Part shown: piece by piece, positions 1-64,000 of the stretch
How the letters are laid out: the number at the start of each line of letters is the position of its first letter
Position numbering within the stretch: the stretch's first letter is position 1
Origin: an uncultured delta proteobacterium
Lineage (GTDB): Bacteria; Desulfobacterota; Desulfomonilia; Desulfomonilales; Desulfomonilaceae
NCBI GenBank assembly: GCA_963789265.1
Contig: CAWBKB010000004.1
Location: 96,001 to 160,000, forward strand
Reading direction: 5' to 3'
DNA length: 64,000 nucleotides
Made by a program: the position numbers and the translations under genes
Notes under the pieces: model-generated
Databases searched by the model: none
Told to the model about the DNA's origin: nothing
The model's input: only the letters and a program-made list of their open reading frames with translations

Positions 1-659
1 GGAATGAACGGCGAGAAGTCTGAGTCGCCTATCTTGACCCACACCGGGTCGAGGACCGTCGCCTTGGGGTTGAATTTTGCCATTGCCGTCTTGAAGGCCT
101 TCAACTGATCGTGACCGTACGCATAATCGGGACCTGTCAGCGCGTACCGTTTATACGGCTTCGCGGACAGCGCCAAGGCCATGCCACGACCCTCTATTCC
201 GGTATTGGGCACCACCTGGAACATGTAACGCTGAAAATCCGTCGTGGTAAGCGATTCGGCATTTGAGGTCTGAAAGACCACAATCTTCTTGAGTTCCTTT
301 GCCACTTTCGTGATAGCAAGTGCCACGGCGCTGCTGGTGGGTCCAATAAGAAAGTCGCACTTTTCGTTGAGGATCAACTCCCTGGCCATGTTGGCGCCGA
401 CATCGGGTTTGAGGTGCGCGTCACGGACAATCAGCTCAAGCTTCTTGCCAAGCACGCCGCCCTTCGTGTTGGCTTCTTCAATAAACAGGTCGAGCCCGGA
501 TTTCTGGGATTTGTAAAAGGGTGCCGCGATTCCCCCCACGTCGGCCACAAATCCGAGTCGAATAGTGTCACTTGCGATGGCGCCACCAGAGGCGGCCAAT
601 CCAGCAATCAGCAACATGGACAAGAAGGCTGCAACGATTCCGAATCCCTTAAGTCTCAT
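1..659 (-). CDS. Branched-chain amino acid-type ABC transporter substrate-binding protein (LivJ/LivK-like), 3' end runs off the window
   Basis: Not in the ORF track. Manual translation from ATG 659: MRLKGFGIVAAFLSMLLIAGLAASGGAIASDTIRLGFVADVGG...EEANTKGGVLGKKLELIVRDAHLKPDVG...FLIGPTSSAVA. Signal peptide, PBP1 motifs, SD GGAGGG upstream. Confidence 0.88.
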   Translation of the reverse strand, partial: MRLKGFGIVAAFLSMLLIAGLAASGGAIASDTIRLGFVADVGGIAAPFYKSQKSGLDLFIEEANTKGGVLGKKLELIVRDAHLKPDVGANMARELILNEKCDFLIGPTSSAVALAITKVAKELKKIVVFQTSNAESLTTTDFQRYMFQVVPNTGIEGRGMALALSAKPYKRYALTGPDYAYGHDQLKAFKTAMAKFNPKATVLDPVWVKIGDSDFSPFI

Positions 660-781
660 ATTACCCTCCAAAGCTAAATGTTTGTGGGCTCGAGGAATCC
701 TCGGTCGGCCGAGTATCCTACCGCCCAAGCTGCTGTTTTGGCCCGCGCTTGTCGAGCCGGCAGGTACAATTACCGCGGTTA

Positions 782-1621
782 TCAATATGTTAAGACCATT
801 CCGCCGTCGAATAACAAATCGCCCCCCACTAGGTATCTTGCGTAACGAGAGAAGCCGAAGATGAAAAGATTCGCGGTTTCCGCAGGAGACATCATCTCCT
901 TAACCTGCGACTTGCCCATCATGATGTCCCGGACCACTTCTTCGGGAGTAATGGCCCGCTGTTCCGCCTGAGCCGGTATCTGGTTGAGGGCCAGCGGGGT
1001 CCTGACAAAGCCTGTACTGACCGAGAAAGACCGGATCCTCCCTTCTCCTTCCGCTGAGATTGATTGACTCAGCGCTCTGAGCCCGAATTTCGTGATGTTG
1101 TATACCGCCTTGTTCTTTGTGCAAATATGAGCGTGGACCGAAGCCATATTGCCGATGACTCCCGAGCGGTCGGAACTCCTTTTCATGTGGGGAATGCTCA
1201 ATTTGGAAAGATAGAATGGAGCACGCAGCATAATACGTTGCATGAGGTCATACTTCTCCATCGGGAAGTTTTCCACCGGGTCAATATGCTGGATACCGGC
1301 GATGTTGGCCAGATATTTAATGGACCCAAGCGTCGCAGCCTCCTGAACTGCGGCCTCGATATCATCATCTTTGGTGAGATCGGTCTCGATAAAAACCATT
1401 TGCCCGCCCATTTCACGGGCCATTTCCTGCGTCTTTCTGCCTTCCTCGCAGTTGATGTCGAGACCCACCGTCATCAAATTGTTGGCCGCGGCAGCAACGG
1501 CCGTTGCCCTTCCGATCCCGGTTCCGGCCCCGGACACCATGCAGACGTTTCTGAGGTTGAAATCGTCATCCACAAGGATGAGAATGTCTTCTCTTGCTAT
1601 TTTGGGCTCCCTGACATCCAT
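782..1621 (-). CDS. SDR oxidoreductase, D-3-hydroxybutyrate dehydrogenase-like
   Basis: SGAGTGIG cofactor motif, NIAGIQHIDPVENFP, ASVH and YNITK catalytic motif, typical of BdhA-like SDRs. Confidence 0.8.
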   Translation of the reverse strand: MDVREPKIAREDILILVDDDFNLRNVCMVSGAGTGIGRATAVAAAANNLMTVGLDINCEEGRKTQEMAREMGGQMVFIETDLTKDDDIEAAVQEAATLGSIKYLANIAGIQHIDPVENFPMEKYDLMQRIMLRAPFYLSKLSIPHMKRSSDRSGVIGNMASVHAHICTKNKAVYNITKFGLRALSQSISAEGEGRIRSFSVSTGFVRTPLALNQIPAQAEQRAITPEEVVRDIMMGKSQVKEMMSPAETANLFIFGFSRYARYLVGGDLLFDGGMVLTY

Positions 1622-1666
1622 AGTTCCTCGCCAAGTTTGAGTAAATTAGGCATCGCAGCGGAGTAA

Positions 1667-1681
1667 GCAAAATCGGAGCCA
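1667..1681 (-). promoter_or_regulatory. sigma54 -24/-12 promoter of the SDR/ABC operon
   Basis: Minus strand TGGCTC-CGATT-TTGC, 45 nt upstream of the SDR ATG and next to a divergent sigma54 activator gene. Confidence 0.7.
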
Positions 1682-1845
1682 AAGTTCGCTGCCGGCAACT
1701 CTCGCCACAAAGAATTACGGCGAGCGGCTCTCCAAGGTCATAAGATAAAGTGATCGCGAGTCTAACATTTCATTTGATATAGGCATATCGTTGCCGGATA
1801 ATGTAGAAGAGTGGATACATGCAGTAACTTTGATACAGGAACGTC

Positions 1846-3294
1846 ATGATGGGAAACGGCCGAGAAATCGATTCCCGCGGCACCGGGGATTCGAGGCGAT
1901 CCGAGCCCAAAATTCAAGTTCCGCGCGCGAGCCTCGACCAACTCGAAATGTACAAACTTATCCTGGACAGCGTCTACAATGGCGTCGTAGTGACGGATGC
2001 GTACGGATACGTGACACACTTCAACAAACCGTACGGGCAATTCCTCGGGGTCGATCCGGAAGCCCAAATCGGCAAACACGTTACGGAAGTCATTGAAAAC
2101 ACTCGTATGCACATCGTAGCAGAAACCGGTCAACCTGAGATCTGCTGGAGCCATCGGATCAAAGGTCAAAATATGGTTGTGCAGCGCATCCCGATAAAAA
2201 AGGATGGCAGGGTCATTGCGGTCTTCGGCCAAGTAATGTTCAAGGATATCAGCGACCTGAGCAAATTGGCCAAGAAGCTTTCTCTGTTGGAATCAAAAGT
2301 AGAGTTTTATGAGCAGGAGCTGATTTCTTTGCGCTCCACCCGCTACACCATCGACAGCATAGTGGGCGTGAGCGATCAGATGGTCAACCTGAAAAGAGAA
2401 GCGCTCAAGGCTGCTAGGACTCGACTGCCGGTCCTTATAACAGGCCGGTCGGGGACAGGAAAGGAGCTGTTCGCTCAGGCTATCCACTGTGCCAGCGGGC
2501 GCAGATTATATCCTTTCATTCGTATCAATTGTGCGGCAATACCGAAAGATCTATTGGAATCCGAGCTTTTCGGTTACGAAAGAGGGGCTTTTACCGGGGC
2601 CAGATCCGATGGGAAACCGGGCAAATTTGAGTTAGCCCATCACGGCACGGTTTTCCTTGATGAAATAGGAGATCTACCACTTGAAATGCAGCCGAAATTG
2701 TTGCGAGTCTTGGAAGAAAAGGAATTTGAACGTATTGGTGCCACTTCTTTGCTTCGGGCCGATTTTCGGCTGATTGCCGCCAGCAACCAAAATCTCGAAG
2801 AGATGGTCGGTCAGGGTCGATTTCGACAAGACCTTCTTTATCGCTTAAACGTCATACCATTACACATTCCACAGCTCAGAGAGCGAAGGGAAGATATTAT
2901 TCCGCTGTCATCTCATATACTAAGAGAAATCGTGGCAGACGCTGGTCTGCGTGAGATAAAAATCGATCCCCGGGCGGAAGAAGTTTTGAGGAATTATGAT
3001 TGGCCGGGAAATGTTCGTGAGCTGTCTAACGTTCTTGAGCGAGTCTCTTGTTCACTTGAAAAGGATACTATTTATCCTCGCGATCTACCGTTCTACCTGC
3101 ATAACAAGCGGGCAAATTCAGCCGAACCCAGTCGAGCTTCTCTCAAAGACGTGAAATCTGCCTCGGAAAAGGAAGCTATTCGCCACGCGCTGGCCGCCAC
3201 GAACAACAACAAGGCGCGTGCCGTGGACCTGCTGGGTATACATCGGACACTCTTGTACAAAAAGATGAAGAGGTACGGGCTGCCCTTGGATTGA
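1846..3294 (+). CDS. PAS-domain sigma54-dependent transcriptional activator (bEBP, Fis HTH)
   Basis: PAS N-terminus, GRSGTGKE Walker A, GAFTGA, FLDEIG, WPGNVREL, C-terminal LGIHRTLLYKKMK HTH. Confidence 0.95.
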   Translation: MMGNGREIDSRGTGDSRRSEPKIQVPRASLDQLEMYKLILDSVYNGVVVTDAYGYVTHFNKPYGQFLGVDPEAQIGKHVTEVIENTRMHIVAETGQPEICWSHRIKGQNMVVQRIPIKKDGRVIAVFGQVMFKDISDLSKLAKKLSLLESKVEFYEQELISLRSTRYTIDSIVGVSDQMVNLKREALKAARTRLPVLITGRSGTGKELFAQAIHCASGRRLYPFIRINCAAIPKDLLESELFGYERGAFTGARSDGKPGKFELAHHGTVFLDEIGDLPLEMQPKLLRVLEEKEFERIGATSLLRADFRLIAASNQNLEEMVGQGRFRQDLLYRLNVIPLHIPQLRERREDIIPLSSHILREIVADAGLREIKIDPRAEEVLRNYDWPGNVRELSNVLERVSCSLEKDTIYPRDLPFYLHNKRANSAEPSRASLKDVKSASEKEAIRHALAATNNNKARAVDLLGIHRTLLYKKMKRYGLPLD

Positions 3295-3367
3295 CACATT
3301 AATCCCCTACCTAACAGTAACATCTGTTTTCACGATTACGGGCCTTTGAGGGGGATGCTGGCCGCAA

Positions 3368-3577
3368 GAAACTGTCTCAAAACTATTTTGATGCCTAACA
3401 TCGTGCCACGATTGGATCTGATTCGTATAGTTGCTGCCCTCACCCCAACTCTCTCCGATAGGGAGAGGGAGCTGCACCAAAGCGGCTATTGAAGTCCCCT
3501 CGCCCTTTGGGAGAGGGATAGGGTGAGGGGATTACGTGGCACGATGTCGTCGTGTTCAAGGGTTTTGAGACACTTTC
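3368..3577. mobile_element. MITE-like element enclosing REP-like hairpins
   Basis: Outer IR GAAACTGTCTCAAAAC (3368-3383) / GTTTTGAGACACTTTC (3562-3577), 15/16 match. Inner IR ACATCGTGCCACG / CGTGGCACGATGT. Core CCCTCACCCC..GGGAGAGGG / GGGTGAGGGG hairpins. Confidence 0.65.
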
Positions 3578-3746
3578 GTAAAATGGGCGTGCCGTCCGTA
3601 CGATAAGTGATTTGTTCCAAGCAACGACAACGCGCCTCGGAACCTCTGGCTGGAAAACACATGTGCATCGTTCGTCGCCGGATCCACCAGCAGCGGTGCC
3701 GGCGCCAAACATGTCATAAAGTGGAAGGCTGAGACAGCGCCGCGAC

Positions 3747-3870
3747 CTAAGTACAGGTTTTCGTAAATACGTTCGCGAATTTGGGTGCCACTGCTGGGCA
3801 AGCCAGCAGTGGCACCCAACCAAAGGCGATTACCCCCACACGAGCTGGTATTTCGTATAACCATATTTAG
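3747..3870. repeat. REP palindrome within imperfect CTAA...TTAG inverted ends
   Basis: Perfect 17-bp IR TTGGGTGCCACTGCTGG-GCAAG-CCAGCAGTGGCACCCAA (3781-3819). A degenerate copy lies at 25490-25524. Confidence 0.7.
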
Positions 3871-4032
3871 GAAATAGAGTACTAGGCAAGAACCGTCCGA
3901 GCACGCGCTGGCTTTACACGCTGTAAGAAATACTGACATTGAAGACGTCCGGTCTCGTCGCGCGAATTGAAAGGCCAGAAAGAAATCACTGTGTTTAGAC
4001 GTTATTAAATTAGCAGAGCAGCTCTTCAGGAC

Positions 4033-4047
4033 TGGCACGGTCATTGC
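4033..4047 (+). promoter_or_regulatory. sigma54 -24/-12 promoter
   Basis: TGGCAC-GGTCA-TTGC, consensus match 46 nt upstream of the receiver gene. Confidence 0.75.
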
Positions 4048-4093
4048 TACATCCTGATTTCTGTCGCCTTTTGTTCCTTGAGAGCGTACTTCC

Positions 4094-4498
4094 ATGAACG
4101 CCCCATTCAGAATACTGATCACGGATCGGAACCGCCATGTGAGGGAGCTTTTACAGCGCGAGTTCAGGCACGCCGGATTTCAAACTCAGGTGGCAAAGGA
4201 CGGCCAAGAAGTCCTTACGATCATGGAGACCGAGCAACCGCCCGATCTGCTCATCCTCGACCTGGAAATGCCCCACGGAGACGGGCTGGAAATACTGCAA
4301 CGTCTCCAAGCGCATCCGGCCCCTCTCCCCGTAGTGATACATGCTTTCCTGGCGGAACATTCAAGTCAACCCGCTGTCGAGAAGGCAGCAGCCCTCGTAG
4401 AGAAGAAAGGGGACACCAATTGCTTGAAAGCAGCGGTCATGGAGGTGCTCAAGAAACATTATCCAAGCCGCTTTGAGGGCATGCTGGAGAAAGTGTGA
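4094..4498 (+). CDS. Single-domain response regulator receiver (atypical acidic pocket)
   Basis: RILITDRN...PDLLILDLEMP (phospho-Asp)...PVVIHA...VEKK. Confidence 0.85.
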   Translation: MNAPFRILITDRNRHVRELLQREFRHAGFQTQVAKDGQEVLTIMETEQPPDLLILDLEMPHGDGLEILQRLQAHPAPLPVVIHAFLAEHSSQPAVEKAAALVEKKGDTNCLKAAVMEVLKKHYPSRFEGMLEKV

Positions 4499-4653
4499 TC
4501 GCTGGAACTGCAAAGGTCTACTGTCACAAAAGAAAGTGGATCGAGGAAGAGAGAGCGCGAAGCGTGACTCCATTTCGGAAAGGGTCTAGTATAATATCCT
4601 AAGGAACCGGCTGAACTACCGGCCTCCGGAAAATTCCTGCAAGGAGTCCGCAT

Positions 4654-6063
4654 ATAGCTCCACGCGTAAAAGAAAGTATTATTATTTTCACGCGGTACCC
4701 CGAACCCGGCAAGACCAAAACCCGCCTGATCCCGGTGCTTGGGCGTGAAGGAGCGGCGGGTCTCCACCGCCGAATGACGGAATATGTTCTCGCACAAGCA
4801 GAGGTCCTGCGGACAAGACGCACGGTCGCAGTTGAAATATGCTTCGAAGGGGGCGATGAAGTCCAACTGAGCCACTGGCTTGGAGGTCATTTATCCTATC
4901 GGCGGCAAGAGGGAGGGGACCTCGGCATTCGTATGTGCGCGGCCTTCGAGCATGCATTTCTAGCTGGGGTGGAACGGGTTATACTTGTGGGAACAGACTT
5001 GCCAGGGCTCAACGACAAGCTGCTGGAACTGGCTCTTGAAGCCCTTCGAGACAATGACGTAGTCCTCGGACCTGCATGCGATGGCGGCTATTATCTCATA
5101 GGTCTGAAGCGGCTGTACCCCTCTTTGTTCCAGGGCGTACAATGGGGAACACAGGAGGTCTTGACGAAAACGCTCCGGATCGCCCATCGCAAAGGACTTT
5201 CGGTGAAGCTTTTGGAATCTATGGTCGACGTGGACCGTCCTGAAGACCTGGAAACCTGGGTCAAGGGCAAAACTTGCTTTCCGCGGCCCTCTCTTCCGTT
5301 TGATTCGGAGAGACAGGCCGCGTCTCGCGACGTTATTTCTGTGATAATACCAACGCTGAATGAAGCCTCCAACCTTACCGGCACATTGGACGCCGTGCGA
5401 GAGGCTGAAAGAGCGGAGATTATCGTCGTGGACGGAGGCAGCAGCGATCAAACAATGGAAGTCGCGCGGGCCTACGACGCGCGTAGCCTACAGGTCACGG
5501 CCGGTCGGGCAGCACAGATGAATGCAGGAGCCAGAGAAGCGCTGGGCGGAATTCTCCTGTTTTTGCATGCCGACACACAAGTACCGAAGGGGTGGGCATA
5601 TCTTGTTCGGACAGAACTGGACAAGCCAGGAATAGTGGGCGGAGCATTTACTTTGAAGCTCGATGAGAATGCGCGCTGGGCGGAAATAATCGAAAAGCTG
5701 GTGGATATTCGATCGCGTCGCCTGAAGCTTCCTTATGGCGATCAAGCTATCTTCGTACGAGCGGAACTCTTCCGCATTATGGGTGGATTTCCTGAGCTTC
5801 CGATTATGGAGGATTTCGAGTTTATGCGTCGTCTTCGGAGGAAGGGCCGAATAAGCATTGTGACAGAGACTGCCGTGACATCCGCGCGTCGTTGGAAGGA
5901 GAAAGGTGTCTGGTGGACCACCGCAGTCAATCAATTGGTGATTCTCGGGTACCTACTGGGCGTCTCACCACGGTTGTTGGCACGAATATATCATTTCAAG
6001 CCTTTCCGCGCCGATCGCCACGCGGCTCGGCCGAGAAAATCCTTTGTTCGGCCTTGGCCTTGA
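4654..6063 (+). CDS. Fused TIGR04282 + TIGR04283 glycosyltransferases (arsenosugar-associated families)
   Basis: N-domain IIFTRYPEPGKTKTRLIP, QEGGDLG, VGTDLP, LGPACDGGYYLIG, DVDRPEDL. C-domain GT2 SVIIPTLNE, VDGGSSD, GRAAQMNAG, FLHADT, PYGDQ, MEDFE, TSARRW. Start placed at in-frame ATA 4654 behind SD AAGGAG. Confidence 0.85.
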   Translation: MAPRVKESIIIFTRYPEPGKTKTRLIPVLGREGAAGLHRRMTEYVLAQAEVLRTRRTVAVEICFEGGDEVQLSHWLGGHLSYRRQEGGDLGIRMCAAFEHAFLAGVERVILVGTDLPGLNDKLLELALEALRDNDVVLGPACDGGYYLIGLKRLYPSLFQGVQWGTQEVLTKTLRIAHRKGLSVKLLESMVDVDRPEDLETWVKGKTCFPRPSLPFDSERQAASRDVISVIIPTLNEASNLTGTLDAVREAERAEIIVVDGGSSDQTMEVARAYDARSLQVTAGRAAQMNAGAREALGGILLFLHADTQVPKGWAYLVRTELDKPGIVGGAFTLKLDENARWAEIIEKLVDIRSRRLKLPYGDQAIFVRAELFRIMGGFPELPIMEDFEFMRRLRRKGRISIVTETAVTSARRWKEKGVWWTTAVNQLVILGYLLGVSPRLLARIYHFKPFRADRHAARPRKSFVRPWP

Positions 6064-6095
6064 AAGACAACGCCAGCCGCGAAAGGGGTCCGGCA

Positions 6096-7080
6096 TTGCG
6101 AGCATTGGTCACAGGGGCAACTGGTTTTATCGGAAGCCATCTGGCCGAGAAACTAGTGGAAAAGGGTTGGGAAGTCGTATGCCCGGTCCGTGATACGTCT
6201 AACCTGCGGAATCTGCACGGCATCCCGGCTCGAGTCATCCCTCAACGTGAACTGGACTTCGAACCGGGCAGGAATGGATGGTTTGATTATGTATTCCATT
6301 TGGCCGGGGCGACGCGCGCTCGCGATTACGCTTCTTATCGAGAAGCAAACGTCGAGTCCACCCGGCGCTTGCTGGAGCTGTTATCACAACCTGCTGCGCA
6401 TGCTTGCCTGAAAAGGTTCGTGCTGGTCGGCTCTCAGGCAGCATGCGGGCCGTCCTCCGGCAACGGAGCCGCCGTCATAGAGTCCGATCCGCTCCGGCCT
6501 ATTTCACTTTACGGGCGTTCCAAGGTTGAAGCGGAAGAAGTCGCCCTGGACTTCGCGGACCGAGTCCCTGTTACGATGATTCGTCCGCCGACAGTCTTTG
6601 GGCCCCGAGATGTGGATGTGTTGAGCATATTCAAGTGTGTGCGTTATCGGTTGGCTCCCTGTCTTGCAGGCCCGGACAGGATGGTAAGTATAATCTACGT
6701 GGAAGATCTTGTTGACGGCATCCTAACCGCGGCTCTGGCTTCAAAGTCGCGGGGAGAGATCTACTTTTTGGCAAACCAATACCCGGTGGTTTGGAGAGAA
6801 TTCGTGCTTCAGGTCGCCAGTATTTCCGGCGGTTGGGCTGTCACACTTCCCATGCCTCTTTTTGTGATGAAGCTTGCAGCATTAGTCGGTGACTTGCTCG
6901 GCAAGGTGCGAAAGACTACTCCACTCGTCAGGTCGGAAAAGTTCGAGGAAATGAAACAAATTGCTTGGGTCTGCTCTGCGGAAAAAGCCTATCGGGACCT
7001 GCAATGGCGCCCGAAAACCCCGTTGCCCGCCGCAATTGAAAAGACCCAAATATGGTATAAAGAAACACCGCTGGATCTAG
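6096..7080 (+). CDS. NAD-dependent epimerase/dehydratase (extended SDR), +1 frameshift near the 3' end
   Basis: TTG start behind AAGGGG. RALVTGATGFIGSHL, HLAG, YGRSK, RPPTVFGP. Removing one A at about 7063 gives ...WYKEHRWI* (TAG 7078-7080) and removes the overlap with tatC. Confidence 0.85.
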
Positions 7081-7096
7081 TACGGGGCCGCTTGTC

Positions 7097-7879
7097 CTAC
7101 GGTAAATCTTCCGCGGTTGCCTCTGCTGCTTCGGCGAGTTTTCTCTCTCGTTCTCTCCTCTTTTCAAGCATGTCCAGGACCCGTATGCCTATCTCGTAAA
7201 ACAGGAGCATCGGCAGAGCCATAAGAGACTGATTTATCACGTCGGGAGAAGGGCTGAGTATGGCAGCGATCACGAAAGCCAGCACAATGAAGTATCTCCG
7301 ACCCTTCTTCAGATGCTGGCTGCTAAAGAGTCCGAGAAGCCCCAGAAATACAATCACAATCGGTGTCTCAAAGATTGCGCCGAAAGCCGCCATCAGGAGC
7401 ACGACAAGGGAGACGTACTCCCGAATGGCCAACATAGGCTTCAGCTCTGGAGACACGTAGCCCAGAAAGAACTTGAAAGCGGCGGGAAATACGAGGAAAT
7501 AGGCGAAGGCCCCACCGGCGTAGAACAGCAACGTGGCACAAACTATAAACGGCAGAGCCAGCTTACGCTCGTGCTCGTGAAGGCCCGGATAAACGAATTG
7601 CCACAATTGGTACAGCACGTACGGAAGTGCCAAAAAAAGACCGGCAAAAAACGCTATCTTCAGATAAATGAAAAAGGGATCGGGAAGGCTGGTAAATACC
7701 AGCGCAGTGCCCGCGGGGAGGAGCCGGGTAATCGGCGCGGCGAGCATGCTGAATAAGCGCTGGCTGAATACTACGGATATTCCAAATCCGACGCAAATTG
7801 CCAAAACTGATCGTATCAGCCGCGTGCGCAGTTCTTCCAGGTGTTGGAGAAAAGGCATCCGCCCTTCGACGTCGTTCAC
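7097..7879 (-). CDS. tatC: Twin-arginine translocase subunit TatC
   Basis: MPFLQHLEELRTRLI, YQLWQFVYPGLHEHERK, FETP, RRYFIV..AAILSPSPD..Q..MALPM..YEIG. Confidence 0.96.
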   Translation of the reverse strand: MNDVEGRMPFLQHLEELRTRLIRSVLAICVGFGISVVFSQRLFSMLAAPITRLLPAGTALVFTSLPDPFFIYLKIAFFAGLFLALPYVLYQLWQFVYPGLHEHERKLALPFIVCATLLFYAGGAFAYFLVFPAAFKFFLGYVSPELKPMLAIREYVSLVVLLMAAFGAIFETPIVIVFLGLLGLFSSQHLKKGRRYFIVLAFVIAAILSPSPDVINQSLMALPMLLFYEIGIRVLDMLEKRRERERKLAEAAEATAEDLP

Positions 7880-8248
7880 AGTGGTGTCCTTCTCAAAAAG
7901 ATCTCGGCAGGCAGGGTTCTACTTATAGCAGTTCTCTAGAGTACTTTCCGAATGCGCACTCAGTTGTCTGAGACAAAAACCGGACTTAGCTGCACCCGGG
8001 TTCCGGCGCTCGACGTAATGAAGCCAAAACACAATCGGAAATTATTTTCAAGAATTGCCATAGTCCCGCACAGTCACGCGGTTCCGCTTTCTGCGGTAGC
8101 CTTAACTATTGTAACAATACTCTTTATGACTGTAACGTTCAAGCAGGGTGGAAACGCATTTCTTTCCCCAACGTTGAACCAATCCCTCGATCAGTACTCT
8201 TCACGTCCGAATCAGGCGGGATTGCATAACCGTCACTTGCCGCAACGG

Positions 8249-8647
8249 CTAACCCTGCGGAGCAAAAATGATAGCTCTGTACAAGGCCAGCCCTACCAGA
8301 AAATCGGCAAAGAGCACGCAATCGTCGGCAAACATGGATTCCAGCAGCCAGCTCAGGGGCTGGGCAGCCGGGCTGGCTTTGTAAGACCCTGCTATAGTAG
8401 AGAATATAGAGAAATCGGTCATCATTATGATGCCGACAAAAGCAAGGAAACTGTTGAGCAGTAACCCCCACACCGCGGTGCGCCTTGAAAGAAAGAGAAG
8501 GCTGACCATTACGACGTGAATCCCTGAAAATAATGAAGGCCAAAAATACGTAAGGGTTTTGGGAGGGTGAATCCGAAAGTGGAGCATGAACCCGCCCAAG
8601 CTCAGACCTAGCAGAGCAACCCACAATTGCCAGCGTTGTTCGCTCAT
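8249..8647 (-). CDS. Hypothetical four-TM membrane protein
   Basis: 132 aa, hydrophobic, with an FMLHFRIHPP motif. SD GAGGG overlaps the stop of the upstream microprotein. Confidence 0.75.
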   Translation of the reverse strand: MSEQRWQLWVALLGLSLGGFMLHFRIHPPKTLTYFWPSLFSGIHVVMVSLLFLSRRTAVWGLLLNSFLAFVGIIMMTDFSIFSTIAGSYKASPAAQPLSWLLESMFADDCVLFADFLVGLALYRAIIFAPQG

Positions 8648-8655
8648 AATTTCCC

Positions 8656-8757
8656 TCATTTAAAATGGATAGACGAACCCAGCAGGAACAGAAGTATTAT
8701 CGTGACCAGATGGAGAATCCAAAAGCCTGCTTTCGGATACATCAAGCGCTTCAACAT
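8656..8757 (-). CDS. 33-aa single-TM microprotein
   Basis: Not in the ORF track: MLKRLMYPKAGFWILHLVTIILLFLLGSSIHFK*. SD GGGGAG, starts 2 nt after the previous stop. Confidence 0.65.
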   Translation of the reverse strand: MLKRLMYPKAGFWILHLVTIILLFLLGSSIHFK

Positions 8758-8759
8758 GA

Positions 8760-8873
8760 TCATCTCCCCCACAATATTTGTGATGCAAGACGCCCGGCAG
8801 TGTAAACGATGCTAAATCCGACGAAATGGACCACCCACCATCTGAAAGAGAGAAACCGCCATTTCTTATTCAA
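8760..8873 (-). CDS. 37-aa single-TM microprotein
   Basis: Not in the ORF track: TTG start, MNKKWRFLSFRWWVVHFVGFSIVYTAGRLASQILWGR*. Strong SD GGAGGTGA. Confidence 0.65.
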   Translation of the reverse strand: MNKKWRFLSFRWWVVHFVGFSIVYTAGRLASQILWGR

Positions 8874-9300
8874 TTAGATCACCTCCCCCTGCATGCGCTC
8901 AGCAAGTCTTCAACAAGTGTGACCCGTAGATTCCTAATGTTTCGCTACTTTGGATTCCATGTACAATTAGTTGCCGATTTCCATACCACACCATGACGTA
9001 TCCGGCATATTTTTTGACTTGATTCTTATCTCCATTTCATTTCACAATTGCACATAGAGACCCTAGCGTCAACGGATACGCCTGGAAGCGGAAAGACACG
9101 CAATCGTGACGGTACGTGACACGGCTAGCGGGCATAATTACTTTGAAAATTGAGACTATCTATCAGTCCTAGTCACGTGCGCTTTATACGGGTTTTCAAA
9201 AATTCTGTCTTTTGGGGTTGGATATCAACGGATAAGGTTGTGCATTCCGTGAAAGCTCTCGAGATCAGCTTTAATATCGATTCTTTTGAAGGGGGAAATC

Positions 9301-9978
9301 ATGCAGGACAAGTTGTCCGCTGCAGTCGAATCAGGAAACAGCGATGAGGTTCAACGCTTGTTGGCTGGCGGGGCCAGTATAAATGCAAAGGGATCCGACG
9401 GCCTCACCGCTCTCATGAGAGCTTGTCTCAAAGGCCATGCGGCAGTGGCAAGAGTCCTCCTTGATAAAGGGGCCGACGTGGACGTGCAGGACAACTATGG
9501 TTGGTCGGCCTTGTTATGGGCGTCTTCGTTGGGCCAAGTGGAAATAGCGAAAATGTGCATCTCAAAGGGAGCCAATCTTGGAGTCAAAGACCAGTATGGA
9601 GCTACATCTTTGATGAAAGCCGCCCGACGGAATTACCCGGATGTGGTGAAGCTTTTGATCGGGAGCGGCGCTGATGTTAACGCCAAGGACAGCATGGGGC
9701 GCACAGCCTTAATGAGGGCAGCGCGCAGAGGATATTCAGAGGTCGCTAGGCTGCTTTTGGATGCCGGGGCTGACACCGAGGAGTCGGACGAACGCGGCGC
9801 CACTGCTCTCATAATCGGCGCATCTGAAGGCCAAGTGGAGACGGTCAAAGTGCTTCTGGAGTTTGGGGCTGCGATCCACGCACGCGATAAGAACGGCTGG
9901 ACCCCATGGTTATGGGCCTTTTCCGCCGGCCATGCGGAAGTAGTGAAACTGCTGAAAACTTATGGGGCTGAATACTAA
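9301..9978 (+). CDS. Ankyrin repeat protein
   Basis: About six GxTALMxA...G..EV.K.LL..GADV repeats. ATG 9301 behind GAAGGGGG. Confidence 0.93.
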   Translation: MQDKLSAAVESGNSDEVQRLLAGGASINAKGSDGLTALMRACLKGHAAVARVLLDKGADVDVQDNYGWSALLWASSLGQVEIAKMCISKGANLGVKDQYGATSLMKAARRNYPDVVKLLIGSGADVNAKDSMGRTALMRAARRGYSEVARLLLDAGADTEESDERGATALIIGASEGQVETVKVLLEFGAAIHARDKNGWTPWLWAFSAGHAEVVKLLKTYGAEY

Positions 9979-10118
9979 TACTGCTGTAGTTTTCCGTTTT
10001 ACAGCCTGTAAAAAATTACAACAGCCACCCATTTTAGACTTGAGCCGAAATTGCCTCGTCTACTAATTATACGTTTCAATTTCAAATAGTTATTCGGTCT
10101 GTGCCAAGGATTTCATCT

Positions 10119-10133
10119 TGGCACGGCAATTGC
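10119..10133 (+). promoter_or_regulatory. sigma54 -24/-12 promoter upstream of zinc-ribbon ankyrin genes
   Basis: TGGCAC-GGCAA-TTGC, overlapped by the palindrome GTGCCAAG-N8-CTTGGCAC. Confidence 0.7.
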
Positions 10134-10343
10134 TCAATTAATATATCGAGTTATTCGGTCACTTCAAAACAAGTGGGAAGTTGGCCCCGCCGGTCGTATT
10201 CAGGATACCATCACAAAGAGGTCTACAGAACCATGCGTGAGACCAGAAGCGACGCGACGGACGATAACCAGTCACAACAGAATACTTCTTGCTGGGTGTC
10301 ACGACGCGATAGGACTTTTTGCCCGGAATGCCAGGGGAGGTGA

Positions 10344-11782
10344 ATGTCGATGGCCTTAATGATCTGTTACGAATGTGATGGAAAAGTCTCCAGTCTGGCC
10401 AAAGCATGTCCCCACTGCGGGGCTCCCATGCAGAATAAATTGATACACGTCGTGGAGTCAGGTGACCTGAGCACGTTGCGGCAGCTCGTAGACAGGGAGG
10501 CTGATGTTAATGCCGGCGACAAAATTGGGGCGACAGCGCTTATGAAAGCTGCTGAATTGGGCCGGATAGACATGGTAGAGCTACTCCTGACTAGTGGTGC
10601 CGATTACAGACTCACAGATCAAGGAGGTGCCACAGCCCTGATGTGGGCCGTATCGACCGGAAATGCAGGGATCATGAGAAGACTGTTGGACGCAGGGGCC
10701 GAGGTCAATACCAAGGGCGAAGGAGGGAGCACCGCAGTAAATTGGGCTGCCTCACAGGGATACCCAGAGGTAGCTCGCCTTCTTATCCAATACGGGGTGG
10801 ATGTGAATTCCGAAAACGATCTCGGTCGAACGCCGTTGATGGAGGCTTGCTTGCGGGGCCATCTCGAGTTCGCGGAAGTCCTGCTGGAGCGCGGCGCTGA
10901 AGTCGATCGACAGGACGCGGCCGGTGAAAGTGCTTTGTTGAAGGCCTCGAGGGAAGGCCGAATCAAGATAGTGGAGGTCCTTTTGAGAAACGGGGCTGTT
11001 CCCGAGCCAAGGACGGTCCGATGGGCCGCGGCCAACGGCCACTCGGACGTGGTAACCCTCCTGCTGGATAATGGCGCTGATGTGAATGCCCGTAACGAAG
11101 CCGGTGTCACCGCGCTGATGCGTGCTGCTCTCATGAATCATGTTGAAGTTGTGAAGTTGCTCCTGACAAGGGGCGCCGACGTGGAGGACAAAGACAAAGA
11201 AGGTTGGCCGGCTCTCATTCTTGCTTGCCGTGAAGGGCACGAAGAGGTGGTCCGGGCGCTACTGGATGCAGGAGCTGACATAAGTGTCGTGGACGCCAAC
11301 GGATGGACACCACTGATATGGGCCGCGTCTCTGGGCCACGTGGAAGTGGTAGAGTTGCTGATGAGTCGCGGGGCCGACCCTGATACTCGCGACCCACATG
11401 GTGCCACGGCCCTGATGAAGGCAGCCCGCCGCGGCTACCCCGAAACTACCCAACTGCTGCTGAATAATGGAGCTGACGTCAACGCCGAGGACAAGGCGGG
11501 CTCCACGGCTTTGATGAGGGCCGCTAGAGGCGGTCATACCAAGGTGTTGAAACTGCTTTTGGGAAAAGGAGCCGACGTGGACAAAATCGACAACGAGGGG
11601 CAAAGCGCACTGATTTTAGCTGCCGGCGAGGGGCACAGAGAAGCGGTAAGGCTCCTCTTGGAAAAAGGCCCGAATTTGCGAAACGCGAGATACAGAACGG
11701 CTGGACGGCCGCAATGTGGGCCCGGTCTATACGAAACAAAGATATTCTCGCACTGCTGGAAAAGTATGCGCAGCGACAGTAA
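10344..11782 (+). CDS. Zinc-ribbon + ankyrin repeat protein (frameshift about 11680-11695)
   Basis: CYECDGKVSSLAKACPHCGAPM followed by about 13 ankyrin repeats. The last repeat NGWTAAMWARSIRNKDILALLEKYAQRQ* continues in another frame to TAA 11780-11782. Confidence 0.88.
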
Positions 11783-11933
11783 TTTCACCGGGCCGGGGAA
11801 AAGGCGGCGGACAGGCATGTGGAAAACGGCTGACCGCATGCACCTGCATCGATCGAGGAGTTTTTGGGCTTGGTTTACGTGAAAGCCTCTCGGTCGACAA
11901 AACGGCCTCGCAGACTGCATGGAGGTAATACCA

Positions 11934-12686
11934 ATGTCTCTGACCACGTGTTACGAATGCGCGGAAAAGGTTTCCAGTTTTGCCGAAGCCTGTCCCCATT
12001 GCGGGGCACCTATGGAAAACAAGATTATACACGCTGCACAGGTGGGCAACGTGGAGAATGTTCGGAACCTTTTGGCTGGCGGAGCTGATGTAAACGCGAA
12101 AGATCCCGACGGCTGGACCGCCTTGATTTCCGCCTGCCGTGAAGGCCACACCAAAGTGGTAAAGGAGCTGTTGGAAGCGGGCGCAGATGTTCGAGCGAAG
12201 GACGGTCACGGCTGGACACCGCTGATGTGGGCCTCCGCCTCAGGATATTACAGAATAGTAAACTTGCTCATAGAAAAAGGAGCAGAACTGGAGGCTAAGG
12301 ACCAATATGGCGCCACAGCATTGATGAAGGCTGCTCGCAGGGGATTCGAGGAAGTGGCGAAATTGCTCCTGGACAAAGGGGCCGACGTCAATGCCAAGGA
12401 CGATTATGGCTGGAATGCCTTGATGAGGGCTTGCCGACGAGGCTATTCAAAAGTGGCCAAATATCTCTTGGAATCGGGTGCGGACACCGAACCAAAGGAC
12501 CAATACGGGGCCACCGGCTTGATCATCGCTGCTGCCGAAGGCCATTTGGATGTAGTCAAGCAGCTCGTGAATGCCAATGCCAACGTGCATGCCAAAGACA
12601 GGAACGGCTGGACCGCTTTGATGTGGGCATCTTCCGAGGGATACAAAGAAGTGGTGGGATTTTTGAAGTCGCAAGGGGATGAATAA
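11934..12686 (+). CDS. Zinc-ribbon + ankyrin repeat protein
   Basis: SD GGAGG. CYECAEKVSSFAEACPHCGAPM followed by about 7 ankyrin repeats. Confidence 0.93.
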   Translation: MSLTTCYECAEKVSSFAEACPHCGAPMENKIIHAAQVGNVENVRNLLAGGADVNAKDPDGWTALISACREGHTKVVKELLEAGADVRAKDGHGWTPLMWASASGYYRIVNLLIEKGAELEAKDQYGATALMKAARRGFEEVAKLLLDKGADVNAKDDYGWNALMRACRRGYSKVAKYLLESGADTEPKDQYGATGLIIAAAEGHLDVVKQLVNANANVHAKDRNGWTALMWASSEGYKEVVGFLKSQGDE

Positions 12687-12858
12687 GAGGGCATTGATGT
12701 TTCCCGCATACGGAACTTATGTGCGGTTGGCAGTGGTAAGAGGGGCGTCCCCGCCTCGAGACGTACTTGGCCGCCAATTTACTTGAAACATCGTCATTAC
12801 TATTGAGGCCCACTGGTACCGCGCTTGACGTTAATCGTCTCTAATCAGCAGAATGGAG

Positions 12859-13795
12859 TTATAGAAAATATCCCGTCACGTATTTCAAGCCTAGCACGCC
12901 GATGATGATTCCAAGTATGGGCCGAATGATCCAACCCGGCACGTGCTTCTGGACGGATGCTCCCAGGTACATTCCGATGAATCCGCCAACACCAAAGGGA
13001 ACGCCGAGCAGCCAGTCTGGAGAGACAGCCTCACCGGACGAAGCAAAATGAGGTCCGATAAGCGGATAGAACCAGAACCCCTCATATCGACGTTATGCAT
13101 GTCCCCATTAAAGTTGCCCCGGCAATTGTATGAATAGGAAGATGAAAGGAGGCCACTATAAAGGGTGCTATGATAGCACCCCCGCCGATCCCGTAAATCC
13201 CGCCCACCAGAGAAAGCATGAACAAGCCGGTCGTGTGAAAACTGAAGCATTCACCGAAGAATTCATATTCGGTACGCTTAAGGGACCAACTTATTGTGCG
13301 AATGGCAGGCTGACTCGAATCAAGAGCAGCTTCACATTCTTTCGTACGTCGTTGTCGCATTTTGGCCTCAGCAGCTACCTCGGCGGTTTGTAGGCCTCGC
13401 CGGGCCACCGCCTGGTAGAGCATTCGGCAGCCGATGAATAAGAGCACACTACCGGCAAAGAGTTAGAATGGCCCGGGATCAGGCAGAAAAACGATTCGTA
13501 TGATCATTCCCAGAAATAACCCGGGTAATGTTCCTATGATAATATTCCAGGCCAGCGGCCAGTTCATCCTCCCCTCACGAAAATGCCGCTAGACAGCACT
13601 GGGGATGCCGACCACATTGAAGACAAGGTTCGTCAGCGTCACAGCCGGGCTTGTGAAACCGAGAACACCCACTTGAAAGGGCAAGATCAGGAAGGCGCCT
13701 GATATTCCGGCGATAGAAGTGAGAAAGGAAATAACCAGGCCTACCATAGGCGGAACCCATACGACCGTTTCAACTCCCGAAACAGGGAAGGTCAT
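12859..13795 (-). pseudogene. Sulfite exporter TauE/SafE family pseudogene
   Basis: MTFPVSGVE..GISGAFLILPFQ..TNLVFNVV.IPS, REGRM, GGIYGIGGGAIIAPF, PDWLLG..FGVGG. In-frame TAG 13589-13591 and TAA 13463-13465, plus a frameshift about 13075-13085. Confidence 0.85.
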
Positions 13796-14294
13796 CTCTG
13801 TTACCCTTTTAACAGATGACTACCGTGAACACCATTGAGAGTAGCCGCTGACACACCTCGGCAAAAATTCCCCCCTCTCTCGGCCGTCCATCCGGGCACG
13901 GGCACTCTTTATCATTCTTTACCTACAGTTAAGGAGACAGAGTTGAACACGCGGCGTCAACCGCAACGAATTTCACTATAGAAGTTGTCAGCGTGCGGTC
14001 AAGAGAATAGATCAAGTCCATGACATTTTAGTTTTTCGCTCAATTATGATTTGCGTTGGAAAAATCCATTCCGGCTCCGAAACGGACGCATCAGTACGCA
14101 ACAGGCCCCGAAGACTCTGCCGACGCCACACGCGTATCATTTCTTCCGAGAGCAAAACGACCTTATCGACAATTCCTATGAAGCCCCCTCATTACCCCCG
14201 GCAATCCCGCGTTCCGCGCGGGTCGGCTCTACGGACGTTTTCATGTTTCGTTGCTAGCTATGGGAGTTGGTATCAAGAACTCCTGCTTCGAGAC

Positions 14295-14600
14295 TTACCT
14301 TGATGCGGCCACCTCGATGTGTCTCCTTGACCGCTTTGAAGCGGATAGGTGGTGCCGTTTTGCTTGCTCCAGCCGCGCCTTTCTTTGCCATGCCAATATC
14401 ACTGCTCGCTGCCGTCGCGCTTGCTGTAAAAGCCTGTCATACCGGTCCCGGAGGAACAGTGCTTTACGTTGCGCACGCTCCCACTGCTGCTGCGTAGCCT
14501 GCGCCGACTTACCGGCGAGCGCTTGCCCAGGTAGGGTCATAATTCCAAGCAGCAGCATGAGAGCTGTGAACAACAATAGACTTAATAATGATGCTCTCAT
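14295..14600 (-). CDS. Hypothetical secreted basic helical protein
   Basis: Signal peptide MRASLLSLLLFTALMLLLGIMTLPGQALA, then an Arg/Gln-rich helix. Confidence 0.6.
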   Translation of the reverse strand: MRASLLSLLLFTALMLLLGIMTLPGQALAGKSAQATQQQWERAQRKALFLRDRYDRLLQQARRQRAVILAWQRKARLEQAKRHHLSASKRSRRHIEVAASR

Positions 14601-14982
14601 TTTCTCGCGCCCCCATCCCCACAACAATTGCTTCTATTCGTGTAGATTCCTGTTGCGCAAAAAAGATTCGGCCGGAAAGGTTCGGGGGCCTTCTCGAGAA
14701 ATAAGCGATGTAGAATTTTGAAGAGTTACGGGAAATAATCCGAGCCTACCGGTCGGGGAGACCGGATACTGGTTACGGCTCTGAGAGGTGTGCCGTTAGA
14801 TAAAGTCCAAGCTCGCATACCGGATAACGAGATACGGCGGTTCGGACGCGCATGCTTCATGCCTCGAACCGCCGCTGCATTTCTTCCCTGTCCGCTGCAT
14901 TAACCGCTATGAGACGGGTTTGGGAGACCGTTCCAAAGCAAAGCACGGAGTAGCAATGTCCGCCCACGCGATGCCCGTGAAA

Positions 14983-15396
14983 TCATTGGCCGCCCGCGGC
15001 CTTAAGGTACGGGCAAGTAGGAGTGGAAGTGGGTGACGTCGTTGACCCAGTGGTTCCCGCGGCTGTTTGAGTGGTGGAGTTCGGAGTGGTCGAGGTCGTT
15101 GCAGTCGTTGTTGTAGCAGCCGCGTTCTGATTAGTGGAGGATGTCGGCATGACCGGTGTCGCGGTCGTGTCCTGATTTGTCCCGGAGGTTGTCGTGGTAG
15201 ATGTGGTAGCCGCGTTTGGATCTTTCCAGGTTTTCTTTGTTCCTTTGGCCTGGGTCATGACATCCCCGGTGATTCTCCCGTCATTGGGGCCGATGCTCAG
15301 TCTCATATTAGTCTGAATCGTCATATTGGTCTGGTCAGCCATGCTAGCGCCTACAGTAGCCACCAGGACCAGGCTAATCAACAGAATAGTTTTCAT
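14983..15396 (-). CDS. Secreted Thr/Ser-rich low-complexity protein
   Basis: SD GGAG, signal peptide MKTILLISLVLVATVGASMA, Thr-rich tracts, C-terminal TCPYLK. Confidence 0.75.
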   Translation of the reverse strand: MKTILLISLVLVATVGASMADQTNMTIQTNMRLSIGPNDGRITGDVMTQAKGTKKTWKDPNAATTSTTTTSGTNQDTTATPVMPTSSTNQNAAATTTTATTSTTPNSTTQTAAGTTGSTTSPTSTPTCPYLKAAGGQ

Positions 15397-15889
15397 CGCT
15401 TCAACTCCAGGAAAGGTTGGATAAGAATCTATCCTTATGTGGAAAACCTTATCATATATAACAACAAATTACAACCATTTATTAAAGTAATACATTAAAT
15501 ATGGTTATCCTAGCCCATGATTCGAGGGCATTTGTGTGATTATCCCCTGACAGATGAATGCCGCGGATTTCTTCAAGAAGTTTCAAATGGGTAAGAAAGC
15601 GAAGGCGGACAATCCCTACCGTCGTAACGTAGAAAAATCTCGGCGCCTTTTAACAAAGAACTACAAATCTCGTCAAATTATTAAGCAAACCGAGAACGGA
15701 GAGCCTCAAAAAAGGACTGGTACCATTGCGCGTTCAAAAGAATGATCAAGAACGTCTTGGCCGGCAGAGACGTCGGCCCTATCCTGCGGCATAGCGACGC
15801 GCCTCCGTGCCTGTCGTTTTGCCGGTATGAAAGCGCATTGGTCTGAGGTCTCTTCAAAGATGCCGGTGCGTCCAAGGAGGAAAATTCCC

Positions 15890-16132
15890 ATGGACATCAA
15901 TCTCATTTATATTCTTGCGGTCCTCTTGTTTGCGATCGCAGGGTTCATCACGTATGAGGTGCTGTTGGCCATCGTTTGGCGGTCCGCCGAAGGGAGAAAA
16001 AATTCCATCTTCGATAATATTCATGATCACAGTAATCTGCGATCGTACGGGGCATGTTACGATAACTGCATGATTGAGTCTCACTGGGATCCCGGTCATG
16101 TCCCACTGTGTACTGCAACCTGTAATATCTGA
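15890..16132 (+). CDS. Small membrane protein with twin CxxxC motifs
   Basis: SD AAGGAGG. 80 aa with one N-terminal TM, then CYDNC...CTATC. Confidence 0.7.
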   Translation: MDINLIYILAVLLFAIAGFITYEVLLAIVWRSAEGRKNSIFDNIHDHSNLRSYGACYDNCMIESHWDPGHVPLCTATCNI

Positions 16133-16208
16133 TTTGTTTAAGGGCACGCGCCGTGATTCTAAAGTTCATGGCGCCACCCTTGTTGAGTTACCTGGCCTCA
16201 ACTCCTCG

Positions 16209-18819
16209 CTACAAGGCGGTAGTGGCGTCGCGTGGCGCAACTTGGGAGCTTTTGTTTTGCACCCCTTCCATGAATTCGGCATCCGCAAGGTCGCCGTGTT
16301 TGTCGAAGAAGGCAGCCAAAGATTTCGCAATGTCCTCATCGCTTTTCAACTGGACGTCCAATTGTCGTGTAAAACCGATCAATGAGCCGAGAGCGCGGAG
16401 ACGCCGTTGAATGTCTTCCTTTGGAAGATGGAGGATTCGGCCCACAATGAGATCGCCCTTTACCGTAACTTTAAAGTGGTAGTGGGTCAAAATGTCGCCC
16501 AGGAGCTGAGCTCTACGGGAGCGCCGTGTGAAATCGGTTACTCCCCCCAGAAATCTGAAGTAGATGTGGTTTTGATTATCGTCGTCTTCCATCCTGGCGT
16601 CGATGAGATTGAGGTGGTATCCAAGGCGTAGGTGGAGGTTCATATAGATCTCATTGATCACGGCCAAGTTAACCCCCGCGAGAGTTGCCCCCGCGGCGTC
16701 CCAGGTTTCTTGTAAAGCTCGACATTAAAGCCCTGAAATCCACTGCAACCGGCTCCGTGTTCCATGTTCCCGGCCGGGACACCCCTTCCCACAGAGCTTT
16801 GAGAGGTAACGATCGAATCTGATTAGCTCTGACCGTGTTTCCCTCTGCCAGAGGATCGAGCCCTCCCCCGAGATCGAGAATTTTCAGTCCCATAGGGACT
16901 TCAGATATAAGGGTCCACACGTTGGTGCTTTTGAAGCGCTTGAGCACGGTGGGGAGATCCATCAGTTCCTGAACTGCCTTTTCATGTATGAACCTGATCA
17001 TATCGTGGACGGATTCGCACCCGTCTGGGGTGAAGTTGTGCAACTGGGGATCCATGAGGTGGAGGGGAGCGACCCGTTGGAGAATTCTCCGCAAAAGGCG
17101 GAATTCAGGGGCTTCCTCGAAAACCACCGGTTGGGCCAATTCGTATCGAATCAGTTCCTCGACGCGTCCTTTGTAGACGATTCGATGGCTCGTATCGAGC
17201 GTAATTTCCATGCCGTCAGTAATCATGTCTGCGGCACTATCTACGCCCAGCAGCGTCGGTACACGGAATTCTCTTGCGATGGTGGCAAGATGTCCTGCCG
17301 CGGAGCCTCGTTCAGAAATTATGGCGGAAGCCTTGGGCACTATCCGGGCCAACCAGGGCGCGGTATATCGTGTAACCAGCACAGCCCCATCGGGAAATTC
17401 GGCCATATCCTCATTGGACTGCACAATATGTGCTGATCCCGATCCGACGCCTCCATGGGCCACGACTCCCCTGCCCCGTATGAGTATGGGATAATTGGCG
17501 CAAGTTTCGAAAAACTCCTCCGGTATCCGATCCGTGGTATCCGGCAGTCCCAAGCGCCTGCTCTGAAACAATCTGGGGTCGCCCTTTGCGTCCAATGCCC
17601 ACTCAAGTTCCAGCGGACGCTTGAAATAACGTTCCAGAGCAAGTCCCCACTTTGCCAGAGTACGCACCGCAACGTCCGGAATCGTCGCCTGTGTCTGTTG
17701 GTTTGGGGTGAGCGCAGTCTCTTCTTCACCGCCATTCGTTGCCGACCTTAAGAGAAGCTTCTTCTTTGCGATTCTGGCCTCTTTAATCTTGTACGGCGGT
17801 TCCTTTTCCACAACCCACTGATCAAGAACGTCCCTTCCTTCCGCGGTTGTTCGCCCCAATCCGAACGATGCATAAATCGCCATGCAATTGGGCTCCGGAA
17901 AATCCGGACATACTGTCTGGAGCACTCCGCTGGCCTGGCTGTTGACCATTTCCTGGCAAAGGACGGCCATGGCCACCTCCTCGCCTATGGTCCCCATCTG
18001 GTGGCGGTAATTAATAGTCTCCGGAGAGTAGAGACTGGCGAGCACCATCTTGTACCTGTCGAGGATTTGTCCGGGGGGCACATTCAGAAAAGTCTCATGA
18101 AGCCCGGCAAAAGACAATTCTCCATCTTCCCCGTACGCGCTGCTGCGCACCGACCAATTGTGTTTGCCTTTGTCGGCACGACGCGTGATAGCCTTGGCCA
18201 AGTCCTGGGGAATTTCGCCATCGAAGATGCCTTTTCGAATTTGTTCGGAGGCTTTGTCCAGGTCATCCTGGCCCGAAGCCCAGGCTTCGAGCCAAGAATG
18301 AATTCTGTCCTCAAGATGGTTGTGCTCAAGGAATCGGTAATAAGCCCGGGTGGTGATAACGAATCCGTCGGGCACGGGAAGGTGAAGGCGATGGATTATT
18401 TCAGCCAGATTATTTGCCTTACCACCGGTCAGTTCCGGATTGTCCAAAGGAGCGTCGGCGAGCCGAATCACGTACGGTGTGTCCCACGATTTCAGCCGGC
18501 CCCTAAGCTCCGACTCAACAGGCAGAACTCGGTCCAGAGTCGAGTAAAGCTTCAAATAACGGTCGGATCCGATCAGATTCAAGCCTTTTATCATGCGAAG
18601 CAACACGTTCTGGAGTTCGCGCACTGAATCCTGGAGATATTTTCGGTCGAATATGAAGTCTCCTCCGGCTTTTTCACCCAGATCCGCCATGAGTTCCATG
18701 GCTTTCTGGTGGTCTTGGAGCAACATACTCTGAAATTGCTCGAAAATCTGTGCAAACGCAATCGGGCTGCGCTGGCGTGCAACTGCTCTTCGAAACGTCC
18801 TGGTAAAAAACGTGAACAT
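16209..18819 (-). CDS. PEP/pyruvate-binding, PEP-utilising (PPDK/PEP-synthase-like) protein, +1 frameshift about 16705
   Basis: GGKANNL, VPDGFVIT, VRSSAYGED..SFAG, GSAAGHLATIAREFRVP (phospho-His). The C-terminal domain NLAVINEIYMNLHLRLGYH..FRFLGG continues in ORF 16209-16667. Confidence 0.85.
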
Positions 18820-19533
18820 GCGCGCTCCTGCCTTGATGAAATACCTGATCAGGCTCCACCACCGCGGCAACCTGCCATGCACTCCCCTTACTTTCCGAGC
18901 ACGACTCTGTTGCGAATCCAGTCCATTAAGGATAAGTACCGCCAAGAAAAGACACTGATGATCGTTGATGATGCCCTCATACAGAAAGAGACTCTACCGC
19001 GTCGTCCGTCAAAAGGGGAGAGGGCATAGATTGCTCTTCCATTGAAGACAAAGAAGAATATCCGGTAGTTCCAGGCAGGATCTTGCCGGGACCCCGAATC
19101 TGCCCCTCAATGAGGCAATTACCATGACAAGCGGACGACGTTTTCGTCAACCCCGGGTCAAGCGGTAGAACCGACCGCCGGACACTAAGTTCAACAACTC
19201 CTAAAATATTTTAGCAGATTTTTCCTCGGGAGCAACATTGATAAATTTCATCTTTTTCTGTAGTCGTCAGGCGGACCATTAGAGTTCATTGCACAGCGCG
19301 CCGAGCATGCAGAGAATTCTCCTCGCAGCCCCGGCCGAATGCCATTCGCGAGCAGATCCTCACAAACCGGAATTCGACGCTCCGGACTGAGAAGCAAACA
19401 AAAATAGAATTTTCCGCGTTCCCCGCGGTGAACTATTGAAAATGTTTCATTGAAGACTGACTCAAAGATATGTTATCCATCCTTAACATTTCGGAATTGT
19501 ACCGTTGCCGGAGAACCCGGTTGAGAGACCAAT

Positions 19534-19626
19534 GTCATTGCGAGGAGAGGAATGCCGCGTTCCGCGGGAGAGTTATCTGTATTTGCCGGATGAGAGACGG
19601 CCGCGCGGCGGCGCCCTCGCAATGAC
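19534..19626. repeat. REP-like inverted repeat element
   Basis: GTCATTGCGAGG ... CCTCGCAATGAC terminal IR with an internal CCGCG hairpin. Confidence 0.6.
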
Positions 19627-19819
19627 GTTCGAGCTTCTTTGTCAAGTGAGCAGTTCCGTAGCATTTTGCCATAGCCGCTCTGGCATGGCTTCCAAGATAC
19701 AAGAAACCGATCCATCTGGGATGACGAACGTTGCTGCTGCTTTAGGTGAACAGTTCTATGCAGCTCAGGTGAGGGATCATACCGTCTGACTAACACCGAC
19801 TGAAAACAAGGAGCTTGCC

Positions 19820-21014
19820 ATGGCTAAAAGCGCGGATGAACAACAGATCATGAAAGTTTTGATTGAGCTCGCTGAGGAAGAGAACAAGCTCACAGAGACC
19901 ATGATAGATATGATGGGAGAGACAAATGAAATGGCTGCAAGTCGGACGGCAAACGCCGAATTGCGAACCAACTTGTCCGGAGAGCGGACTCAGCTCGTGC
20001 GGGAACAAACAAAGTTCAGCGCAAAGAGCACCGAGCTTGCGGAGAAACGGACTGAATTTGCCACCAAGAGAACAGGATGGGCCGAAAAGCGCACCGAGCT
20101 TGCGGATTATCGAACGAATCTGGCACGCGATCGGTACTTCGCTGGCGAACAACCGTACCGAACTAGCCAACAAAAGGACATCCCTGGCAGAAGGTCGAAC
20201 CTCGCTCGCGCAGAAGCGTACCGAGCTTGCAGATTATCGAACAAACCTGGCTCGCGATCGTTCTTCCTTGGCGAATGACCGTACCGAACTTGCCGCAAAA
20301 AGGACATCGCTGGCAGAGGGTCGGACCTCCCTTGCGCAGAAGCGAACCGAGCTTGCCGATTATCGAACAAATTTAGCACGTGACCGTACTTCCTTCGCGA
20401 ATGGCCGTACCGAACTGGCCAACAAAAGAACATCGCTGGCAGAAGGTCGAACCTCCCTCGCGGAGAAGCGTACCGAGCTTGCCGACTTTCGAACAAACTT
20501 GTCTCGTGACCGTACTTCCCTGGCCAACGACCGTACCGAACTGGCCAACAAAAGGACATCGCTGGCAGAAGGTCGAACCTCCCTCGCGGAGAAGCGTTCC
20601 GAGCTTGCCGATCTTCGAACAAATCTGTCACGTGACCGTACTTCCCTGGCCAACGACCGTACCGAACTGGCATCGAAGCGAACAGACCTTTCCTCCAGAC
20701 GAACTTCTTTGGCTCAGGAAAGAAATGACCTGGCCAGTAACCGTACTGTTTTTTCCACTTACCGTTCCATTTTGGCCAAAGGCAGAACTGATCTGGCCCT
20801 TATACGCACGGGCTTTGCTTCAATCGCTCTGGGTATCGGCTTGATTCGTTTCTTCGGTTTTGGGCTATGGTCAACCCTCGATTTGGGCCTTGTGATAGTG
20901 GGCATCGGCGTGACGACATTCGCGGTCCAAAGCTACATTGTCACGAAGACTAAAGAGCGCAAGCTGAATCGGGCCATATCTGAAATCATCTCCGAGCTAC
21001 AGCTTCTTGCCTAA
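19820..21014 (+). CDS. DUF202 (YidH-like) membrane protein with very long RTxLAxx heptad coiled coil, +1 frameshift about 20134
   Basis: SD AAGGAG. About 40 heptads (RTELA../RTSLA..), ending in RTDLALIRTGFASIALGIGL plus a second TM. About 397 aa once one G is removed. Confidence 0.8.
20087..20680 (+). repeat. 126-bp (42-aa) tandem repeat, about 4.7 copies
   Basis: Unit starts (AAGCG) at 20087, 20214, 20340, 20466, 20592, with spacings 127, 126, 126, 126. Confidence 0.92.
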
Positions 21015-21119
21015 ACGAATAGTGAAATGTGCTTTCAAATTCGCGATTCGCGGACGTCGTGTACTTGTGCAGTGAGGTTAACTTCCGTACCGAGCGGTAA
21101 AGCAGGGAGGCCAGGGATC

Positions 21120-21400
21120 GGCGTTAAAATAGCGTTAATCAGTTGGTCATAGGCGGTTGTCCCGAAGGGACGTTTTGATAGTAGCCCGGTGCTTCAGCGC
21201 CGGGGAAAGAGTCAAAAGAGAACCCCTGCGTCCCATAGGGACGTCCGAATGTTATCCTAGAAATCGATCTTTCAAGCGTCCCTATGGGACGCACAACCGG
21301 TACATGATTGGTCGCTTACCCGGCAATGAATTGCCGGGCTATTATCTTGGCGTCCCTCTGGGGCTCATAAAGTTGCACCGAGATGTCTTATTTTAACGCC
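21120..21400. mobile_element. MITE-like element with GTCCC-N3-GGGAC REP cluster
   Basis: Perfect 12-bp outer IR GGCGTTAAAATA / TATTTTAACGCC. Internal GTCCCGAAGGGAC, CGTCCCATAGGGACG, CGTCCCTATGGGACG and CCCGGCAATGAATTGCCGGG hairpins. Confidence 0.7.
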
Positions 21401-22042
21401 TATGGGGAGGCCAGGGGTAGTGCTTTCTCAAAAAAAGAGCCCGACCTGCGGGTCGAGCTGGGAGACGCCGTTAGGCGGCCGGGCTCACGAAAACAACGGT
21501 TGGTGAAAAGTGGGAATCGCCCTTGCCGATTGCCTAACAAGCTCCGTAGCTTGAATGTGTGGTCTTGACCATTTGGCAAATTCGAAGTGGACGATAGTGA
21601 GTCTTTTTCACCTACTGACAGAAATCCTGTAATTAGAAGATGAACTCCAATTTCATGAATCCGCTTTCCGATTTTTCCTTCAAAAGAAAGTGGGATTAGG
21701 GCTAAAGATTGCAATAAGGCAAATGGCCGGACATACGAATGGCGCATAAGGTATTCTTCTCAACATACCCTTCCTCTCAGCGCGAATTGTTGGAGACTTC
21801 TTTAAAGCCAACTCGGACTTATGTCAAGAAAAAAAATGACACATATACGAATAATTATGACAATAAATTAGAAATTGGTTCCTCAATTAATTAACGTATG
21901 GTTTCTTATTGTTACATAACTGATTGATAATAAGTGGTAAAAAGTGTCACAAAATAATCTAGCAGCCCTTCGGCCTTTCCCGCAGTTCTCCAAGGATATC
22001 GCTCCTACGGCCGCGGAGTGCCTGGAGAGTCAATTTTTTGTC

Positions 22043-22070
22043 TTGACAGAGGGGCAGACCTCGGTACACT
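22043..22070 (+). promoter_or_regulatory. sigma70-like promoter of the Cys-rich peptide gene
   Basis: TTGACA-16 nt-TACACT. Confidence 0.45.
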
Positions 22071-22123
22071 TCACGTGCAATTGCCTGTGCGCCTATTAGT
22101 CCGTATGACAGAGGAGAAAGCAA

Positions 22124-22303
22124 ATGAGGAAAATCATATTGTTGGGAGCAATCGTTGCCTTGATTATTGCCGGGTCTCTCGCTGGGGCCAAGTCGCAGTT
22201 TATGGTAAAGTGCTGCGCGAATGGGAAGTGTCAAACCATGACGAGACCGGCCTGTCAGCAGCTAGGAGGACGTATAGTTGATAGCTGCGGGCAATGCAGG
22301 TAA
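22124..22303 (+). CDS. 59-aa secreted six-cysteine peptide
   Basis: Below the ORF-track cutoff: MRKIILLGAIVALIIAGSLAGAKSQFMVKCCANGKCQTMTRPACQQLGGRIVDSCGQCR*. SD GAGGAG. Confidence 0.8.
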   Translation: MRKIILLGAIVALIIAGSLAGAKSQFMVKCCANGKCQTMTRPACQQLGGRIVDSCGQCR

Positions 22304-22384
22304 CACGTCAGCCAAAAAGAAAATCATCGGTGAAATTCAGATTGCAGCATGTCGGGATGCTTCGGGATTGCTCGTTGGCAAGTT

Positions 22385-24334
22385 CTAGAGTTCGATCTGC
22401 ATGCCCAGTTCGATGACGCGATCCGCGGGGAGCCCGTAGAAACTGACGGGCCAGGCGGCATTTCGAGCCAAGAACAGGAACAATTTCTCCCGCCAGAGGG
22501 TCATGATTGGCTCATCTTTCGGCGGTATTAAAATCCGGCCCCCCACATAGTAGGTTACCGAGTCCAGATTCACGTCCAATCCGTGCTCTCGGGCTCGTTC
22601 CAACTCTTCCGGGACTTCTGGGTTATTCATGAACCCGAAATGCAGAATTAGTCCATAGACGCCCATGCCGTACTCCTTCACCTCTGACCGATCCTTAATC
22701 CGTACCCGCGGAAAATCTTCAATGGTAATTGTAAGGAGGATGACCTGCTCGTGTAGCACTTTGTTAAGTTTTAGATGATGCAGCAGCATGGGTGGTGTAC
22801 CTTCACCGCTGGCGGACATGAATACGGCCGTACCGGGTACGCGCACCGGAGGATCTTCGCTGATAAGTTTAACGAAAGAATCCACGGGGATTATGTGCCT
22901 GTCAAGCCGTTGTTTCACGACATTTCGGCCGTGCTTCCACGTGGACATGACGATATAAACGACAGCACCCGCGAGCAGCGGAACCCATCCCCCCTCAACG
23001 ATCCTGAACATGTTCGAACTAAAAAAAGTAAGGTCTACCACCAGGAAGCCGGCAGTTACGGCTGAGGACGCAATCCAGTGCCAATGCCATAGTTCCCGAG
23101 TCACAAAGTAGGCAAGAATTGTCGTGATTACCATAGTAGTCGATACGGCTACTCCATAAGCGCCGGCTAGGTGGCTTGACGTTTGAAAGCCAAGTACCAG
23201 GGCTATAGTGGCAATCATCATCACCCAATTTATGCTCGAAACGTAGATTTGCCCGACCTTTTGAGCGGAGGTCTGCAAAACGCGCAGGCGAGGCAGTAAT
23301 CCAAGGAATGCCGCCTGACGACTCAAAGAAAAAACCCCTGAGATTACGGATTGGGAAGCAATGACAGTTGCCACGGCGGCAAGCACTACTAGAGGATACA
23401 GTGCCCAGCTTGGAGCCAGTTGATAAAAGGGATAAGTCGATTTTGCGCCGGTCAGCAACAGGGCTCCCTGGCCGAAGTAGTTCAGCACCAAAGCGGGCAA
23501 TACAACTGAAAACCAGGCTATTCGAATCGGCTTGGCGCTGAAATGTCCGACGTCTGCATAGAGCGCCTCTCCACCTGCTACCGAAAGGAAGACGGCTCCC
23601 AGCACCAGATATCCGGTGAATTGGTTTTTCACCAAAAAACGAATTGCGTGAACAGGCATCAACGCAGCAAGGACCTTAGGCTCGCTGATAATTCCAGAGA
23701 TTCCAAGGGCCGCACTTACGATGAACCACAGGAGCATTATGGGACCGAACACAGATCCTATGCTCGCCGTACCTTGTCTTTGAAAGACAAAAAGCAAGAT
23801 CAAGACAACTATGGTTATGGGAACAACATAGGGATCGAAAGCCGGGGCTGCCACCTTAAGGCCTTCTATTGCACTGAGTACCGAGATGGCCGGTGTAATG
23901 ATTCCGTCTCCGTAAAGTAATGCCGCGCCGAAGACGCCAAGCACAATCACCGTTGACCGAGTTTTCCGTTTGCGCCAAGGAGACAGAAGAGCCATCAGCG
24001 CGAGAATTCCCCCCTCTCCTCGGTTGTCCATGCGCATTACGTACATGATGTACTTGAGAGAGACGATAATAACGAGTGCCCAGAATATGAGCGAGAGCAC
24101 ACCGAGCACGTTGTCGGGTGAAGGAGAGACGGGATGTTTGCCGTCAAAACACTCGCGCAGAGCAAAGAGAGTATTTGTGCCGATATCGCCGTAGACGATG
24201 CCCAGGGCCGTTAAAGAAACTACGAGCACCCCCTTTTGTCGGCCCTCCGGGCGACGCGGTTCCTGTTCGCCATTGTCGCCTGCAAGTTTTTCCGGCTCTT
24301 CGTCTACAACTTGCTCTTTTTCTTCTTCCGCCAT
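22385..24334 (-). CDS. kup: Potassium uptake protein Kup (KUP/HAK/KT)
   Basis: LGIVYGDIGT, DNRGEGGILAL, DGIITPAISVLSAIEG, GGEALYADVGHF, ASQSVISG, RVPGTAVF. Confidence 0.96.
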   Translation of the reverse strand: MAEEEKEQVVDEEPEKLAGDNGEQEPRRPEGRQKGVLVVSLTALGIVYGDIGTNTLFALRECFDGKHPVSPSPDNVLGVLSLIFWALVIIVSLKYIMYVMRMDNRGEGGILALMALLSPWRKRKTRSTVIVLGVFGAALLYGDGIITPAISVLSAIEGLKVAAPAFDPYVVPITIVVLILLFVFQRQGTASIGSVFGPIMLLWFIVSAALGISGIISEPKVLAALMPVHAIRFLVKNQFTGYLVLGAVFLSVAGGEALYADVGHFSAKPIRIAWFSVVLPALVLNYFGQGALLLTGAKSTYPFYQLAPSWALYPLVVLAAVATVIASQSVISGVFSLSRQAAFLGLLPRLRVLQTSAQKVGQIYVSSINWVMMIATIALVLGFQTSSHLAGAYGVAVSTTMVITTILAYFVTRELWHWHWIASSAVTAGFLVVDLTFFSSNMFRIVEGGWVPLLAGAVVYIVMSTWKHGRNVVKQRLDRHIIPVDSFVKLISEDPPVRVPGTAVFMSASGEGTPPMLLHHLKLNKVLHEQVILLTITIEDFPRVRIKDRSEVKEYGMGVYGLILHFGFMNNPEVPEELERAREHGLDVNLDSVTYYVGGRILIPPKDEPIMTLWREKLFLFLARNAAWPVSFYGLPADRVIELGMQIEL

Positions 24335-24723
24335 CAGGAATTCCTTCCAGCGATACCAATTAATCCCGGAGTCCACGTAGGAGACGCTTTTCACAAAGGA
24401 ACTACGGGGCATGAAAATTATGTGTCGTCTCTAACAGCGCCTATAGCTCCGCGGACTCGCAGACAGGTCAACCTCGTTCCTTACAAAAGGCTCCATTGCC
24501 GGATGATGTGAATCCCAACAATGCACTTTGATTTCTAATTCTTCCAGTGTGGGGCGAGCAGCAAAGACCGCACAACGGTTGCCAGGTGTGGAATCCCATC
24601 AAGAACGTCGTGACATGGTTTATCACTTTTCGGAACTACTGTAAGTCAGCGATGCTTTAGCAATTAGCCGGGTCGATCAAACCAGGCGAATTCCCCGCCC
24701 CTACGCTTGAATTTGCGCAATTC

Positions 24724-24978
24724 TCAATCGACGATTTTAATATCCTGAGAAGATTCGACAAATGCCCTGAGAATCTGGCTATCCGACAACTGTTGACGCT
24801 CCTGGAGTTCTCCCTTGGATATTAACCCCGCTTGCACCAAGTAACCCAGGACTCGATCGAAGCCTTCGACCGTCAGACCATACTTCACACTCAACTCTAA
24901 ATCGGTCATGCCCGACCGAATGTCTTTTACGAATTCCTTACCCTTGATAGTTCGCGCATTCGGCTGGGTCTTTGGCAT
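24724..24978 (-). CDS. Small helical protein (Desulfomonile-type 'DIRSGMTD..L..KYGL' domain)
   Basis: 84 aa, SD AAGGAG. IKGKEFVKDIRSGMTDLELSVKYGLT..G..RVL..LVQAGLI resembles a family I recall as expanded in Desulfomonile. Confidence 0.7.
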   Translation of the reverse strand: MPKTQPNARTIKGKEFVKDIRSGMTDLELSVKYGLTVEGFDRVLGYLVQAGLISKGELQERQQLSDSQILRAFVESSQDIKIVD

Positions 24979-25051
24979 AGTGCCGGACTCCTTTCATCCC
25001 TATTATAAGTCATGGAACAAAAGGATGCGGTCATCGGTCGGGTTCGTGAGC

Positions 25052-25369
25052 CTAAACCAGCCTGTATCCCGCCCCTTTCCAAGCTTCGACGCCGCCATTG
25101 AGAACCTTGGAGTTATTGTATCCCAATTGAATGTACTTGGCTGCCTGACCGACAGCCGCTCCGTCATCAGGTCAAGCGCAGTAAAATACAATTTCCTTGT
25201 CCTTGGACAAGTCAGTTAATCTGTCCCGAAAGGCACTCAGGTTGATAGCTCCCTCCAGACGCAGCCTCTCGCACCTTTCGTCATCAGCATAGGCGCACAC
25301 CAGGATAGCGTTGCCGGCATTCACTTCCTCATGAGCTTCTTCCGCATCGATGCGCTCGGGATTTGCCAT
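25052..25369 (-). CDS. Rhodanese-like selenoprotein (CxU motif)
   Basis: The ORF stops at IVFYCA-TGA (25172-25174), but readthrough gives PDDGAAVGQAAKYIQLGYNNSKVLNGGVEAWKGAGYRLV*, completing the rhodanese fold (105 aa). A SECIS-like hairpin follows the TGA. Confidence 0.88.
25139..25157 (-). promoter_or_regulatory. Putative bacterial SECIS element (rhodanese)
   Basis: GGCUGUC-GGUCA-GGCAGCC 7-bp stem with a G-initiated loop, 21 nt after the UGA. Confidence 0.65.
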
Positions 25370-25617
25370 AATTAGTTCCCCCTTTTTCCAATATCTTATC
25401 CAATTCTCTCTTGATCACCCTATCTTGTCAATTGCTGGGTCGCGTCCTTAGTACTAAGTGCTGCGTTGCGGAAATACGGTCGCGTGTTTGGGCGCCACTG
25501 CCGGCTTGCCCAGCCGTGGCAGCCGGCGCTTTAAGAAGGCAGCTCTCTCTTTGCGCGAGAATGGTTTTGTAGCACAACCGGCTCTGTGCTAAAATTTGGG
25601 AAAAAAGAGGTAATCAC

Positions 25618-25848
25618 GTGTCACATCGAGGAACAGAAATTCTAAGAGAGGCCCTATCTCTTCCTCCTGATGATCGGGCGGAAATAGCGGAGCGACTGCT
25701 GTCAAGTCTCGACCCCCCAGACCGACAGAATCTAGATGACCTGTGGGCAAGTGAAGCCGAAGACCGTCTTGACGCATACGAACGAGGTGAAATTAAAACC
25801 ATTGACGCCAAGCAGGTTTTTGATCAAATCGCTCCCAAGGCCAAATGA
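25618..25848 (+). CDS. Addiction module antitoxin (TIGR02574-like)
   Basis: ALSLPPDDRAEIAERLLSSLD...W..EAEDRLDAYERGE. ATGA overlap with the toxin. Confidence 0.88.
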   Translation: MSHRGTEILREALSLPPDDRAEIAERLLSSLDPPDRQNLDDLWASEAEDRLDAYERGEIKTIDAKQVFDQIAPKAK

Positions 25849-26150
25849 ACGTCGAGTTTCTTGAACCCGCGTGGGCAGAGTTCATCGAGGCTGTGGAGTA
25901 TTATAATGGCCAAAAGGAAGGACTCGGCTTTGAATTTTCTGAAGAGATTTGGACTACAATCGAAAGGATTATCCAATATCCTGAAGCCTGGTCACTAATT
26001 TCCAAGAGAACTCGACGCTGCCGTACAAACCGTTTTGCCTACGGAATAATGTATCAAATCAGAGGTAAAACTCTCCTCATCATTGCCGTCATGCATCTTC
26101 GCCGCGAACCCCTATCTTGGAAAAGAAAAATTCCTAAGCGAAGCCAGTAG
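25845..26150 (+). CDS. Type II toxin, RelE/ParE family
   Basis: MNVEFLEPAWAEFIEAVEYY..GLGFEF..RRCRTNRFAYGIMY..LLIIAVMHLRREP. Confidence 0.9.
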   Translation: MNVEFLEPAWAEFIEAVEYYNGQKEGLGFEFSEEIWTTIERIIQYPEAWSLISKRTRRCRTNRFAYGIMYQIRGKTLLIIAVMHLRREPLSWKRKIPKRSQ

Positions 26151-26338
26151 CTTTTCCTTCGTTCCACCTTGCTTATATACGTGACTCTGTCCTTCACGAT
26201 TGCCGTTGACCGAAGCTCCAAGCTGAAGTATCCTCGCAAGCCGGTAGGAATGCCGAAAAATCGATCACATCAACAGAGCATTGCATCCGTCGAAGGACCT
26301 GGAGAGAGGGGTCGTTCGCGGCCGTGACAGGAACCCGA

Positions 26339-28144
26339 ATGAGGCTGAAGCAAAGGCTGAAAGCTAAGCTGGACCAATTGATGCTATGGCGTGCAGTGCG
26401 ATTGGTATGGGAGAGCGCCCCGGGTTGGACTGCTCTCAATCTTGTCGCCATCTCGGTACAGGGCTTGCTTCCATTGGCAGCAGTGTACGTCATGAAGCTG
26501 GTTGTAGATGCGGTCACTGGGGCGATCGGACTTGGGACGGGTCAGGCGGACATGGGGCACATTCTCTTTCTGGTCTCGATTTCTGGTGCAATCATTCTGG
26601 TGCAATCCCTGGTAGCTTCCGCCGCTAATATTGTGAAGAGCATTCAGTCGCAGATGGTGACGGACAAGTTGGCCGTCATCATTCAGAGCAAGGCAGTCAA
26701 TGTCGATATGGAATGCTACGACGATCCCGACTATTATGACAAGCTGCACAGGGCCGAGGACGAGGTGGCCTTCCGTCCTAACAGGGTCGTGGACGGTCTG
26801 GTGGATCTCTTCAAGAACCTGATCTCGCTATTTGCGATGGCCGGGTTGCTATTTTCGTTTCATGCAGTCTTGGCCGCCGCGGTGCTGCTTGCATGCGTCC
26901 CTGACTTCCTCGTTCGCCTAAGATTCAGCGAGAAACTGTACAACTGGTTCTGTGACAATACTGCGCAAATACGGCTTGCGAACTTCCTGCATTGGATGCT
27001 CACCAAGCAGTTCCACGTCAAGGAAATGCGTATCTACGGTCTCGGGGCGACCCTGATGAATCGATTTGAGAAGATTCGCTCCGTCTTGCGGCAAGACAAA
27101 TTCAGACTTGTCGCTCGTTACGGCATTGGCGAAATGCTTGCCGGCATAGTGACCGTGGCCGCGTATCTGGCCGCGTACATCTTCATTGTCTACCGAACGG
27201 TTTCAGGGGCTATCACTTTGGGTGATATGGTCATGTATTACCAGGCATTTCAGCTTGCCCAGGAAAACTTCAAGAGCATGATGAGGAGCACTGCCCTACT
27301 TTTCGAAGATAGTCTGTTCATTGCAAGTCTCTATGATTTCCTGCACTGGGAAAACAGAATCAAAGAGCCCGCCCGCCCGAAAGCGCTCCCCAAAGACATT
27401 GTTTCAGGCATAGTCCTGGAGTCGGTCAGTTTTCGATACCCGGGCAGGAGCAACGATGTGCTGGAAGACGTGACCTTGAGCATGAAGCCTGGCCGGATTA
27501 CTGCTCTAGTCGGCGAAAACGGTTCGGGCAAGACCAGCCTGCTGAAGCTGTTGTGCCGGTTTTACGATCCCACAAGCGGCCGGATCGCCATAGACGGGCA
27601 GGATCTTAATTCGGTGAGCCGAGAAGACCTGTGGAGACGCATGGGAGTGATGTTTCAAGATTATGCAAAGTATCCGATGACTGCACGGGAGAATGTCTCT
27701 TTTGGCGCCTGCCACGCAGATGAAAGAATGGACCGTGTCGTCAAGGCGGCAAGCGAGGCGGCTGCCCATACCATGATTATGAATCTGCGGCACCAGTACG
27801 ACACGATGCTGAGCAACTATCTTGAAGGAGGACAGGAATTGAGCGAGGGCGAGTGGCAGAAAATGGCTCTCGCACGGGCGCTGTATAACCGCGGGCAAAT
27901 TCTGCTCCTGGATGAGCCGACTTCCTCCATGGACGCGATGTCCGAGCGTTATTTCCTTGAGCAGCTCAAAGCGCGATCTAACGGTCAAGTAGTGCTGCTC
28001 ATAAGTCACCATCTGCCGACGGTTAGCATGGCAGACTGGATATACGTTCTCGATCGAGGTCGTATTGTGGAAACGGGAACGTATGAGCAACTCTTGACCG
28101 TGCGGGGAAGTTTCTGGCGCCTATTCAAGGCCGGTGCCTCGTGA
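26339..28144 (+). CDS. ABC exporter, fused permease/ATP-binding protein
   Basis: TM domain, GENGSGKT Walker A, LSEGEWQK signature variant, LLLDEPTS. Start is ATG 26339 or GTG 26324. Confidence 0.9.
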   Translation: MRLKQRLKAKLDQLMLWRAVRLVWESAPGWTALNLVAISVQGLLPLAAVYVMKLVVDAVTGAIGLGTGQADMGHILFLVSISGAIILVQSLVASAANIVKSIQSQMVTDKLAVIIQSKAVNVDMECYDDPDYYDKLHRAEDEVAFRPNRVVDGLVDLFKNLISLFAMAGLLFSFHAVLAAAVLLACVPDFLVRLRFSEKLYNWFCDNTAQIRLANFLHWMLTKQFHVKEMRIYGLGATLMNRFEKIRSVLRQDKFRLVARYGIGEMLAGIVTVAAYLAAYIFIVYRTVSGAITLGDMVMYYQAFQLAQENFKSMMRSTALLFEDSLFIASLYDFLHWENRIKEPARPKALPKDIVSGIVLESVSFRYPGRSNDVLEDVTLSMKPGRITALVGENGSGKTSLLKLLCRFYDPTSGRIAIDGQDLNSVSREDLWRRMGVMFQDYAKYPMTARENVSFGACHADERMDRVVKAASEAAAHTMIMNLRHQYDTMLSNYLEGGQELSEGEWQKMALARALYNRGQILLLDEPTSSMDAMSERYFLEQLKARSNGQVVLLISHHLPTVSMADWIYVLDRGRIVETGTYEQLLTVRGSFWRLFKAGAS

Positions 28145-28355
28145 TGACAAGGGATAGAAAGTTCCCGGTGTAAGTCAACGATTAGCCACGATATGACAAA
28201 TAGTTTGACAAACAGCCACTCCATGAGTATACCAAACACTTGACGTAAGATTCGACCTGTTCATCATCTAACCTTGCCAGCTTTAGTACTATCCTATATA
28301 TCGCGGAGGCCTGAGGTTTGTTACGACGGTGATCGCAAGTAGGTCGACACTCCCC

Positions 28356-30113
28356 ATGAAATCAGTCAAAGATCTCGACTTTTCACCGGCGGGGGAATAT
28401 TTCCCCTCTCCCTTGGACTGGCGGGATGTCATACTCTACAGCCTCCTGGTAGACAGGTTTGATGACGGCTCGTGCCCGTCTAATCACGAGGATACCGAGG
28501 CTCGAAGTGCTGAGAGGTCTAGAGGGAAGCGCAAAGTCTTTCAAGGCGGCAATCTCAAGGGAGTAATCCGTCGGCTGGATTACATTGCCGATTTAGGCGC
28601 CAACGGGATATGGCTTAGCCCTATTTTTAGGAATCGTCCCGAACGCGAGGATACTTATCACGGTTACGGTGTTCACAGCTTCCTGGAAGTGGATCCGCGA
28701 TTCGGTACAATGCAGGAACTTCGCGAACTCGTAACCAAGGCACATGCCCGCGGCATGTACGTGATTCTTGACATTATAGCCAATTATACGGGAGATAACT
28801 GGGCGTACGAAGGTGATCGATTCTGCGAGTATTCGCCTGAGGTTGCCGGACCGTATCCTTTCGGATTTTGGCGAACGCTGTCCGCGGGCAGGAATGGGTC
28901 AGGCAAGAATGGTTCGGGCAAGAATGGCTCGGGCAACAATGGTTCGTGCAATGATGCCGTGTGGCCGCAAGAGCTCCAACTGCAACAATATTACGTGAGA
29001 CGCGGAAAGATACGAGACTGGAAAGTGGAAGGTGCAGAGGCGACCGAGGGTGATTTTGACTCCTTGAAGAAGCTTGACATTCGACGGCGTGAAGTGCTGG
29101 ACATTCTTATACGGATTTACAAGTATTGGATACGCGGCGCGGATGTCGATGGATTTCGTCTCGATGCTACCAAACATATGGATCCGCTTTCCACAGCCCT
29201 CTTTTGTTCAGCGATTCGGGAATATGCCAAGACACTTGGGAAACACAATTTCTTGATTTTTGGTGAAATTGCCTCAGGGTATAAGACCATTGAGCAATAT
29301 CTCAAGGGCTGCGCTTGCTGCTCGGGAAACGGCCATCGACGTCATGGTGTTGACGCGGCGCTGGATTTTCCCTTGAGCTACATATTGGAGCGTGTGGTGA
29401 AGGGGTTCTCAAGTCCGGAAGAGCTCCGGTGGGTGTATAACGGGACCAATCCGCTGTACGCCAATGGACGAGATCCGGGTTTGAACTCTGTGACCTTTTT
29501 GGATAACCACGACCGGAATCAGCGCTTTATGCACAAAAATCCGTATCAACAGCAGTTGGTACTGGCGTTGGGGTATCTGTTGACCAGCCTTGGCGTTCCT
29601 TCCATCTATTACGGCACCGAGCAGGGATTTGACGGAGGGGGCCCCGATCTGCACTATGTGCGGGAGTGCATGTTCGGCGGCAATTGGGGAGCGTTCGGCC
29701 GGCGCGGACGGAGTTGCTTTGACACGAAACATCCTATTTACAAAAGTATAGCCGGCATTGCGGCCATTAGGCGGCAAGAGGCCGCACTTCGGTATGGCAG
29801 ACAGTATTTCCGGGAAACGAGCACGGACAGGGTACGCTTTGCTTATCCCGCGGACAGACACTGCACTTTGGCATACTCCCGAGTAATGGACGACACCGAG
29901 ATCCTCATCGCGCTAAACTTGGATTTCAATCCTCGAAATGACTTCGTCACCGTTGATTTCAATCTGCACGAGGATGGCGAATGGTTGGAGGATCTGCTAC
30001 AGCCGGGATTCCGGGCTCGGATCATCAAACGAAATGGGCGCAGCATGGTGCAAATAAGCCTGAAAGGCATGCAGATGGCTATCCTTAAGAAGAAAGATCA
30101 CTTTGCACTTTGA
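28356..30113 (+). CDS. Alpha-amylase family glycoside hydrolase (GH13)
   Basis: GGNLKG..LDYI..LG, YHGY, VDPRFGT, DGFRLDATKH, FGE, FLDNHD, IYYGTEQG. Confidence 0.92.
   Translation: MKSVKDLDFSPAGEYFPSPLDWRDVILYSLLVDRFDDGSCPSNHEDTEARSAERSRGKRKVFQGGNLKGVIRRLDYIADLGANGIWLSPIFRNRPEREDTYHGYGVHSFLEVDPRFGTMQELRELVTKAHARGMYVILDIIANYTGDNWAYEGDRFCEYSPEVAGPYPFGFWRTLSAGRNGSGKNGSGKNGSGNNGSCNDAVWPQELQLQQYYVRRGKIRDWKVEGAEATEGDFDSLKKLDIRRREVLDILIRIYKYWIRGADVDGFRLDATKHMDPLSTALFCSAIREYAKTLGKHNFLIFGEIASGYKTIEQYLKGCACCSGNGHRRHGVDAALDFPLSYILERVVKGFSSPEELRWVYNGTNPLYANGRDPGLNSVTFLDNHDRNQRFMHKNPYQQQLVLALGYLLTSLGVPSIYYGTEQGFDGGGPDLHYVRECMFGGNWGAFGRRGRSCFDTKHPIYKSIAGIAAIRRQEAALRYGRQYFRETSTDRVRFAYPADRHCTLAYSRVMDDTEILIALNLDFNPRNDFVTVDFNLHEDGEWLEDLLQPGFRARIIKRNGRSMVQISLKGMQMAILKKKDHFAL
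28887..28946 (+). repeat. 15-bp x4 in-frame repeat (GxNGS)4 inside the GH13 gene
   Basis: GGCAGGAATGGGTCA GGCAAGAATGGTTCG GGCAAGAATGGCTCG GGCAACAATGGTTCG. Confidence 0.85.
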
Positions 30114-31791
30114 ACGCTGCCATTCACGGATCAAATCTTCCTGGGCGACTCTGGCGGTGTTAGCCGCCGTCACAATCATCTACACTGCTTCGATTATAGC
30201 TGCCAACGGATTTACAATTGACGATGCCTATATCTCGGCCAGATACGCAAAGAACCTTGCCGTTAGCGGTCAATTGACGTGGAACTTGGGGGAATCTCCG
30301 AAGACGGAAGGATACACATCGCCGCTTTGGGTTGTCGCATCATCATTGATGTTCTTCGTGACTAACCGCTCTTCATTTCGACTGATGCAGCTCATGAGCA
30401 TTGTTTTCGGAGCTTTGACGCTATTGATGCTGTTTGCGCTGGCACGCAGGCTACATTTTTCGGGAAGCACGGCTGCATTGCCTCCTTTGTTTCTGGCCCT
30501 GAGTTCCCCGTTTGTTTTATGGAGTGCCTCCGGAATGGAGAATGCTCTTTACACGTTTCTGATTCTCCTGGGACTGTACCTGGTAATTGATGAAGAAGAT
30601 AAGGGATTAAGGTATGAAACTCCGTTGGTCTTATTTCTTGTCTTCCTGGCTCGGACGGAAGGCCTGGTGTTCTATGGCGCAGTGGTCATTGTCAGAAGTA
30701 TCAAATTCGTACTAAACATTGATGGCGCACGCGGCCAAATAAAGAAGCTTCTCACCTGGAATGCAATATTTCTATCCTGCTTTCTGGCGTACCTACTTTG
30801 GAAAATTTACTATTACGGAGCAGTTCTGCCTTTGCCCGTGTATGTCAAAAGGCCGGCCGGACTTGTGGGCTTGGCGTACGTCGGGAGCTTCTTAATTTAT
30901 GTTGCACCGTTTCTGTTATTAGCATTGCTTGGCTTGAGAAATGCCCGGAACATAAAGAAGCTGTATTTGTGGGCCGCGCTTGGTTCCTATCTCCTGGCAA
31001 TCTCCTTTTCAAATCCAATGATGGGATATGACTATAGGCTTCTGGTCGCGGCCTTCCCCCTTGTGTATTTGCTTGCCGCATGGGAGCTGGATCTGCTATT
31101 CAACAGCGAGTTCACAAATAAGGTGAATGCATTGCTATACATTGTGATTGTATGCTTTCTTTCGATTACGATTACAAAGTACCCGGTAGACTATGCGGAT
31201 TCATTGCGTGACAAAGCCTCGGCAAGCGCTCAAGTTCTCGGGCAAGTACACATTCCGCTGGGCAAATGGCTCCACCAACAGCAGGTAAAGGCCGGTATGA
31301 AGAGGGTTGCCCTTGCAGATGCGGGTGCCATTTCGTTCTATTTCGGCGGCGAGACCATAGACCTTTATGGCTTAAACGACAGAGAGATAGCGCACAAAGG
31401 ATTTTCCGTCCGGCGAGTTCTCGACAGAAAACCGGATTACGTGATTCTCAACAGCAGGAGCGATACGAAGTTTCAGGGCAACAACACACCCTGCGGGGAG
31501 ATGTCCGAGGAAATATTCGCGTCAGACCTGTTCAGAAAGCACTATTCGTTCGTGAAGCAGTTCGTGAGCTACAAGCCATTTTACTCATTATGGGTATATG
31601 AGCGGAAATTCAAAGGCTCTTCGCGTAAGTGCGTGCCTGGCATTTTTCATTCGCGTGTGCCTGTGAAAGTCCCTGGAATATGCCAGCATACCAACACGGT
31701 ATTTACCGCCCATCGCGGTTCCAGCACAAAACTGATAGGTCTTAACTATGCCTTCGTATCACCTGGATGTGGTTGCCCCCAGGTTTCGTAG
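30103..31791 (+). CDS. Polytopic membrane glycosyltransferase (GT-C fold-like)
   Basis: IDDAYISARYAKNLA..G.LTWN.GE..EGYTSPLW, SGMEN, RTEG, DAGAI.F...IDLYGLND. Many TM segments. Confidence 0.78.
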   Translation: MHFERCHSRIKSSWATLAVLAAVTIIYTASIIAANGFTIDDAYISARYAKNLAVSGQLTWNLGESPKTEGYTSPLWVVASSLMFFVTNRSSFRLMQLMSIVFGALTLLMLFALARRLHFSGSTAALPPLFLALSSPFVLWSASGMENALYTFLILLGLYLVIDEEDKGLRYETPLVLFLVFLARTEGLVFYGAVVIVRSIKFVLNIDGARGQIKKLLTWNAIFLSCFLAYLLWKIYYYGAVLPLPVYVKRPAGLVGLAYVGSFLIYVAPFLLLALLGLRNARNIKKLYLWAALGSYLLAISFSNPMMGYDYRLLVAAFPLVYLLAAWELDLLFNSEFTNKVNALLYIVIVCFLSITITKYPVDYADSLRDKASASAQVLGQVHIPLGKWLHQQQVKAGMKRVALADAGAISFYFGGETIDLYGLNDREIAHKGFSVRRVLDRKPDYVILNSRSDTKFQGNNTPCGEMSEEIFASDLFRKHYSFVKQFVSYKPFYSLWVYERKFKGSSRKCVPGIFHSRVPVKVPGICQHTNTVFTAHRGSSTKLIGLNYAFVSPGCGCPQVS

Positions 31792-31844
31792 CTGCTTCTT
31801 GGCGTATTCATTGCCTTGTTCGGCAGCCTTTCTGAAAAGCAAAA

Positions 31845-32877
31845 GGGTCAAGTCTGCTCTTGACTCATACCGGACGTGGTGGTATGGCTGGTCCATGTCG
31901 CGGCCGTTACGAATTCAATATCCGGACGCCTGGTACCATGTGATGAACAGGGGCAGACGCGATGAAGTGATTTTCCCCGGACCGGAGGATTATCAGCGAT
32001 TTATGGAACATTTACGGGCAGGCTCCACCATGTGGAATGTCAGGATTGCAGCATTTTGCCTGATGCCGAATCACTACCACCTGTTGGTCCAGACTCCGGA
32101 TGCTAACCTTTCACGGTTTATGAGGCATGTGGACGGCGTATACACTCAGCGATTCAACTGGTTCCACAAGTGCGACGGCTCTCTCTTCCGAGGCCGTTAC
32201 AAGGCCATTCTCGTAGAGGCCGACACGTATCTGCTCGATTTGGTCCGATATATTCACCGGAATCCATTGCGGGCCGGGTTGGTGAGTCGACTCGATCGAT
32301 ACCTCTGGAGCAGCCACATAGCTTATTTGTCCCTTTCAGCTAGATGGGCTTGGCTATACAGGGAAATGGTGTTCTCCATGCTGTGCCGGGCTGGAGAGGA
32401 TTCGGCAAGGGCCTACCGGGAGTTCATGGTGCAGGACGAATCAGAGGAGTTCACGGCAGTGTTGTCCAAAAGAAATGTCCCGTCGCTTCTGGGATCAGAT
32501 GAGTTTGTGGGCTGGGTGAAGGCAAACTTTCAGAGCCTCCGATCTCATCGAGAGATGCCTGCCTCACGGTTACTCGTTCCGGGATTGGAGGCGATACAAT
32601 CTGCCGTATGCGCGAGCTATTGCATAGATCGCAATGAGCTGCTGTCGAGCAGAAGAGGAATGAGCAACGACGCCAGGAACGTGGCAGTCTATCTTGCCAG
32701 ACGGCTCTCCGGTCAAACACTGTCAACCATAGGAGATGCCTTTGGACTGGAGCATTACAGCAGTGTGAGCAGCGTGGTTTCTCGCATGAAGCAAAAGATC
32801 GCGAGCGACAGGAACCTGAGAAGGAAAGTGCAAGCGATCGAGCGAACCCTCCTATGAGTCAAGAGTAGACTTGACCC
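31845..32877 (+). mobile_element. RAYT-type HUH element bounded by 25-bp inverted repeats
   Basis: GGGTCAAGTCTGCTCTTGACTCATA (31845-31869) and TATGAGTCAAGAGTAGACTTGACCC (32853-32877) are 24/25 reverse complements. Confidence 0.85.
31895..32857 (+). CDS. REP-associated tyrosine transposase (Y1 HUH) with C-terminal DnaA-C-like HTH
   Basis: MSRPLRIQYPDAWYHVMNRG, CLMPNHYHLL (HUH), LFRGRYKA, RYIHRNP, WSS. C-terminal ARNVAVYLAR..TLSTIGDAFG..HYSSVS. Confidence 0.92.
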   Translation: MSRPLRIQYPDAWYHVMNRGRRDEVIFPGPEDYQRFMEHLRAGSTMWNVRIAAFCLMPNHYHLLVQTPDANLSRFMRHVDGVYTQRFNWFHKCDGSLFRGRYKAILVEADTYLLDLVRYIHRNPLRAGLVSRLDRYLWSSHIAYLSLSARWAWLYREMVFSMLCRAGEDSARAYREFMVQDESEEFTAVLSKRNVPSLLGSDEFVGWVKANFQSLRSHREMPASRLLVPGLEAIQSAVCASYCIDRNELLSSRRGMSNDARNVAVYLARRLSGQTLSTIGDAFGLEHYSSVSSVVSRMKQKIASDRNLRRKVQAIERTLL

Positions 32878-32880
32878 CAT

Positions 32881-33048
32881 CCCTACGGGGCGATCTCGGA
32901 CAAGGAACTTGTCGCCGCTATAGACCAGTTGACCTTCGATCACGGCGATTCGGGGATCGCCGGTCAACCCCTCATTCTGAGTCCTGTTAGCTATTTGTTA
33001 GCTGGAGATCAAAAAACCGGACATTCAGATGTTAGAATATCCGGCTAA
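32881..33048 (+). pseudogene. Possible C-terminal remnant of a tyrosine integrase
   Basis: Startless frame PYGAISDKELVAAIDQLTFDHGD..., cut by the RAYT right IR and ending 14 nt from the tRNA 3' end. TGTTAGCT direct repeats at 32985 and 32996. Confidence 0.45.
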
Positions 33049-33062
33049 CTTCTTGTTATTAT

Positions 33063-33137
33063 TGGTGGAGATGAAGGGATTTGAACCCTCGACCCCCGCG
33101 TTGCGAACGCGGTGCTCTCCCGCTGAGCTACATCCCC
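33063..33137 (-). tRNA. tRNA-Ala (anticodon CGC)
   Basis: GGGGATGTAGCTCAGCGGGAGAGCACCGCGTT-CGC-AACGCGGGGGTCGAGGGTTCAAATCCCTTCATCTCCACCA. G3:U70 pair, encoded CCA. Confidence 0.97.
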
Positions 33138-33148
33138 ACAAGCGCAAC

Positions 33149-33175
33149 ATTATAAGCTTTGTGTGTTGCTGTCAA
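33149..33175 (-). promoter_or_regulatory. sigma70 promoter of tRNA-Ala
   Basis: TTGACA-15 nt-TATAAT: consensus hexamers with a short spacer. Confidence 0.55.
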
Positions 33176-33514
33176 GGACGCTAATCCAGCTCCGTCGGGT
33201 GTATCTTTCTGCCTACTGGGATCCACGATTCCCCCGATTTTGGGAATTTCACCTTGTATAGCATTGTATTGCATCCCCATTCTCTCCCCGAACTCAGCGG
33301 TGTTTCATGCTCCACTCGGATTCACGGCGTCGGGCTCCGTGTGAATGAGTACGCCAATATGGCTGTCCGGGTCTTGGGACCTTCTCCGTACACAAAACCG
33401 TGGTCTCTTAGTGCTCTGTAAGTTGTACCGACTACTCCGACTGCGTGCCGACCGGTTCAACCATGCGCTCTTGGTTGCCGCATCCGTGCAAACTTCCAGC
33501 AAACGGGGCGTTTC

Positions 33515-34696
33515 TCATTTCTCAGGCAACAAGGACTCTACCAAGCTGACCCAGTAGCCTGCACCTAATGAAAGCAGGCGGTCATTAAAATCGTACCCGG
33601 ACTGGTGCATCATTCCGTTGGGGCGTGGCTGGCCTGCACCTATGCCCATGTATGCGCCGGGCACGGACTTTATCATGAAAGAAAAATCCTCGGAATACAT
33701 CACGGGTGGAATGTTCGTATAAACATTGTCGCTTCCGGCGACAAACGAGGCCGCCCCAATAGCTTCCTCTGTTTCTTTGTCGCTATTGATTACAGCCGGA
33801 TAACGCCGCTGGTATTGAATATCTGTACTGACCCCCATCGATATCTCCAACCCACGCAGCACTTCCTTCATACGGGTCTCCAATCGGTCCTGGATGTGCG
33901 GCTGAAAATGCCGTGTACAACCACGAAGCAATACTTTATCCGGAATCACGTTATAGGTCGTACCGCCATGAACTTCCGTAACACTTAAGACCGCTGCTTC
34001 GATGGGATCGATACTTCGACTCACGATAGTTTGGAACATGGTAACGGCTTGGGAAGCGGCCACTAGCGGGTCTCGTACATTTCCGGGCAGGCCGCCGGCA
34101 TGTCCCCCAACGCCCGTTACTGTTATGTCGAAAATGTCATAGGCCGCCATAAAAGGGCCGGTGCGTATGGCGAAGGTGCCCTCGGGCAAGCTGGGAAAAT
34201 TATGCAGTCCGAAGACGCAATTCATGGGGAAACGTTGAAAAAGCCCGTCTTCAACCATTACCTTGGCACCGCCGCCAGTCTCTTCCGCCGGTTGAAAGAT
34301 GAAGTTGACCGTGCCGCTGAATCTGCCCTTTGAGGCGAGATGTTTGGCGGCCCCGAGGAGCATGGCCATGTGGCCGTCGTGTCCGCATGCGTGCATCTTG
34401 CCAGACACCGTGGATTTGTATGGAAGATCGTTTTCCTCTTGAATGTCCAAGGCGTCCATATCTGCCCGCAACCCAATGGCTCGCGGATGGCCTTGTCCTC
34501 GTACAAGTGTGGCTACGATCCCCGTCCGGCCGATTCCTCTATGGACATCAAGGCCAAAGGACTCTAACTTTCCGGCCAGGAAATTAGACGTCTCCCTTTC
34601 CTGAAAGGCGGTCTCCGGGCAGGCATGAAGATGATGTCTCCAGGCCGCCATCTCAGATTCGAGAGAAGCTATGTCCGTATCAATTCCCATGTCCAT
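33515..34696 (-). CDS. M20D aminoacylase/amidohydrolase
   Basis: LRADMDAL, MHACGHDGH, FQPAEE, GGHAG, SEDFS, MMHQSGYDFND. Confidence 0.92.
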   Translation of the reverse strand: MDMGIDTDIASLESEMAAWRHHLHACPETAFQERETSNFLAGKLESFGLDVHRGIGRTGIVATLVRGQGHPRAIGLRADMDALDIQEENDLPYKSTVSGKMHACGHDGHMAMLLGAAKHLASKGRFSGTVNFIFQPAEETGGGAKVMVEDGLFQRFPMNCVFGLHNFPSLPEGTFAIRTGPFMAAYDIFDITVTGVGGHAGGLPGNVRDPLVAASQAVTMFQTIVSRSIDPIEAAVLSVTEVHGGTTYNVIPDKVLLRGCTRHFQPHIQDRLETRMKEVLRGLEISMGVSTDIQYQRRYPAVINSDKETEEAIGAASFVAGSDNVYTNIPPVMYSEDFSFMIKSVPGAYMGIGAGQPRPNGMMHQSGYDFNDRLLSLGAGYWVSLVESLLPEK

Positions 34697-34752
34697 GACC
34701 TCCTCAGATCTTTTCGTGCCCGGGCCGGAATCATCCCGGATTCATTCAGGTG

Positions 34753-36066
34753 TCAACTTCCGACGTCCTTAGTAATCATGATCCGCAAGATCGTCCTGTC
34801 CGTTTCTGCCATTCCCTGTGTACTGAGCTTGCCAATATTTCGCACAGTCTGTTCGGAGGTCGAGGCAATTATGCCGTCAGTTGACTTGACATCGATGCCG
34901 TGGAGGGCGAGTAGAGCGGATTGAACCGCCGTTCCTGCTGCAGTGGCGAGTTTCAGGGAGCAGCCTGCTTTGGCCCCATCACAGATGACGCCTGCCAGGT
35001 CTTCTATCAGGTTCTTGATAGCGCTGGCGATATGATGAGTGTTCCCATTCATCAGGTAGGCTATCCCGCCCGTGGCGCCGGCGCCAGCCGCGACGGAGCA
35101 CCCGCATATCGCCGAGAGGCGGCCGATATGCGCCTTGATATAAACTGTCAGAATGTGGCTCAACGCTATAGCGCGCAGCATACGGGAGGGATCCTCACAG
35201 GTGATGTAATCGATCAGGGCCCTAATGGGTAGTACCGCTGTAAGTCCGTGGTTTCCGCTGCCCGCGGAACTCATCGCGGGAAGATTCACCCCGGACATGC
35301 GTGCGTCCGAGGCGGCGGCGGTCAAAATCCGGGCCGCCAGGATCATGTCCTTTTTGAGCAGACCTTCGCTCACAAGTCGTTGGAGGGTCATGCCGACCCC
35401 GAGCCCTGGGCCGTTTTTCAGGCCATGTGCGGCGAGCGCCATATTGGTCCGAATGCCCTCTTCGAGAAACTGAAAATCTTCGGCATCCAGGTCATCCAAT
35501 AGCCCCACCATCTCTTCGAGAGAAAGGCCGGAAATCCATTGTTCCAAAGGCCGGATACTTTCATTAGAGTGCTCGCTTGCCGAAAGGAGTGGATGGTCAT
35601 AGACCGGGACGCCATTTAGTTGCAGCCCTGCAATGTGATCATGGGCATCCTCAAGGATCGCCTCAGCCCGGTAACCGCCACTCCTAACAGACACCTTAAT
35701 AAAGACGGGCTGCTCTGTTTCGAGCAAGTGAACCTCAACTTTCTCTTTCGAAAGGAAATCCTTAGCCAGCTTGAAGGTCTGATCGTTAATGGGTTTGAAG
35801 ACCTCGAGTTTCAGAAAAGGATCTCCTCCGAAGGCTCCCAATGCGGCAGCCAGATCTATACCGAATTCACCCTTCGTTCCGGGTATGGCCACCCCCATAG
35901 CGTTCTTGTACACATTGGGACTCACCCAGAGTTCAATGGAAGATAGGTCTTTTCTCGGGAGTAGCGTGACGGCTGCCGCTGCGCAAAGCGCAACCGCGGC
36001 AGGCTCTGTGCAGCCAAGGGCAGGTAGTACTTCCAGATGCAGAATATCCTTGATCCGGTAAGTCAT
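34753..36066 (-). CDS. L-cysteine desulfidase (YhaM/CyuA-like, serine dehydratase alpha family)
   Basis: PALGCTEP, KNAMGVAIPG, ASDARMSG, GSGNHG, GRLSAICGC, GVICDGAKAGCSLK. Confidence 0.9.
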   Translation of the reverse strand: MTYRIKDILHLEVLPALGCTEPAAVALCAAAAVTLLPRKDLSSIELWVSPNVYKNAMGVAIPGTKGEFGIDLAAALGAFGGDPFLKLEVFKPINDQTFKLAKDFLSKEKVEVHLLETEQPVFIKVSVRSGGYRAEAILEDAHDHIAGLQLNGVPVYDHPLLSASEHSNESIRPLEQWISGLSLEEMVGLLDDLDAEDFQFLEEGIRTNMALAAHGLKNGPGLGVGMTLQRLVSEGLLKKDMILAARILTAAASDARMSGVNLPAMSSAGSGNHGLTAVLPIRALIDYITCEDPSRMLRAIALSHILTVYIKAHIGRLSAICGCSVAAGAGATGGIAYLMNGNTHHIASAIKNLIEDLAGVICDGAKAGCSLKLATAAGTAVQSALLALHGIDVKSTDGIIASTSEQTVRNIGKLSTQGMAETDRTILRIMITKDVGS

Positions 36067-36146
36067 CTAAAATCCCCAATAGATTAAGAATGCGCTATGC
36101 TGCTCGTCTCCCGACTCTAGCCCCGGAACGAGGGCAAATTGGGGGA

Positions 36147-36992
36147 CTATTCCTCTGCCGATGCCGACGAAAAGCGAAAATCACAAAAGGGCGCACCTTC
36201 CATAATAGTCTGAGTTCGGGTGAACCTTATCTTGGGGTTAAAGCCTTCCATCAAAGCAAAATCCCGCCCACAGGAAAGAAGAAAACCGAATTCTTCCAGG
36301 CTGTGCTCCCGGTACATCTCCGCATACTTACACCGCGTTACGTTGACGGAGGCTTTGGCAGGAGTCGCCTCAAGCACCTCAAACTCCAGGGCGCCGGCCT
36401 GACTGAATAGTGGTAAGGCCTTTTGTAAGTGTTCCATGCTGTTTCCGCCCGCCACCATTTGTAAAAGCTTCCCCGCTTGCCGGGCCAGGGATTTAATCTC
36501 CGCCTGACTGACTTCAAGGGCAGGCTCCCGGCCGAATTTCTCAATAAAGGCTTTGATGAGAGGGGCGGCAATGAGGGCTTCAATCTCACGCCGAATGATG
36601 ATGGGCACACTGTTGATGTCCTCCATAACTGTTCCTCCTGCTTCCACGGTGGGTTCGTTGGGCTGAGCTGTCGCCTCCCTTGTAATAACCAGATCTTTGA
36701 CCACTTTTTTTTGATTTAGCGGCTCAAGTGTGATGTCTCCTTCGACGCGGGTCTGACAAATAAGGCCGGCGTGCCCGTTTATTTTCCCTGTACAGCGGCC
36801 GCAGATCCCCAATGCGCAGCCGGCATGGTCGTAATAGGCCAGTGTGCTGTCCTGGTTTTGGTAGACGTAATCAAGGGCATCCATGGCACTCATGCCTTCT
36901 TCAAAAGGCACTTCATATGTTTTGTAATAGGGGGTCTTGTCCACAGAAGGGTCGAACCGGAAGATCCTCACTTTTATCAAGTCATTCGACAT
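36147..36992 (-). CDS. Fusion: SdhB-like 2Fe-2S domain + L-2-amino-thiazoline-4-carboxylate (ATC) hydrolase domain
   Basis: N-terminus IFRFDP...CALGICGRC..ING...C...LEPL...VKDLV. C-terminus RREIEA..APL, VTRCKYAEMY, LSCGRD..EGFNP, TRTQTIMEGAPFCDFRF. Confidence 0.88.
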   Translation of the reverse strand: MSNDLIKVRIFRFDPSVDKTPYYKTYEVPFEEGMSAMDALDYVYQNQDSTLAYYDHAGCALGICGRCTGKINGHAGLICQTRVEGDITLEPLNQKKVVKDLVITREATAQPNEPTVEAGGTVMEDINSVPIIIRREIEALIAAPLIKAFIEKFGREPALEVSQAEIKSLARQAGKLLQMVAGGNSMEHLQKALPLFSQAGALEFEVLEATPAKASVNVTRCKYAEMYREHSLEEFGFLLSCGRDFALMEGFNPKIRFTRTQTIMEGAPFCDFRFSSASAEE

Positions 36993-37013
36993 GCTCGTTC
37001 ACCTCGCTCTTTC

Positions 37014-38789
37014 TCAATGTTTGCCACCGGTATCCGAACGTGATTCCATCATCTTCTTGATGAATTCGAGGTAGGGCGTCACGCCGGTTGGAGGTGTCAT
37101 GGTGGTGACAGTCACGGGTCTCTTGATCACCTTGGAGCCGTCACTCTCCCTCTTGACGATGCTTTCCTGAAGCCAGTTATCATTGTCGACATTTGGGTAG
37201 TCTTCACGAAAATGCACGCCTCGGCTTTCAGTGCGAAGCAGGGCACTTTGGGCCGCCATCTCCAGGAGTTGAACCATATTCTGTAGTTCCAAGGCGTCGA
37301 TCCACTCCTTGTTGTACGTCCTGCTCTTGGAGGTAGTTGCCAGGCTGGGAAGCTCATCTTTCCCGACCGAATTCAATAAGTTGATAAATAACTCTAGCTC
37401 GTCCTTGTTGCGGATGGGACCGAGAAACTTGTGGGCAGCCTCCTGAACACGCCTTCTAACTTTGGGAGGATTAAGACCTTTCGGCCTGAGTAGAGGTGCC
37501 TCGGTCCGTTCACGGATAGCAATGAGGGTCTTTTCATCAGGATCCTGTGCTTTCGCTTTCTTGGCGTATTCTCCTGCATTGGCTCCCGCATCCGCTCCGT
37601 GCACGAGCATCTCGGTGATCGCCGCAAACACCCGGTTGGCTCCAAAAGCACCTAATGTGCATTCTCCGGCTGCGTAGAGTCCCTCCAAGGTCGTTTCAAA
37701 ACGCTCGTTAACCACGATGCCTCCCTCGAAATATTCCGCGGCCGGCCCGACCTCGACCGGTTCGTTCTCTTTTAGCTTCCGGCCCCACTCCGATAGGTCT
37801 ATGGCCTTATACTTCCACTTCGGAAAAACCAAAGAAGCAATGAGTTCGACTTTCTCCCAAGGCACATCGCCCCGGCTGAAATGCACCCCTCCGTTGGGCG
37901 TTCCCTTGCCCGCCCGGACCTCCTTCATGGTGGCATGGGAGATGAAGCTCTTGTTCCACTCCGTTAACGATCCGACATTGACAACAAAAGGGTCATATCG
38001 TTTCAAGAATTCCTCTCCGAGGCCGTTCGTCAAACTACCACCCACCAACAGACTCAACATGTAAGGCGCGATGCTGCCCCGCCAGATCGGGGGGTGCAAG
38101 AAGACATTGCAGCAGAAAGTTATAAATTCCATGTTCCCCAGATCGGCGCCCGCCCGGTGGGCAATGGCAATCCCGTCTCCCGAGAGATCCCGCATGCCGG
38201 TATTGGGCCAGAAGGCTTTGTGCCAGCCACCTGTGGCCATCACCACGGCTTTGCATCGGAACTGCAAGTATTCGCCCGATCGGATGTCCAAGCCGACAGC
38301 GCCGGTGACCTTTCCTTCGTGGGCAACCAAGTCCAGGAGCAAAACATCCGCACGCAGATCAACTTGAATGGACCTGGCCTTTTTGAGCAAGGCATCCATA
38401 ATCCCTATTCCGCTAGTGAAGATCATTCGTTCATCCGATAGCTTGATCTGAATTCCCCATTCAATCAATTCTCTAAGGCACTGTGGAGCCAACCGGATAT
38501 ACTGCTCCACAAGCTCCTGGTTGTTCAGGAAACATCCTTGTGTAACAATGTCATTGAATACCTTTGCGGGGCTGTCATTGGGATCTCCTCTCAGCCCTGC
38601 GATCTGACTCATGCTCCGGCCATCGAGAGTGAAGTCAGCCCCCGCCATGGGGGTTGCTCCGCAGCGCGCGAGGGGCCCCTTACTAAGGAGAAGGACACTC
38701 ATGCCCTTCTCTCTGGCCGCAATGGCCGCCCTGAAACCGGCCCCACCTCCGCCTACCACCAGTACGTCGGTTTCTATCTTTGGAGTCAT
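37014..38789 (-). CDS. SdhA/FrdA/NadB-superfamily FAD oxidoreductase, non-canonical active site
   Basis: DVLVVGGGGAG, MATGG, SGDG.A.A.RAGA, GLYAAGE, GANR, RTESRGVHFREDYP. Confidence 0.9.
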   Translation of the reverse strand: MTPKIETDVLVVGGGGAGFRAAIAAREKGMSVLLLSKGPLARCGATPMAGADFTLDGRSMSQIAGLRGDPNDSPAKVFNDIVTQGCFLNNQELVEQYIRLAPQCLRELIEWGIQIKLSDERMIFTSGIGIMDALLKKARSIQVDLRADVLLLDLVAHEGKVTGAVGLDIRSGEYLQFRCKAVVMATGGWHKAFWPNTGMRDLSGDGIAIAHRAGADLGNMEFITFCCNVFLHPPIWRGSIAPYMLSLLVGGSLTNGLGEEFLKRYDPFVVNVGSLTEWNKSFISHATMKEVRAGKGTPNGGVHFSRGDVPWEKVELIASLVFPKWKYKAIDLSEWGRKLKENEPVEVGPAAEYFEGGIVVNERFETTLEGLYAAGECTLGAFGANRVFAAITEMLVHGADAGANAGEYAKKAKAQDPDEKTLIAIRERTEAPLLRPKGLNPPKVRRRVQEAAHKFLGPIRNKDELELFINLLNSVGKDELPSLATTSKSRTYNKEWIDALELQNMVQLLEMAAQSALLRTESRGVHFREDYPNVDNDNWLQESIVKRESDGSKVIKRPVTVTTMTPPTGVTPYLEFIKKMMESRSDTGGKH

Positions 38790-38791
38790 CT

Positions 38792-39304
38792 CTATCCTCG
38801 CTTCTTAGAGGGCGATTGGTCGAATGAGACTTCCGGTTTTCTTTCGCTGATGACCTGGTCAAAGTACAGCGCCATGTCCTTGAAGAGTTCGGAGAGAAAG
38901 CCATACTCCCGAGGTGTGACCTCCGCAAACCGGTTGATAATGTTGGCATCCATCCGGGCATGAAACTCCCGGTGTCCGTGAAAGGCAATCTGGCCTCGTT
39001 TGGTTAATCTCAGTAACACCTCTTTCAAGTTGCCCTGGCCGTTGTAACGCTCGACGAGCTTCTTCTTCACGACCTTTCCGACGATCTGGGTTACTGCAGG
39101 CTTTGAGATGCCCAGCACTGATGCTAAGCCGGTCATATTGATGCTCGGATGTTTTCCTATAGCCTCCACGACATGGATCTCCGAGGGGAACAATTTGTCT
39201 CCGGTCCCGAAATCCCGGGCCATCTTTTCAAGGGCTGTGAATTTGTTCAGGGCAATCACGAACAGATTGATCAATTCCGCTAATTGCCCGGATCTTGTTT
39301 TCAT
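38792..39304 (-). CDS. MarR family transcriptional regulator
   Basis: DFGTGDKLFPSEIHVVEAIG..NMTGLASVLGISKPAVTQ..N.KEV.L.LT.RG. Confidence 0.92.
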   Translation of the reverse strand: MKTRSGQLAELINLFVIALNKFTALEKMARDFGTGDKLFPSEIHVVEAIGKHPSINMTGLASVLGISKPAVTQIVGKVVKKKLVERYNGQGNLKEVLLRLTKRGQIAFHGHREFHARMDANIINRFAEVTPREYGFLSELFKDMALYFDQVISERKPEVSFDQSPSKKRG

Positions 39305-39312
39305 GGAAATAT

Positions 39313-39341
39313 AGTTAAGCAGGTTAATAAAATGTTGTCAA
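39313..39341 (-). promoter_or_regulatory. sigma70 promoter with overlapping palindromic operator (near-leaderless marR)
   Basis: TTGACA-17-TTAACT ending 8 nt before the ATG, with no SD. Imperfect palindrome TTAA-GCAGG-TTAA over the -10. Confidence 0.55.
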
Positions 39342-39680
39342 GCTTTTTCCGGTGCTTTAGAATTCAGACCTGTTTTTCTGGAACTTTTTTCGGCACCTCC
39401 TTGCTCGATGCCTGGCGAATAGTATACTTGGGGTCCGGACGAAGGGCCTGACGGTGAGACGATCGGGCCGGACTTGACAGTTTCACGGTGAATCGGATTG
39501 ATTCTCATGGCACTAACGCCATCACAGTAAAGTTTCACCACATATATTATTTCTTAAATGTTACATTTCATGACTTTATTGGTTAATGTTCCACCGCACT
39601 TTTCGACTTTACTCGGACATTTCGGACAGAAGTGTGGCATGATACGAAGGGCCTCTCGCCGCCGCACAAAGGAACCTGGC

Positions 39681-40319
39681 ATGCAAGCTCGCAGAAGAAC
39701 TGCTAAGAGGAGCATCAGCACCCTGATCATCTCTCAGGAAGGGATCGAACTCGGCATTCTGGAAGTGCTTAAGAAGCATGCAGCAAAGAACGGACTCACC
39801 AACTCCGAATTGCTTAAGAAGTGCGGCGCGCGGCTGAAGCGGTCTCTGGCGGCATTGTTCAAGCGAAAGGAGCCCAGGAGCGAAGACGTCAAAGGTCTGC
39901 TTTACAATCTCTGGAGAAGCGGGTTTCTGTTTTTTGAGCCTCCTAATAGTGGTCAACGAGTGGGCCGAGTCTGGGGCATGGAGTCGGCACGGCAGATCTT
40001 TCCGTCGGCATGCTTCTTCACGCCGAAACATGGTAGCTCCAAGGAAACGACAGAGAATACTCGGGAAGCACTTAAAGCGGCGTACAGCAAATTCGTCCCC
40101 GAGCATCTGGGCGGGTTTGTGCCGATTTTCAAGGTGCGCCGGGCACTGGACTGGTCAAGCCAAGCATTCGATAGCCTACTGCGGGACTTAAATGAGCGAC
40201 AAGAGCCGGTGGTGGAGCTGCACGCTGGGGATCCTGCCGATCTGACCGAGGCAGAAAAGCGCGATTCTTTGTGGAAGAGCGGCAGATTGCTGATTCGAAT
40301 GCGCTGGAGGGAACCATGA
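39681..40319 (+). CDS. Hypothetical protein, probably winged-helix-like (start uncertain)
   Basis: C-terminal GGFVPIFKVRRALDW...FDSLLRDL...VELHAGDP. ATGA-coupled to the ATPase. Confidence 0.7.
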   Translation: MQARRRTAKRSISTLIISQEGIELGILEVLKKHAAKNGLTNSELLKKCGARLKRSLAALFKRKEPRSEDVKGLLYNLWRSGFLFFEPPNSGQRVGRVWGMESARQIFPSACFFTPKHGSSKETTENTREALKAAYSKFVPEHLGGFVPIFKVRRALDWSSQAFDSLLRDLNERQEPVVELHAGDPADLTEAEKRDSLWKSGRLLIRMRWREP

Positions 40320-42389
40320 AGGAATTGAGTCTTAAACTCCCCTTCAACCCGTTCGTGGACATTGCGGTAGGCAATCCCTGGAAATCCGACGAGCCCGACG
40401 TCAGGAGCATAAACGCCGCAGCCTACAACGGCTTGCTTGGGCTGATCAAACAGCTCGTCAAGACTCCGCATTTGGCGGCACTGGTTCTGGGGTCTGCCGG
40501 GAGCGGAAAGACTCACTTAATCAAAAGGCTGTTGCAATCCCGTGACGCGAATGTGCTGTTCGTATACGTTCACCCGATGAAGGATCACAAAAGGGTATTC
40601 ACGACTCTCATGGAGCATGTTTCCACAAATCTGGCAGCCCGTCCGCCTTGGGTCAATGAATCGGCACATGCGACTCAGCTCGATCTCACGGTGGTTAATG
40701 TGATAACAGCAGCTTTCGAGAACTACCTTTGCTTGAATCCGGAGGACCCTGGAAGAATCTACCTTAAAAGCATCAAGAAAGATCCTTTGAAGATTCTGTC
40801 ATTCAGGAAGTCCCCGAAATGGAACGTACTTATCGACAATGCCCAGGAATTTCTGAAAGATAGGCCTTCCTTTCGCAGCGTGACCTCAAGGAAAGTGCTG
40901 CGAGCAATGTTTCAGTATCTCGACAAATCCAAGCGGGAAGCAGTGCGCACTTTTCTCAGCGGCACAATTCCCGATCAAGAAGAATGTGAGGCTCTTGGCC
41001 TTAGATACGGCGAAGGGGACTGGTCAATTGAAGCCCAAGAACAGCGATCCAAAGACATTCTAAAGACAGTCGGCGGCCTGTTGGAATTCTATCGCCCAAT
41101 GGTGTTGTGCTTCGATCAACTGGATTCCATTGAAGGGCCTGAATTGATAAGGGCAATAGGAACCCTCTTCATGGACATCGTGAACGAAATCGAAAACATC
41201 CTGCCAATCGCATTCATGAGGCCGGAGAACTGGGAGAATCATTTCAAGAAGCAATTGGACCGATCTGCCGAGGACCGAATGACATCTCAAAGCCTTTCGC
41301 TGGAGGGGTGCAATTTAGAGCAAGCCCTCGATATCGTCAGAGAAAGACTAGCCTGGGCATTTCAGTCAGCTTCAGAGGTTCCGCCGGATCCCTTCTTCCC
41401 CCTTGATCGCCCTATGATTGAAAAACGGCTGAAAGGTGTGACCAGCCCGCGTGACGTCCTGTCCATAGCCCTCAATGTGCTTTCCAAAGGGAAACAGCCC
41501 TGGGGTCGAGAAGATCCTACGGAGGTGGTGAAGAAGCAGTTCGAAGCCGAACGTGAAAAGCTGCTGGCGTTAGGCGAACAAGAGCCGGTACGCCAAGACA
41601 CGGTGGTAGCGGCTTTAAAATTGTACTTCGAAAACCAACAAGATCGGCATGGATATCGAGCCACCAATGTCGAAGTGTCAGGCGAGGACATCCGACTTCG
41701 GGCTAAACCGGCCGACGGGGCACATCAGGAAAGAATAGTCGAAATACGCGTCGAGACGGCTATCCATTGGAACCCACTTAGCAAATCTCTCGAGAGACTC
41801 AAAAGATCAATAGAAGGGAACTTGAGTGACTTCGCGTTTCTTATCCGGGATGATCGGTGCCGGATCCCTCCAAAGAAAGGATCTATGCCAAAGACAGTCG
41901 AGAAGCTGAGAGAGTTTCAACGTGCAGGCGGTCATTTGCATTACATTGATTACCAGAACCCTCACTTCACTTTACGCTCTGGTGTATACGTGGGATAAAA
42001 TCCGAGCGGGCGATCTTTCTTATGTTTCGGGAGAACATGAAGAGCGCGAAGTAGTCGACACAGCAAACTTTCTTGAATTCGTGAGGGAAGAATTTGATTG
42101 CGACATGCTTAACCGGATGGAACTCCAGTTCTTGGAGGCGGGGCATGCTAAAAGACTGACAGTGGCGCGGCCAAGCGCACAAAAAGAGAAAGAAATCTAT
42201 TCAGCTATCCAGTCCATTCTTGATGAGGCTCCTTACAAACTCAAACTGGAGCAAATACTGGTGCGGCTTCAAGAAAAGGGCATCGTGAAGGATCTGCCTC
42301 ACAGCTTTTTAGCCGAACTGATTGGCAAGCACAGCGACAGGTTCGGTAATATCAGCGTTACACCGCCCATCTACTTTCTGAAGAAGTAA
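40316..42389 (+). CDS. P-loop/AAA-type ATPase, +1 frameshift about 41958
   Basis: FNPF..VGNPW, GSAGSGKTHL Walker A, VLCFDQLD Walker B, FFPLD. Continues in ORF 41922-42389. Confidence 0.82.
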
Positions 42390-42490
42390 CCGGCGAAGAT
42401 TCGACTTACTCAAATTCGGAGAACCTGCCGGTGCCCTCGGCCGCTTTCTTGTGAGCTAGGGTTCCTCTGTTGAACCATTGCAGCAACAGG

Positions 42491-42614
42491 GTAACCATTC
42501 ACTTACGTGGGGCAGGCTTTCCAGCCTGCCTTTGTGTTAACTTGGCTGACGGCAGGCTGGAAAGCCTGCCCCACAGGTTTGGTGACACTTTCCCGCTGAA
42601 AACTGAATACTTAC
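42491..42614. repeat. GTGG-type REP doublet inside short IS-like inverted ends
   Basis: Perfect 24-bp IR GTGGGGCAGGCTTTCCAGCCTGCC / GGCAGGCTGGAAAGCCTGCCCCAC (42507-42574). Outer GTAACCATTCA / TGAATACTTAC. Confidence 0.75.
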
Positions 42615-42827
42615 GCAACCGGCCACATAAAGCTTGACCGATTCAACGGCTTGTGCCATGTAAGAAACAATGAATATATCATTCCAAACCTAGGCACAGT
42701 CTGAATAAGTCGTATGGCTTAACGTCTTTCAGCCCCATCGCTCCGTATATAGTCCATGGGAAAGTTGCCAATCTAAACCTCAAAGTCACCAACCACAAAA
42801 AACTCTGTGAGAGAGGAGGACTTGCTT

Positions 42828-45800
42828 ATGGATGCCACTCGCCGGGAGTTTTTGGTAGTCTCCGGCATACTGGGCACAGGTGTGGCGCTGTCATCGCTGG
42901 GACTCGATTTAAGGTCGGCCAAGGCTTATGCCGACGCACTCAAAATCAATAAGCTGAAGGCGGCAAAACACTCCACGTCGATCTGTCCGTACTGCTCAGT
43001 GGGCTGCGGATTAATGGTCAGCATCGAGTCGAAAACCGGAAGGATCATCAACATCGAAGGCGACCCGGATCACCCGATCAACGAAGGATCGCTTTGTTCC
43101 AAGGGCTCAGCCGTTTTCCAGACCACGGCGAACAATCCCAACAGGCTTAAGAAAGTGCTTTATCGAGCGCCTTACAGTGAGAAGTGGGAGGAAAAGTCGT
43201 GGGATTGGGCCATAACTGAGATCGCCAAACGAGCAAAGAAGACCCGAGATGCCTCCTTTGTCGAAAAGAACGCCAAGAGGCAGGTGGTTAATAGAACTGA
43301 AGCCATCGCTCATATCGGGAGCTCCAACATCGACAACGATGAGTGTTGGGCGTTTAATGGCCTAATGCGGTCGTTGGGTCTCGTTTATATCGACCATCAG
43401 GCCCGGATATGACACAGCCCGACAGTTGCGGCTCTGGGAGAGTCGTTCGGTCGAGGCGCAATGACCAATCACTGGATCGATCTGAAGAATAGTGATTGTT
43501 TTCTCATCATGGGCAGCAATGCTGCCGAAAACCATCCCATTTCCATGAAATGGGTGTTACGAGCCAAGGATCGGGGAGCAACGGTGATCTCCGTGGATCC
43601 GCGCTTCACCAGGACATCGGCCATAGCCGACTTCTGGACCGGTTTGCGTTCGGGGACCGACATCGCTTTCTTGGGTGGAATGATCAACTACATCCTGTCC
43701 AAGGACAAGTATTTCAAGGATTACGTCGTTAACTATACGAATGCTCCATTCATTGTTGACGAAAAGTTTTCGTTCAACGACGGACTCTTCTCCGGTTGGG
43801 ACCCGAAGAAGAAGAAATATGACAAGGCATCATGGGTGATCAAGAAGGACGCCAAGGGTTTGCCGCAGAAGGATATGACTCTCCAGAATCCCCAGTGCGT
43901 CTTGCAGTTGCTCAAAAAGCACTATTCGCGCTACACGCCTGAGAAGGTTTCCGACATCACGGGCACACCGGTCGAAGACCTCTTGAAAGTGTATGAAATC
44001 TATTCGGCCACAGGCCAAAAGGGGAAATCCGGCGCTATCATGTATGCTCTCGGATGGACCCATCATACGGTCGGCGTGCAGAATATCAGGGCCAGCGCTA
44101 TCCTCCAACTTCTTCTCGGCAATATTGGCGTCCCCGGCGGAGGGATCAATGCACTTCGAGGCCAGCCCAACGTTCAGGGTTCCACTGACGGTTGCCTCCT
44201 CTGGCACCTGCTCCCCGGATACCTGAAAGTTGCCAAGGCGTCTCAGCAAACATTGGCGGATTACAATAAGGCAAATACCCCGAAAACTTCTGATCCCATG
44301 TCGGCCAACTGGTGGGGCAACTATTCGAAGTACAGTGTGAGTCTGCTGAAGTCATACTATGGTGACAAGGCGACCAAAGACAACGACTTCGGCTATGCCT
44401 GGCTGCCGAAGCCCGACGATGGGAAGACGTACTCATGGCTGGACATCTTCGACGAGATGTACGCGGGCAGAATCAAGGGGTTGTTCTTGGTCAGTCAAAA
44501 TTGTGCCGGAAGCTCTCCCAACGCCAATAAGACTAACCGCGCCCTGGCCAAGCTGGATTGGTTGGTGCACACCAATATCTTCAACAACGAAAGCGCCTCC
44601 TTCTGGCATGGTCCCGGTATGGATCCTAAGAAGATCAAAACTGAAGTCTTCTTGCTGCCGGCCGCATGTTCCGTTGAGAAGGAAGGGAGTCTCACGAACA
44701 GCGGTCGATGGGTCCAATGGCGCCACAAGGCTGCTGATGCACCCGGAGATGCCATCTCGGACGGGGAAATGTGTGTAAGGATCGTCAACAAGCTCAAGGA
44801 ACTCTACAAGAAAGAAGGCGGTAAGTTCCCGGAGCCCATTCTCAACCTGAAATGGGATTACGTCGACGACAGGGGGCGGTTCGACACCCACAAGATGGCA
44901 AAGGAGCAGAACGGTTACTTCCTCAAAGATGTGGAAGTAAAAGGGCAGAAGTTCAAGAAGGGTGATTTGGTCCCGTCTTTTGCGTTCCTTATGGACGACG
45001 GTAGCACAGCGAGCGGAAACTGGCTCTATTGCGGGAGTTACACGAATAAGGGGAACATGATGGCCCGCAGGGGCAAAGAAGATCCTACAGGATTGGGCAT
45101 ATATCCCAATTGGTCCTGGTGCTGGCCGGTCAATAGGAGAGTCATCTACAACCGGGCATCGGTGGATCTCAATGGGCAGCCTTGGAATCCCGAGCGTCCT
45201 CTCATCAAGTGGGACGGAAAGAAGTGGGTCGGGGATGTGCCGGACGGTCCCTGGCCTCCCATGGGCGACAAGGCGGGTAAGTTGCCGTTCATCATGAAGC
45301 CGGACGGGGTGGCATCCTTGTTCGGGCCTGCGATGGTGGAAGGTCCTTTCCCCGAGCACTACGAGCCGGTGGAAAGCCCCCTCAAAGACAACCTGATGTC
45401 GAGCCAGCGCAACAACCCGGCCATCAAGCTGTACAACAGCGACATGGACAAGTATGCACAACACGATCCAAAATTTCCATTTGTATGCAGCACATACACG
45501 ATAACAGAACACTGGTGCTCCGGATCCATGACCCGGTGGCAGCCGTGGCTCCTTGAGGCTCAGCCGGAACTCTTCGTGGAGATCAGCGAAGAACTCGCCA
45601 AGGAACTCGGTATTAAGAAAGGTGATCGCGTAAAAGTTAGCTCTATCCGCGGTGAAGTTGAAGCAGTAGCAGTTGTAACGCCGCGTTTCCGTCCCTTCAA
45701 AGTGGGCGGAAAGACCGTTCATCAGGTGGGCATGCCGTTCGCCTTCGGGTGGCTCATTCCCAAATCGAAGAAGGACTCCTCAGCTAACCTGCTGACCCCC

Positions 45801-45869
45801 AGCGTTGGTGACCCCAACACCTTGTGTCCGGAGTACAAGGCGTTCATGGTCAACCTGACGAAGGTATAA
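42828..45869 (+). CDS. fdhA: Formate dehydrogenase alpha subunit, selenocysteine-containing, Tat-exported
   Basis: TRREFL Tat motif, CPYCSVGC...CSKG, DHQARI-TGA(43410-43412)-HSPTVAALGESFGRGAMTNHW in frame. 1013 aa, Sec195. Confidence 0.96.
43428..43446 (+). promoter_or_regulatory. SECIS element of fdhA
   Basis: GCGGCUCU-GGG-AGAGUCGU hairpin starting 15 nt after the UGA. Confidence 0.7.
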
Positions 45870-45882
45870 GGAGGTGTAAGCT

Positions 45883-46530
45883 ATGGCTCAAGGTTTTTCG
45901 ATACTTGTGGACACCTCCAGATGCACGGGATGCCGGGGGTGTCAGATTGCGTGCAAGCAGTGGAATCAATTACCTGCAACAGTTACGAAGAACTGGGGAA
46001 GCTACCAGAATCCCCAAGACTTATCAGCAGAAACGTGGAAGCTGGTCAGATTTTCGGATGGGGCCAATGGCGATGGTAAACCCTACTGGTATTTCTTCGT
46101 CGATCAATGCCGACACTGCCTATCACCGGCGTGCATGGCTGTAGCGGAGAAAGACGAGATAGTCCAGGATGAGAAAACCGGAGCCGTGCTCTATACGCCG
46201 AACACAAAAGACCTCGATTTCAAAGCCGTGCTCAAGGGGTGCCCGTACGATATCCCGAGGCAGGATTTGAAAACCAAGGTTCTGTTCAAGTGCACAATGT
46301 GCTTTGACAGAATCACGAACAATCAGATCCCCGCGTGTGTGAAAACGTGCCCAACCGGCGCGATGACGTTTGGCGAACGGACCAAGATACTGGCAATGGC
46401 CAAGAAGAGAGTAGAGGAACTGAAGAAGGTTTATCCTAAAGCAGTCGCACTGAACGCGGACGAAGCTAGAGTGATCTATGTAGTGAAGGATGAACCGCAA
46501 AAGTACTATAAGTTTGCGGCCGGCAAGTAG
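45883..46530 (+). CDS. fdhB: Formate dehydrogenase iron-sulfur (beta) subunit
   Basis: CTGCRGCQIACKQWN, QCRHC..PAC, CPYDIP, KCTMC.DR...PACVKTCP. Confidence 0.93.
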   Translation: MAQGFSILVDTSRCTGCRGCQIACKQWNQLPATVTKNWGSYQNPQDLSAETWKLVRFSDGANGDGKPYWYFFVDQCRHCLSPACMAVAEKDEIVQDEKTGAVLYTPNTKDLDFKAVLKGCPYDIPRQDLKTKVLFKCTMCFDRITNNQIPACVKTCPTGAMTFGERTKILAMAKKRVEELKKVYPKAVALNADEARVIYVVKDEPQKYYKFAAGK

Positions 46531-46555
46531 CTTGGAAATTTGAATTTGCCTCTGA

Positions 46556-46704
46556 GACCGATTCGCTTTCAAACAAGTGAGAATGGGCCGATAGCAAACG
46601 GCACTGACCTGGCGCCATGATGGTGCTTCCCGCGTGCCTCGGGAGGCTTTGTCAGATCCGTGCTGTATTTCCTTGATTGTTCACTGTTTGATCGCGCACT
46701 AGTA
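46556..46704. mobile_element. MITE, copy 1 of the 27-bp TIR family
   Basis: Left ACCGATTCGCTTTCAAACAAGTGA is the exact reverse complement of 60366-60389. Right TCACTGTTTGATCGCGCACTAGTA matches the other end of the 60.1-kb copy. Confidence 0.75.
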
Positions 46705-46788
46705 CAAGGCAGTAAGATTGGGGAACCCTTTTAAAAAGGGTGTTCCCCGATCTTCTTGTGGACAAGGAGTTCCCTTTTAATTCCTCGA

Positions 46789-48684
46789 CTACGTTTGTGC
46801 GGGAGTCGGTGCCGCGGTGTCTCCCAACCCCAGTTCTGTCAGCTTTTCTTTCGTGGGGATGCCGGTTTGTTTGTCCCATGCCCGCAATTCGTAGTATTCG
46901 TCCTTCATTTGTTCGAATTTGGCCTTGTCAAGGACCGCTCCTTCGTACTTGCCTCTGGGCAGCGGCTTTTCGAAAAACTTCTTTGGTAGAGAATCGTCGG
47001 CCCTGGTCAATCCTTGTCGAACGTCAAACATCCGCTCCAGATTTCTTATCCGTTCGGCTATTTGGAGCAGCCGCTCGATTTCCCACTCTTTGCCGGTTAC
47101 AACCCTGAAGAATTCCCAGGCTTTTGTCACATCGTGAAAGACGTGAAGTGTGTACGGCCACGTGCATATTCCCAGGCTGTCCGCGACGATTCCATCGTGT
47201 TCGGAAATGACGGTAGAGAGGGCCTTGCCCTGGTACGAATGGGGGATTGCGGCTTCTTCGCTACCGAATTTTGCCTTAGCAACTTGTTGGAACCATTCGG
47301 GAGCGTTGTGCCAATCAATCTCGATGAGGCTTCCACGCAGCGGCAGCGGGTCTCCGCGATGGCCAACGGCCTGCATGAGCGCCGAAGCATGAAACGCTCG
47401 GAATTCATAGGGATGCGGAGCCAGTCCCTTCACCAGATCCAATTTGTCGACCGCGGCAGGTCCGAAGCTCTCCGCTGCGACCCTTTGGCCCTCAGCCAGG
47501 AGGTCCCCATAGCCTTCGCGGTCGGCTATCTTTTGAATCGTAGTGAGTATTGCCTCCTTGTTGCCTCGTTCCATTGCGATGCCGTCCGTATCCTTCGCGG
47601 AGATAATACCTTCATGATAAAGCTCCATCAGCAAGCCTACGGAAGCGGACGTTTCGGTCGAGTCCAACCCCAGTCTGTTGGCCATGGATATGGCTTGCCA
47701 GAACACGTCCATGTCCAAATTCCAAACTGAGCCGGTGAAGCCGCTCCAAGGTTCGCATGTGGTATGGCCCTTACCTATTCCCGGCACGTTCAGGAAGTTC
47801 TTACAGCGAATAGGGCAGGCAAAACAGCCCACATTCTTGAGCTGATACTTTTCAACGTAATCCGGGCCCCCGTAATCTTTGATGATGTCTTCCCAGCATA
47901 CGTCCTCAAAGTACCCGACAGGAAAGAAGCTGAGGTCGTACATCATGGACACGAAACGGACATTCCCCCAGGTGGACAATTCCTTACACGCAGGGTGTTC
48001 TCGGATCTCTCGGTTAACGTCGATGGAGAGCTTCAGCATCTCGTCGGGCCTCGCCACGCCCACGCTGCCTGATCCTCGCACAGCGATCGCTTTGAGGTTC
48101 TTGGAGCCCATTACCGCGCCTATACCGGTTCTGCCGGCGGCCCCGGCGTACTCGGTTATTAGGCACGCGAAGCGAACCAGCTTCTCCCCAGCCGGTCCAA
48201 TGCATACAGATTTGATCTCGGGGTCACCCAATTCCTCCTGAATGACTTTCTGAGTCTCAAAAGTGTCTTTGCCCCACAAATGCGCGGCATCCCGTATTTC
48301 TACGCGACCGTCTTTGATCCAAACATAGCAAGGCTTCTCCGCTTTTCCGGTGATAATAATGTGGTCGAATCCCGCGTACTTGACTTCGGGCCCCCAATAA
48401 CCTCCAAAGTTGGATTTAGCTCTCAGATTGCTCATGGGCGAAAGCGCGGTTACATCGGTTCGGCCCGAAGAAGGCATTGCAGTACCCGTCAGTGGCCCCA
48501 TGTTGAAGATTAGAGGATTACCGGGATCGAACGCGGCGGTTCCCGGAGCAAGGTGATCGTACACGAGGCGAACGCCGATGCCCCTCCCTCCCAGAAAATC
48601 CTCAACATAGGGTTCGGTCGGTTCTGTGGAGACTTGCCCCTCACTCAGATTTATCTTTAGAATCTTGCCCACCCATCCGTACAT
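46789..48684 (-). CDS. Aldehyde:ferredoxin oxidoreductase (tungsten AOR family)
   Basis: SD AAGGAG. MYGWVGKILKINLS, FLGGRG, CIGPAGEKLV, GRTGIGAVMGSKNLKAI, CFACPIRC, DSLGIC, YYELRAWD..GIP. Confidence 0.93.
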   Translation of the reverse strand: MYGWVGKILKINLSEGQVSTEPTEPYVEDFLGGRGIGVRLVYDHLAPGTAAFDPGNPLIFNMGPLTGTAMPSSGRTDVTALSPMSNLRAKSNFGGYWGPEVKYAGFDHIIITGKAEKPCYVWIKDGRVEIRDAAHLWGKDTFETQKVIQEELGDPEIKSVCIGPAGEKLVRFACLITEYAGAAGRTGIGAVMGSKNLKAIAVRGSGSVGVARPDEMLKLSIDVNREIREHPACKELSTWGNVRFVSMMYDLSFFPVGYFEDVCWEDIIKDYGGPDYVEKYQLKNVGCFACPIRCKNFLNVPGIGKGHTTCEPWSGFTGSVWNLDMDVFWQAISMANRLGLDSTETSASVGLLMELYHEGIISAKDTDGIAMERGNKEAILTTIQKIADREGYGDLLAEGQRVAAESFGPAAVDKLDLVKGLAPHPYEFRAFHASALMQAVGHRGDPLPLRGSLIEIDWHNAPEWFQQVAKAKFGSEEAAIPHSYQGKALSTVISEHDGIVADSLGICTWPYTLHVFHDVTKAWEFFRVVTGKEWEIERLLQIAERIRNLERMFDVRQGLTRADDSLPKKFFEKPLPRGKYEGAVLDKAKFEQMKDEYYELRAWDKQTGIPTKEKLTELGLGDTAAPTPAQT

Positions 48685-49034
48685 TGTTTCGCTCCTTCGA
48701 AGCCTTATGCCTCGCCGGTAAGGTTCCTGCCTCCAGTGGTCACTGGACTGCCTGAGCGTCGAGCGACAACGGTTAGTTTTTCCCGACTGGAGGTCCGGAT
48801 GCATATTTACGGTAGTGAGCTGACAGGAAGCGAAAAAAGGGGGTTGCTTTTGATTTGACATAATTTACCGATCTTGTCAACGGCACCGGAAATAGATTCG
48901 GCCGGGCAATCAAGAGCGAGTTCATCACGACTGAGCATCTATAAGTATTTTTCGGGCAAGACCAACATTCTTGTAGGAGTAGTGTCGGCTTATATCACGG
49001 AAGTTAGATGTGCCCGCACGGACATAAAAAATTC

Positions 49035-49063
49035 TTGACAACCCGGACCACCGAGGTTAGGAT
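49035..49063 (+). promoter_or_regulatory. sigma70-like promoter far upstream of the mop operon
   Basis: TTGACA-17-TAGGAT. Confidence 0.45.
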
Positions 49064-49811
49064 TTAACTGTTCCTCAAAGTTTCTCTCCTTTGGCCTGTG
49101 CACATCAGATGTTGTGCCACTCGTGTGCAAGACAACCATCACTTTCAATCCACAGTAAGTTCTGAGGGAAGGCATCCTATGCGTAAGGCCTTCTGGCTAT
49201 CATTGCTGAGTCCGATTTGGCCGAACATCTGTTCTGGTCCGAGGAGAATCAGGAATAAGCAAGATCCGTCCGCACGTCGGTTGCGAAGCCAGGGCCAGCA
49301 TACTCGGATTAACTTTCCGTGAGAGATCGTAAAGCTGGGAGAATTAGGATCGGAAGATCTTGAGACGAGAATTTACTTGCTGACGGAACGAAACCAGGGG
49401 TTCTTATGAGGAAGATGGTATCGGCTCGCGAGGTTCCTGAAATGGTTTGTCGCCATGATGTTACCGGAATCAGGCTCGGCAAGTTCTAGGGGGGCTTCAA
49501 GAAATGCCCTTTAATAGATTTCGCGAATGTTCTGAGATTTCTCAACGTAGGCCAAGAGCATGCCTTTGTGTCGGCCTTGATACTAAGACTCGTGCGCGAG
49601 GATGATGGCGCAGTGTGAATAGTCCGGGCAGCGATAGGCGCTGGTGTGACGCTTTCACTGCCTTTCGAAGGCGAAATCAACACAGTCGCGGATTCCGAAG
49701 ATTTGCTGAAGTTCAATGTGGCAGCCCTGAATCAAGTCAACCAATCGAAGAGGTGGCTTACAGGCTGCGGGTTTTCTACAAAGTCATTATTAGCTTTGAA
49801 AGGAGGCCGAA

Positions 49812-52526
49812 ATGATCAAGAGGAATATCAGTCTCAACGGCGTAAACAAAATAGTGGTCGCGGACCCGGAGGTTTCACTGGCGGATGTCGTGCGGGGTCA
49901 ATTGGGTCTGACCGGCACGAAGGTCGGATGTGGAAGTGGCCAGTGCGGGTCTTGTTCGGTCATTATGGATGGAAAGCTTATCAAGTCCTGCATCACCAAA
50001 ATGAAGAGAGTCCAGGACGGTGCCAAGGTTGTCACTATAGAAGGAATCGGGACACCCGATAATTTGCACGCTTTACAGTTGTCTTGGACCGTTCACGGCG
50101 GGGCTCAATGTGGATTTTGCTCCCCGGGATTTATAGTGTCCGCTAAGGCGCTTCTGGACGAGACCAAAAGTCCCTCCAGAGCACAAGTAAAGGATTGGTT
50201 TCAAAAGAATCGAAACGCGTGCCGGTGCACCGGGTACAAGCCTCTCGTGGACGCGGTGATGGACGCGGCGAAAGTCGTTCGAGGGGAAATGACCGCAGCC
50301 GAATTAGCGTACAAACTCCCGGCGGACGGCAAAATCTGGGGAACCAACTACCCGAGACCGTCTGCTGTTGCCAAAGTCACTGGAACCATTGAATACGGAG
50401 CAGACATTATCGCCAAGATGCCTCCGGGAACGTTGCACCTGGCTTTGGTGCAGTCCAAGACTTCCCATGCGAAGATTCTCTCCATAGACACGTCTGAAGC
50501 CGAAAAGATGCCCGGCGTAGAGAAGGTTGTTACTCACAAGGACGTCAAGGGCAAGAACAGAATCACAGGGCTTATCACTTTCCCGACCAACAAGGGAGAT
50601 GGCTGGGATCGACCTATTCTCTGCGATGAGAAGGTATTCCAGTTCGGGGACGCCATAGCTATCGTATGTGCCGACACTGAGGCCAATGCCAGAGCGGCTG
50701 CGGATAAGGTTAAGGTGACGTTTGAGGACCTTCCCGCTTACATGAGCGCCCCGGCAGCGATGGCCGACGATGCGATTGAGATCCATCCCGGAACCCCAAA
50801 CATTTACTACGAGCAGAAGCGGGCCAAGGGTCAAGACACTAAGCCTCTGATGGATTCGGCCGCTTATGTAGTGGAAGGCGATTACTACTTGCAGAGGCAA
50901 CCCCATTTGACCATGGAACCGGATGTCGGATTTGCCTATCTTGACGAAGAAGGACGCCTGACAATCCATTCCAAGAGTATCGGTATACATCTCCACCATG
51001 CCATGATTTGCCCCGGGCTGGGGGTCGAACCGGAGAAACTTCGTCTCATTCAGAATCCTGCGGGTGGGACGTTCGGGTACAAGTTTAGCCCAACCATGGA
51101 AGCACTTGTGGGCGTGGCAGCTTTGGCTACCGGCAAGCCCGTGGCTCTGAAATACGATTACTATCAGCACATAACTTATACCGGAAAGCGATCTCCGTTC
51201 TTTATCAAGCTCAAATACGGCGCGGACAAGGACGGCAAAATCGTTGCCATGGAAAGCGACTGGATCGTGGATCACGGTCCGTATTCGGAATTCGGCGACT
51301 TGCTCACCTTGCGTGGAGCCCAGTTCATCGGGGCGGGTTACGGAATACCCAACATCAGGGGCCTCGGCCAAACTGTGTGCACCAACCACGCCTGGGGCTC
51401 TGCCTTCCGGGCCTATGGTTCGCCCCAAAGCTTTCTTGCCTCCGAATGTCTCATGGATGAGCTTGCAGTAAAAATGGGTAAAGATCCGCTGGAGCTGAGA
51501 TATCTCAATGTGTATCGTCCCGGCGATACTACGCCGACCGGCCAGACACCGGAGGTTTTCAGCTTCCCGGAAATGATTGACAAACTCCGTCCTCTTTATC
51601 AGGAGGCCCTCAAGAGAGCCAAAGCGGAATCCACGGCTGAGAAGAAAAAAGGCGTCGGAGTTTCCGTCGGCGTATACGGCTGCGGTTTGGACGGGCCGGA
51701 TTCCTCCGAGGTAGCGGTAGAGTTGGTTCCGGATGGTGTAGTTTTGACCAGTTCATGGGAGGACCACGGTCAGGGAGCCGACATGGGTGCTCTGGGAACC
51801 TGCCATGAGGCTCTGCGTCCGCTTGGCATCACTCCTGACAAGATCAAGCTTGTTATGAACGACACGGCTATCACGCCCAACAGTGGGCCTTCAGGTGGAA
51901 GTCGTCAGCAAGTAATGACCGGAAATGCCATCAAGAACGGCTGCGAGATGCTCTTGAACGCAATGCGTAAACCCGACGGCAAGTATCGCACTTACGAGCA
52001 GATGAAAGCTGAGAACATTCCCTTGAAGTACTCGGGGAAATGGACTGCTTCCATGAACACTCCATGCGATGAAAACGCTCAGGGAAGTCCGTTCGCGGTA
52101 TACATGTACGGCGTGTTCATGGCTGAAGTGGCCGTAGACACCAAGACCGGAAAGTCACAGGTGGAGAAGTTCACGGTTGTTGCAGACATCGGCAAAATCA
52201 ACAACAAGCTGGTCGTGGACGGTCAAATCTACGGGGGAGTCGCGCAGGGAATCGGCCTCGCGCTTTCGGAAGACTTCGAGGACTTGAATAAACACACGAG
52301 TCTGATCGCGTGTGGACTTCCGTTTGCAAACGACATACCTGACGATTTCAAGATCATCTATGTTGAGAACCCAAGAGAACACGGGCCGTTCGGGGCCGCG
52401 GGCGTCGGTGAGTTGCCGTTGACCTCGCCGCATGCCGCAGTGGTCAATGCCATTTACAATGCTACGGGCGTGCGGATCAGAAGTCTGCCCGCGCTGCCTG
52501 AAAAGGTGTTGGCCGGCCTCAAGTAG
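49812..52526 (+). CDS. mop: Molybdopterin-dependent aldehyde oxidoreductase (xanthine oxidase family, D. gigas MOP-like)
   Basis: GCGSGQCGSC, QCGFCSPG, NACRCTGY, GGTFGYKF, SAFRAYGSPQ, GVGELPL. SD AGGAGG. Confidence 0.93.
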   Translation: MIKRNISLNGVNKIVVADPEVSLADVVRGQLGLTGTKVGCGSGQCGSCSVIMDGKLIKSCITKMKRVQDGAKVVTIEGIGTPDNLHALQLSWTVHGGAQCGFCSPGFIVSAKALLDETKSPSRAQVKDWFQKNRNACRCTGYKPLVDAVMDAAKVVRGEMTAAELAYKLPADGKIWGTNYPRPSAVAKVTGTIEYGADIIAKMPPGTLHLALVQSKTSHAKILSIDTSEAEKMPGVEKVVTHKDVKGKNRITGLITFPTNKGDGWDRPILCDEKVFQFGDAIAIVCADTEANARAAADKVKVTFEDLPAYMSAPAAMADDAIEIHPGTPNIYYEQKRAKGQDTKPLMDSAAYVVEGDYYLQRQPHLTMEPDVGFAYLDEEGRLTIHSKSIGIHLHHAMICPGLGVEPEKLRLIQNPAGGTFGYKFSPTMEALVGVAALATGKPVALKYDYYQHITYTGKRSPFFIKLKYGADKDGKIVAMESDWIVDHGPYSEFGDLLTLRGAQFIGAGYGIPNIRGLGQTVCTNHAWGSAFRAYGSPQSFLASECLMDELAVKMGKDPLELRYLNVYRPGDTTPTGQTPEVFSFPEMIDKLRPLYQEALKRAKAESTAEKKKGVGVSVGVYGCGLDGPDSSEVAVELVPDGVVLTSSWEDHGQGADMGALGTCHEALRPLGITPDKIKLVMNDTAITPNSGPSGGSRQQVMTGNAIKNGCEMLLNAMRKPDGKYRTYEQMKAENIPLKYSGKWTASMNTPCDENAQGSPFAVYMYGVFMAEVAVDTKTGKSQVEKFTVVADIGKINNKLVVDGQIYGGVAQGIGLALSEDFEDLNKHTSLIACGLPFANDIPDDFKIIYVENPREHGPFGAAGVGELPLTSPHAAVVNAIYNATGVRIRSLPALPEKVLAGLK

Positions 52527-52620
52527 AAGCGTAGTCTGAAGCGACTTGTTTGGGGAAAACTCAAGGATGGGTTTTCCCCAAGTTGTCCAATTCCCAGATT
52601 TCCAAAAGCAGATTACAAAA

Positions 52621-54942
52621 GTGGATCAACAGGAACTACGTAAACTCGAGAAACTTTGCATTCAGGAATGCGCTCCCTGGTGTAGTGCGGCGTGCCCGGT
52701 GCATGTGGACGTCCGGGCGATGAGTGCTGCCCTCGCAAAGGCAGACTTCGCTTCGGCGCTGAAGGTGTTCCGAAAATCCGTCCCCTTTCCGGGGATCATC
52801 AGCCGCGTTTGTGACCATCCCTGTCAAGACGTGTGTAAGCGAAAAGAAGCCGGGTCCGCGGTATCGATTCGTGCTCTGGAACGGGCTGCTCTGACATGGG
52901 CTCCTGATGCAGAAACCAAGTTGTTGGCTGCTCCACGAAAGAACAAACGAGTAGCCGTGGTAGGTGCCGGCCTGAGCGGCCTCACAGCCTCGCTGGATCT
53001 GGTGAAAAAGGGATATGAGGTCGTCCTTTTCGAGGCCACGGACAGATTGGGCGGAAGTCTGTGGGATTACCCGGCGACGGAATTGCCTCCTGAGGTAATT
53101 CTAGAGGATTTTCAGATACTGGCCCCGTTGCCGGTGGAAATCCGCTTCACCACTACCATTGGTCAAGACCTCTCAATTGTCGATCTTCAAAAGGATTTTG
53201 GCGCTGTTTACGCTGGGTCCGGATTCGAGAGCCGGTTCCTAATCGGCCTGGAACTCAACACTGAAGGGTTGGTTTCCGCTAATCCTGAGACATTCGAGAC
53301 GAAGCGGCCGGGTATATTTGCCGGCGGGAGTCTCGTCCGGGGCTCTGAAGAGCGCTCTCCCATCCGGTCAATCTCCGATGGGCGAAGAGCAGCAATCTCC
53401 ATTGACAGATATCTTCAAAAGGTCTCTCTCACCGCATCCCGGGAAACTGAAGGCCCGTACGAAACCCGACTCTACACCGCCACAGAAGGAATCGAACCTC
53501 TTCCCGAAGTCCCCATATCGGATGCAAGTGTGGGGTATTCCGCGGAGAAGGCGGCACAAGAGGCAAAACGGTGTCTACAATGCGAGTGTATGGAATGCGT
53601 CAAGGTGTGTGAATTCCTTGCCGAGTTCAAAGGTTACCCAAAGAAATATGTCAGACAGATTTACAATAATCTCTCCATCGTGATGGGCCAACGTCACGGT
53701 AACAAGCTAATCAATTCGTGCAGTAATTGCGGGCTCTGCAAAGAAGTTTGCCCCGAAGACCTCCACATGGGCGAAGTGTGCATAGCCGCCCGCGAGACCA
53801 TGGTGCAACAAGGCAAAATGCCGGTTTCGGCCCATGAGTTTGCTCTGCGGGACATGGCGTTCAGCAATGGCGATAAATTCGCTGTGAGTCGCCATGAGCC
53901 CGGGATGGCTGCCAGCAGATTTCTTTTCTTTCCCGGTTGCCAGCTCAGCGCCTCCTCTCCCGAAAACGTGAAACGGACTTACGCATACCTAAGAGAGCGG
54001 CTCGAAGGCGGAGTGGGCCTCATGCTGCGCTGCTGCGGGGCTCCGGCGGATTGGGCCGGGCGCCGTAAAGAGTTTTCGGACGTGACATCCCAATTCGAGG
54101 CTCAATGGGCCGAAATGGGCCGACCGGAATTGATCGCGGCCTGCTCGACCTGTTATTCGGTATTCAAGGCTCGCCTTCCGCATGTAAATGTACAATCGTT
54201 GTGGGAGACGTTTGACACTCTGGGATTACCCGAGAGCCCTCGAATGGAGCCCTTCGCTGTGGCGATCCATGATCCTTGCACTTCAAGACATGAGGTGCAT
54301 ATTCACGAAAGCGTTCGAAGCATTCTTAGGAAACTGGGATACGAAGCCCACGAACTCCCTTTAACTCGAAATCGAACCGAGTGCTGTGGATTCGGTGGGC
54401 TCATGTATTTTGCCAATAGGGAGTTGGCGGCGAAGGTCAAGAAGCGTCGGATCGCGGAAAGCCGTTATCACTATCTGGCTTACTGCGCGATGTGCCAAGA
54501 CCAATTTAGATCCGAGGGGAAACCGACCTGGCATCTTTTGGATCTCATCTTCGGCCCCGACGATGTTGAAAAAGCGACTCGACAAGGGCCTGATTATTCC
54601 CGGAGACGGGAGAATCGCGCAAGACTGAAAAATTCTTTGCTGAAGGAACTATGGGGTGAAGATGTGGCCGCGGATCGTGAGACTACAAAGTTGCACATTC
54701 CCGAGCACGTTCGGGAGTTGCTGGAACAGAGAATGATCTTGACGGAAGATATCCGACAGGTCATCGAGTGGGCGGAGAGAACAGGGTTTAAGCTTGTCAG
54801 CGGTGATTCCGGTCATTTCCTTGCTCACCACACTCCGACGACAGTCACTTACTGGGTCGAGTATTCGCGGACAGACGATGGTTTCGCCATCCACAATGCC
54901 TATAGTCACCGCATGGAGATCGTGGAGGAATTGAAACCGTGA
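52621..54942 (+). CDS. Pyridine nucleotide-disulfide oxidoreductase / dicluster / CCG-domain protein (DVU1558-like)
   Basis: CIQECAPWCSAACP, GAGLSG, CLQCECMECVKVC, CSNCGLCKEVCP, CCGAP, HDPC, CCGFGG. Start uncertain (GTG 52621 vs TTG 52546). Confidence 0.85.
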   Translation: MDQQELRKLEKLCIQECAPWCSAACPVHVDVRAMSAALAKADFASALKVFRKSVPFPGIISRVCDHPCQDVCKRKEAGSAVSIRALERAALTWAPDAETKLLAAPRKNKRVAVVGAGLSGLTASLDLVKKGYEVVLFEATDRLGGSLWDYPATELPPEVILEDFQILAPLPVEIRFTTTIGQDLSIVDLQKDFGAVYAGSGFESRFLIGLELNTEGLVSANPETFETKRPGIFAGGSLVRGSEERSPIRSISDGRRAAISIDRYLQKVSLTASRETEGPYETRLYTATEGIEPLPEVPISDASVGYSAEKAAQEAKRCLQCECMECVKVCEFLAEFKGYPKKYVRQIYNNLSIVMGQRHGNKLINSCSNCGLCKEVCPEDLHMGEVCIAARETMVQQGKMPVSAHEFALRDMAFSNGDKFAVSRHEPGMAASRFLFFPGCQLSASSPENVKRTYAYLRERLEGGVGLMLRCCGAPADWAGRRKEFSDVTSQFEAQWAEMGRPELIAACSTCYSVFKARLPHVNVQSLWETFDTLGLPESPRMEPFAVAIHDPCTSRHEVHIHESVRSILRKLGYEAHELPLTRNRTECCGFGGLMYFANRELAAKVKKRRIAESRYHYLAYCAMCQDQFRSEGKPTWHLLDLIFGPDDVEKATRQGPDYSRRRENRARLKNSLLKELWGEDVAADRETTKLHIPEHVRELLEQRMILTEDIRQVIEWAERTGFKLVSGDSGHFLAHHTPTTVTYWVEYSRTDDGFAIHNAYSHRMEIVEELKP

Positions 54943-55151
54943 GTGATTATGTTGATCCAGGCGAAGCTCAAGGTTGGTCGTGCGCTAAGTGCGGCATCCC
55001 TCTGGAGATGGGCAAGGTTGAAGTAGCCTACATGGGAAGCAAGTATCCGGTAAGTCTGCCGAGATGTCCCAAATGTGGGGTGGTGTTCATCCCTGAGCGC
55101 TTGGCGCTGGGCAAGATGGCGGAAATCGAGAAATTGTTAGAAGACAAATGA
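54939..55151 (+). CDS. Small CxxC..CxxC protein (DVU1557-like)
   Basis: WSCAKC...LPRCPKCG.VFIPE.LA.GKM.E.EK.LEDK. Overlaps the previous stop. Confidence 0.85.
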   Translation: MSDYVDPGEAQGWSCAKCGIPLEMGKVEVAYMGSKYPVSLPRCPKCGVVFIPERLALGKMAEIEKLLEDK

Positions 55152-55158
55152 TAAAATA

Positions 55159-55923
55159 ATGAGTCTCGAAAGCTCCTTCACTGTTTACGAACAGTTGGCC
55201 GAAACGGAATTGGCTGATGAAGGCATCAGACCCGGCGGTATGGGACTAACTGAGCGAGCGTTGACCTGGTGCGGCTTTCCCCCTGGTTGCAGGATTCTCG
55301 ATGTAGGTTGTGGAAGCGGGGTCACATTGAACCGGCTGGTCCGCGAGCATGATTTCTTGGCAATAGGCATAGACGCGTCTCCCCATCTCCTGAATCAGGC
55401 CCGCTTGAAAAATCCTGCATTGGCGGTCGTTCGCGCCGCGGGAGAGTATCTCTCGTTTCCGGACGAGTGCGCAGACGGGGTGTTCGCCGAGTGCAGTCTA
55501 TCGGTAATGGATGACCCTGGAAGGGCCTTGGACGAATTCCGGCGAGTCCTCAAAATCGGCGGCAAATTGATCCTCACCGACGTGTATGCTAGAAATCCGG
55601 AAAACATTGCGCAATTGGCTTGTGTGCCGATCGATTGCTGTCTGAGAGGAGCGATTTCTCGCGCAGAACTTTTTGAGAGGCTGACAAGTCGTGACTTCAG
55701 AATCGACCTGTGGGAGGATCACACGGATCTGCTGACGCAGTTTTCCGTCCAGTTGATCCTTTCTTACGGCTCAATGAGTCAATTTTGGCTGAAAGCGGGC
55801 TCGAACTCAGTCGATCCCGAGCAGATGAAGCGAACGATATCCGAAGCGAAACCGGGCTACTTTCTGCTCGTCGCTCAAAAGACGGCAGGCTGCGGCACTT
55901 TGAAAGCAGGCATCTCGCAATGA
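55159..55923 (+). CDS. Class I SAM methyltransferase (DVU1556-like)
   Basis: IRPGGMGLT, ILDVGCGSG, AECSLS, KPGYFLLVA. Confidence 0.88.
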   Translation: MSLESSFTVYEQLAETELADEGIRPGGMGLTERALTWCGFPPGCRILDVGCGSGVTLNRLVREHDFLAIGIDASPHLLNQARLKNPALAVVRAAGEYLSFPDECADGVFAECSLSVMDDPGRALDEFRRVLKIGGKLILTDVYARNPENIAQLACVPIDCCLRGAISRAELFERLTSRDFRIDLWEDHTDLLTQFSVQLILSYGSMSQFWLKAGSNSVDPEQMKRTISEAKPGYFLLVAQKTAGCGTLKAGISQ

Positions 55924-56372
55924 ACGATGAGATTTTACGCATGTTAGAGCTGGCCGGGCAGGGTTTTCATTGCAGCCAAATTCTGCTTTTCATGGGACTG
56001 GATGCCCAGGGAAAGCAAAACTCCGACCTCATACGGGCCATGGCAGGGCTTGCAGGCGGGGTAGGATTCTGTGGAGACATCTGCGGCGCATTGACCGGTG
56101 GAGTCTGTTTGTTGGCTTTATACGCCGGTAGAGGAATCCCGGATGAGGAAGAAGACCCCAGGCTCAACGTCATGATCAGCGAATTGGTTGAATGGTTCAC
56201 AGAGGAGTTTTCGGAGTGCTACGGAGGCATTCATTGCCGAGAGATCCTGGCCGACGATCCTAGAAACCAAACCTCCAGGTGTCCGCAACTTGTGACGCGA
56301 ACCTACGAAAAGGTGAAATCACTACTTCTTGACAATGAATTCGACCTTTCCGAGGGACGTGATGGCGTCTGA
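55920..56372 (+). CDS. C-GCAxxG-C-C family redox protein (DVU1555-like)
   Basis: GFHCSQ, GLAGG...ICGALTGG, GGIHC, RCP. ATGA coupling. Confidence 0.88.
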   Translation: MNDEILRMLELAGQGFHCSQILLFMGLDAQGKQNSDLIRAMAGLAGGVGFCGDICGALTGGVCLLALYAGRGIPDEEEDPRLNVMISELVEWFTEEFSECYGGIHCREILADDPRNQTSRCPQLVTRTYEKVKSLLLDNEFDLSEGRDGV

Positions 56373-57732
56373 GAATACCGGCCCTTTGTTCCAGACGCAA
56401 AGCCTTTGCCCGGAATGCTTGAGGCGAATACCCGCTGTCCGGTTCGAGCGCGGAAACGACCTCTGTATGAGGAAAACATGTCCTGAACACGGTGAATTTC
56501 AGGTCGTTCTATGGCGTGGCGATCCGTCATACTTGAGCTGGATTCGCCCGCCCAAGATCCCGAGTTATCCCGAAAAACCCACTAACCAAGTTGTTGAAGG
56601 CTGCCCTTTTGATTGCGGCCTCTGTCCGGATCACCGTCAGCATACGTGCACCGCTCTTATGGAAGTGACTCAGCGATGTAATCTGCGCTGCGCGTTCTGT
56701 TTTGCAGATGCAAACAAGTCATGTCAGCCCGATCCGGATATGGCGACGATTCGACGCTGGTACGGGACACTTCTCTCCACGGAGAAATCCTGCAACATTC
56801 AGCTTTCCGGCGGGGAACCGACCCTTCGCGACGATCTCCCCGAGATTGTGGCCCTTGGGCGGTATATGGGATGCCGGTTCATTCAAATAAACACTAACGG
56901 GTTGCGACTAGCGACCGACCCCGTTTACGTAGAAAAGCTCAAAAGTGCCGGCTTGTCTTCTGTGTTTCTTCAGTTTGACGGAATGCAGGACGACATTTAT
57001 CTAAAATTAAGAGGAGCGCCCTGTCTCACCTCAAAACTGGCCGCGATCGAGACCTGTCGCGAGCAAGGAATCGGGGTCGTGCTCGTTCCCACTGTGGTCC
57101 CAGGCGTGAATGATCACGCACTAGGCACTATAGTTGAATTTGCGCTCAAGAACCTCGATGTAATCAGCGGTGTGCATTTTCAGCCTGTGAGTTACTTCGG
57201 CAGATATCCCGCGATTCCATCTGATGCGAACCGCATCACAATACCTGAGGTTATCCGAAAGCTGGAGATCCAGACAGAAGGGCTTCTCAGGGCTGAAAGT
57301 TTTAAGCCTCCGGGGTGTGAAAATGCTCTGTGCTCCTTTCACGGTACTTTCGTGCTTATGCCCGATTCCAGCGTGATAGCACTGACTAATCACAACCTTG
57401 TTGACTGCAGGTGCGGCCCCGTAAATGCCGCTGAAGGCGCTCTGAAGAGTAGGCAGTTTGTTGCTCGGAACTGGTCTTGGAAAGAAAGCACCGCGCGGTC
57501 ACACTCAAAAAGCGACTTTTCAATGGGCCGGTGGGACGTGCTATTGGAGCGCTCTTCCACCCACAAGCTCTGCATTTCGGGTATGGCGTTTCAAGACGTG
57601 TGGAACATTGATTTGGAACGTCTTAGGGATTGCTGCATTCACGTGATTAGCCGGGATGGCAGACTCATCCCATTCTGTGCTTACAATCTTACAAGCTCAG
57701 CCGGTCGCTCCCTGTTCGGAAGGGGACAGTGA
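56362..57732 (+). CDS. Radical SAM protein (TrsS/DVU1554-like)
   Basis: SLCPEC, KTCPEHG, GCPFDCGLC..H.QHTC, CNLRCAFC, SGGEPT, RDCCIH...IPFCAYN. Confidence 0.88.
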   Translation: MASENTGPLFQTQSLCPECLRRIPAVRFERGNDLCMRKTCPEHGEFQVVLWRGDPSYLSWIRPPKIPSYPEKPTNQVVEGCPFDCGLCPDHRQHTCTALMEVTQRCNLRCAFCFADANKSCQPDPDMATIRRWYGTLLSTEKSCNIQLSGGEPTLRDDLPEIVALGRYMGCRFIQINTNGLRLATDPVYVEKLKSAGLSSVFLQFDGMQDDIYLKLRGAPCLTSKLAAIETCREQGIGVVLVPTVVPGVNDHALGTIVEFALKNLDVISGVHFQPVSYFGRYPAIPSDANRITIPEVIRKLEIQTEGLLRAESFKPPGCENALCSFHGTFVLMPDSSVIALTNHNLVDCRCGPVNAAEGALKSRQFVARNWSWKESTARSHSKSDFSMGRWDVLLERSSTHKLCISGMAFQDVWNIDLERLRDCCIHVISRDGRLIPFCAYNLTSSAGRSLFGRGQ

Positions 57733-57735
57733 CCG

Positions 57736-58815
57736 ATGGAGAAGACGCTTTTGGAACGTTGGATCGCGGGCAAGATTGGATGCCTCTTTGGCGACCTCAC
57801 TGAAAATGACATCCGTCAATACCAACTTGAGCGGTTGCGAGAAACTATCGATTACGTCACCGAGAAGAGCCCATTCTACCGCCCCAGACTCCAGGGATTT
57901 TGCGCTACAGATCTGAAGACCATCAATGATGTGGAGCTCCTGCCATACACGAGGCCTCGGGACATCCAGAAAAATGGGCCCCAATTTCTTTGCGTCTCCC
58001 AGAGTCAAATCGAGCGCGTAGTAACTCTTCAGTCATCCGGCGACACCGAACAGCCGAGACGCTTGTATTTCACTCGCGAAGACCTTGAACTCACTGTTGA
58101 TTTCTTTTTTCACGGAATGTCTATGCTGGTGAAGCCCGGCCAGAGAGTGCTCATACTTATGCCCGGCCAAACGCCGAATTCCGTGGGGGATCTCTTGGCT
58201 CGAGCTTTGAAACGCATGGGTGTGGAAGGCATTGTGCATGGTTACGTGGAAGATCCTTCGGAGACGGTTCGCGAGATTTTGCAGCGGGAAATTGACTCCC
58301 TTGTCGGCTTTCCCTTCCAGGTGCTATCCGTAGCCAGTCATAGTGCAGCAAGGAGAGTCCCTCCCGGTCAAATCAAGAGTGTCTTGCTCAGTCCGGAGGC
58401 CTGTCTGAATTCGCCCAATGTTCCAGCCGCTATTGTCAATGAATTACAAAGGATCTGGAACTGTCCCGTCTTCAACCACTATGGAACCACGGAGATGGGC
58501 TTCAGCGGAGGAGTGGAATGTTGGGCTCTGTCCGGATACCATCTTCGTGAAACTGACCTTTACTTCGAAATCGTTGAACCGAATTCGGGTGTTCCGCTGC
58601 CTGAAGGTGAGTTAGGCGAGATCGTCTTTACCACGTTGACCCGAAATGGAATGCCTCTGATCCGCTACCGAACCGGCCATTTGGCAAGGTTTCTTGCTGA
58701 GCCCTGCTCGTGCGGGACTGTGTTACGGAGGATGGAAAAGGTGCGGGGCGGAATGTATAATGCGAGTCTGCATTCCATCTCACTTGAATGCAAATCGGTA
58801 CCAACACGGAGTTGA
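57736..58815 (+). CDS. Phenylacetate-CoA-ligase-like AMP-dependent ligase (DVU1553-like)
   Basis: YQLERLRET, VTLQSSG, HYGTTE, GEIVFTTL...PLIRYRTG, PCSCG. Confidence 0.85.
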   Translation: MEKTLLERWIAGKIGCLFGDLTENDIRQYQLERLRETIDYVTEKSPFYRPRLQGFCATDLKTINDVELLPYTRPRDIQKNGPQFLCVSQSQIERVVTLQSSGDTEQPRRLYFTREDLELTVDFFFHGMSMLVKPGQRVLILMPGQTPNSVGDLLARALKRMGVEGIVHGYVEDPSETVREILQREIDSLVGFPFQVLSVASHSAARRVPPGQIKSVLLSPEACLNSPNVPAAIVNELQRIWNCPVFNHYGTTEMGFSGGVECWALSGYHLRETDLYFEIVEPNSGVPLPEGELGEIVFTTLTRNGMPLIRYRTGHLARFLAEPCSCGTVLRRMEKVRGGMYNASLHSISLECKSVPTRS

Positions 58816-58818
58816 GCT

Positions 58819-59867
58819 ATGGGCAGGCTCGTTCAAACCATCTGTAAACTACTCGAGGACGGAGAAGACTTGATGACTGGCAACGATCCTAAGCCACGAA
58901 GGTTCAACTCCGCGAACAGCCGGCACGAAAATGGTAATACGCTCCGGTGGTGACAGCATTGCGACCGTTGGAGGGGGATTGGTGGAAGCTGAAGTAGTGC
59001 GGGTAGCTGACGAGGTGTTTAGAAACTCGCAGCGCTCGGATAAGAGGTTTCGACCTGACCGGTGTCAACATGGAAGGAATGGATCTGGTTTGCGGCGGGC
59101 GATTGGAAATCCTCGTGGAGTTTGTGACTGCAAGCCCTGCGAACCTACAGGTGTTTCAAGGGTTGTCCCGGGCGATGAGTGAAGGAAAGAAGACTTACCT
59201 CGTGGCCGACCTCGGCGTCATCGGGAAAAATCCGAGACAAGTTGACAGATGTTTGATTGGTGAAGACGGCACGATATGCGGTGGGGCATGCTCAGCGAGC
59301 GTGACGGAAATACTGAAGCGTTGGACGGGCAAAGAGAGATATCCAATTCTGCTTACCGCGGATAACCACCGGTACATAATCGAACCGTCCTTTGCCCCTG
59401 GCAGTGTTTACATGTTCGGCGCAGGGCACGTGTCGCAGCAGGTTGCTCCCTTGGCGAAGCTGGTGGATTTCCGGATCGTGGTATTGGATGATAGGCCGGA
59501 GTTTGCCAATCGTGACCGGTTCCCGGGCTGCGACGAGGTAAAAACCATAGCGTCATTTGAGGGAGCGCTCGATAAATTTGAGATTGATGAAGACAGTTAC
59601 ATAGTGATTCTTACGCGAGGACATCTTCACGATAAAACTGTGCTGGAACAAGCTCTCAAGACAAATGCCCATTATATAGGCATGATAGGCAGTCGGAAAA
59701 AGCGGGACAGGATTTTCGCCGACCTTAGGGATATAGGGTTTGTTGACAGGGATCTCCAGAGAGTACATGCGCCAATAGGCACAGACATCGGCGCTGAGAC
59801 GCCTGAGGAGATTGGCATAAGCATAGTGGGGGAACTAATTAAGGCAAGAGCCACGCGAGGTGCCTGA
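58819..59867 (+). CDS. XdhC-family molybdoenzyme maturation factor, two +1 frameshifts (about 58876, about 59024)
   Basis: LATILSHEGSTPRTAGTKM, TVGGG.VEA, MDLVCGG, FGAGHVS, DDRPEFAN, TRGH, YIGMIGSRKK, HAPIG..IGAETPEEI, spread over three frames. Confidence 0.85.
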
Positions 59868-60122
59868 ACAGCCATGATGAGATAATGTTTCCCCGCTCAC
59901 AGGCTGTGGCAACGCCTGCCCTGAACTATGGAACCGCATGCTACACCAGAAGTAACCTAATTATCTTCATCTCCTAACGAAAATCGAATCTTTTTCTTAA
60001 GAAAAAGTAGTGCCTTCCAAAAGGAATTCTCACACGGTTCTGCTTTCATGTAATCGAGTAAGAATCCGCGGGTCCGAACACGCTAAGAGTGGGGGAGGGC
60101 TAAGGCGTCACCGATTGCCTTA

Positions 60123-60390
60123 TACCAGTGCGCGATCAAACAAGTGACAATCCCCGCGAGGATATGGTGGGGCATCCCGCGCGGAACGCGGGACTGCCTG
60201 CCATTGGTCACCCCGGACTTCGATCCGGGGTCCAGTCTGGATGCTCGCGTACGCGGGCATGACGACAGGCTGGAGTTCCAGGAATCCGAGAAGGTGTCCC
60301 TGCTGGATGCTCGCGTACGCGGGCATGACGACAGGCAAGATGCCTGTCCCACTAAAAACACGATGTCACTTGTTTGAAAGCGAATCGGTA
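60123..60390. mobile_element. MITE, copy 2 of the 27-bp TIR family, with REP cargo
   Basis: TIRs TACCAGTGCGCGATCAAACAAGTGACA / TGTCACTTGTTTGAAAGCGAATCGGTA (22/27). Internal direct repeat CTGGATGCTCGCGTACGCGGGCATGACGACAGGC x2. Confidence 0.78.
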
Positions 60391-60560
60391 TTAGACATTT
60401 CACCGCATATTGGAAGATCCACTCCGTTGGAGAGCATAAGACATGAGTGAGCCCTGGACCGATACGATGAGGCATATTCGAGAGCAACGTCTATCCGGCA
60501 CCAAACCCAAACAAGGGCTTCGTCCCTTAATAGCGGCCAACGTCTATGGAGGACCGAACA

Positions 60561-60893
60561 ATGGGATACTTGCCGTCGGATGATTCAATATTCGCAACCA
60601 AGAGGGCCACAGAGAGGACGCTGTCTCTTATCTTGAAGGGGAAGAACTTCAACTTAGACGATTGTTACGACTTCGCTTGCGTCCTAAAGTGGATGAAGGA
60701 GTCTCACGAAGAACTGTCTCTTTTCCCTGAGGAGCAGGATCGGTTTGCTTTATTTTGCTTGAATTCCTATGCATTTCCTAAGAACCGAGTAAAATGGGGA
60801 TTGCAGATACTTGGGAATGCACTGCAGAAACTAAGATACAGAGAAGAATTAGGTAGTCCATCTTGCCTCCGGAAAGAGCAGACTTATCAGTAG
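60561..60893 (+). CDS. Hypothetical protein
   Basis: SD GGAGGA before ATG 60561. 110 aa, no recognised motif. Confidence 0.55.
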   Translation: MGYLPSDDSIFATKRATERTLSLILKGKNFNLDDCYDFACVLKWMKESHEELSLFPEEQDRFALFCLNSYAFPKNRVKWGLQILGNALQKLRYREELGSPSCLRKEQTYQ

Positions 60894-61100
60894 ATAAGCC
60901 TGTAAGCGTCCGCGCAAGGCGGTCAACGCATCTGTCGAATCGTAATGCGTGCCGGCACCTGGTGCAGACTGGTGGACGGTCCCGCGAGTCGAGCCACAGC
61001 CTGTCGCCGATGGATGGGCAGGATGCCCATCCCCACCCCAAAATTTTCGTCGCCTCCGATCAAAAACGCAATAATCCGTGCATCATACAAAATTCGGCCG

Positions 61101-62646
61101 CTAAAGGAGCTCCTCGGCCAGGCCGGCCAGGGGAGAACGAACGGTGTCTTTGAAATTTACAATACCAACCGTCCGTTGATTTGCCATCTTACTCATTGCA
61201 TAAGCCAAACCGCTGGTCTTGCGATCCAATCTGCGATTCCGATCGATCTGCCCCAGATCTCCAGTGAACACCATCTTGGAATTTGATCCTGCCCTGGTAA
61301 TAATGGTCTTGACCTGGTGAGGGGTCAAATTTTGAGCTTCGTCGATGACTATAAAAGATTTGTGGTAGGTAACTCCCCTAATATAATCAAGTGGTTTGAC
61401 TACGATCTTCTTGTTATCCTGAAGCCTCGCAATTAATTCCCCGTTTTCGGGTCTTACGCTTCCCAAGAATGAAAACGCCTGTGATATGGGTTCCATCCAC
61501 GGAGACATTTTTTCATCGAGCCCTCCGGGCAAGAACCCTATTTCATCTCGATCTTCCAGGTGAATCATGGGGCGTGCGATGACTATGTTAGTGTATTTTT
61601 TTCTCTGTTCCAGCGCGCCGGCAAGGGCTATCAAAGTCTTGCCGGTACCGGCGCCACCCTGCAAGAATACAAGACTGATTTCGGGATCGAGTAGTTGTGC
61701 AAGAGCAACGTACTGTGACCAGTTGTTTCTACTATCTCTCCCGTGGAATTTGTCCTTGTCGGCCCCATTGCCATTGGTTTCGAGCGTAAACGGCCTTAAT
61801 CCAAAGACCTCTATGTTAGATGGAATAATCTTGAAGTGGTCCCCTTTAAAAAGAGCGGCAAATGATTCCTCCCAATCCCCTGCCATCTTGCTCCAGCAAA
61901 CTACTCCCTCATTGTGTTGCACAGGTTCAAGATCCTGAGCGCGGCACTCGCGTTTCTCAAATGTGTCCCCGATTTGAGAAAGGCTTTCCGGCGGGACATG
62001 GACACGTTTGAGGCAACTGTGAAACACAGCGTCCACCTGATTGTAAGGATAATCTTCAGCCCTTATTCCAAGCTCCCTCGCCTGAACTCTCACGATGGTA
62101 TCCCGGGACATCACCAAGACTTCGGTTTTCCCATTAGGATTTACCTGAAGAGAGCGGGCAGTTGCGATGATCTGGTGGTCGGCTTTGTCCTTCTGGAGAT
62201 CGTTCTTGAAGTACTTACGGCCAGGCTTGGGCTCTATTCTAAAAGAATCAGTGTCAGTTTGAGCCAGTTTCTTCTATTCTTCTTATGACTTCCCTTGCAT
62301 CCCAGCCGATATTGGGCTTATTTTTCAATTGGTCCAATTCTTCCAGAACAATCCACGGAACAACAAGCACATTGTCGTCTGTACACAGAATTTCGAGGGA
62401 TTCGGGGTCGTGGACGAGGACGCTCGTGTCCAATACAATTATTTTCTTCTTGTCTCCGGCTTCGCATTCATTCGGCTTTTCCACCTGCCCATTCAGATTT
62501 CTTAAACGTGATCGCTTGGAAAATCGACTTGTGCTATCAGGATGAGTGGCGATAAGCCCTGATCTGTCTCCAAGAATTCCGTTAGGTTGTGATCGAAATC
62601 GATTTCGTTGGGTCGCGCTTCCGCTAAATCTATGTTTAGAATTCAT
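61101..62646 (-). CDS. PIN-PhoH (PhoH2/YlaK-like) protein, +1 frameshift about 62269
   Basis: PIN VLDTSVLVHDP..VLEELDQLK, ADHQII, SRDTIVRV. PhoH GGAGTGKT, IGFLPG, YIRG, IDEAQNLT, TGDLGQID, VRSPLA. Confidence 0.88.
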
Positions 62647-63117
62647 GATTGATGACCTGACGTGCCTCCTTTCAGGTTGTTATCATGGAAGCTTCGAACG
62701 TGAGGCGCAAAGAGAAGGCAAGCAAACTCCAACGTCCGTTCCACTAGCAGAGCAAGCGGTTCTTTCTTCGTTTCAAAACCGGAGTAGCACGTTCACGGAA
62801 GATTTTCAACCCAACCTTTAGAATTATTAGTTAATCTTACGCTAGGTTCACATTATCTTTCGATTAGGTGACAGCCTCAGACAATCGGTTGGCATCGGAT
62901 ATCTGCCCCATTTCCTGCTACATTCCGGGCGGCTCGAAATCCAAGACCGGGGAGCCCCAAGCGTAGCAGGGAATTGTCGAGGAGACAGAGTGTGACCCGT
63001 CGGTGGCGAGTGAGGCGATCGGTTGCACCATTGTTGTTAAATGCTATCTTCAACATTCACTCGGACATGCATCAGTAGCAGCAAAGCGGGCTGTGGGCTA
63101 TGGCATTCGCAGAAACC

Positions 63118-63132
63118 TGGCACGAAGTTTGC
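63118..63132 (+). promoter_or_regulatory. sigma54 -24/-12 promoter
   Basis: TGGCAC-GAAGT-TTGC, 100 nt upstream of ORF 63233. Confidence 0.65.
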
Positions 63133-63232
63133 TGGCAAGATGGGAGCCAGGCTTGGTTCAAACACGACCTGTAAGTAAATACATGATTCTCGGGATTCTT
63201 CCAAGACGAAACTGATTTGAAGGAGTGTTTCC

Positions 63233-63556
63233 ATGGAAAGTGAGCGACCCGGAAAGTCTGCACTCGCCGAGCTTTCGCGTGGCTGGGAGAGCTTGCTTCA
63301 GGCGCAATGTTTGTCCGCGGAATCTGCGTATCGCATCCGTAAACTCCTCGACCGTGCCTTGCCGCTTGCCGACAAAACGTTTCTTAAGACCATCAGGGGA
63401 CGTGAGATGATACTGCAATGCACGGAACAGACGCGGCTCCTCCACATTGAATTGGAATCGCGAGGTGAACGACTTTATGAAGTCCTGACTGACCTGGAAA
63501 AGACTTACGAAGATCTTCTCAAGAAGGCTTACGAGTTTCGCATCAAAGCGGGGTAA
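63233..63556 (+). CDS. Hypothetical helical protein
   Basis: SD AAGGAG, 107 aa, upstream sigma54 motif. Confidence 0.7.
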   Translation: MESERPGKSALAELSRGWESLLQAQCLSAESAYRIRKLLDRALPLADKTFLKTIRGREMILQCTEQTRLLHIELESRGERLYEVLTDLEKTYEDLLKKAYEFRIKAG

Positions 63557-63587
63557 AGAGAACTTTGCCGGGCAATTCGACGTGTAA

Positions 63588-63797
63588 TTCCAATTGGTGT
63601 TCAAGCAAGTGAAACCGCTCTGGTAGGGGCGGGTTTCAAAATCGCCCCTACATGTCGTCATGCCCGTGGACGCGGACATCCATTGTAGGGGCACCTCTCG
63701 TGGGTGCCCGCAGGAGGGCAGACACAATCCCGCGTCGCGTGGGACTGCTCCACCATATCCTGTCTGGGATTGTAACTTGTTTGACGGCGAATTGGTG
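63588..63797. mobile_element. MITE, copy 3 (degenerate) of the 27-bp TIR family, with GTAG-type REP cargo
   Basis: Ends TTCCAATTGGTGTTCAAGCAAGTGAAA / TGTAACTTGTTTGACGGCGAATTGGTG. Internal GTAGGGGCG..CGCCCCTAC and GTAGGGGCACC..GGTGCCC. About 65 bp subterminal similarity to 60132-60200 (inverted). Confidence 0.68.
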
Positions 63798-64000
63798 TCA
63801 GCTCATAAACTGGCTTACCTGGCCGACTCGACCTTGCTTGTCAAGCCGTCGGCAGACTGGTAACCTGAAAGTACGCGCCTACCCAGGCTGTCTCCACAGT
63901 ACGCCCGTGAGGATTGGTCTGTGAATCGATCCCCGCATTCCCGGCACTACCCGAGCAAACCGTGAAAGGAGCCAAGATTGCCACAAGACGATTCACTTCT

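Follow-up and report, generated by a model that had tools for sequence, protein, structure and literature searches.

On the minus strand of the window (the whole 64,000-nucleotide stretch of DNA that was analysed), the ORF listing revealed five co-oriented genes at 33515-39304, separated by spacers of 2, 21, 80 and 56 nt. The genes, the domains of the fusion protein and the features that follow the operon are:

38792..39304, minus strand: MarR-family regulator, 170 aa, encoded first in the operon (Pfam MarR 34.7 bits, MarR_2 34.7 bits)
37014..38789, minus strand: SdhA/FrdA-superfamily flavoprotein, 591 aa (Pfam FAD_binding_2 151.5 bits, Succ_DH_flav_C 98.5 bits)
36147..36992, minus strand: [2Fe-2S]/PF14196 fusion protein, 281 aa (Pfam Fer2_3 and ATC_hydrolase)
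36672..36974, minus strand: Fer2_3 domain of the fusion protein, residues 7-107 (Pfam 92 bits)
36171..36593, minus strand: PF14196 'ATC hydrolase' domain of the fusion protein, residues 134-274 (Pfam 112.8 bits)
34753..36066, minus strand: CyuA-type L-cysteine desulfidase homologue, 437 aa (Pfam SDH_alpha 199.6 bits; CyuA alignment)
33515..34696, minus strand: M20D aminoacylase-type amidohydrolase, 393 aa (Pfam Peptidase_M20 151.5 bits and M20_dimer; NCBIfam TIGR01891)
33063..33137, minus strand: tRNA-Ala(CGC) gene, 3' of the M20D gene (ARAGORN)
33046-33015, minus strand: terminator-like hairpin after the tRNA-Ala gene, 12 pairs and a T-run

Position 33515 is the stop of the M20D gene, the last of the operon, and position 39341 falls at a TTGACA hexamer 37 nt before marR begins. 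From the sequence, the tRNA-Ala gene and the hairpin (33015..33137) likely form the 3' boundary of the transcription unit. The flanking genes are unrelated to the operon, with an IS200-like/DnaA_C ORF on one side (31748-32857, plus strand) and an ORF of unknown type and a weak AAA_22 ORF on the other (39558-41998, plus strand). No transporter gene lies within the five-gene operon, no acetyltransferase gene was found in it by ORF listing and Pfam, and no membrane anchor gene accompanies the flavoprotein/Fe-S pair. Since the Pfam and NCBIfam assignments agree, the labels given to the genes in the initial annotation (MarR, SdhA-like flavoprotein, 2Fe-2S/ATC-hydrolase fusion, desulfidase and M20D) are all correct.

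The flavoprotein combines the FAD_binding_2 and Succ_DH_flav_C domains also found in complex II (SdhAB, FrdAB) and in the thiol:fumarate reductase TfrAB. However, all NCBIfam equivalogs scored far under their cut-offs, the best being TfrA (274 vs 718 bits), with nadB at 172 bits (cut-off 453). Mapped on E. coli FrdA and SdhA, the substrate site is remodelled (A51, Y243, K280, E352, R386). Throughout the family, the His that we take to carry covalent FAD is replaced by Ala, the presumed Thr-Glu hinge of FrdA (T244/E245) by Tyr-Ile/Met, the presumably catalytic R287 by Lys and the presumably carboxylate-binding H355 by Glu; R390 is retained, and the position of H232 in complex II is variable. 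The remodelled residues were invariant in three alignments of 15, 40 and 55 members. An amino-acid substrate, with ammonium and carboxylate groups, is favoured over a dicarboxylate because an acidic residue lies beside the retained Arg. Judged by its active-site residues, the protein is predicted not to be a fumarate, succinate or aspartate enzyme; the initial annotation had named action on fumarate or aspartate as an outcome at odds with its scheme, and the residues speak against it.

Both Fer2_3 and PF14196 domains were present in 71 among the 120 homologues of the fusion protein listed. In the AF2 model (mean pLDDT 77.5) they are joined by a linker of about 25 aa, with residues 98-123 below 50. 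The Fer2_3 domain matches solved SdhB/FrdB chains over residues ~5-105 (E down to 4e-11) and superposes on them, and its motif C59-x4-C64-x2-C67-x11-C79 has all four Cys invariant in 16 fusion proteins; an N-terminal [2Fe-2S] domain of SdhB type with four Cys is thus common to complex II and the operon. In contrast to complex II, which also has a membrane anchor, the fusion protein lacks the [4Fe-4S]/[3Fe-4S] domain, by Pfam and by structure-chain comparison, and carries PF14196 in its place. The Pfam match to PF14196 covers model positions 1-145 of 145. The domain is predicted to adopt a V4R/H-NOX-like fold, as Foldseek returned the sensory domains of PoxR, MopR and DmpR (E about 1e-5), relatives that are sensor domains with structural Zn. 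Residues C221, C241, C270 and D244 and four Arg are conserved in 136 domains, and several acidic residues are also kept, making the pocket polar and charged, unlike the hydrophobic phenol pocket of the structural relatives. Stand-alone proteins without a partner flavoprotein share the charged pocket residues, and hence PF14196 fits an autonomous enzyme. Thiazoline ring opening is the sole activity named for the family in a passage of PMC5847659.

Aligned over its full length with CyuA of E. coli K-12 (423 aa, E 3e-79), the desulfidase shows 38% identity, in line with the identity first proposed for it. C19, C321, C362 and C369 are conserved in this alignment, the solved L-cysteine desulfidase 9fsl matched at 152 bits, and comparison with the serine deaminase TdcG gave no match. 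It is the sole CyuA homologue in the host genome. The M20D protein scored 338 bits against the TIGR01891 amidohydrolases (cut-off 153.75). A hydantoinase/carbamoylase assignment was rejected, with only 42 bits against TIGR01879 (cut-off 204). Its best solved relatives are ILL2 (1xmb, 238 bits) and then B. subtilis YxeP/ScmP (1ysj, 234 bits), which bears out the suggested relation to ScmP-type N-acyl-cysteine deacylases; YxeP/ScmP is described as a specific N-acetylcysteine deacetylase (PMC12757645). In homologous clusters, two unrelated aminoacylase-type M20 families (TIGR01891 and ArgE/DapE/ACY1-like) alternate.

The five-gene operon, found here in a soil relative of sulfate reducers, is real and recurrent. 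An identical gene order on three independent contigs (L005, L081, L082), with fusion proteins 77-82% identical to that of the window, makes the set more than chance, and partial sets in other orders were found at L001, L002, L003, L021, L057, L084, L090, L094, L105, L145 and L166; co-occurrence elsewhere, as anticipated, was thereby observed. The conserved core is a trio of flavoprotein, 2Fe-2S domain and PF14196 protein, the latter two either fused or split. The 2Fe-2S gene adjoins the flavoprotein gene in 59/59 loci, and 24 of the 27 loci flanked by 2 kb or more on both sides have a PF14196 gene within 5 kb of the flavoprotein gene, figures that are partly built in, as the loci were gathered by similarity to the fusion protein. 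In an unbiased phylum sample chosen by the flavoprotein alone, PF14196 was located within 0.2-5.8 kb in all five genomes (5/5). A homologous MarR gene adjoins the flavoprotein gene in 9/59 loci (6/27 well-flanked). Of the expected conservation of PF14196, FAD_binding_2, YhaM and M20 together, the trio was kept, but CyuA was near it in only 8 of the 27 well-flanked loci, and M20 or M24 genes of any kind were near it in 9. Roughly one locus in three has CyuA and M20-type deacylases with the trio, chiefly in the flavoprotein branch of the window, and a CyuA homologue (E <= 1e-20) was detected in only one of the five flavoprotein-bearing genomes tested in the unbiased sample. On the flavoprotein tree, 13/21 scorable rows were CyuA-linked in the half containing the window vs 3/12 in the other half. 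The CyuA label requires 10 changes on the tree (shuffled mean 14.0; 6/500 shuffles as low), so the linkage is clustered and non-random. PF14196 is also tied to cysteine independently, because PF14196-CyuA-M20D clusters occur without a flavoprotein (L019, L123) and CyuA lies near solo PF14196 genes (L027, L074).

Elsewhere, the trio neighbours PepQ/DoeA-like M24, OCD/mu-crystallin, sarcosine-oxidase-like DAO and MR/MLE proteins, Asp/Glu/hydantoin racemase and amino-acid transporters, a company usual for the metabolism of cyclic or N-substituted amino acids. The trio has no conserved neighbour gene for an electron acceptor. A proposed hand-off of products to a nearby Fdh and two aldehyde oxidoreductases is not conserved, since among 158 related loci there was no FdhA homologue and one AOR homologue.

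Our preferred reading, to which we assign a probability of roughly 40%, is a MarR-controlled catabolic operon for a thiazolidine-4-carboxylate-type N,S-heterocyclic amino acid formed from cysteine and an aldehyde, for instance thioproline or one of its 2-substituted relatives. The flavoprotein, a soluble descendant of complex II that would bind FAD non-covalently, would abstract a hydride from the N-adjacent ring carbon, with R386 and E352 holding the amino-acid end of the substrate and K280 acting as base, and electrons would pass singly via the [2Fe-2S] domain to a soluble acceptor. Going by family name, fold and charged pocket, the PF14196 domain, tethered to the [2Fe-2S] domain, may then open the thiazoline hydrolytically to N-formyl- or N-acyl-L-cysteine. 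Its family membership suggests that the M20D aminoacylase would remove the acyl group, and the 38% identity to CyuA that a [4Fe-4S] desulfidase would convert cysteine to pyruvate, NH3 and H2S. This course from thiazolidine via thiazoline, N-acyl-cysteine and cysteine to pyruvate is tentatively consistent with all parts, but nothing singles out a thiazolidine, thioproline included, as the substrate; the interpretation in the initial annotation is, as a whole, partly supported. The host genome has a PutA-type proline dehydrogenase ORF outside the operon, which may itself oxidise thioproline, as PutA does in E. coli. Hence, it cannot be argued that the organism has no other thioproline route.

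The same enzyme logic, with dehydrogenation beside N, hydrolytic ring opening by PF14196, deacylation and finally beta-elimination, could serve another cyclic or N-substituted sulfur amino acid, either a thiomorpholine- or ketimine-type ring (lanthionine, cystathionine, aminoethylcysteine) or a natural-product or siderophore ring. The evidence from the trio, M20 and CyuA applies equally to such a substrate, OCD/mu-crystallin-family and DAO genes lie beside the trio in L103 and L111, and the varied transporters near trio loci (MFS, TRAP, LivK-type ABC, amino-acid permease) suggest that the compound is imported. We nevertheless consider this unlikely: the only PF14196 activity named in the cited passage concerns a five-membered thiazoline, and a ketimine-type ring gives no N-acyl product and therefore leaves the recurrent aminoacylases unexplained. 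It is likewise doubtful that the trio serves as a general anaerobic dehydrogenase acting on an amino or imino acid without sulfur. In that case PF14196 would be no hydrolase but a ligand-binding or structural stand-in for the SdhB cluster domain that was lost, and CyuA and M20D would merely be co-located genes of amino-acid or peptide catabolism. The absence of CyuA from 4/5 flavoprotein-bearing genomes tested, the presence of aminotransferases (L018, L043, L164), a racemase (L050) and AMP-ligases beside other trios, the likeness of the catalytic residues in all contexts and the Zn-containing sensor relatives of PF14196 all fit such a role. The non-random linkage of CyuA on the tree, the flavoprotein-free association of PF14196 with CyuA or M20D, and a charged pocket shared with partnerless proteins argue against it.

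A Pseudomonas-style breakdown of ATC/ATCA (2-amino-thiazoline-4-carboxylate, the cyanide-cystine product) via N-carbamoyl-cysteine, decarbamoylation and desulfidation, with the flavoprotein as an accessory, is quite improbable. PF14196 membership is solid and L019 and L123 resemble such a pathway, but the M20D protein is a member of the aminoacylase family and scores below the carbamoylase cut-off, and an oxidation-free route leaves unexplained the flavoprotein and 2Fe-2S domain, the most constant and even fused partners of PF14196 here. Anaerobic breakdown of S-(2-succino)cysteine, by SdhA-like dehydrogenation of the succinyl moiety and hydration to oxaloacetate and cysteine or N-acetylcysteine, followed by M20D and CyuA, would suit the SdhA ancestry of the flavoprotein and the resemblance of M20D to ScmP of the B. 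subtilis 2SC pathway; we regard it as very improbable, as the complex II residues for catalysis and dicarboxylate binding are exchanged throughout the family and an acetyltransferase gene is missing from the operon. It is hardly credible that the pair is a conventional fumarate reductase, succinate dehydrogenase or L-aspartate oxidase lying by chance beside cysteine genes. The domains present and the generic names given in databases, such as 'fumarate reductase iron-sulfur subunit', invite that view, but the equivalog scores, the unconserved key residues, the lack of a [4Fe-4S]/[3Fe-4S] domain in the Fe-S partner and the absence of an anchor gene oppose it.

The thiazolidine reading shares steps with several known systems. 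In Pseudomonas, L-ATC is converted to L-cysteine by the hydrolase AtcB and the N-carbamoyl-L-cysteine amidohydrolase AtcC. The operon likewise has a putative PF14196 ring-opening hydrolase, likened to AtcB at family level only, followed by an M20-superfamily amidohydrolase that would give cysteine, whereas its PF14196 domain is part of a [2Fe-2S] fusion protein paired with a flavoprotein, its M20 enzyme is of aminoacylase rather than carbamoylase type, and a desulfidase is added. In E. coli and mammals, thioproline is oxidised by PutA/ProC and N-formylcysteine is then hydrolysed. The chemistry proposed here is the same, from thiazolidine via thiazoline and N-formylcysteine to cysteine and formate, but the enzymes are unrelated, PutA being a Pro_dh TIM-barrel and the operon having a complex-II-type flavoprotein together with an Fe-S relay and its own hydrolase domain. 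In the B. subtilis scm (yxe) pathway for S-(2-succino)cysteine, salvage also ends with an M20D deacylase that frees cysteine from its N-acyl form, but the upstream steps use an acetyltransferase and an O2-dependent monooxygenase (PMC12757645) where the operon has O2-independent flavoprotein, Fe-S and PF14196 components. The operon would also degrade cysteine onward via CyuA. E. coli cyuA (YhaM, anaerobic L-cysteine desulfidase) is paired with the cysteine importer CyuP, whereas here cyuA stands with enzymes that would make cysteine intracellularly.

A literature search found no published description of this gene set, in agreement with the initial annotation, and an SDH-like flavoprotein working with a PF14196 ring-opening-type hydrolase would represent an undescribed enzyme type. 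Flavoprotein identity is 57-85% across all gene contexts, and the catalytic residues do not differ between the CyuA-linked and CyuA-poor halves of the tree. The chemistry would therefore be generic, with cysteine perhaps only one end product among several.

The operon is real and recurrent, and it is built on an undescribed enzyme architecture derived from complex II. It consists of five genes:

38792-39304, minus strand: MarR-family regulator, 170 aa (ORF listing and Pfam)
37014-38789, minus strand: SdhA/FrdA-like flavoprotein, 591 aa (Pfam FAD_binding_2 and Succ_DH_flav_C)
36147-36992, minus strand: [2Fe-2S]/PF14196 fusion, 281 aa (Pfam Fer2_3 and ATC_hydrolase)
34753-36066, minus strand: CyuA-type desulfidase, 437 aa (Pfam SDH_alpha)
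33515-34696, minus strand: M20D aminoacylase, 393 aa (Pfam Peptidase_M20 and TIGR01891)

Pfam and NCBIfam agree with the name that the initial annotation had given to each of these genes, and the MarR protein passes its Pfam gathering score (34.7 versus 24.6 bits). In operon order the spacers of the ORF listing measure 2, 21, 80 and 56 nt, the first separating the marR and flavoprotein genes. A consensus promoter scan upstream of marR found no minus-strand promoter. A TTGACA hexamer is present at 39341-39336 without a good -10 at 16-18 nt spacing, and therefore no promoter is claimed there. The flanking genes are unrelated to the operon. Its last gene is followed on the 3' side by a tRNA gene and then by a terminator-like hairpin:

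33063-33137, minus strand: tRNA-Ala(CGC), immediately downstream of the operon
31748-32857, plus strand: IS200-like Y1 transposase ORF with a DnaA_C HTH domain, past the tRNA gene

A genome-wide search of the host (6.06 Mb in 9 contigs, the window being 96001-160000 of contig 4) revealed one copy each of the flavoprotein, PF14196 and the CyuA homologue. The sequencing runs listed for this DNA were three soil-metagenome DNA runs of a single study, with no RNA run among them.

The closest solved chains to the flavoprotein are complex II flavoproteins. The best NCBIfam equivalog was TfrA, with 274 bits against a cut-off of 718, and the scores for sdhA_frdA_Gneg (256 against 567) and for the L-aspartate oxidase model nadB TIGR00551 (171.8 bits against 452.75) also fell below their cut-offs. 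Residues were mapped in alignments with solved E. coli FrdA and SdhA chains, using E. coli FrdA numbering, which was confirmed by counting along the alignment. In this numbering H44 forms the covalent 8-alpha-FAD linkage and R287 is catalytic, and H232, T244, E245, R287, H355 and R390 make up the dicarboxylate site and catalytic residues.

Counterparts of FrdA residues in the window flavoprotein and its family
FrdA H44 (covalent FAD): Ala51
FrdA H232: variable position in the family
FrdA T244/E245: Tyr243/Met244, the E245 position being I, M or L across the family
FrdA R248: Leu
FrdA R287 (catalytic): Lys280
FrdA H355: Glu352
FrdA R390: Arg386, the sole one retained among the dicarboxylate-site/catalytic residues

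The window flavoprotein shares with SdhA/FrdA the domain pair FAD_binding_2 (151.5 bits) and Succ_DH_flav_C (98.5 bits), but the covalent-FAD histidine and the dicarboxylate site are absent from its family. A51, Y243, the motif E277-W-N-K280, E352 and R386 are invariant in alignments of 15, 40 and 55 family members. We read the glutamate beside the retained arginine, together with the lost second carboxylate site, as a probable adaptation to an amino or imino acid. For the same two reasons the alignments argue strongly against fumarate, succinate or aspartate as the substrate. Activity on fumarate or aspartate would be incompatible with the pathway proposed in the initial annotation; the replaced site residues and the missed equivalog cut-offs make such activity improbable. 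The extreme C-terminus is conserved as well, with S585, G589 and the terminal His591 invariant in 40 members (consensus ...SHSDTGGHH, window 37014-37040). We know of no counterpart of this tail in SdhA/FrdA, and it might reach a metal site or the partner subunit. A complex prediction for the flavoprotein and the 2Fe-2S domain with the PF14196 domain as partner scored 0.00, giving no verdict either way.

In the fusion protein, Pfam places Fer2_3 at residues 7-107 and PF14196 (ATC_hydrolase) at residues 134-274, the latter with 112.8 bits against a gathering score of 28.1 and with model positions 1-145 of 145 covered. The four [2Fe-2S] cysteines C59, C64, C67 and C79 are kept. Whereas SdhB/FrdB have an N-terminal [2Fe-2S] and a C-terminal [4Fe-4S]/[3Fe-4S] domain, the window fusion has the N-terminal one only; solved SdhB/FrdB chains align to residues ~5-105, and since the alignment stops there, the [4Fe-4S]/[3Fe-4S] domain is gone. 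The score against dhsB TIGR00384 was 73 bits, below the cut-off of 88. An AF2 model of the fusion protein had a mean pLDDT of 77.5, with a disordered linker at residues 98-123. Comparison of its C-terminal domain with the PDB retrieved the phenol-sensor domains of PoxR, MopR and DmpR (E ~1e-5), followed by TRAPP Bet3 and H-NOX; the PF14196 domain has the V4R fold. A cluster of three conserved cysteines is common to PF14196 and V4R domains (PMC5847659), and the corresponding site of DmpR binds zinc via Cys151, Glu172, Cys177 and Cys185 (PMC7264223). In 136 aligned PF14196 domains from the loci described below, C221 and D244 were present in all, C270 in 135 and C241 in 117.

R134, R135, E136, E138, Y223, E225, Y227, R243, R259 and T262 are common to the window domain and most stand-alone PF14196 proteins of a comparison set from Planctomycetota, Methylomirabilota, Chloroflexota, Acidobacteriota and ammonia-oxidising archaea. 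Because the pocket is charged and its residues are identical in partner-less proteins from mostly aerobic lineages, we favour an autonomous metallohydrolase over an electron-transfer module. Within the accessible text of PMC5847659, thiazoline ring opening is the only activity known for PF14196. The stand-alone proteins of ~157 aa (loci L028, L036, L054, L071 and ~40 others) are 45-55% identical to the window domain and carry its charged residues; they occur in Planctomycetota (including Singulisphaera acidiphila), Methylomirabilota, Chloroflexota, Acidobacteriota and Nitrosotalea/Nitrosocosmicus. No conserved neighbours of the stand-alone genes were found in the Planctomycetota, Methylomirabilota, Chloroflexota and Nitrososphaeria loci, as is usual for an enzyme with a housekeeping or repair role. 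The sole recurrent 'neighbour' cluster proved to be an antisense shadow ORF of the PF14196 gene itself.

Over 423 aa the window desulfidase shares 38% identity with E. coli K-12 CyuA (E 3e-79); it scores 152 bits against the solved L-cysteine desulfidase 9fsl and has no similarity to the serine deaminase TdcG. Window cysteines C19, C321, C362 and C369 are matched by cysteines of E. coli CyuA in one pairwise alignment and are candidate ligands of a [4Fe-4S] cluster. The M20D protein belongs to TIGR01891 (338.3 against a cut-off of 153.75) and lies far below the cut-off of TIGR01879, the N-carbamoyl-L-amino-acid amidohydrolases (42.2 against 204 bits). Among solved structures it comes closest to Arabidopsis ILL2 and B. 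subtilis YxeP; YxeP/ScmP is described as a highly specific N-acetylcysteine deacetylase (PMC12757645).

Related loci (L numbers) were retrieved by fusion-protein similarity, 78 from genomes and 80 from metagenomes, and their six-frame ORFs were searched with the five window proteins, extra M20/M24 queries and an iterated PF14196 profile. After exclusion of five duplicates (L118, L136, L158, L151, L123), the own-genome and the E. coli loci, 59 loci with a flavoprotein remain, 27 of them with at least 2 kb on both sides. Both domains were present in 71 of the best 120 relatives of the fusion protein listed (identity 55-100%); the other 49 comprised 48 with PF14196 alone, most of ~157 aa, and one with [2Fe-2S] alone. 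Named sources among these 120 are Desulfomonilaceae, Desulfomonile tiedjei, Desulfatibacillum aliphaticivorans and Syntrophorhabdales. The expectation that the gene set would co-occur elsewhere was borne out in part: the window's exact five-gene order is found on three further contigs (L005, L081, L082; fusion proteins 77-82% identical), while the trio of flavoprotein, 2Fe-2S domain and PF14196, the last two fused or split, is conserved as a unit. Other arrangements were as follows:

L001: MarR-flavoprotein-fusion-MFS-CyuA
L084: flavoprotein-fusion-MFS-M20D
L094: M20D-flavoprotein-fusion
L090: CyuA-flavoprotein-fusion-M20D
L002, L003, L021, L105, L166: flavoprotein-2Fe2S(-)PF14196 with CyuA and a second, ArgE/DapE/ACY1-like M20 type

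Genes within 5 kb of the flavoprotein, in all flavoprotein loci and in well-flanked loci; the 2Fe-2S and PF14196 counts are inflated, the loci having been collected by way of the fusion protein
2Fe-2S gene: 59/59; 27/27
PF14196: 39/59; 24/27
CyuA: 14/59; 8/27
Any M20/M24: 14/59; 9/27
CyuA or M20/M24: 19/59; 11/27
CyuA and M20/M24 both: 9/59; 6/27
MarR: 9/59; 6/27

As an unbiased sample, 200 other genomes of the phylum were searched with the flavoprotein alone. An orthologue (E <= 1e-120) was detected in six of the 200 and in none of the three same-family genomes of the sample. In all five carriers tested, a distance of 0.2-5.8 kb separates PF14196 and the flavoprotein gene, and a CyuA homologue was found in only one of these five, where it is adjacent; in the sixth carrier, an SDH_alpha ORF lies 2.2 kb further downstream than the 2Fe-2S gene. 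On the strength of the locus counts and of this sample, the conserved unit is the trio, and CyuA and the deacylase are frequent add-ons. At least 59 non-redundant loci carry the trio, and their sources include Desulfobacterota, Bacillota and Spirochaetota. The patchy distribution of the flavoprotein in the phylum, together with the tRNA-Ala gene and IS200-like ORF downstream of the operon, suggests that the operon was acquired by horizontal transfer.

Compact CyuA-PF14196-M20D clusters without a flavoprotein were observed in L019 (6647-9709) and L123 (4619-7699), and may represent a flavin-independent version of the pathway. The L019 cluster adjoins a fused TRAP transporter and an MtaA/CmuA-like (URO-D family) methyltransferase. 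L155 (4860-9450; near-duplicate L158) has the order M20D-flavoprotein-2Fe2S-M24 (PepQ/DoeA-like), and PF14196 is missing from the 5 kb around it; here an M24 amidino- or peptide hydrolase may stand in for the PF14196 step. As the function of the window operon, degradation of an ectoine-type cyclic amidine was considered and set aside, the M24 DoeA-like, M20D DoeB2-like and EutC-like matches being well below cut-offs.

A quick IQ-TREE phylogeny was calculated from 55 near-full-length flavoproteins, after removal of duplicates, of two loci that repeated contigs already present and of fragments below 540 aligned positions. The tree falls into two halves (SH-aLRT 98% each). The window's half contains 13 CyuA-linked members, 8 without CyuA and 5 unscorable ones, and the other half 3, 9 and 17, respectively. 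The CyuA label requires 10 changes, compared with 14.0 on average after shuffling, and a value as low was reached in only 6 of 500 shuffles; because relatedness inflates such tests, we take this signal as clustering only. Contexts in the other half include an aminotransferase (L018, L043), a racemase (L050), DAO/OCD (L103, L111) and M24 (L155). Since the two halves agree in all catalytic residues and differ at only a few positions on the pocket side (F230 versus L, P242 versus T, M122 versus A), both halves probably perform the same chemistry on related substrates.

The pathway proposed in the initial annotation is the best available hypothesis, unproven, and uses every part of the operon. The flavoprotein would dehydrogenate a thiazolidine-4-carboxylate-type ring to the thiazoline, the PF14196 domain would open this ring to an N-acyl-cysteine, the M20D enzyme would deacylate the product, and CyuA would turn the released cysteine into pyruvate, NH3 and H2S. 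We assign this scheme a probability of roughly 40%. In its favour, the flavoprotein pocket looks fit for an amino acid, the single activity known for PF14196 is the opening of a thiazoline ring, two aminoacylase types that are not homologous take each other's place in homologous clusters, PF14196 is tied to CyuA and M20D also where the flavoprotein is missing (L019, L123), and the gene neighbours at other loci are those of imino-acid and N-acyl-amino-acid metabolism. Against it stand the carriers of the unbiased sample, most of which are without CyuA, and a PutA-like enzyme that is also encoded in the host genome. A trio unconnected to cysteine altogether is unlikely in our view, and we hold it equally improbable that the same logic operates on a different substrate.

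A further part of the proposal, that formate or aldehyde products feed the nearby formate dehydrogenase and aldehyde oxidoreductases, finds no support in conservation, with no FdhA homologue and one AOR homologue in the 158 related loci. Other features of the window are:

42807-43412 and 43461-45869, plus strand: ORFs with Molybdop_Fe4S4 and with Molybdopterin and Molydop_binding, in one frame, with an in-frame TGA between them at 43410-43412 (read as ...HQARIUHSPTV...)
45883-46530: 4Fe-4S subunit, following the putative formate-dehydrogenase-like alpha subunit
52546-54942, plus strand: 798-aa multidomain redox protein (Fer4_20, NAD-binding Rossmann, two 4Fe-4S motifs, CCG domain), an unusual GltD-like/HdrD-like fusion directly after a Mo-hydroxylase (49812-52526)
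25845-26150, plus strand: ParE-toxin family ORF (Pfam E 7.8e-06)

The first two of these ORFs, 42807-45869 (plus strand), probably encode one formate-dehydrogenase-like alpha subunit with a selenocysteine.

More tentatively than the pathway as such, the trio may represent a new soluble, complex-II-derived enzyme class, in which a V4R-fold metallohydrolase has taken the place of the SdhB cluster domain. Such a bifunctional dehydrogenase-hydrolase would act on N,S-acetal rings (aldehyde-cysteine adducts), oxidising them at low potential with no need for O2 or quinone, and the labile thiazoline would be opened on the same complex. If true, this would be a clear case of complex II re-tooled for amino-acid chemistry, with a new substrate pocket and a new SdhB C-terminal module, and the first anaerobic route dedicated to the catabolism or repair of thiazolidines; the other family branch would hold sister enzymes for related amino-acid adducts.

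The initial annotation knew of no account of this gene set, and likewise no published description of the fusion, trio or operon was found in the full-text literature, a scope that excludes most subscription journals and preprint supplements. In PMC13435710 and PMC9674144, 'thiazoline-4-carboxylic acid hydrolase' appears as an annotation in omics tables only. Even if the guess at the substrate is wrong, the trio is an undescribed enzyme architecture with a well-defined active-site signature (Y243, K280, E352, R386). If the thiazolidine reading holds, it would provide a function for this widespread, unstudied trio and for the PF14196 family, known so far for a single industrial activity, and would show how strict anaerobes recover or consume cysteine held in aldehyde adducts.
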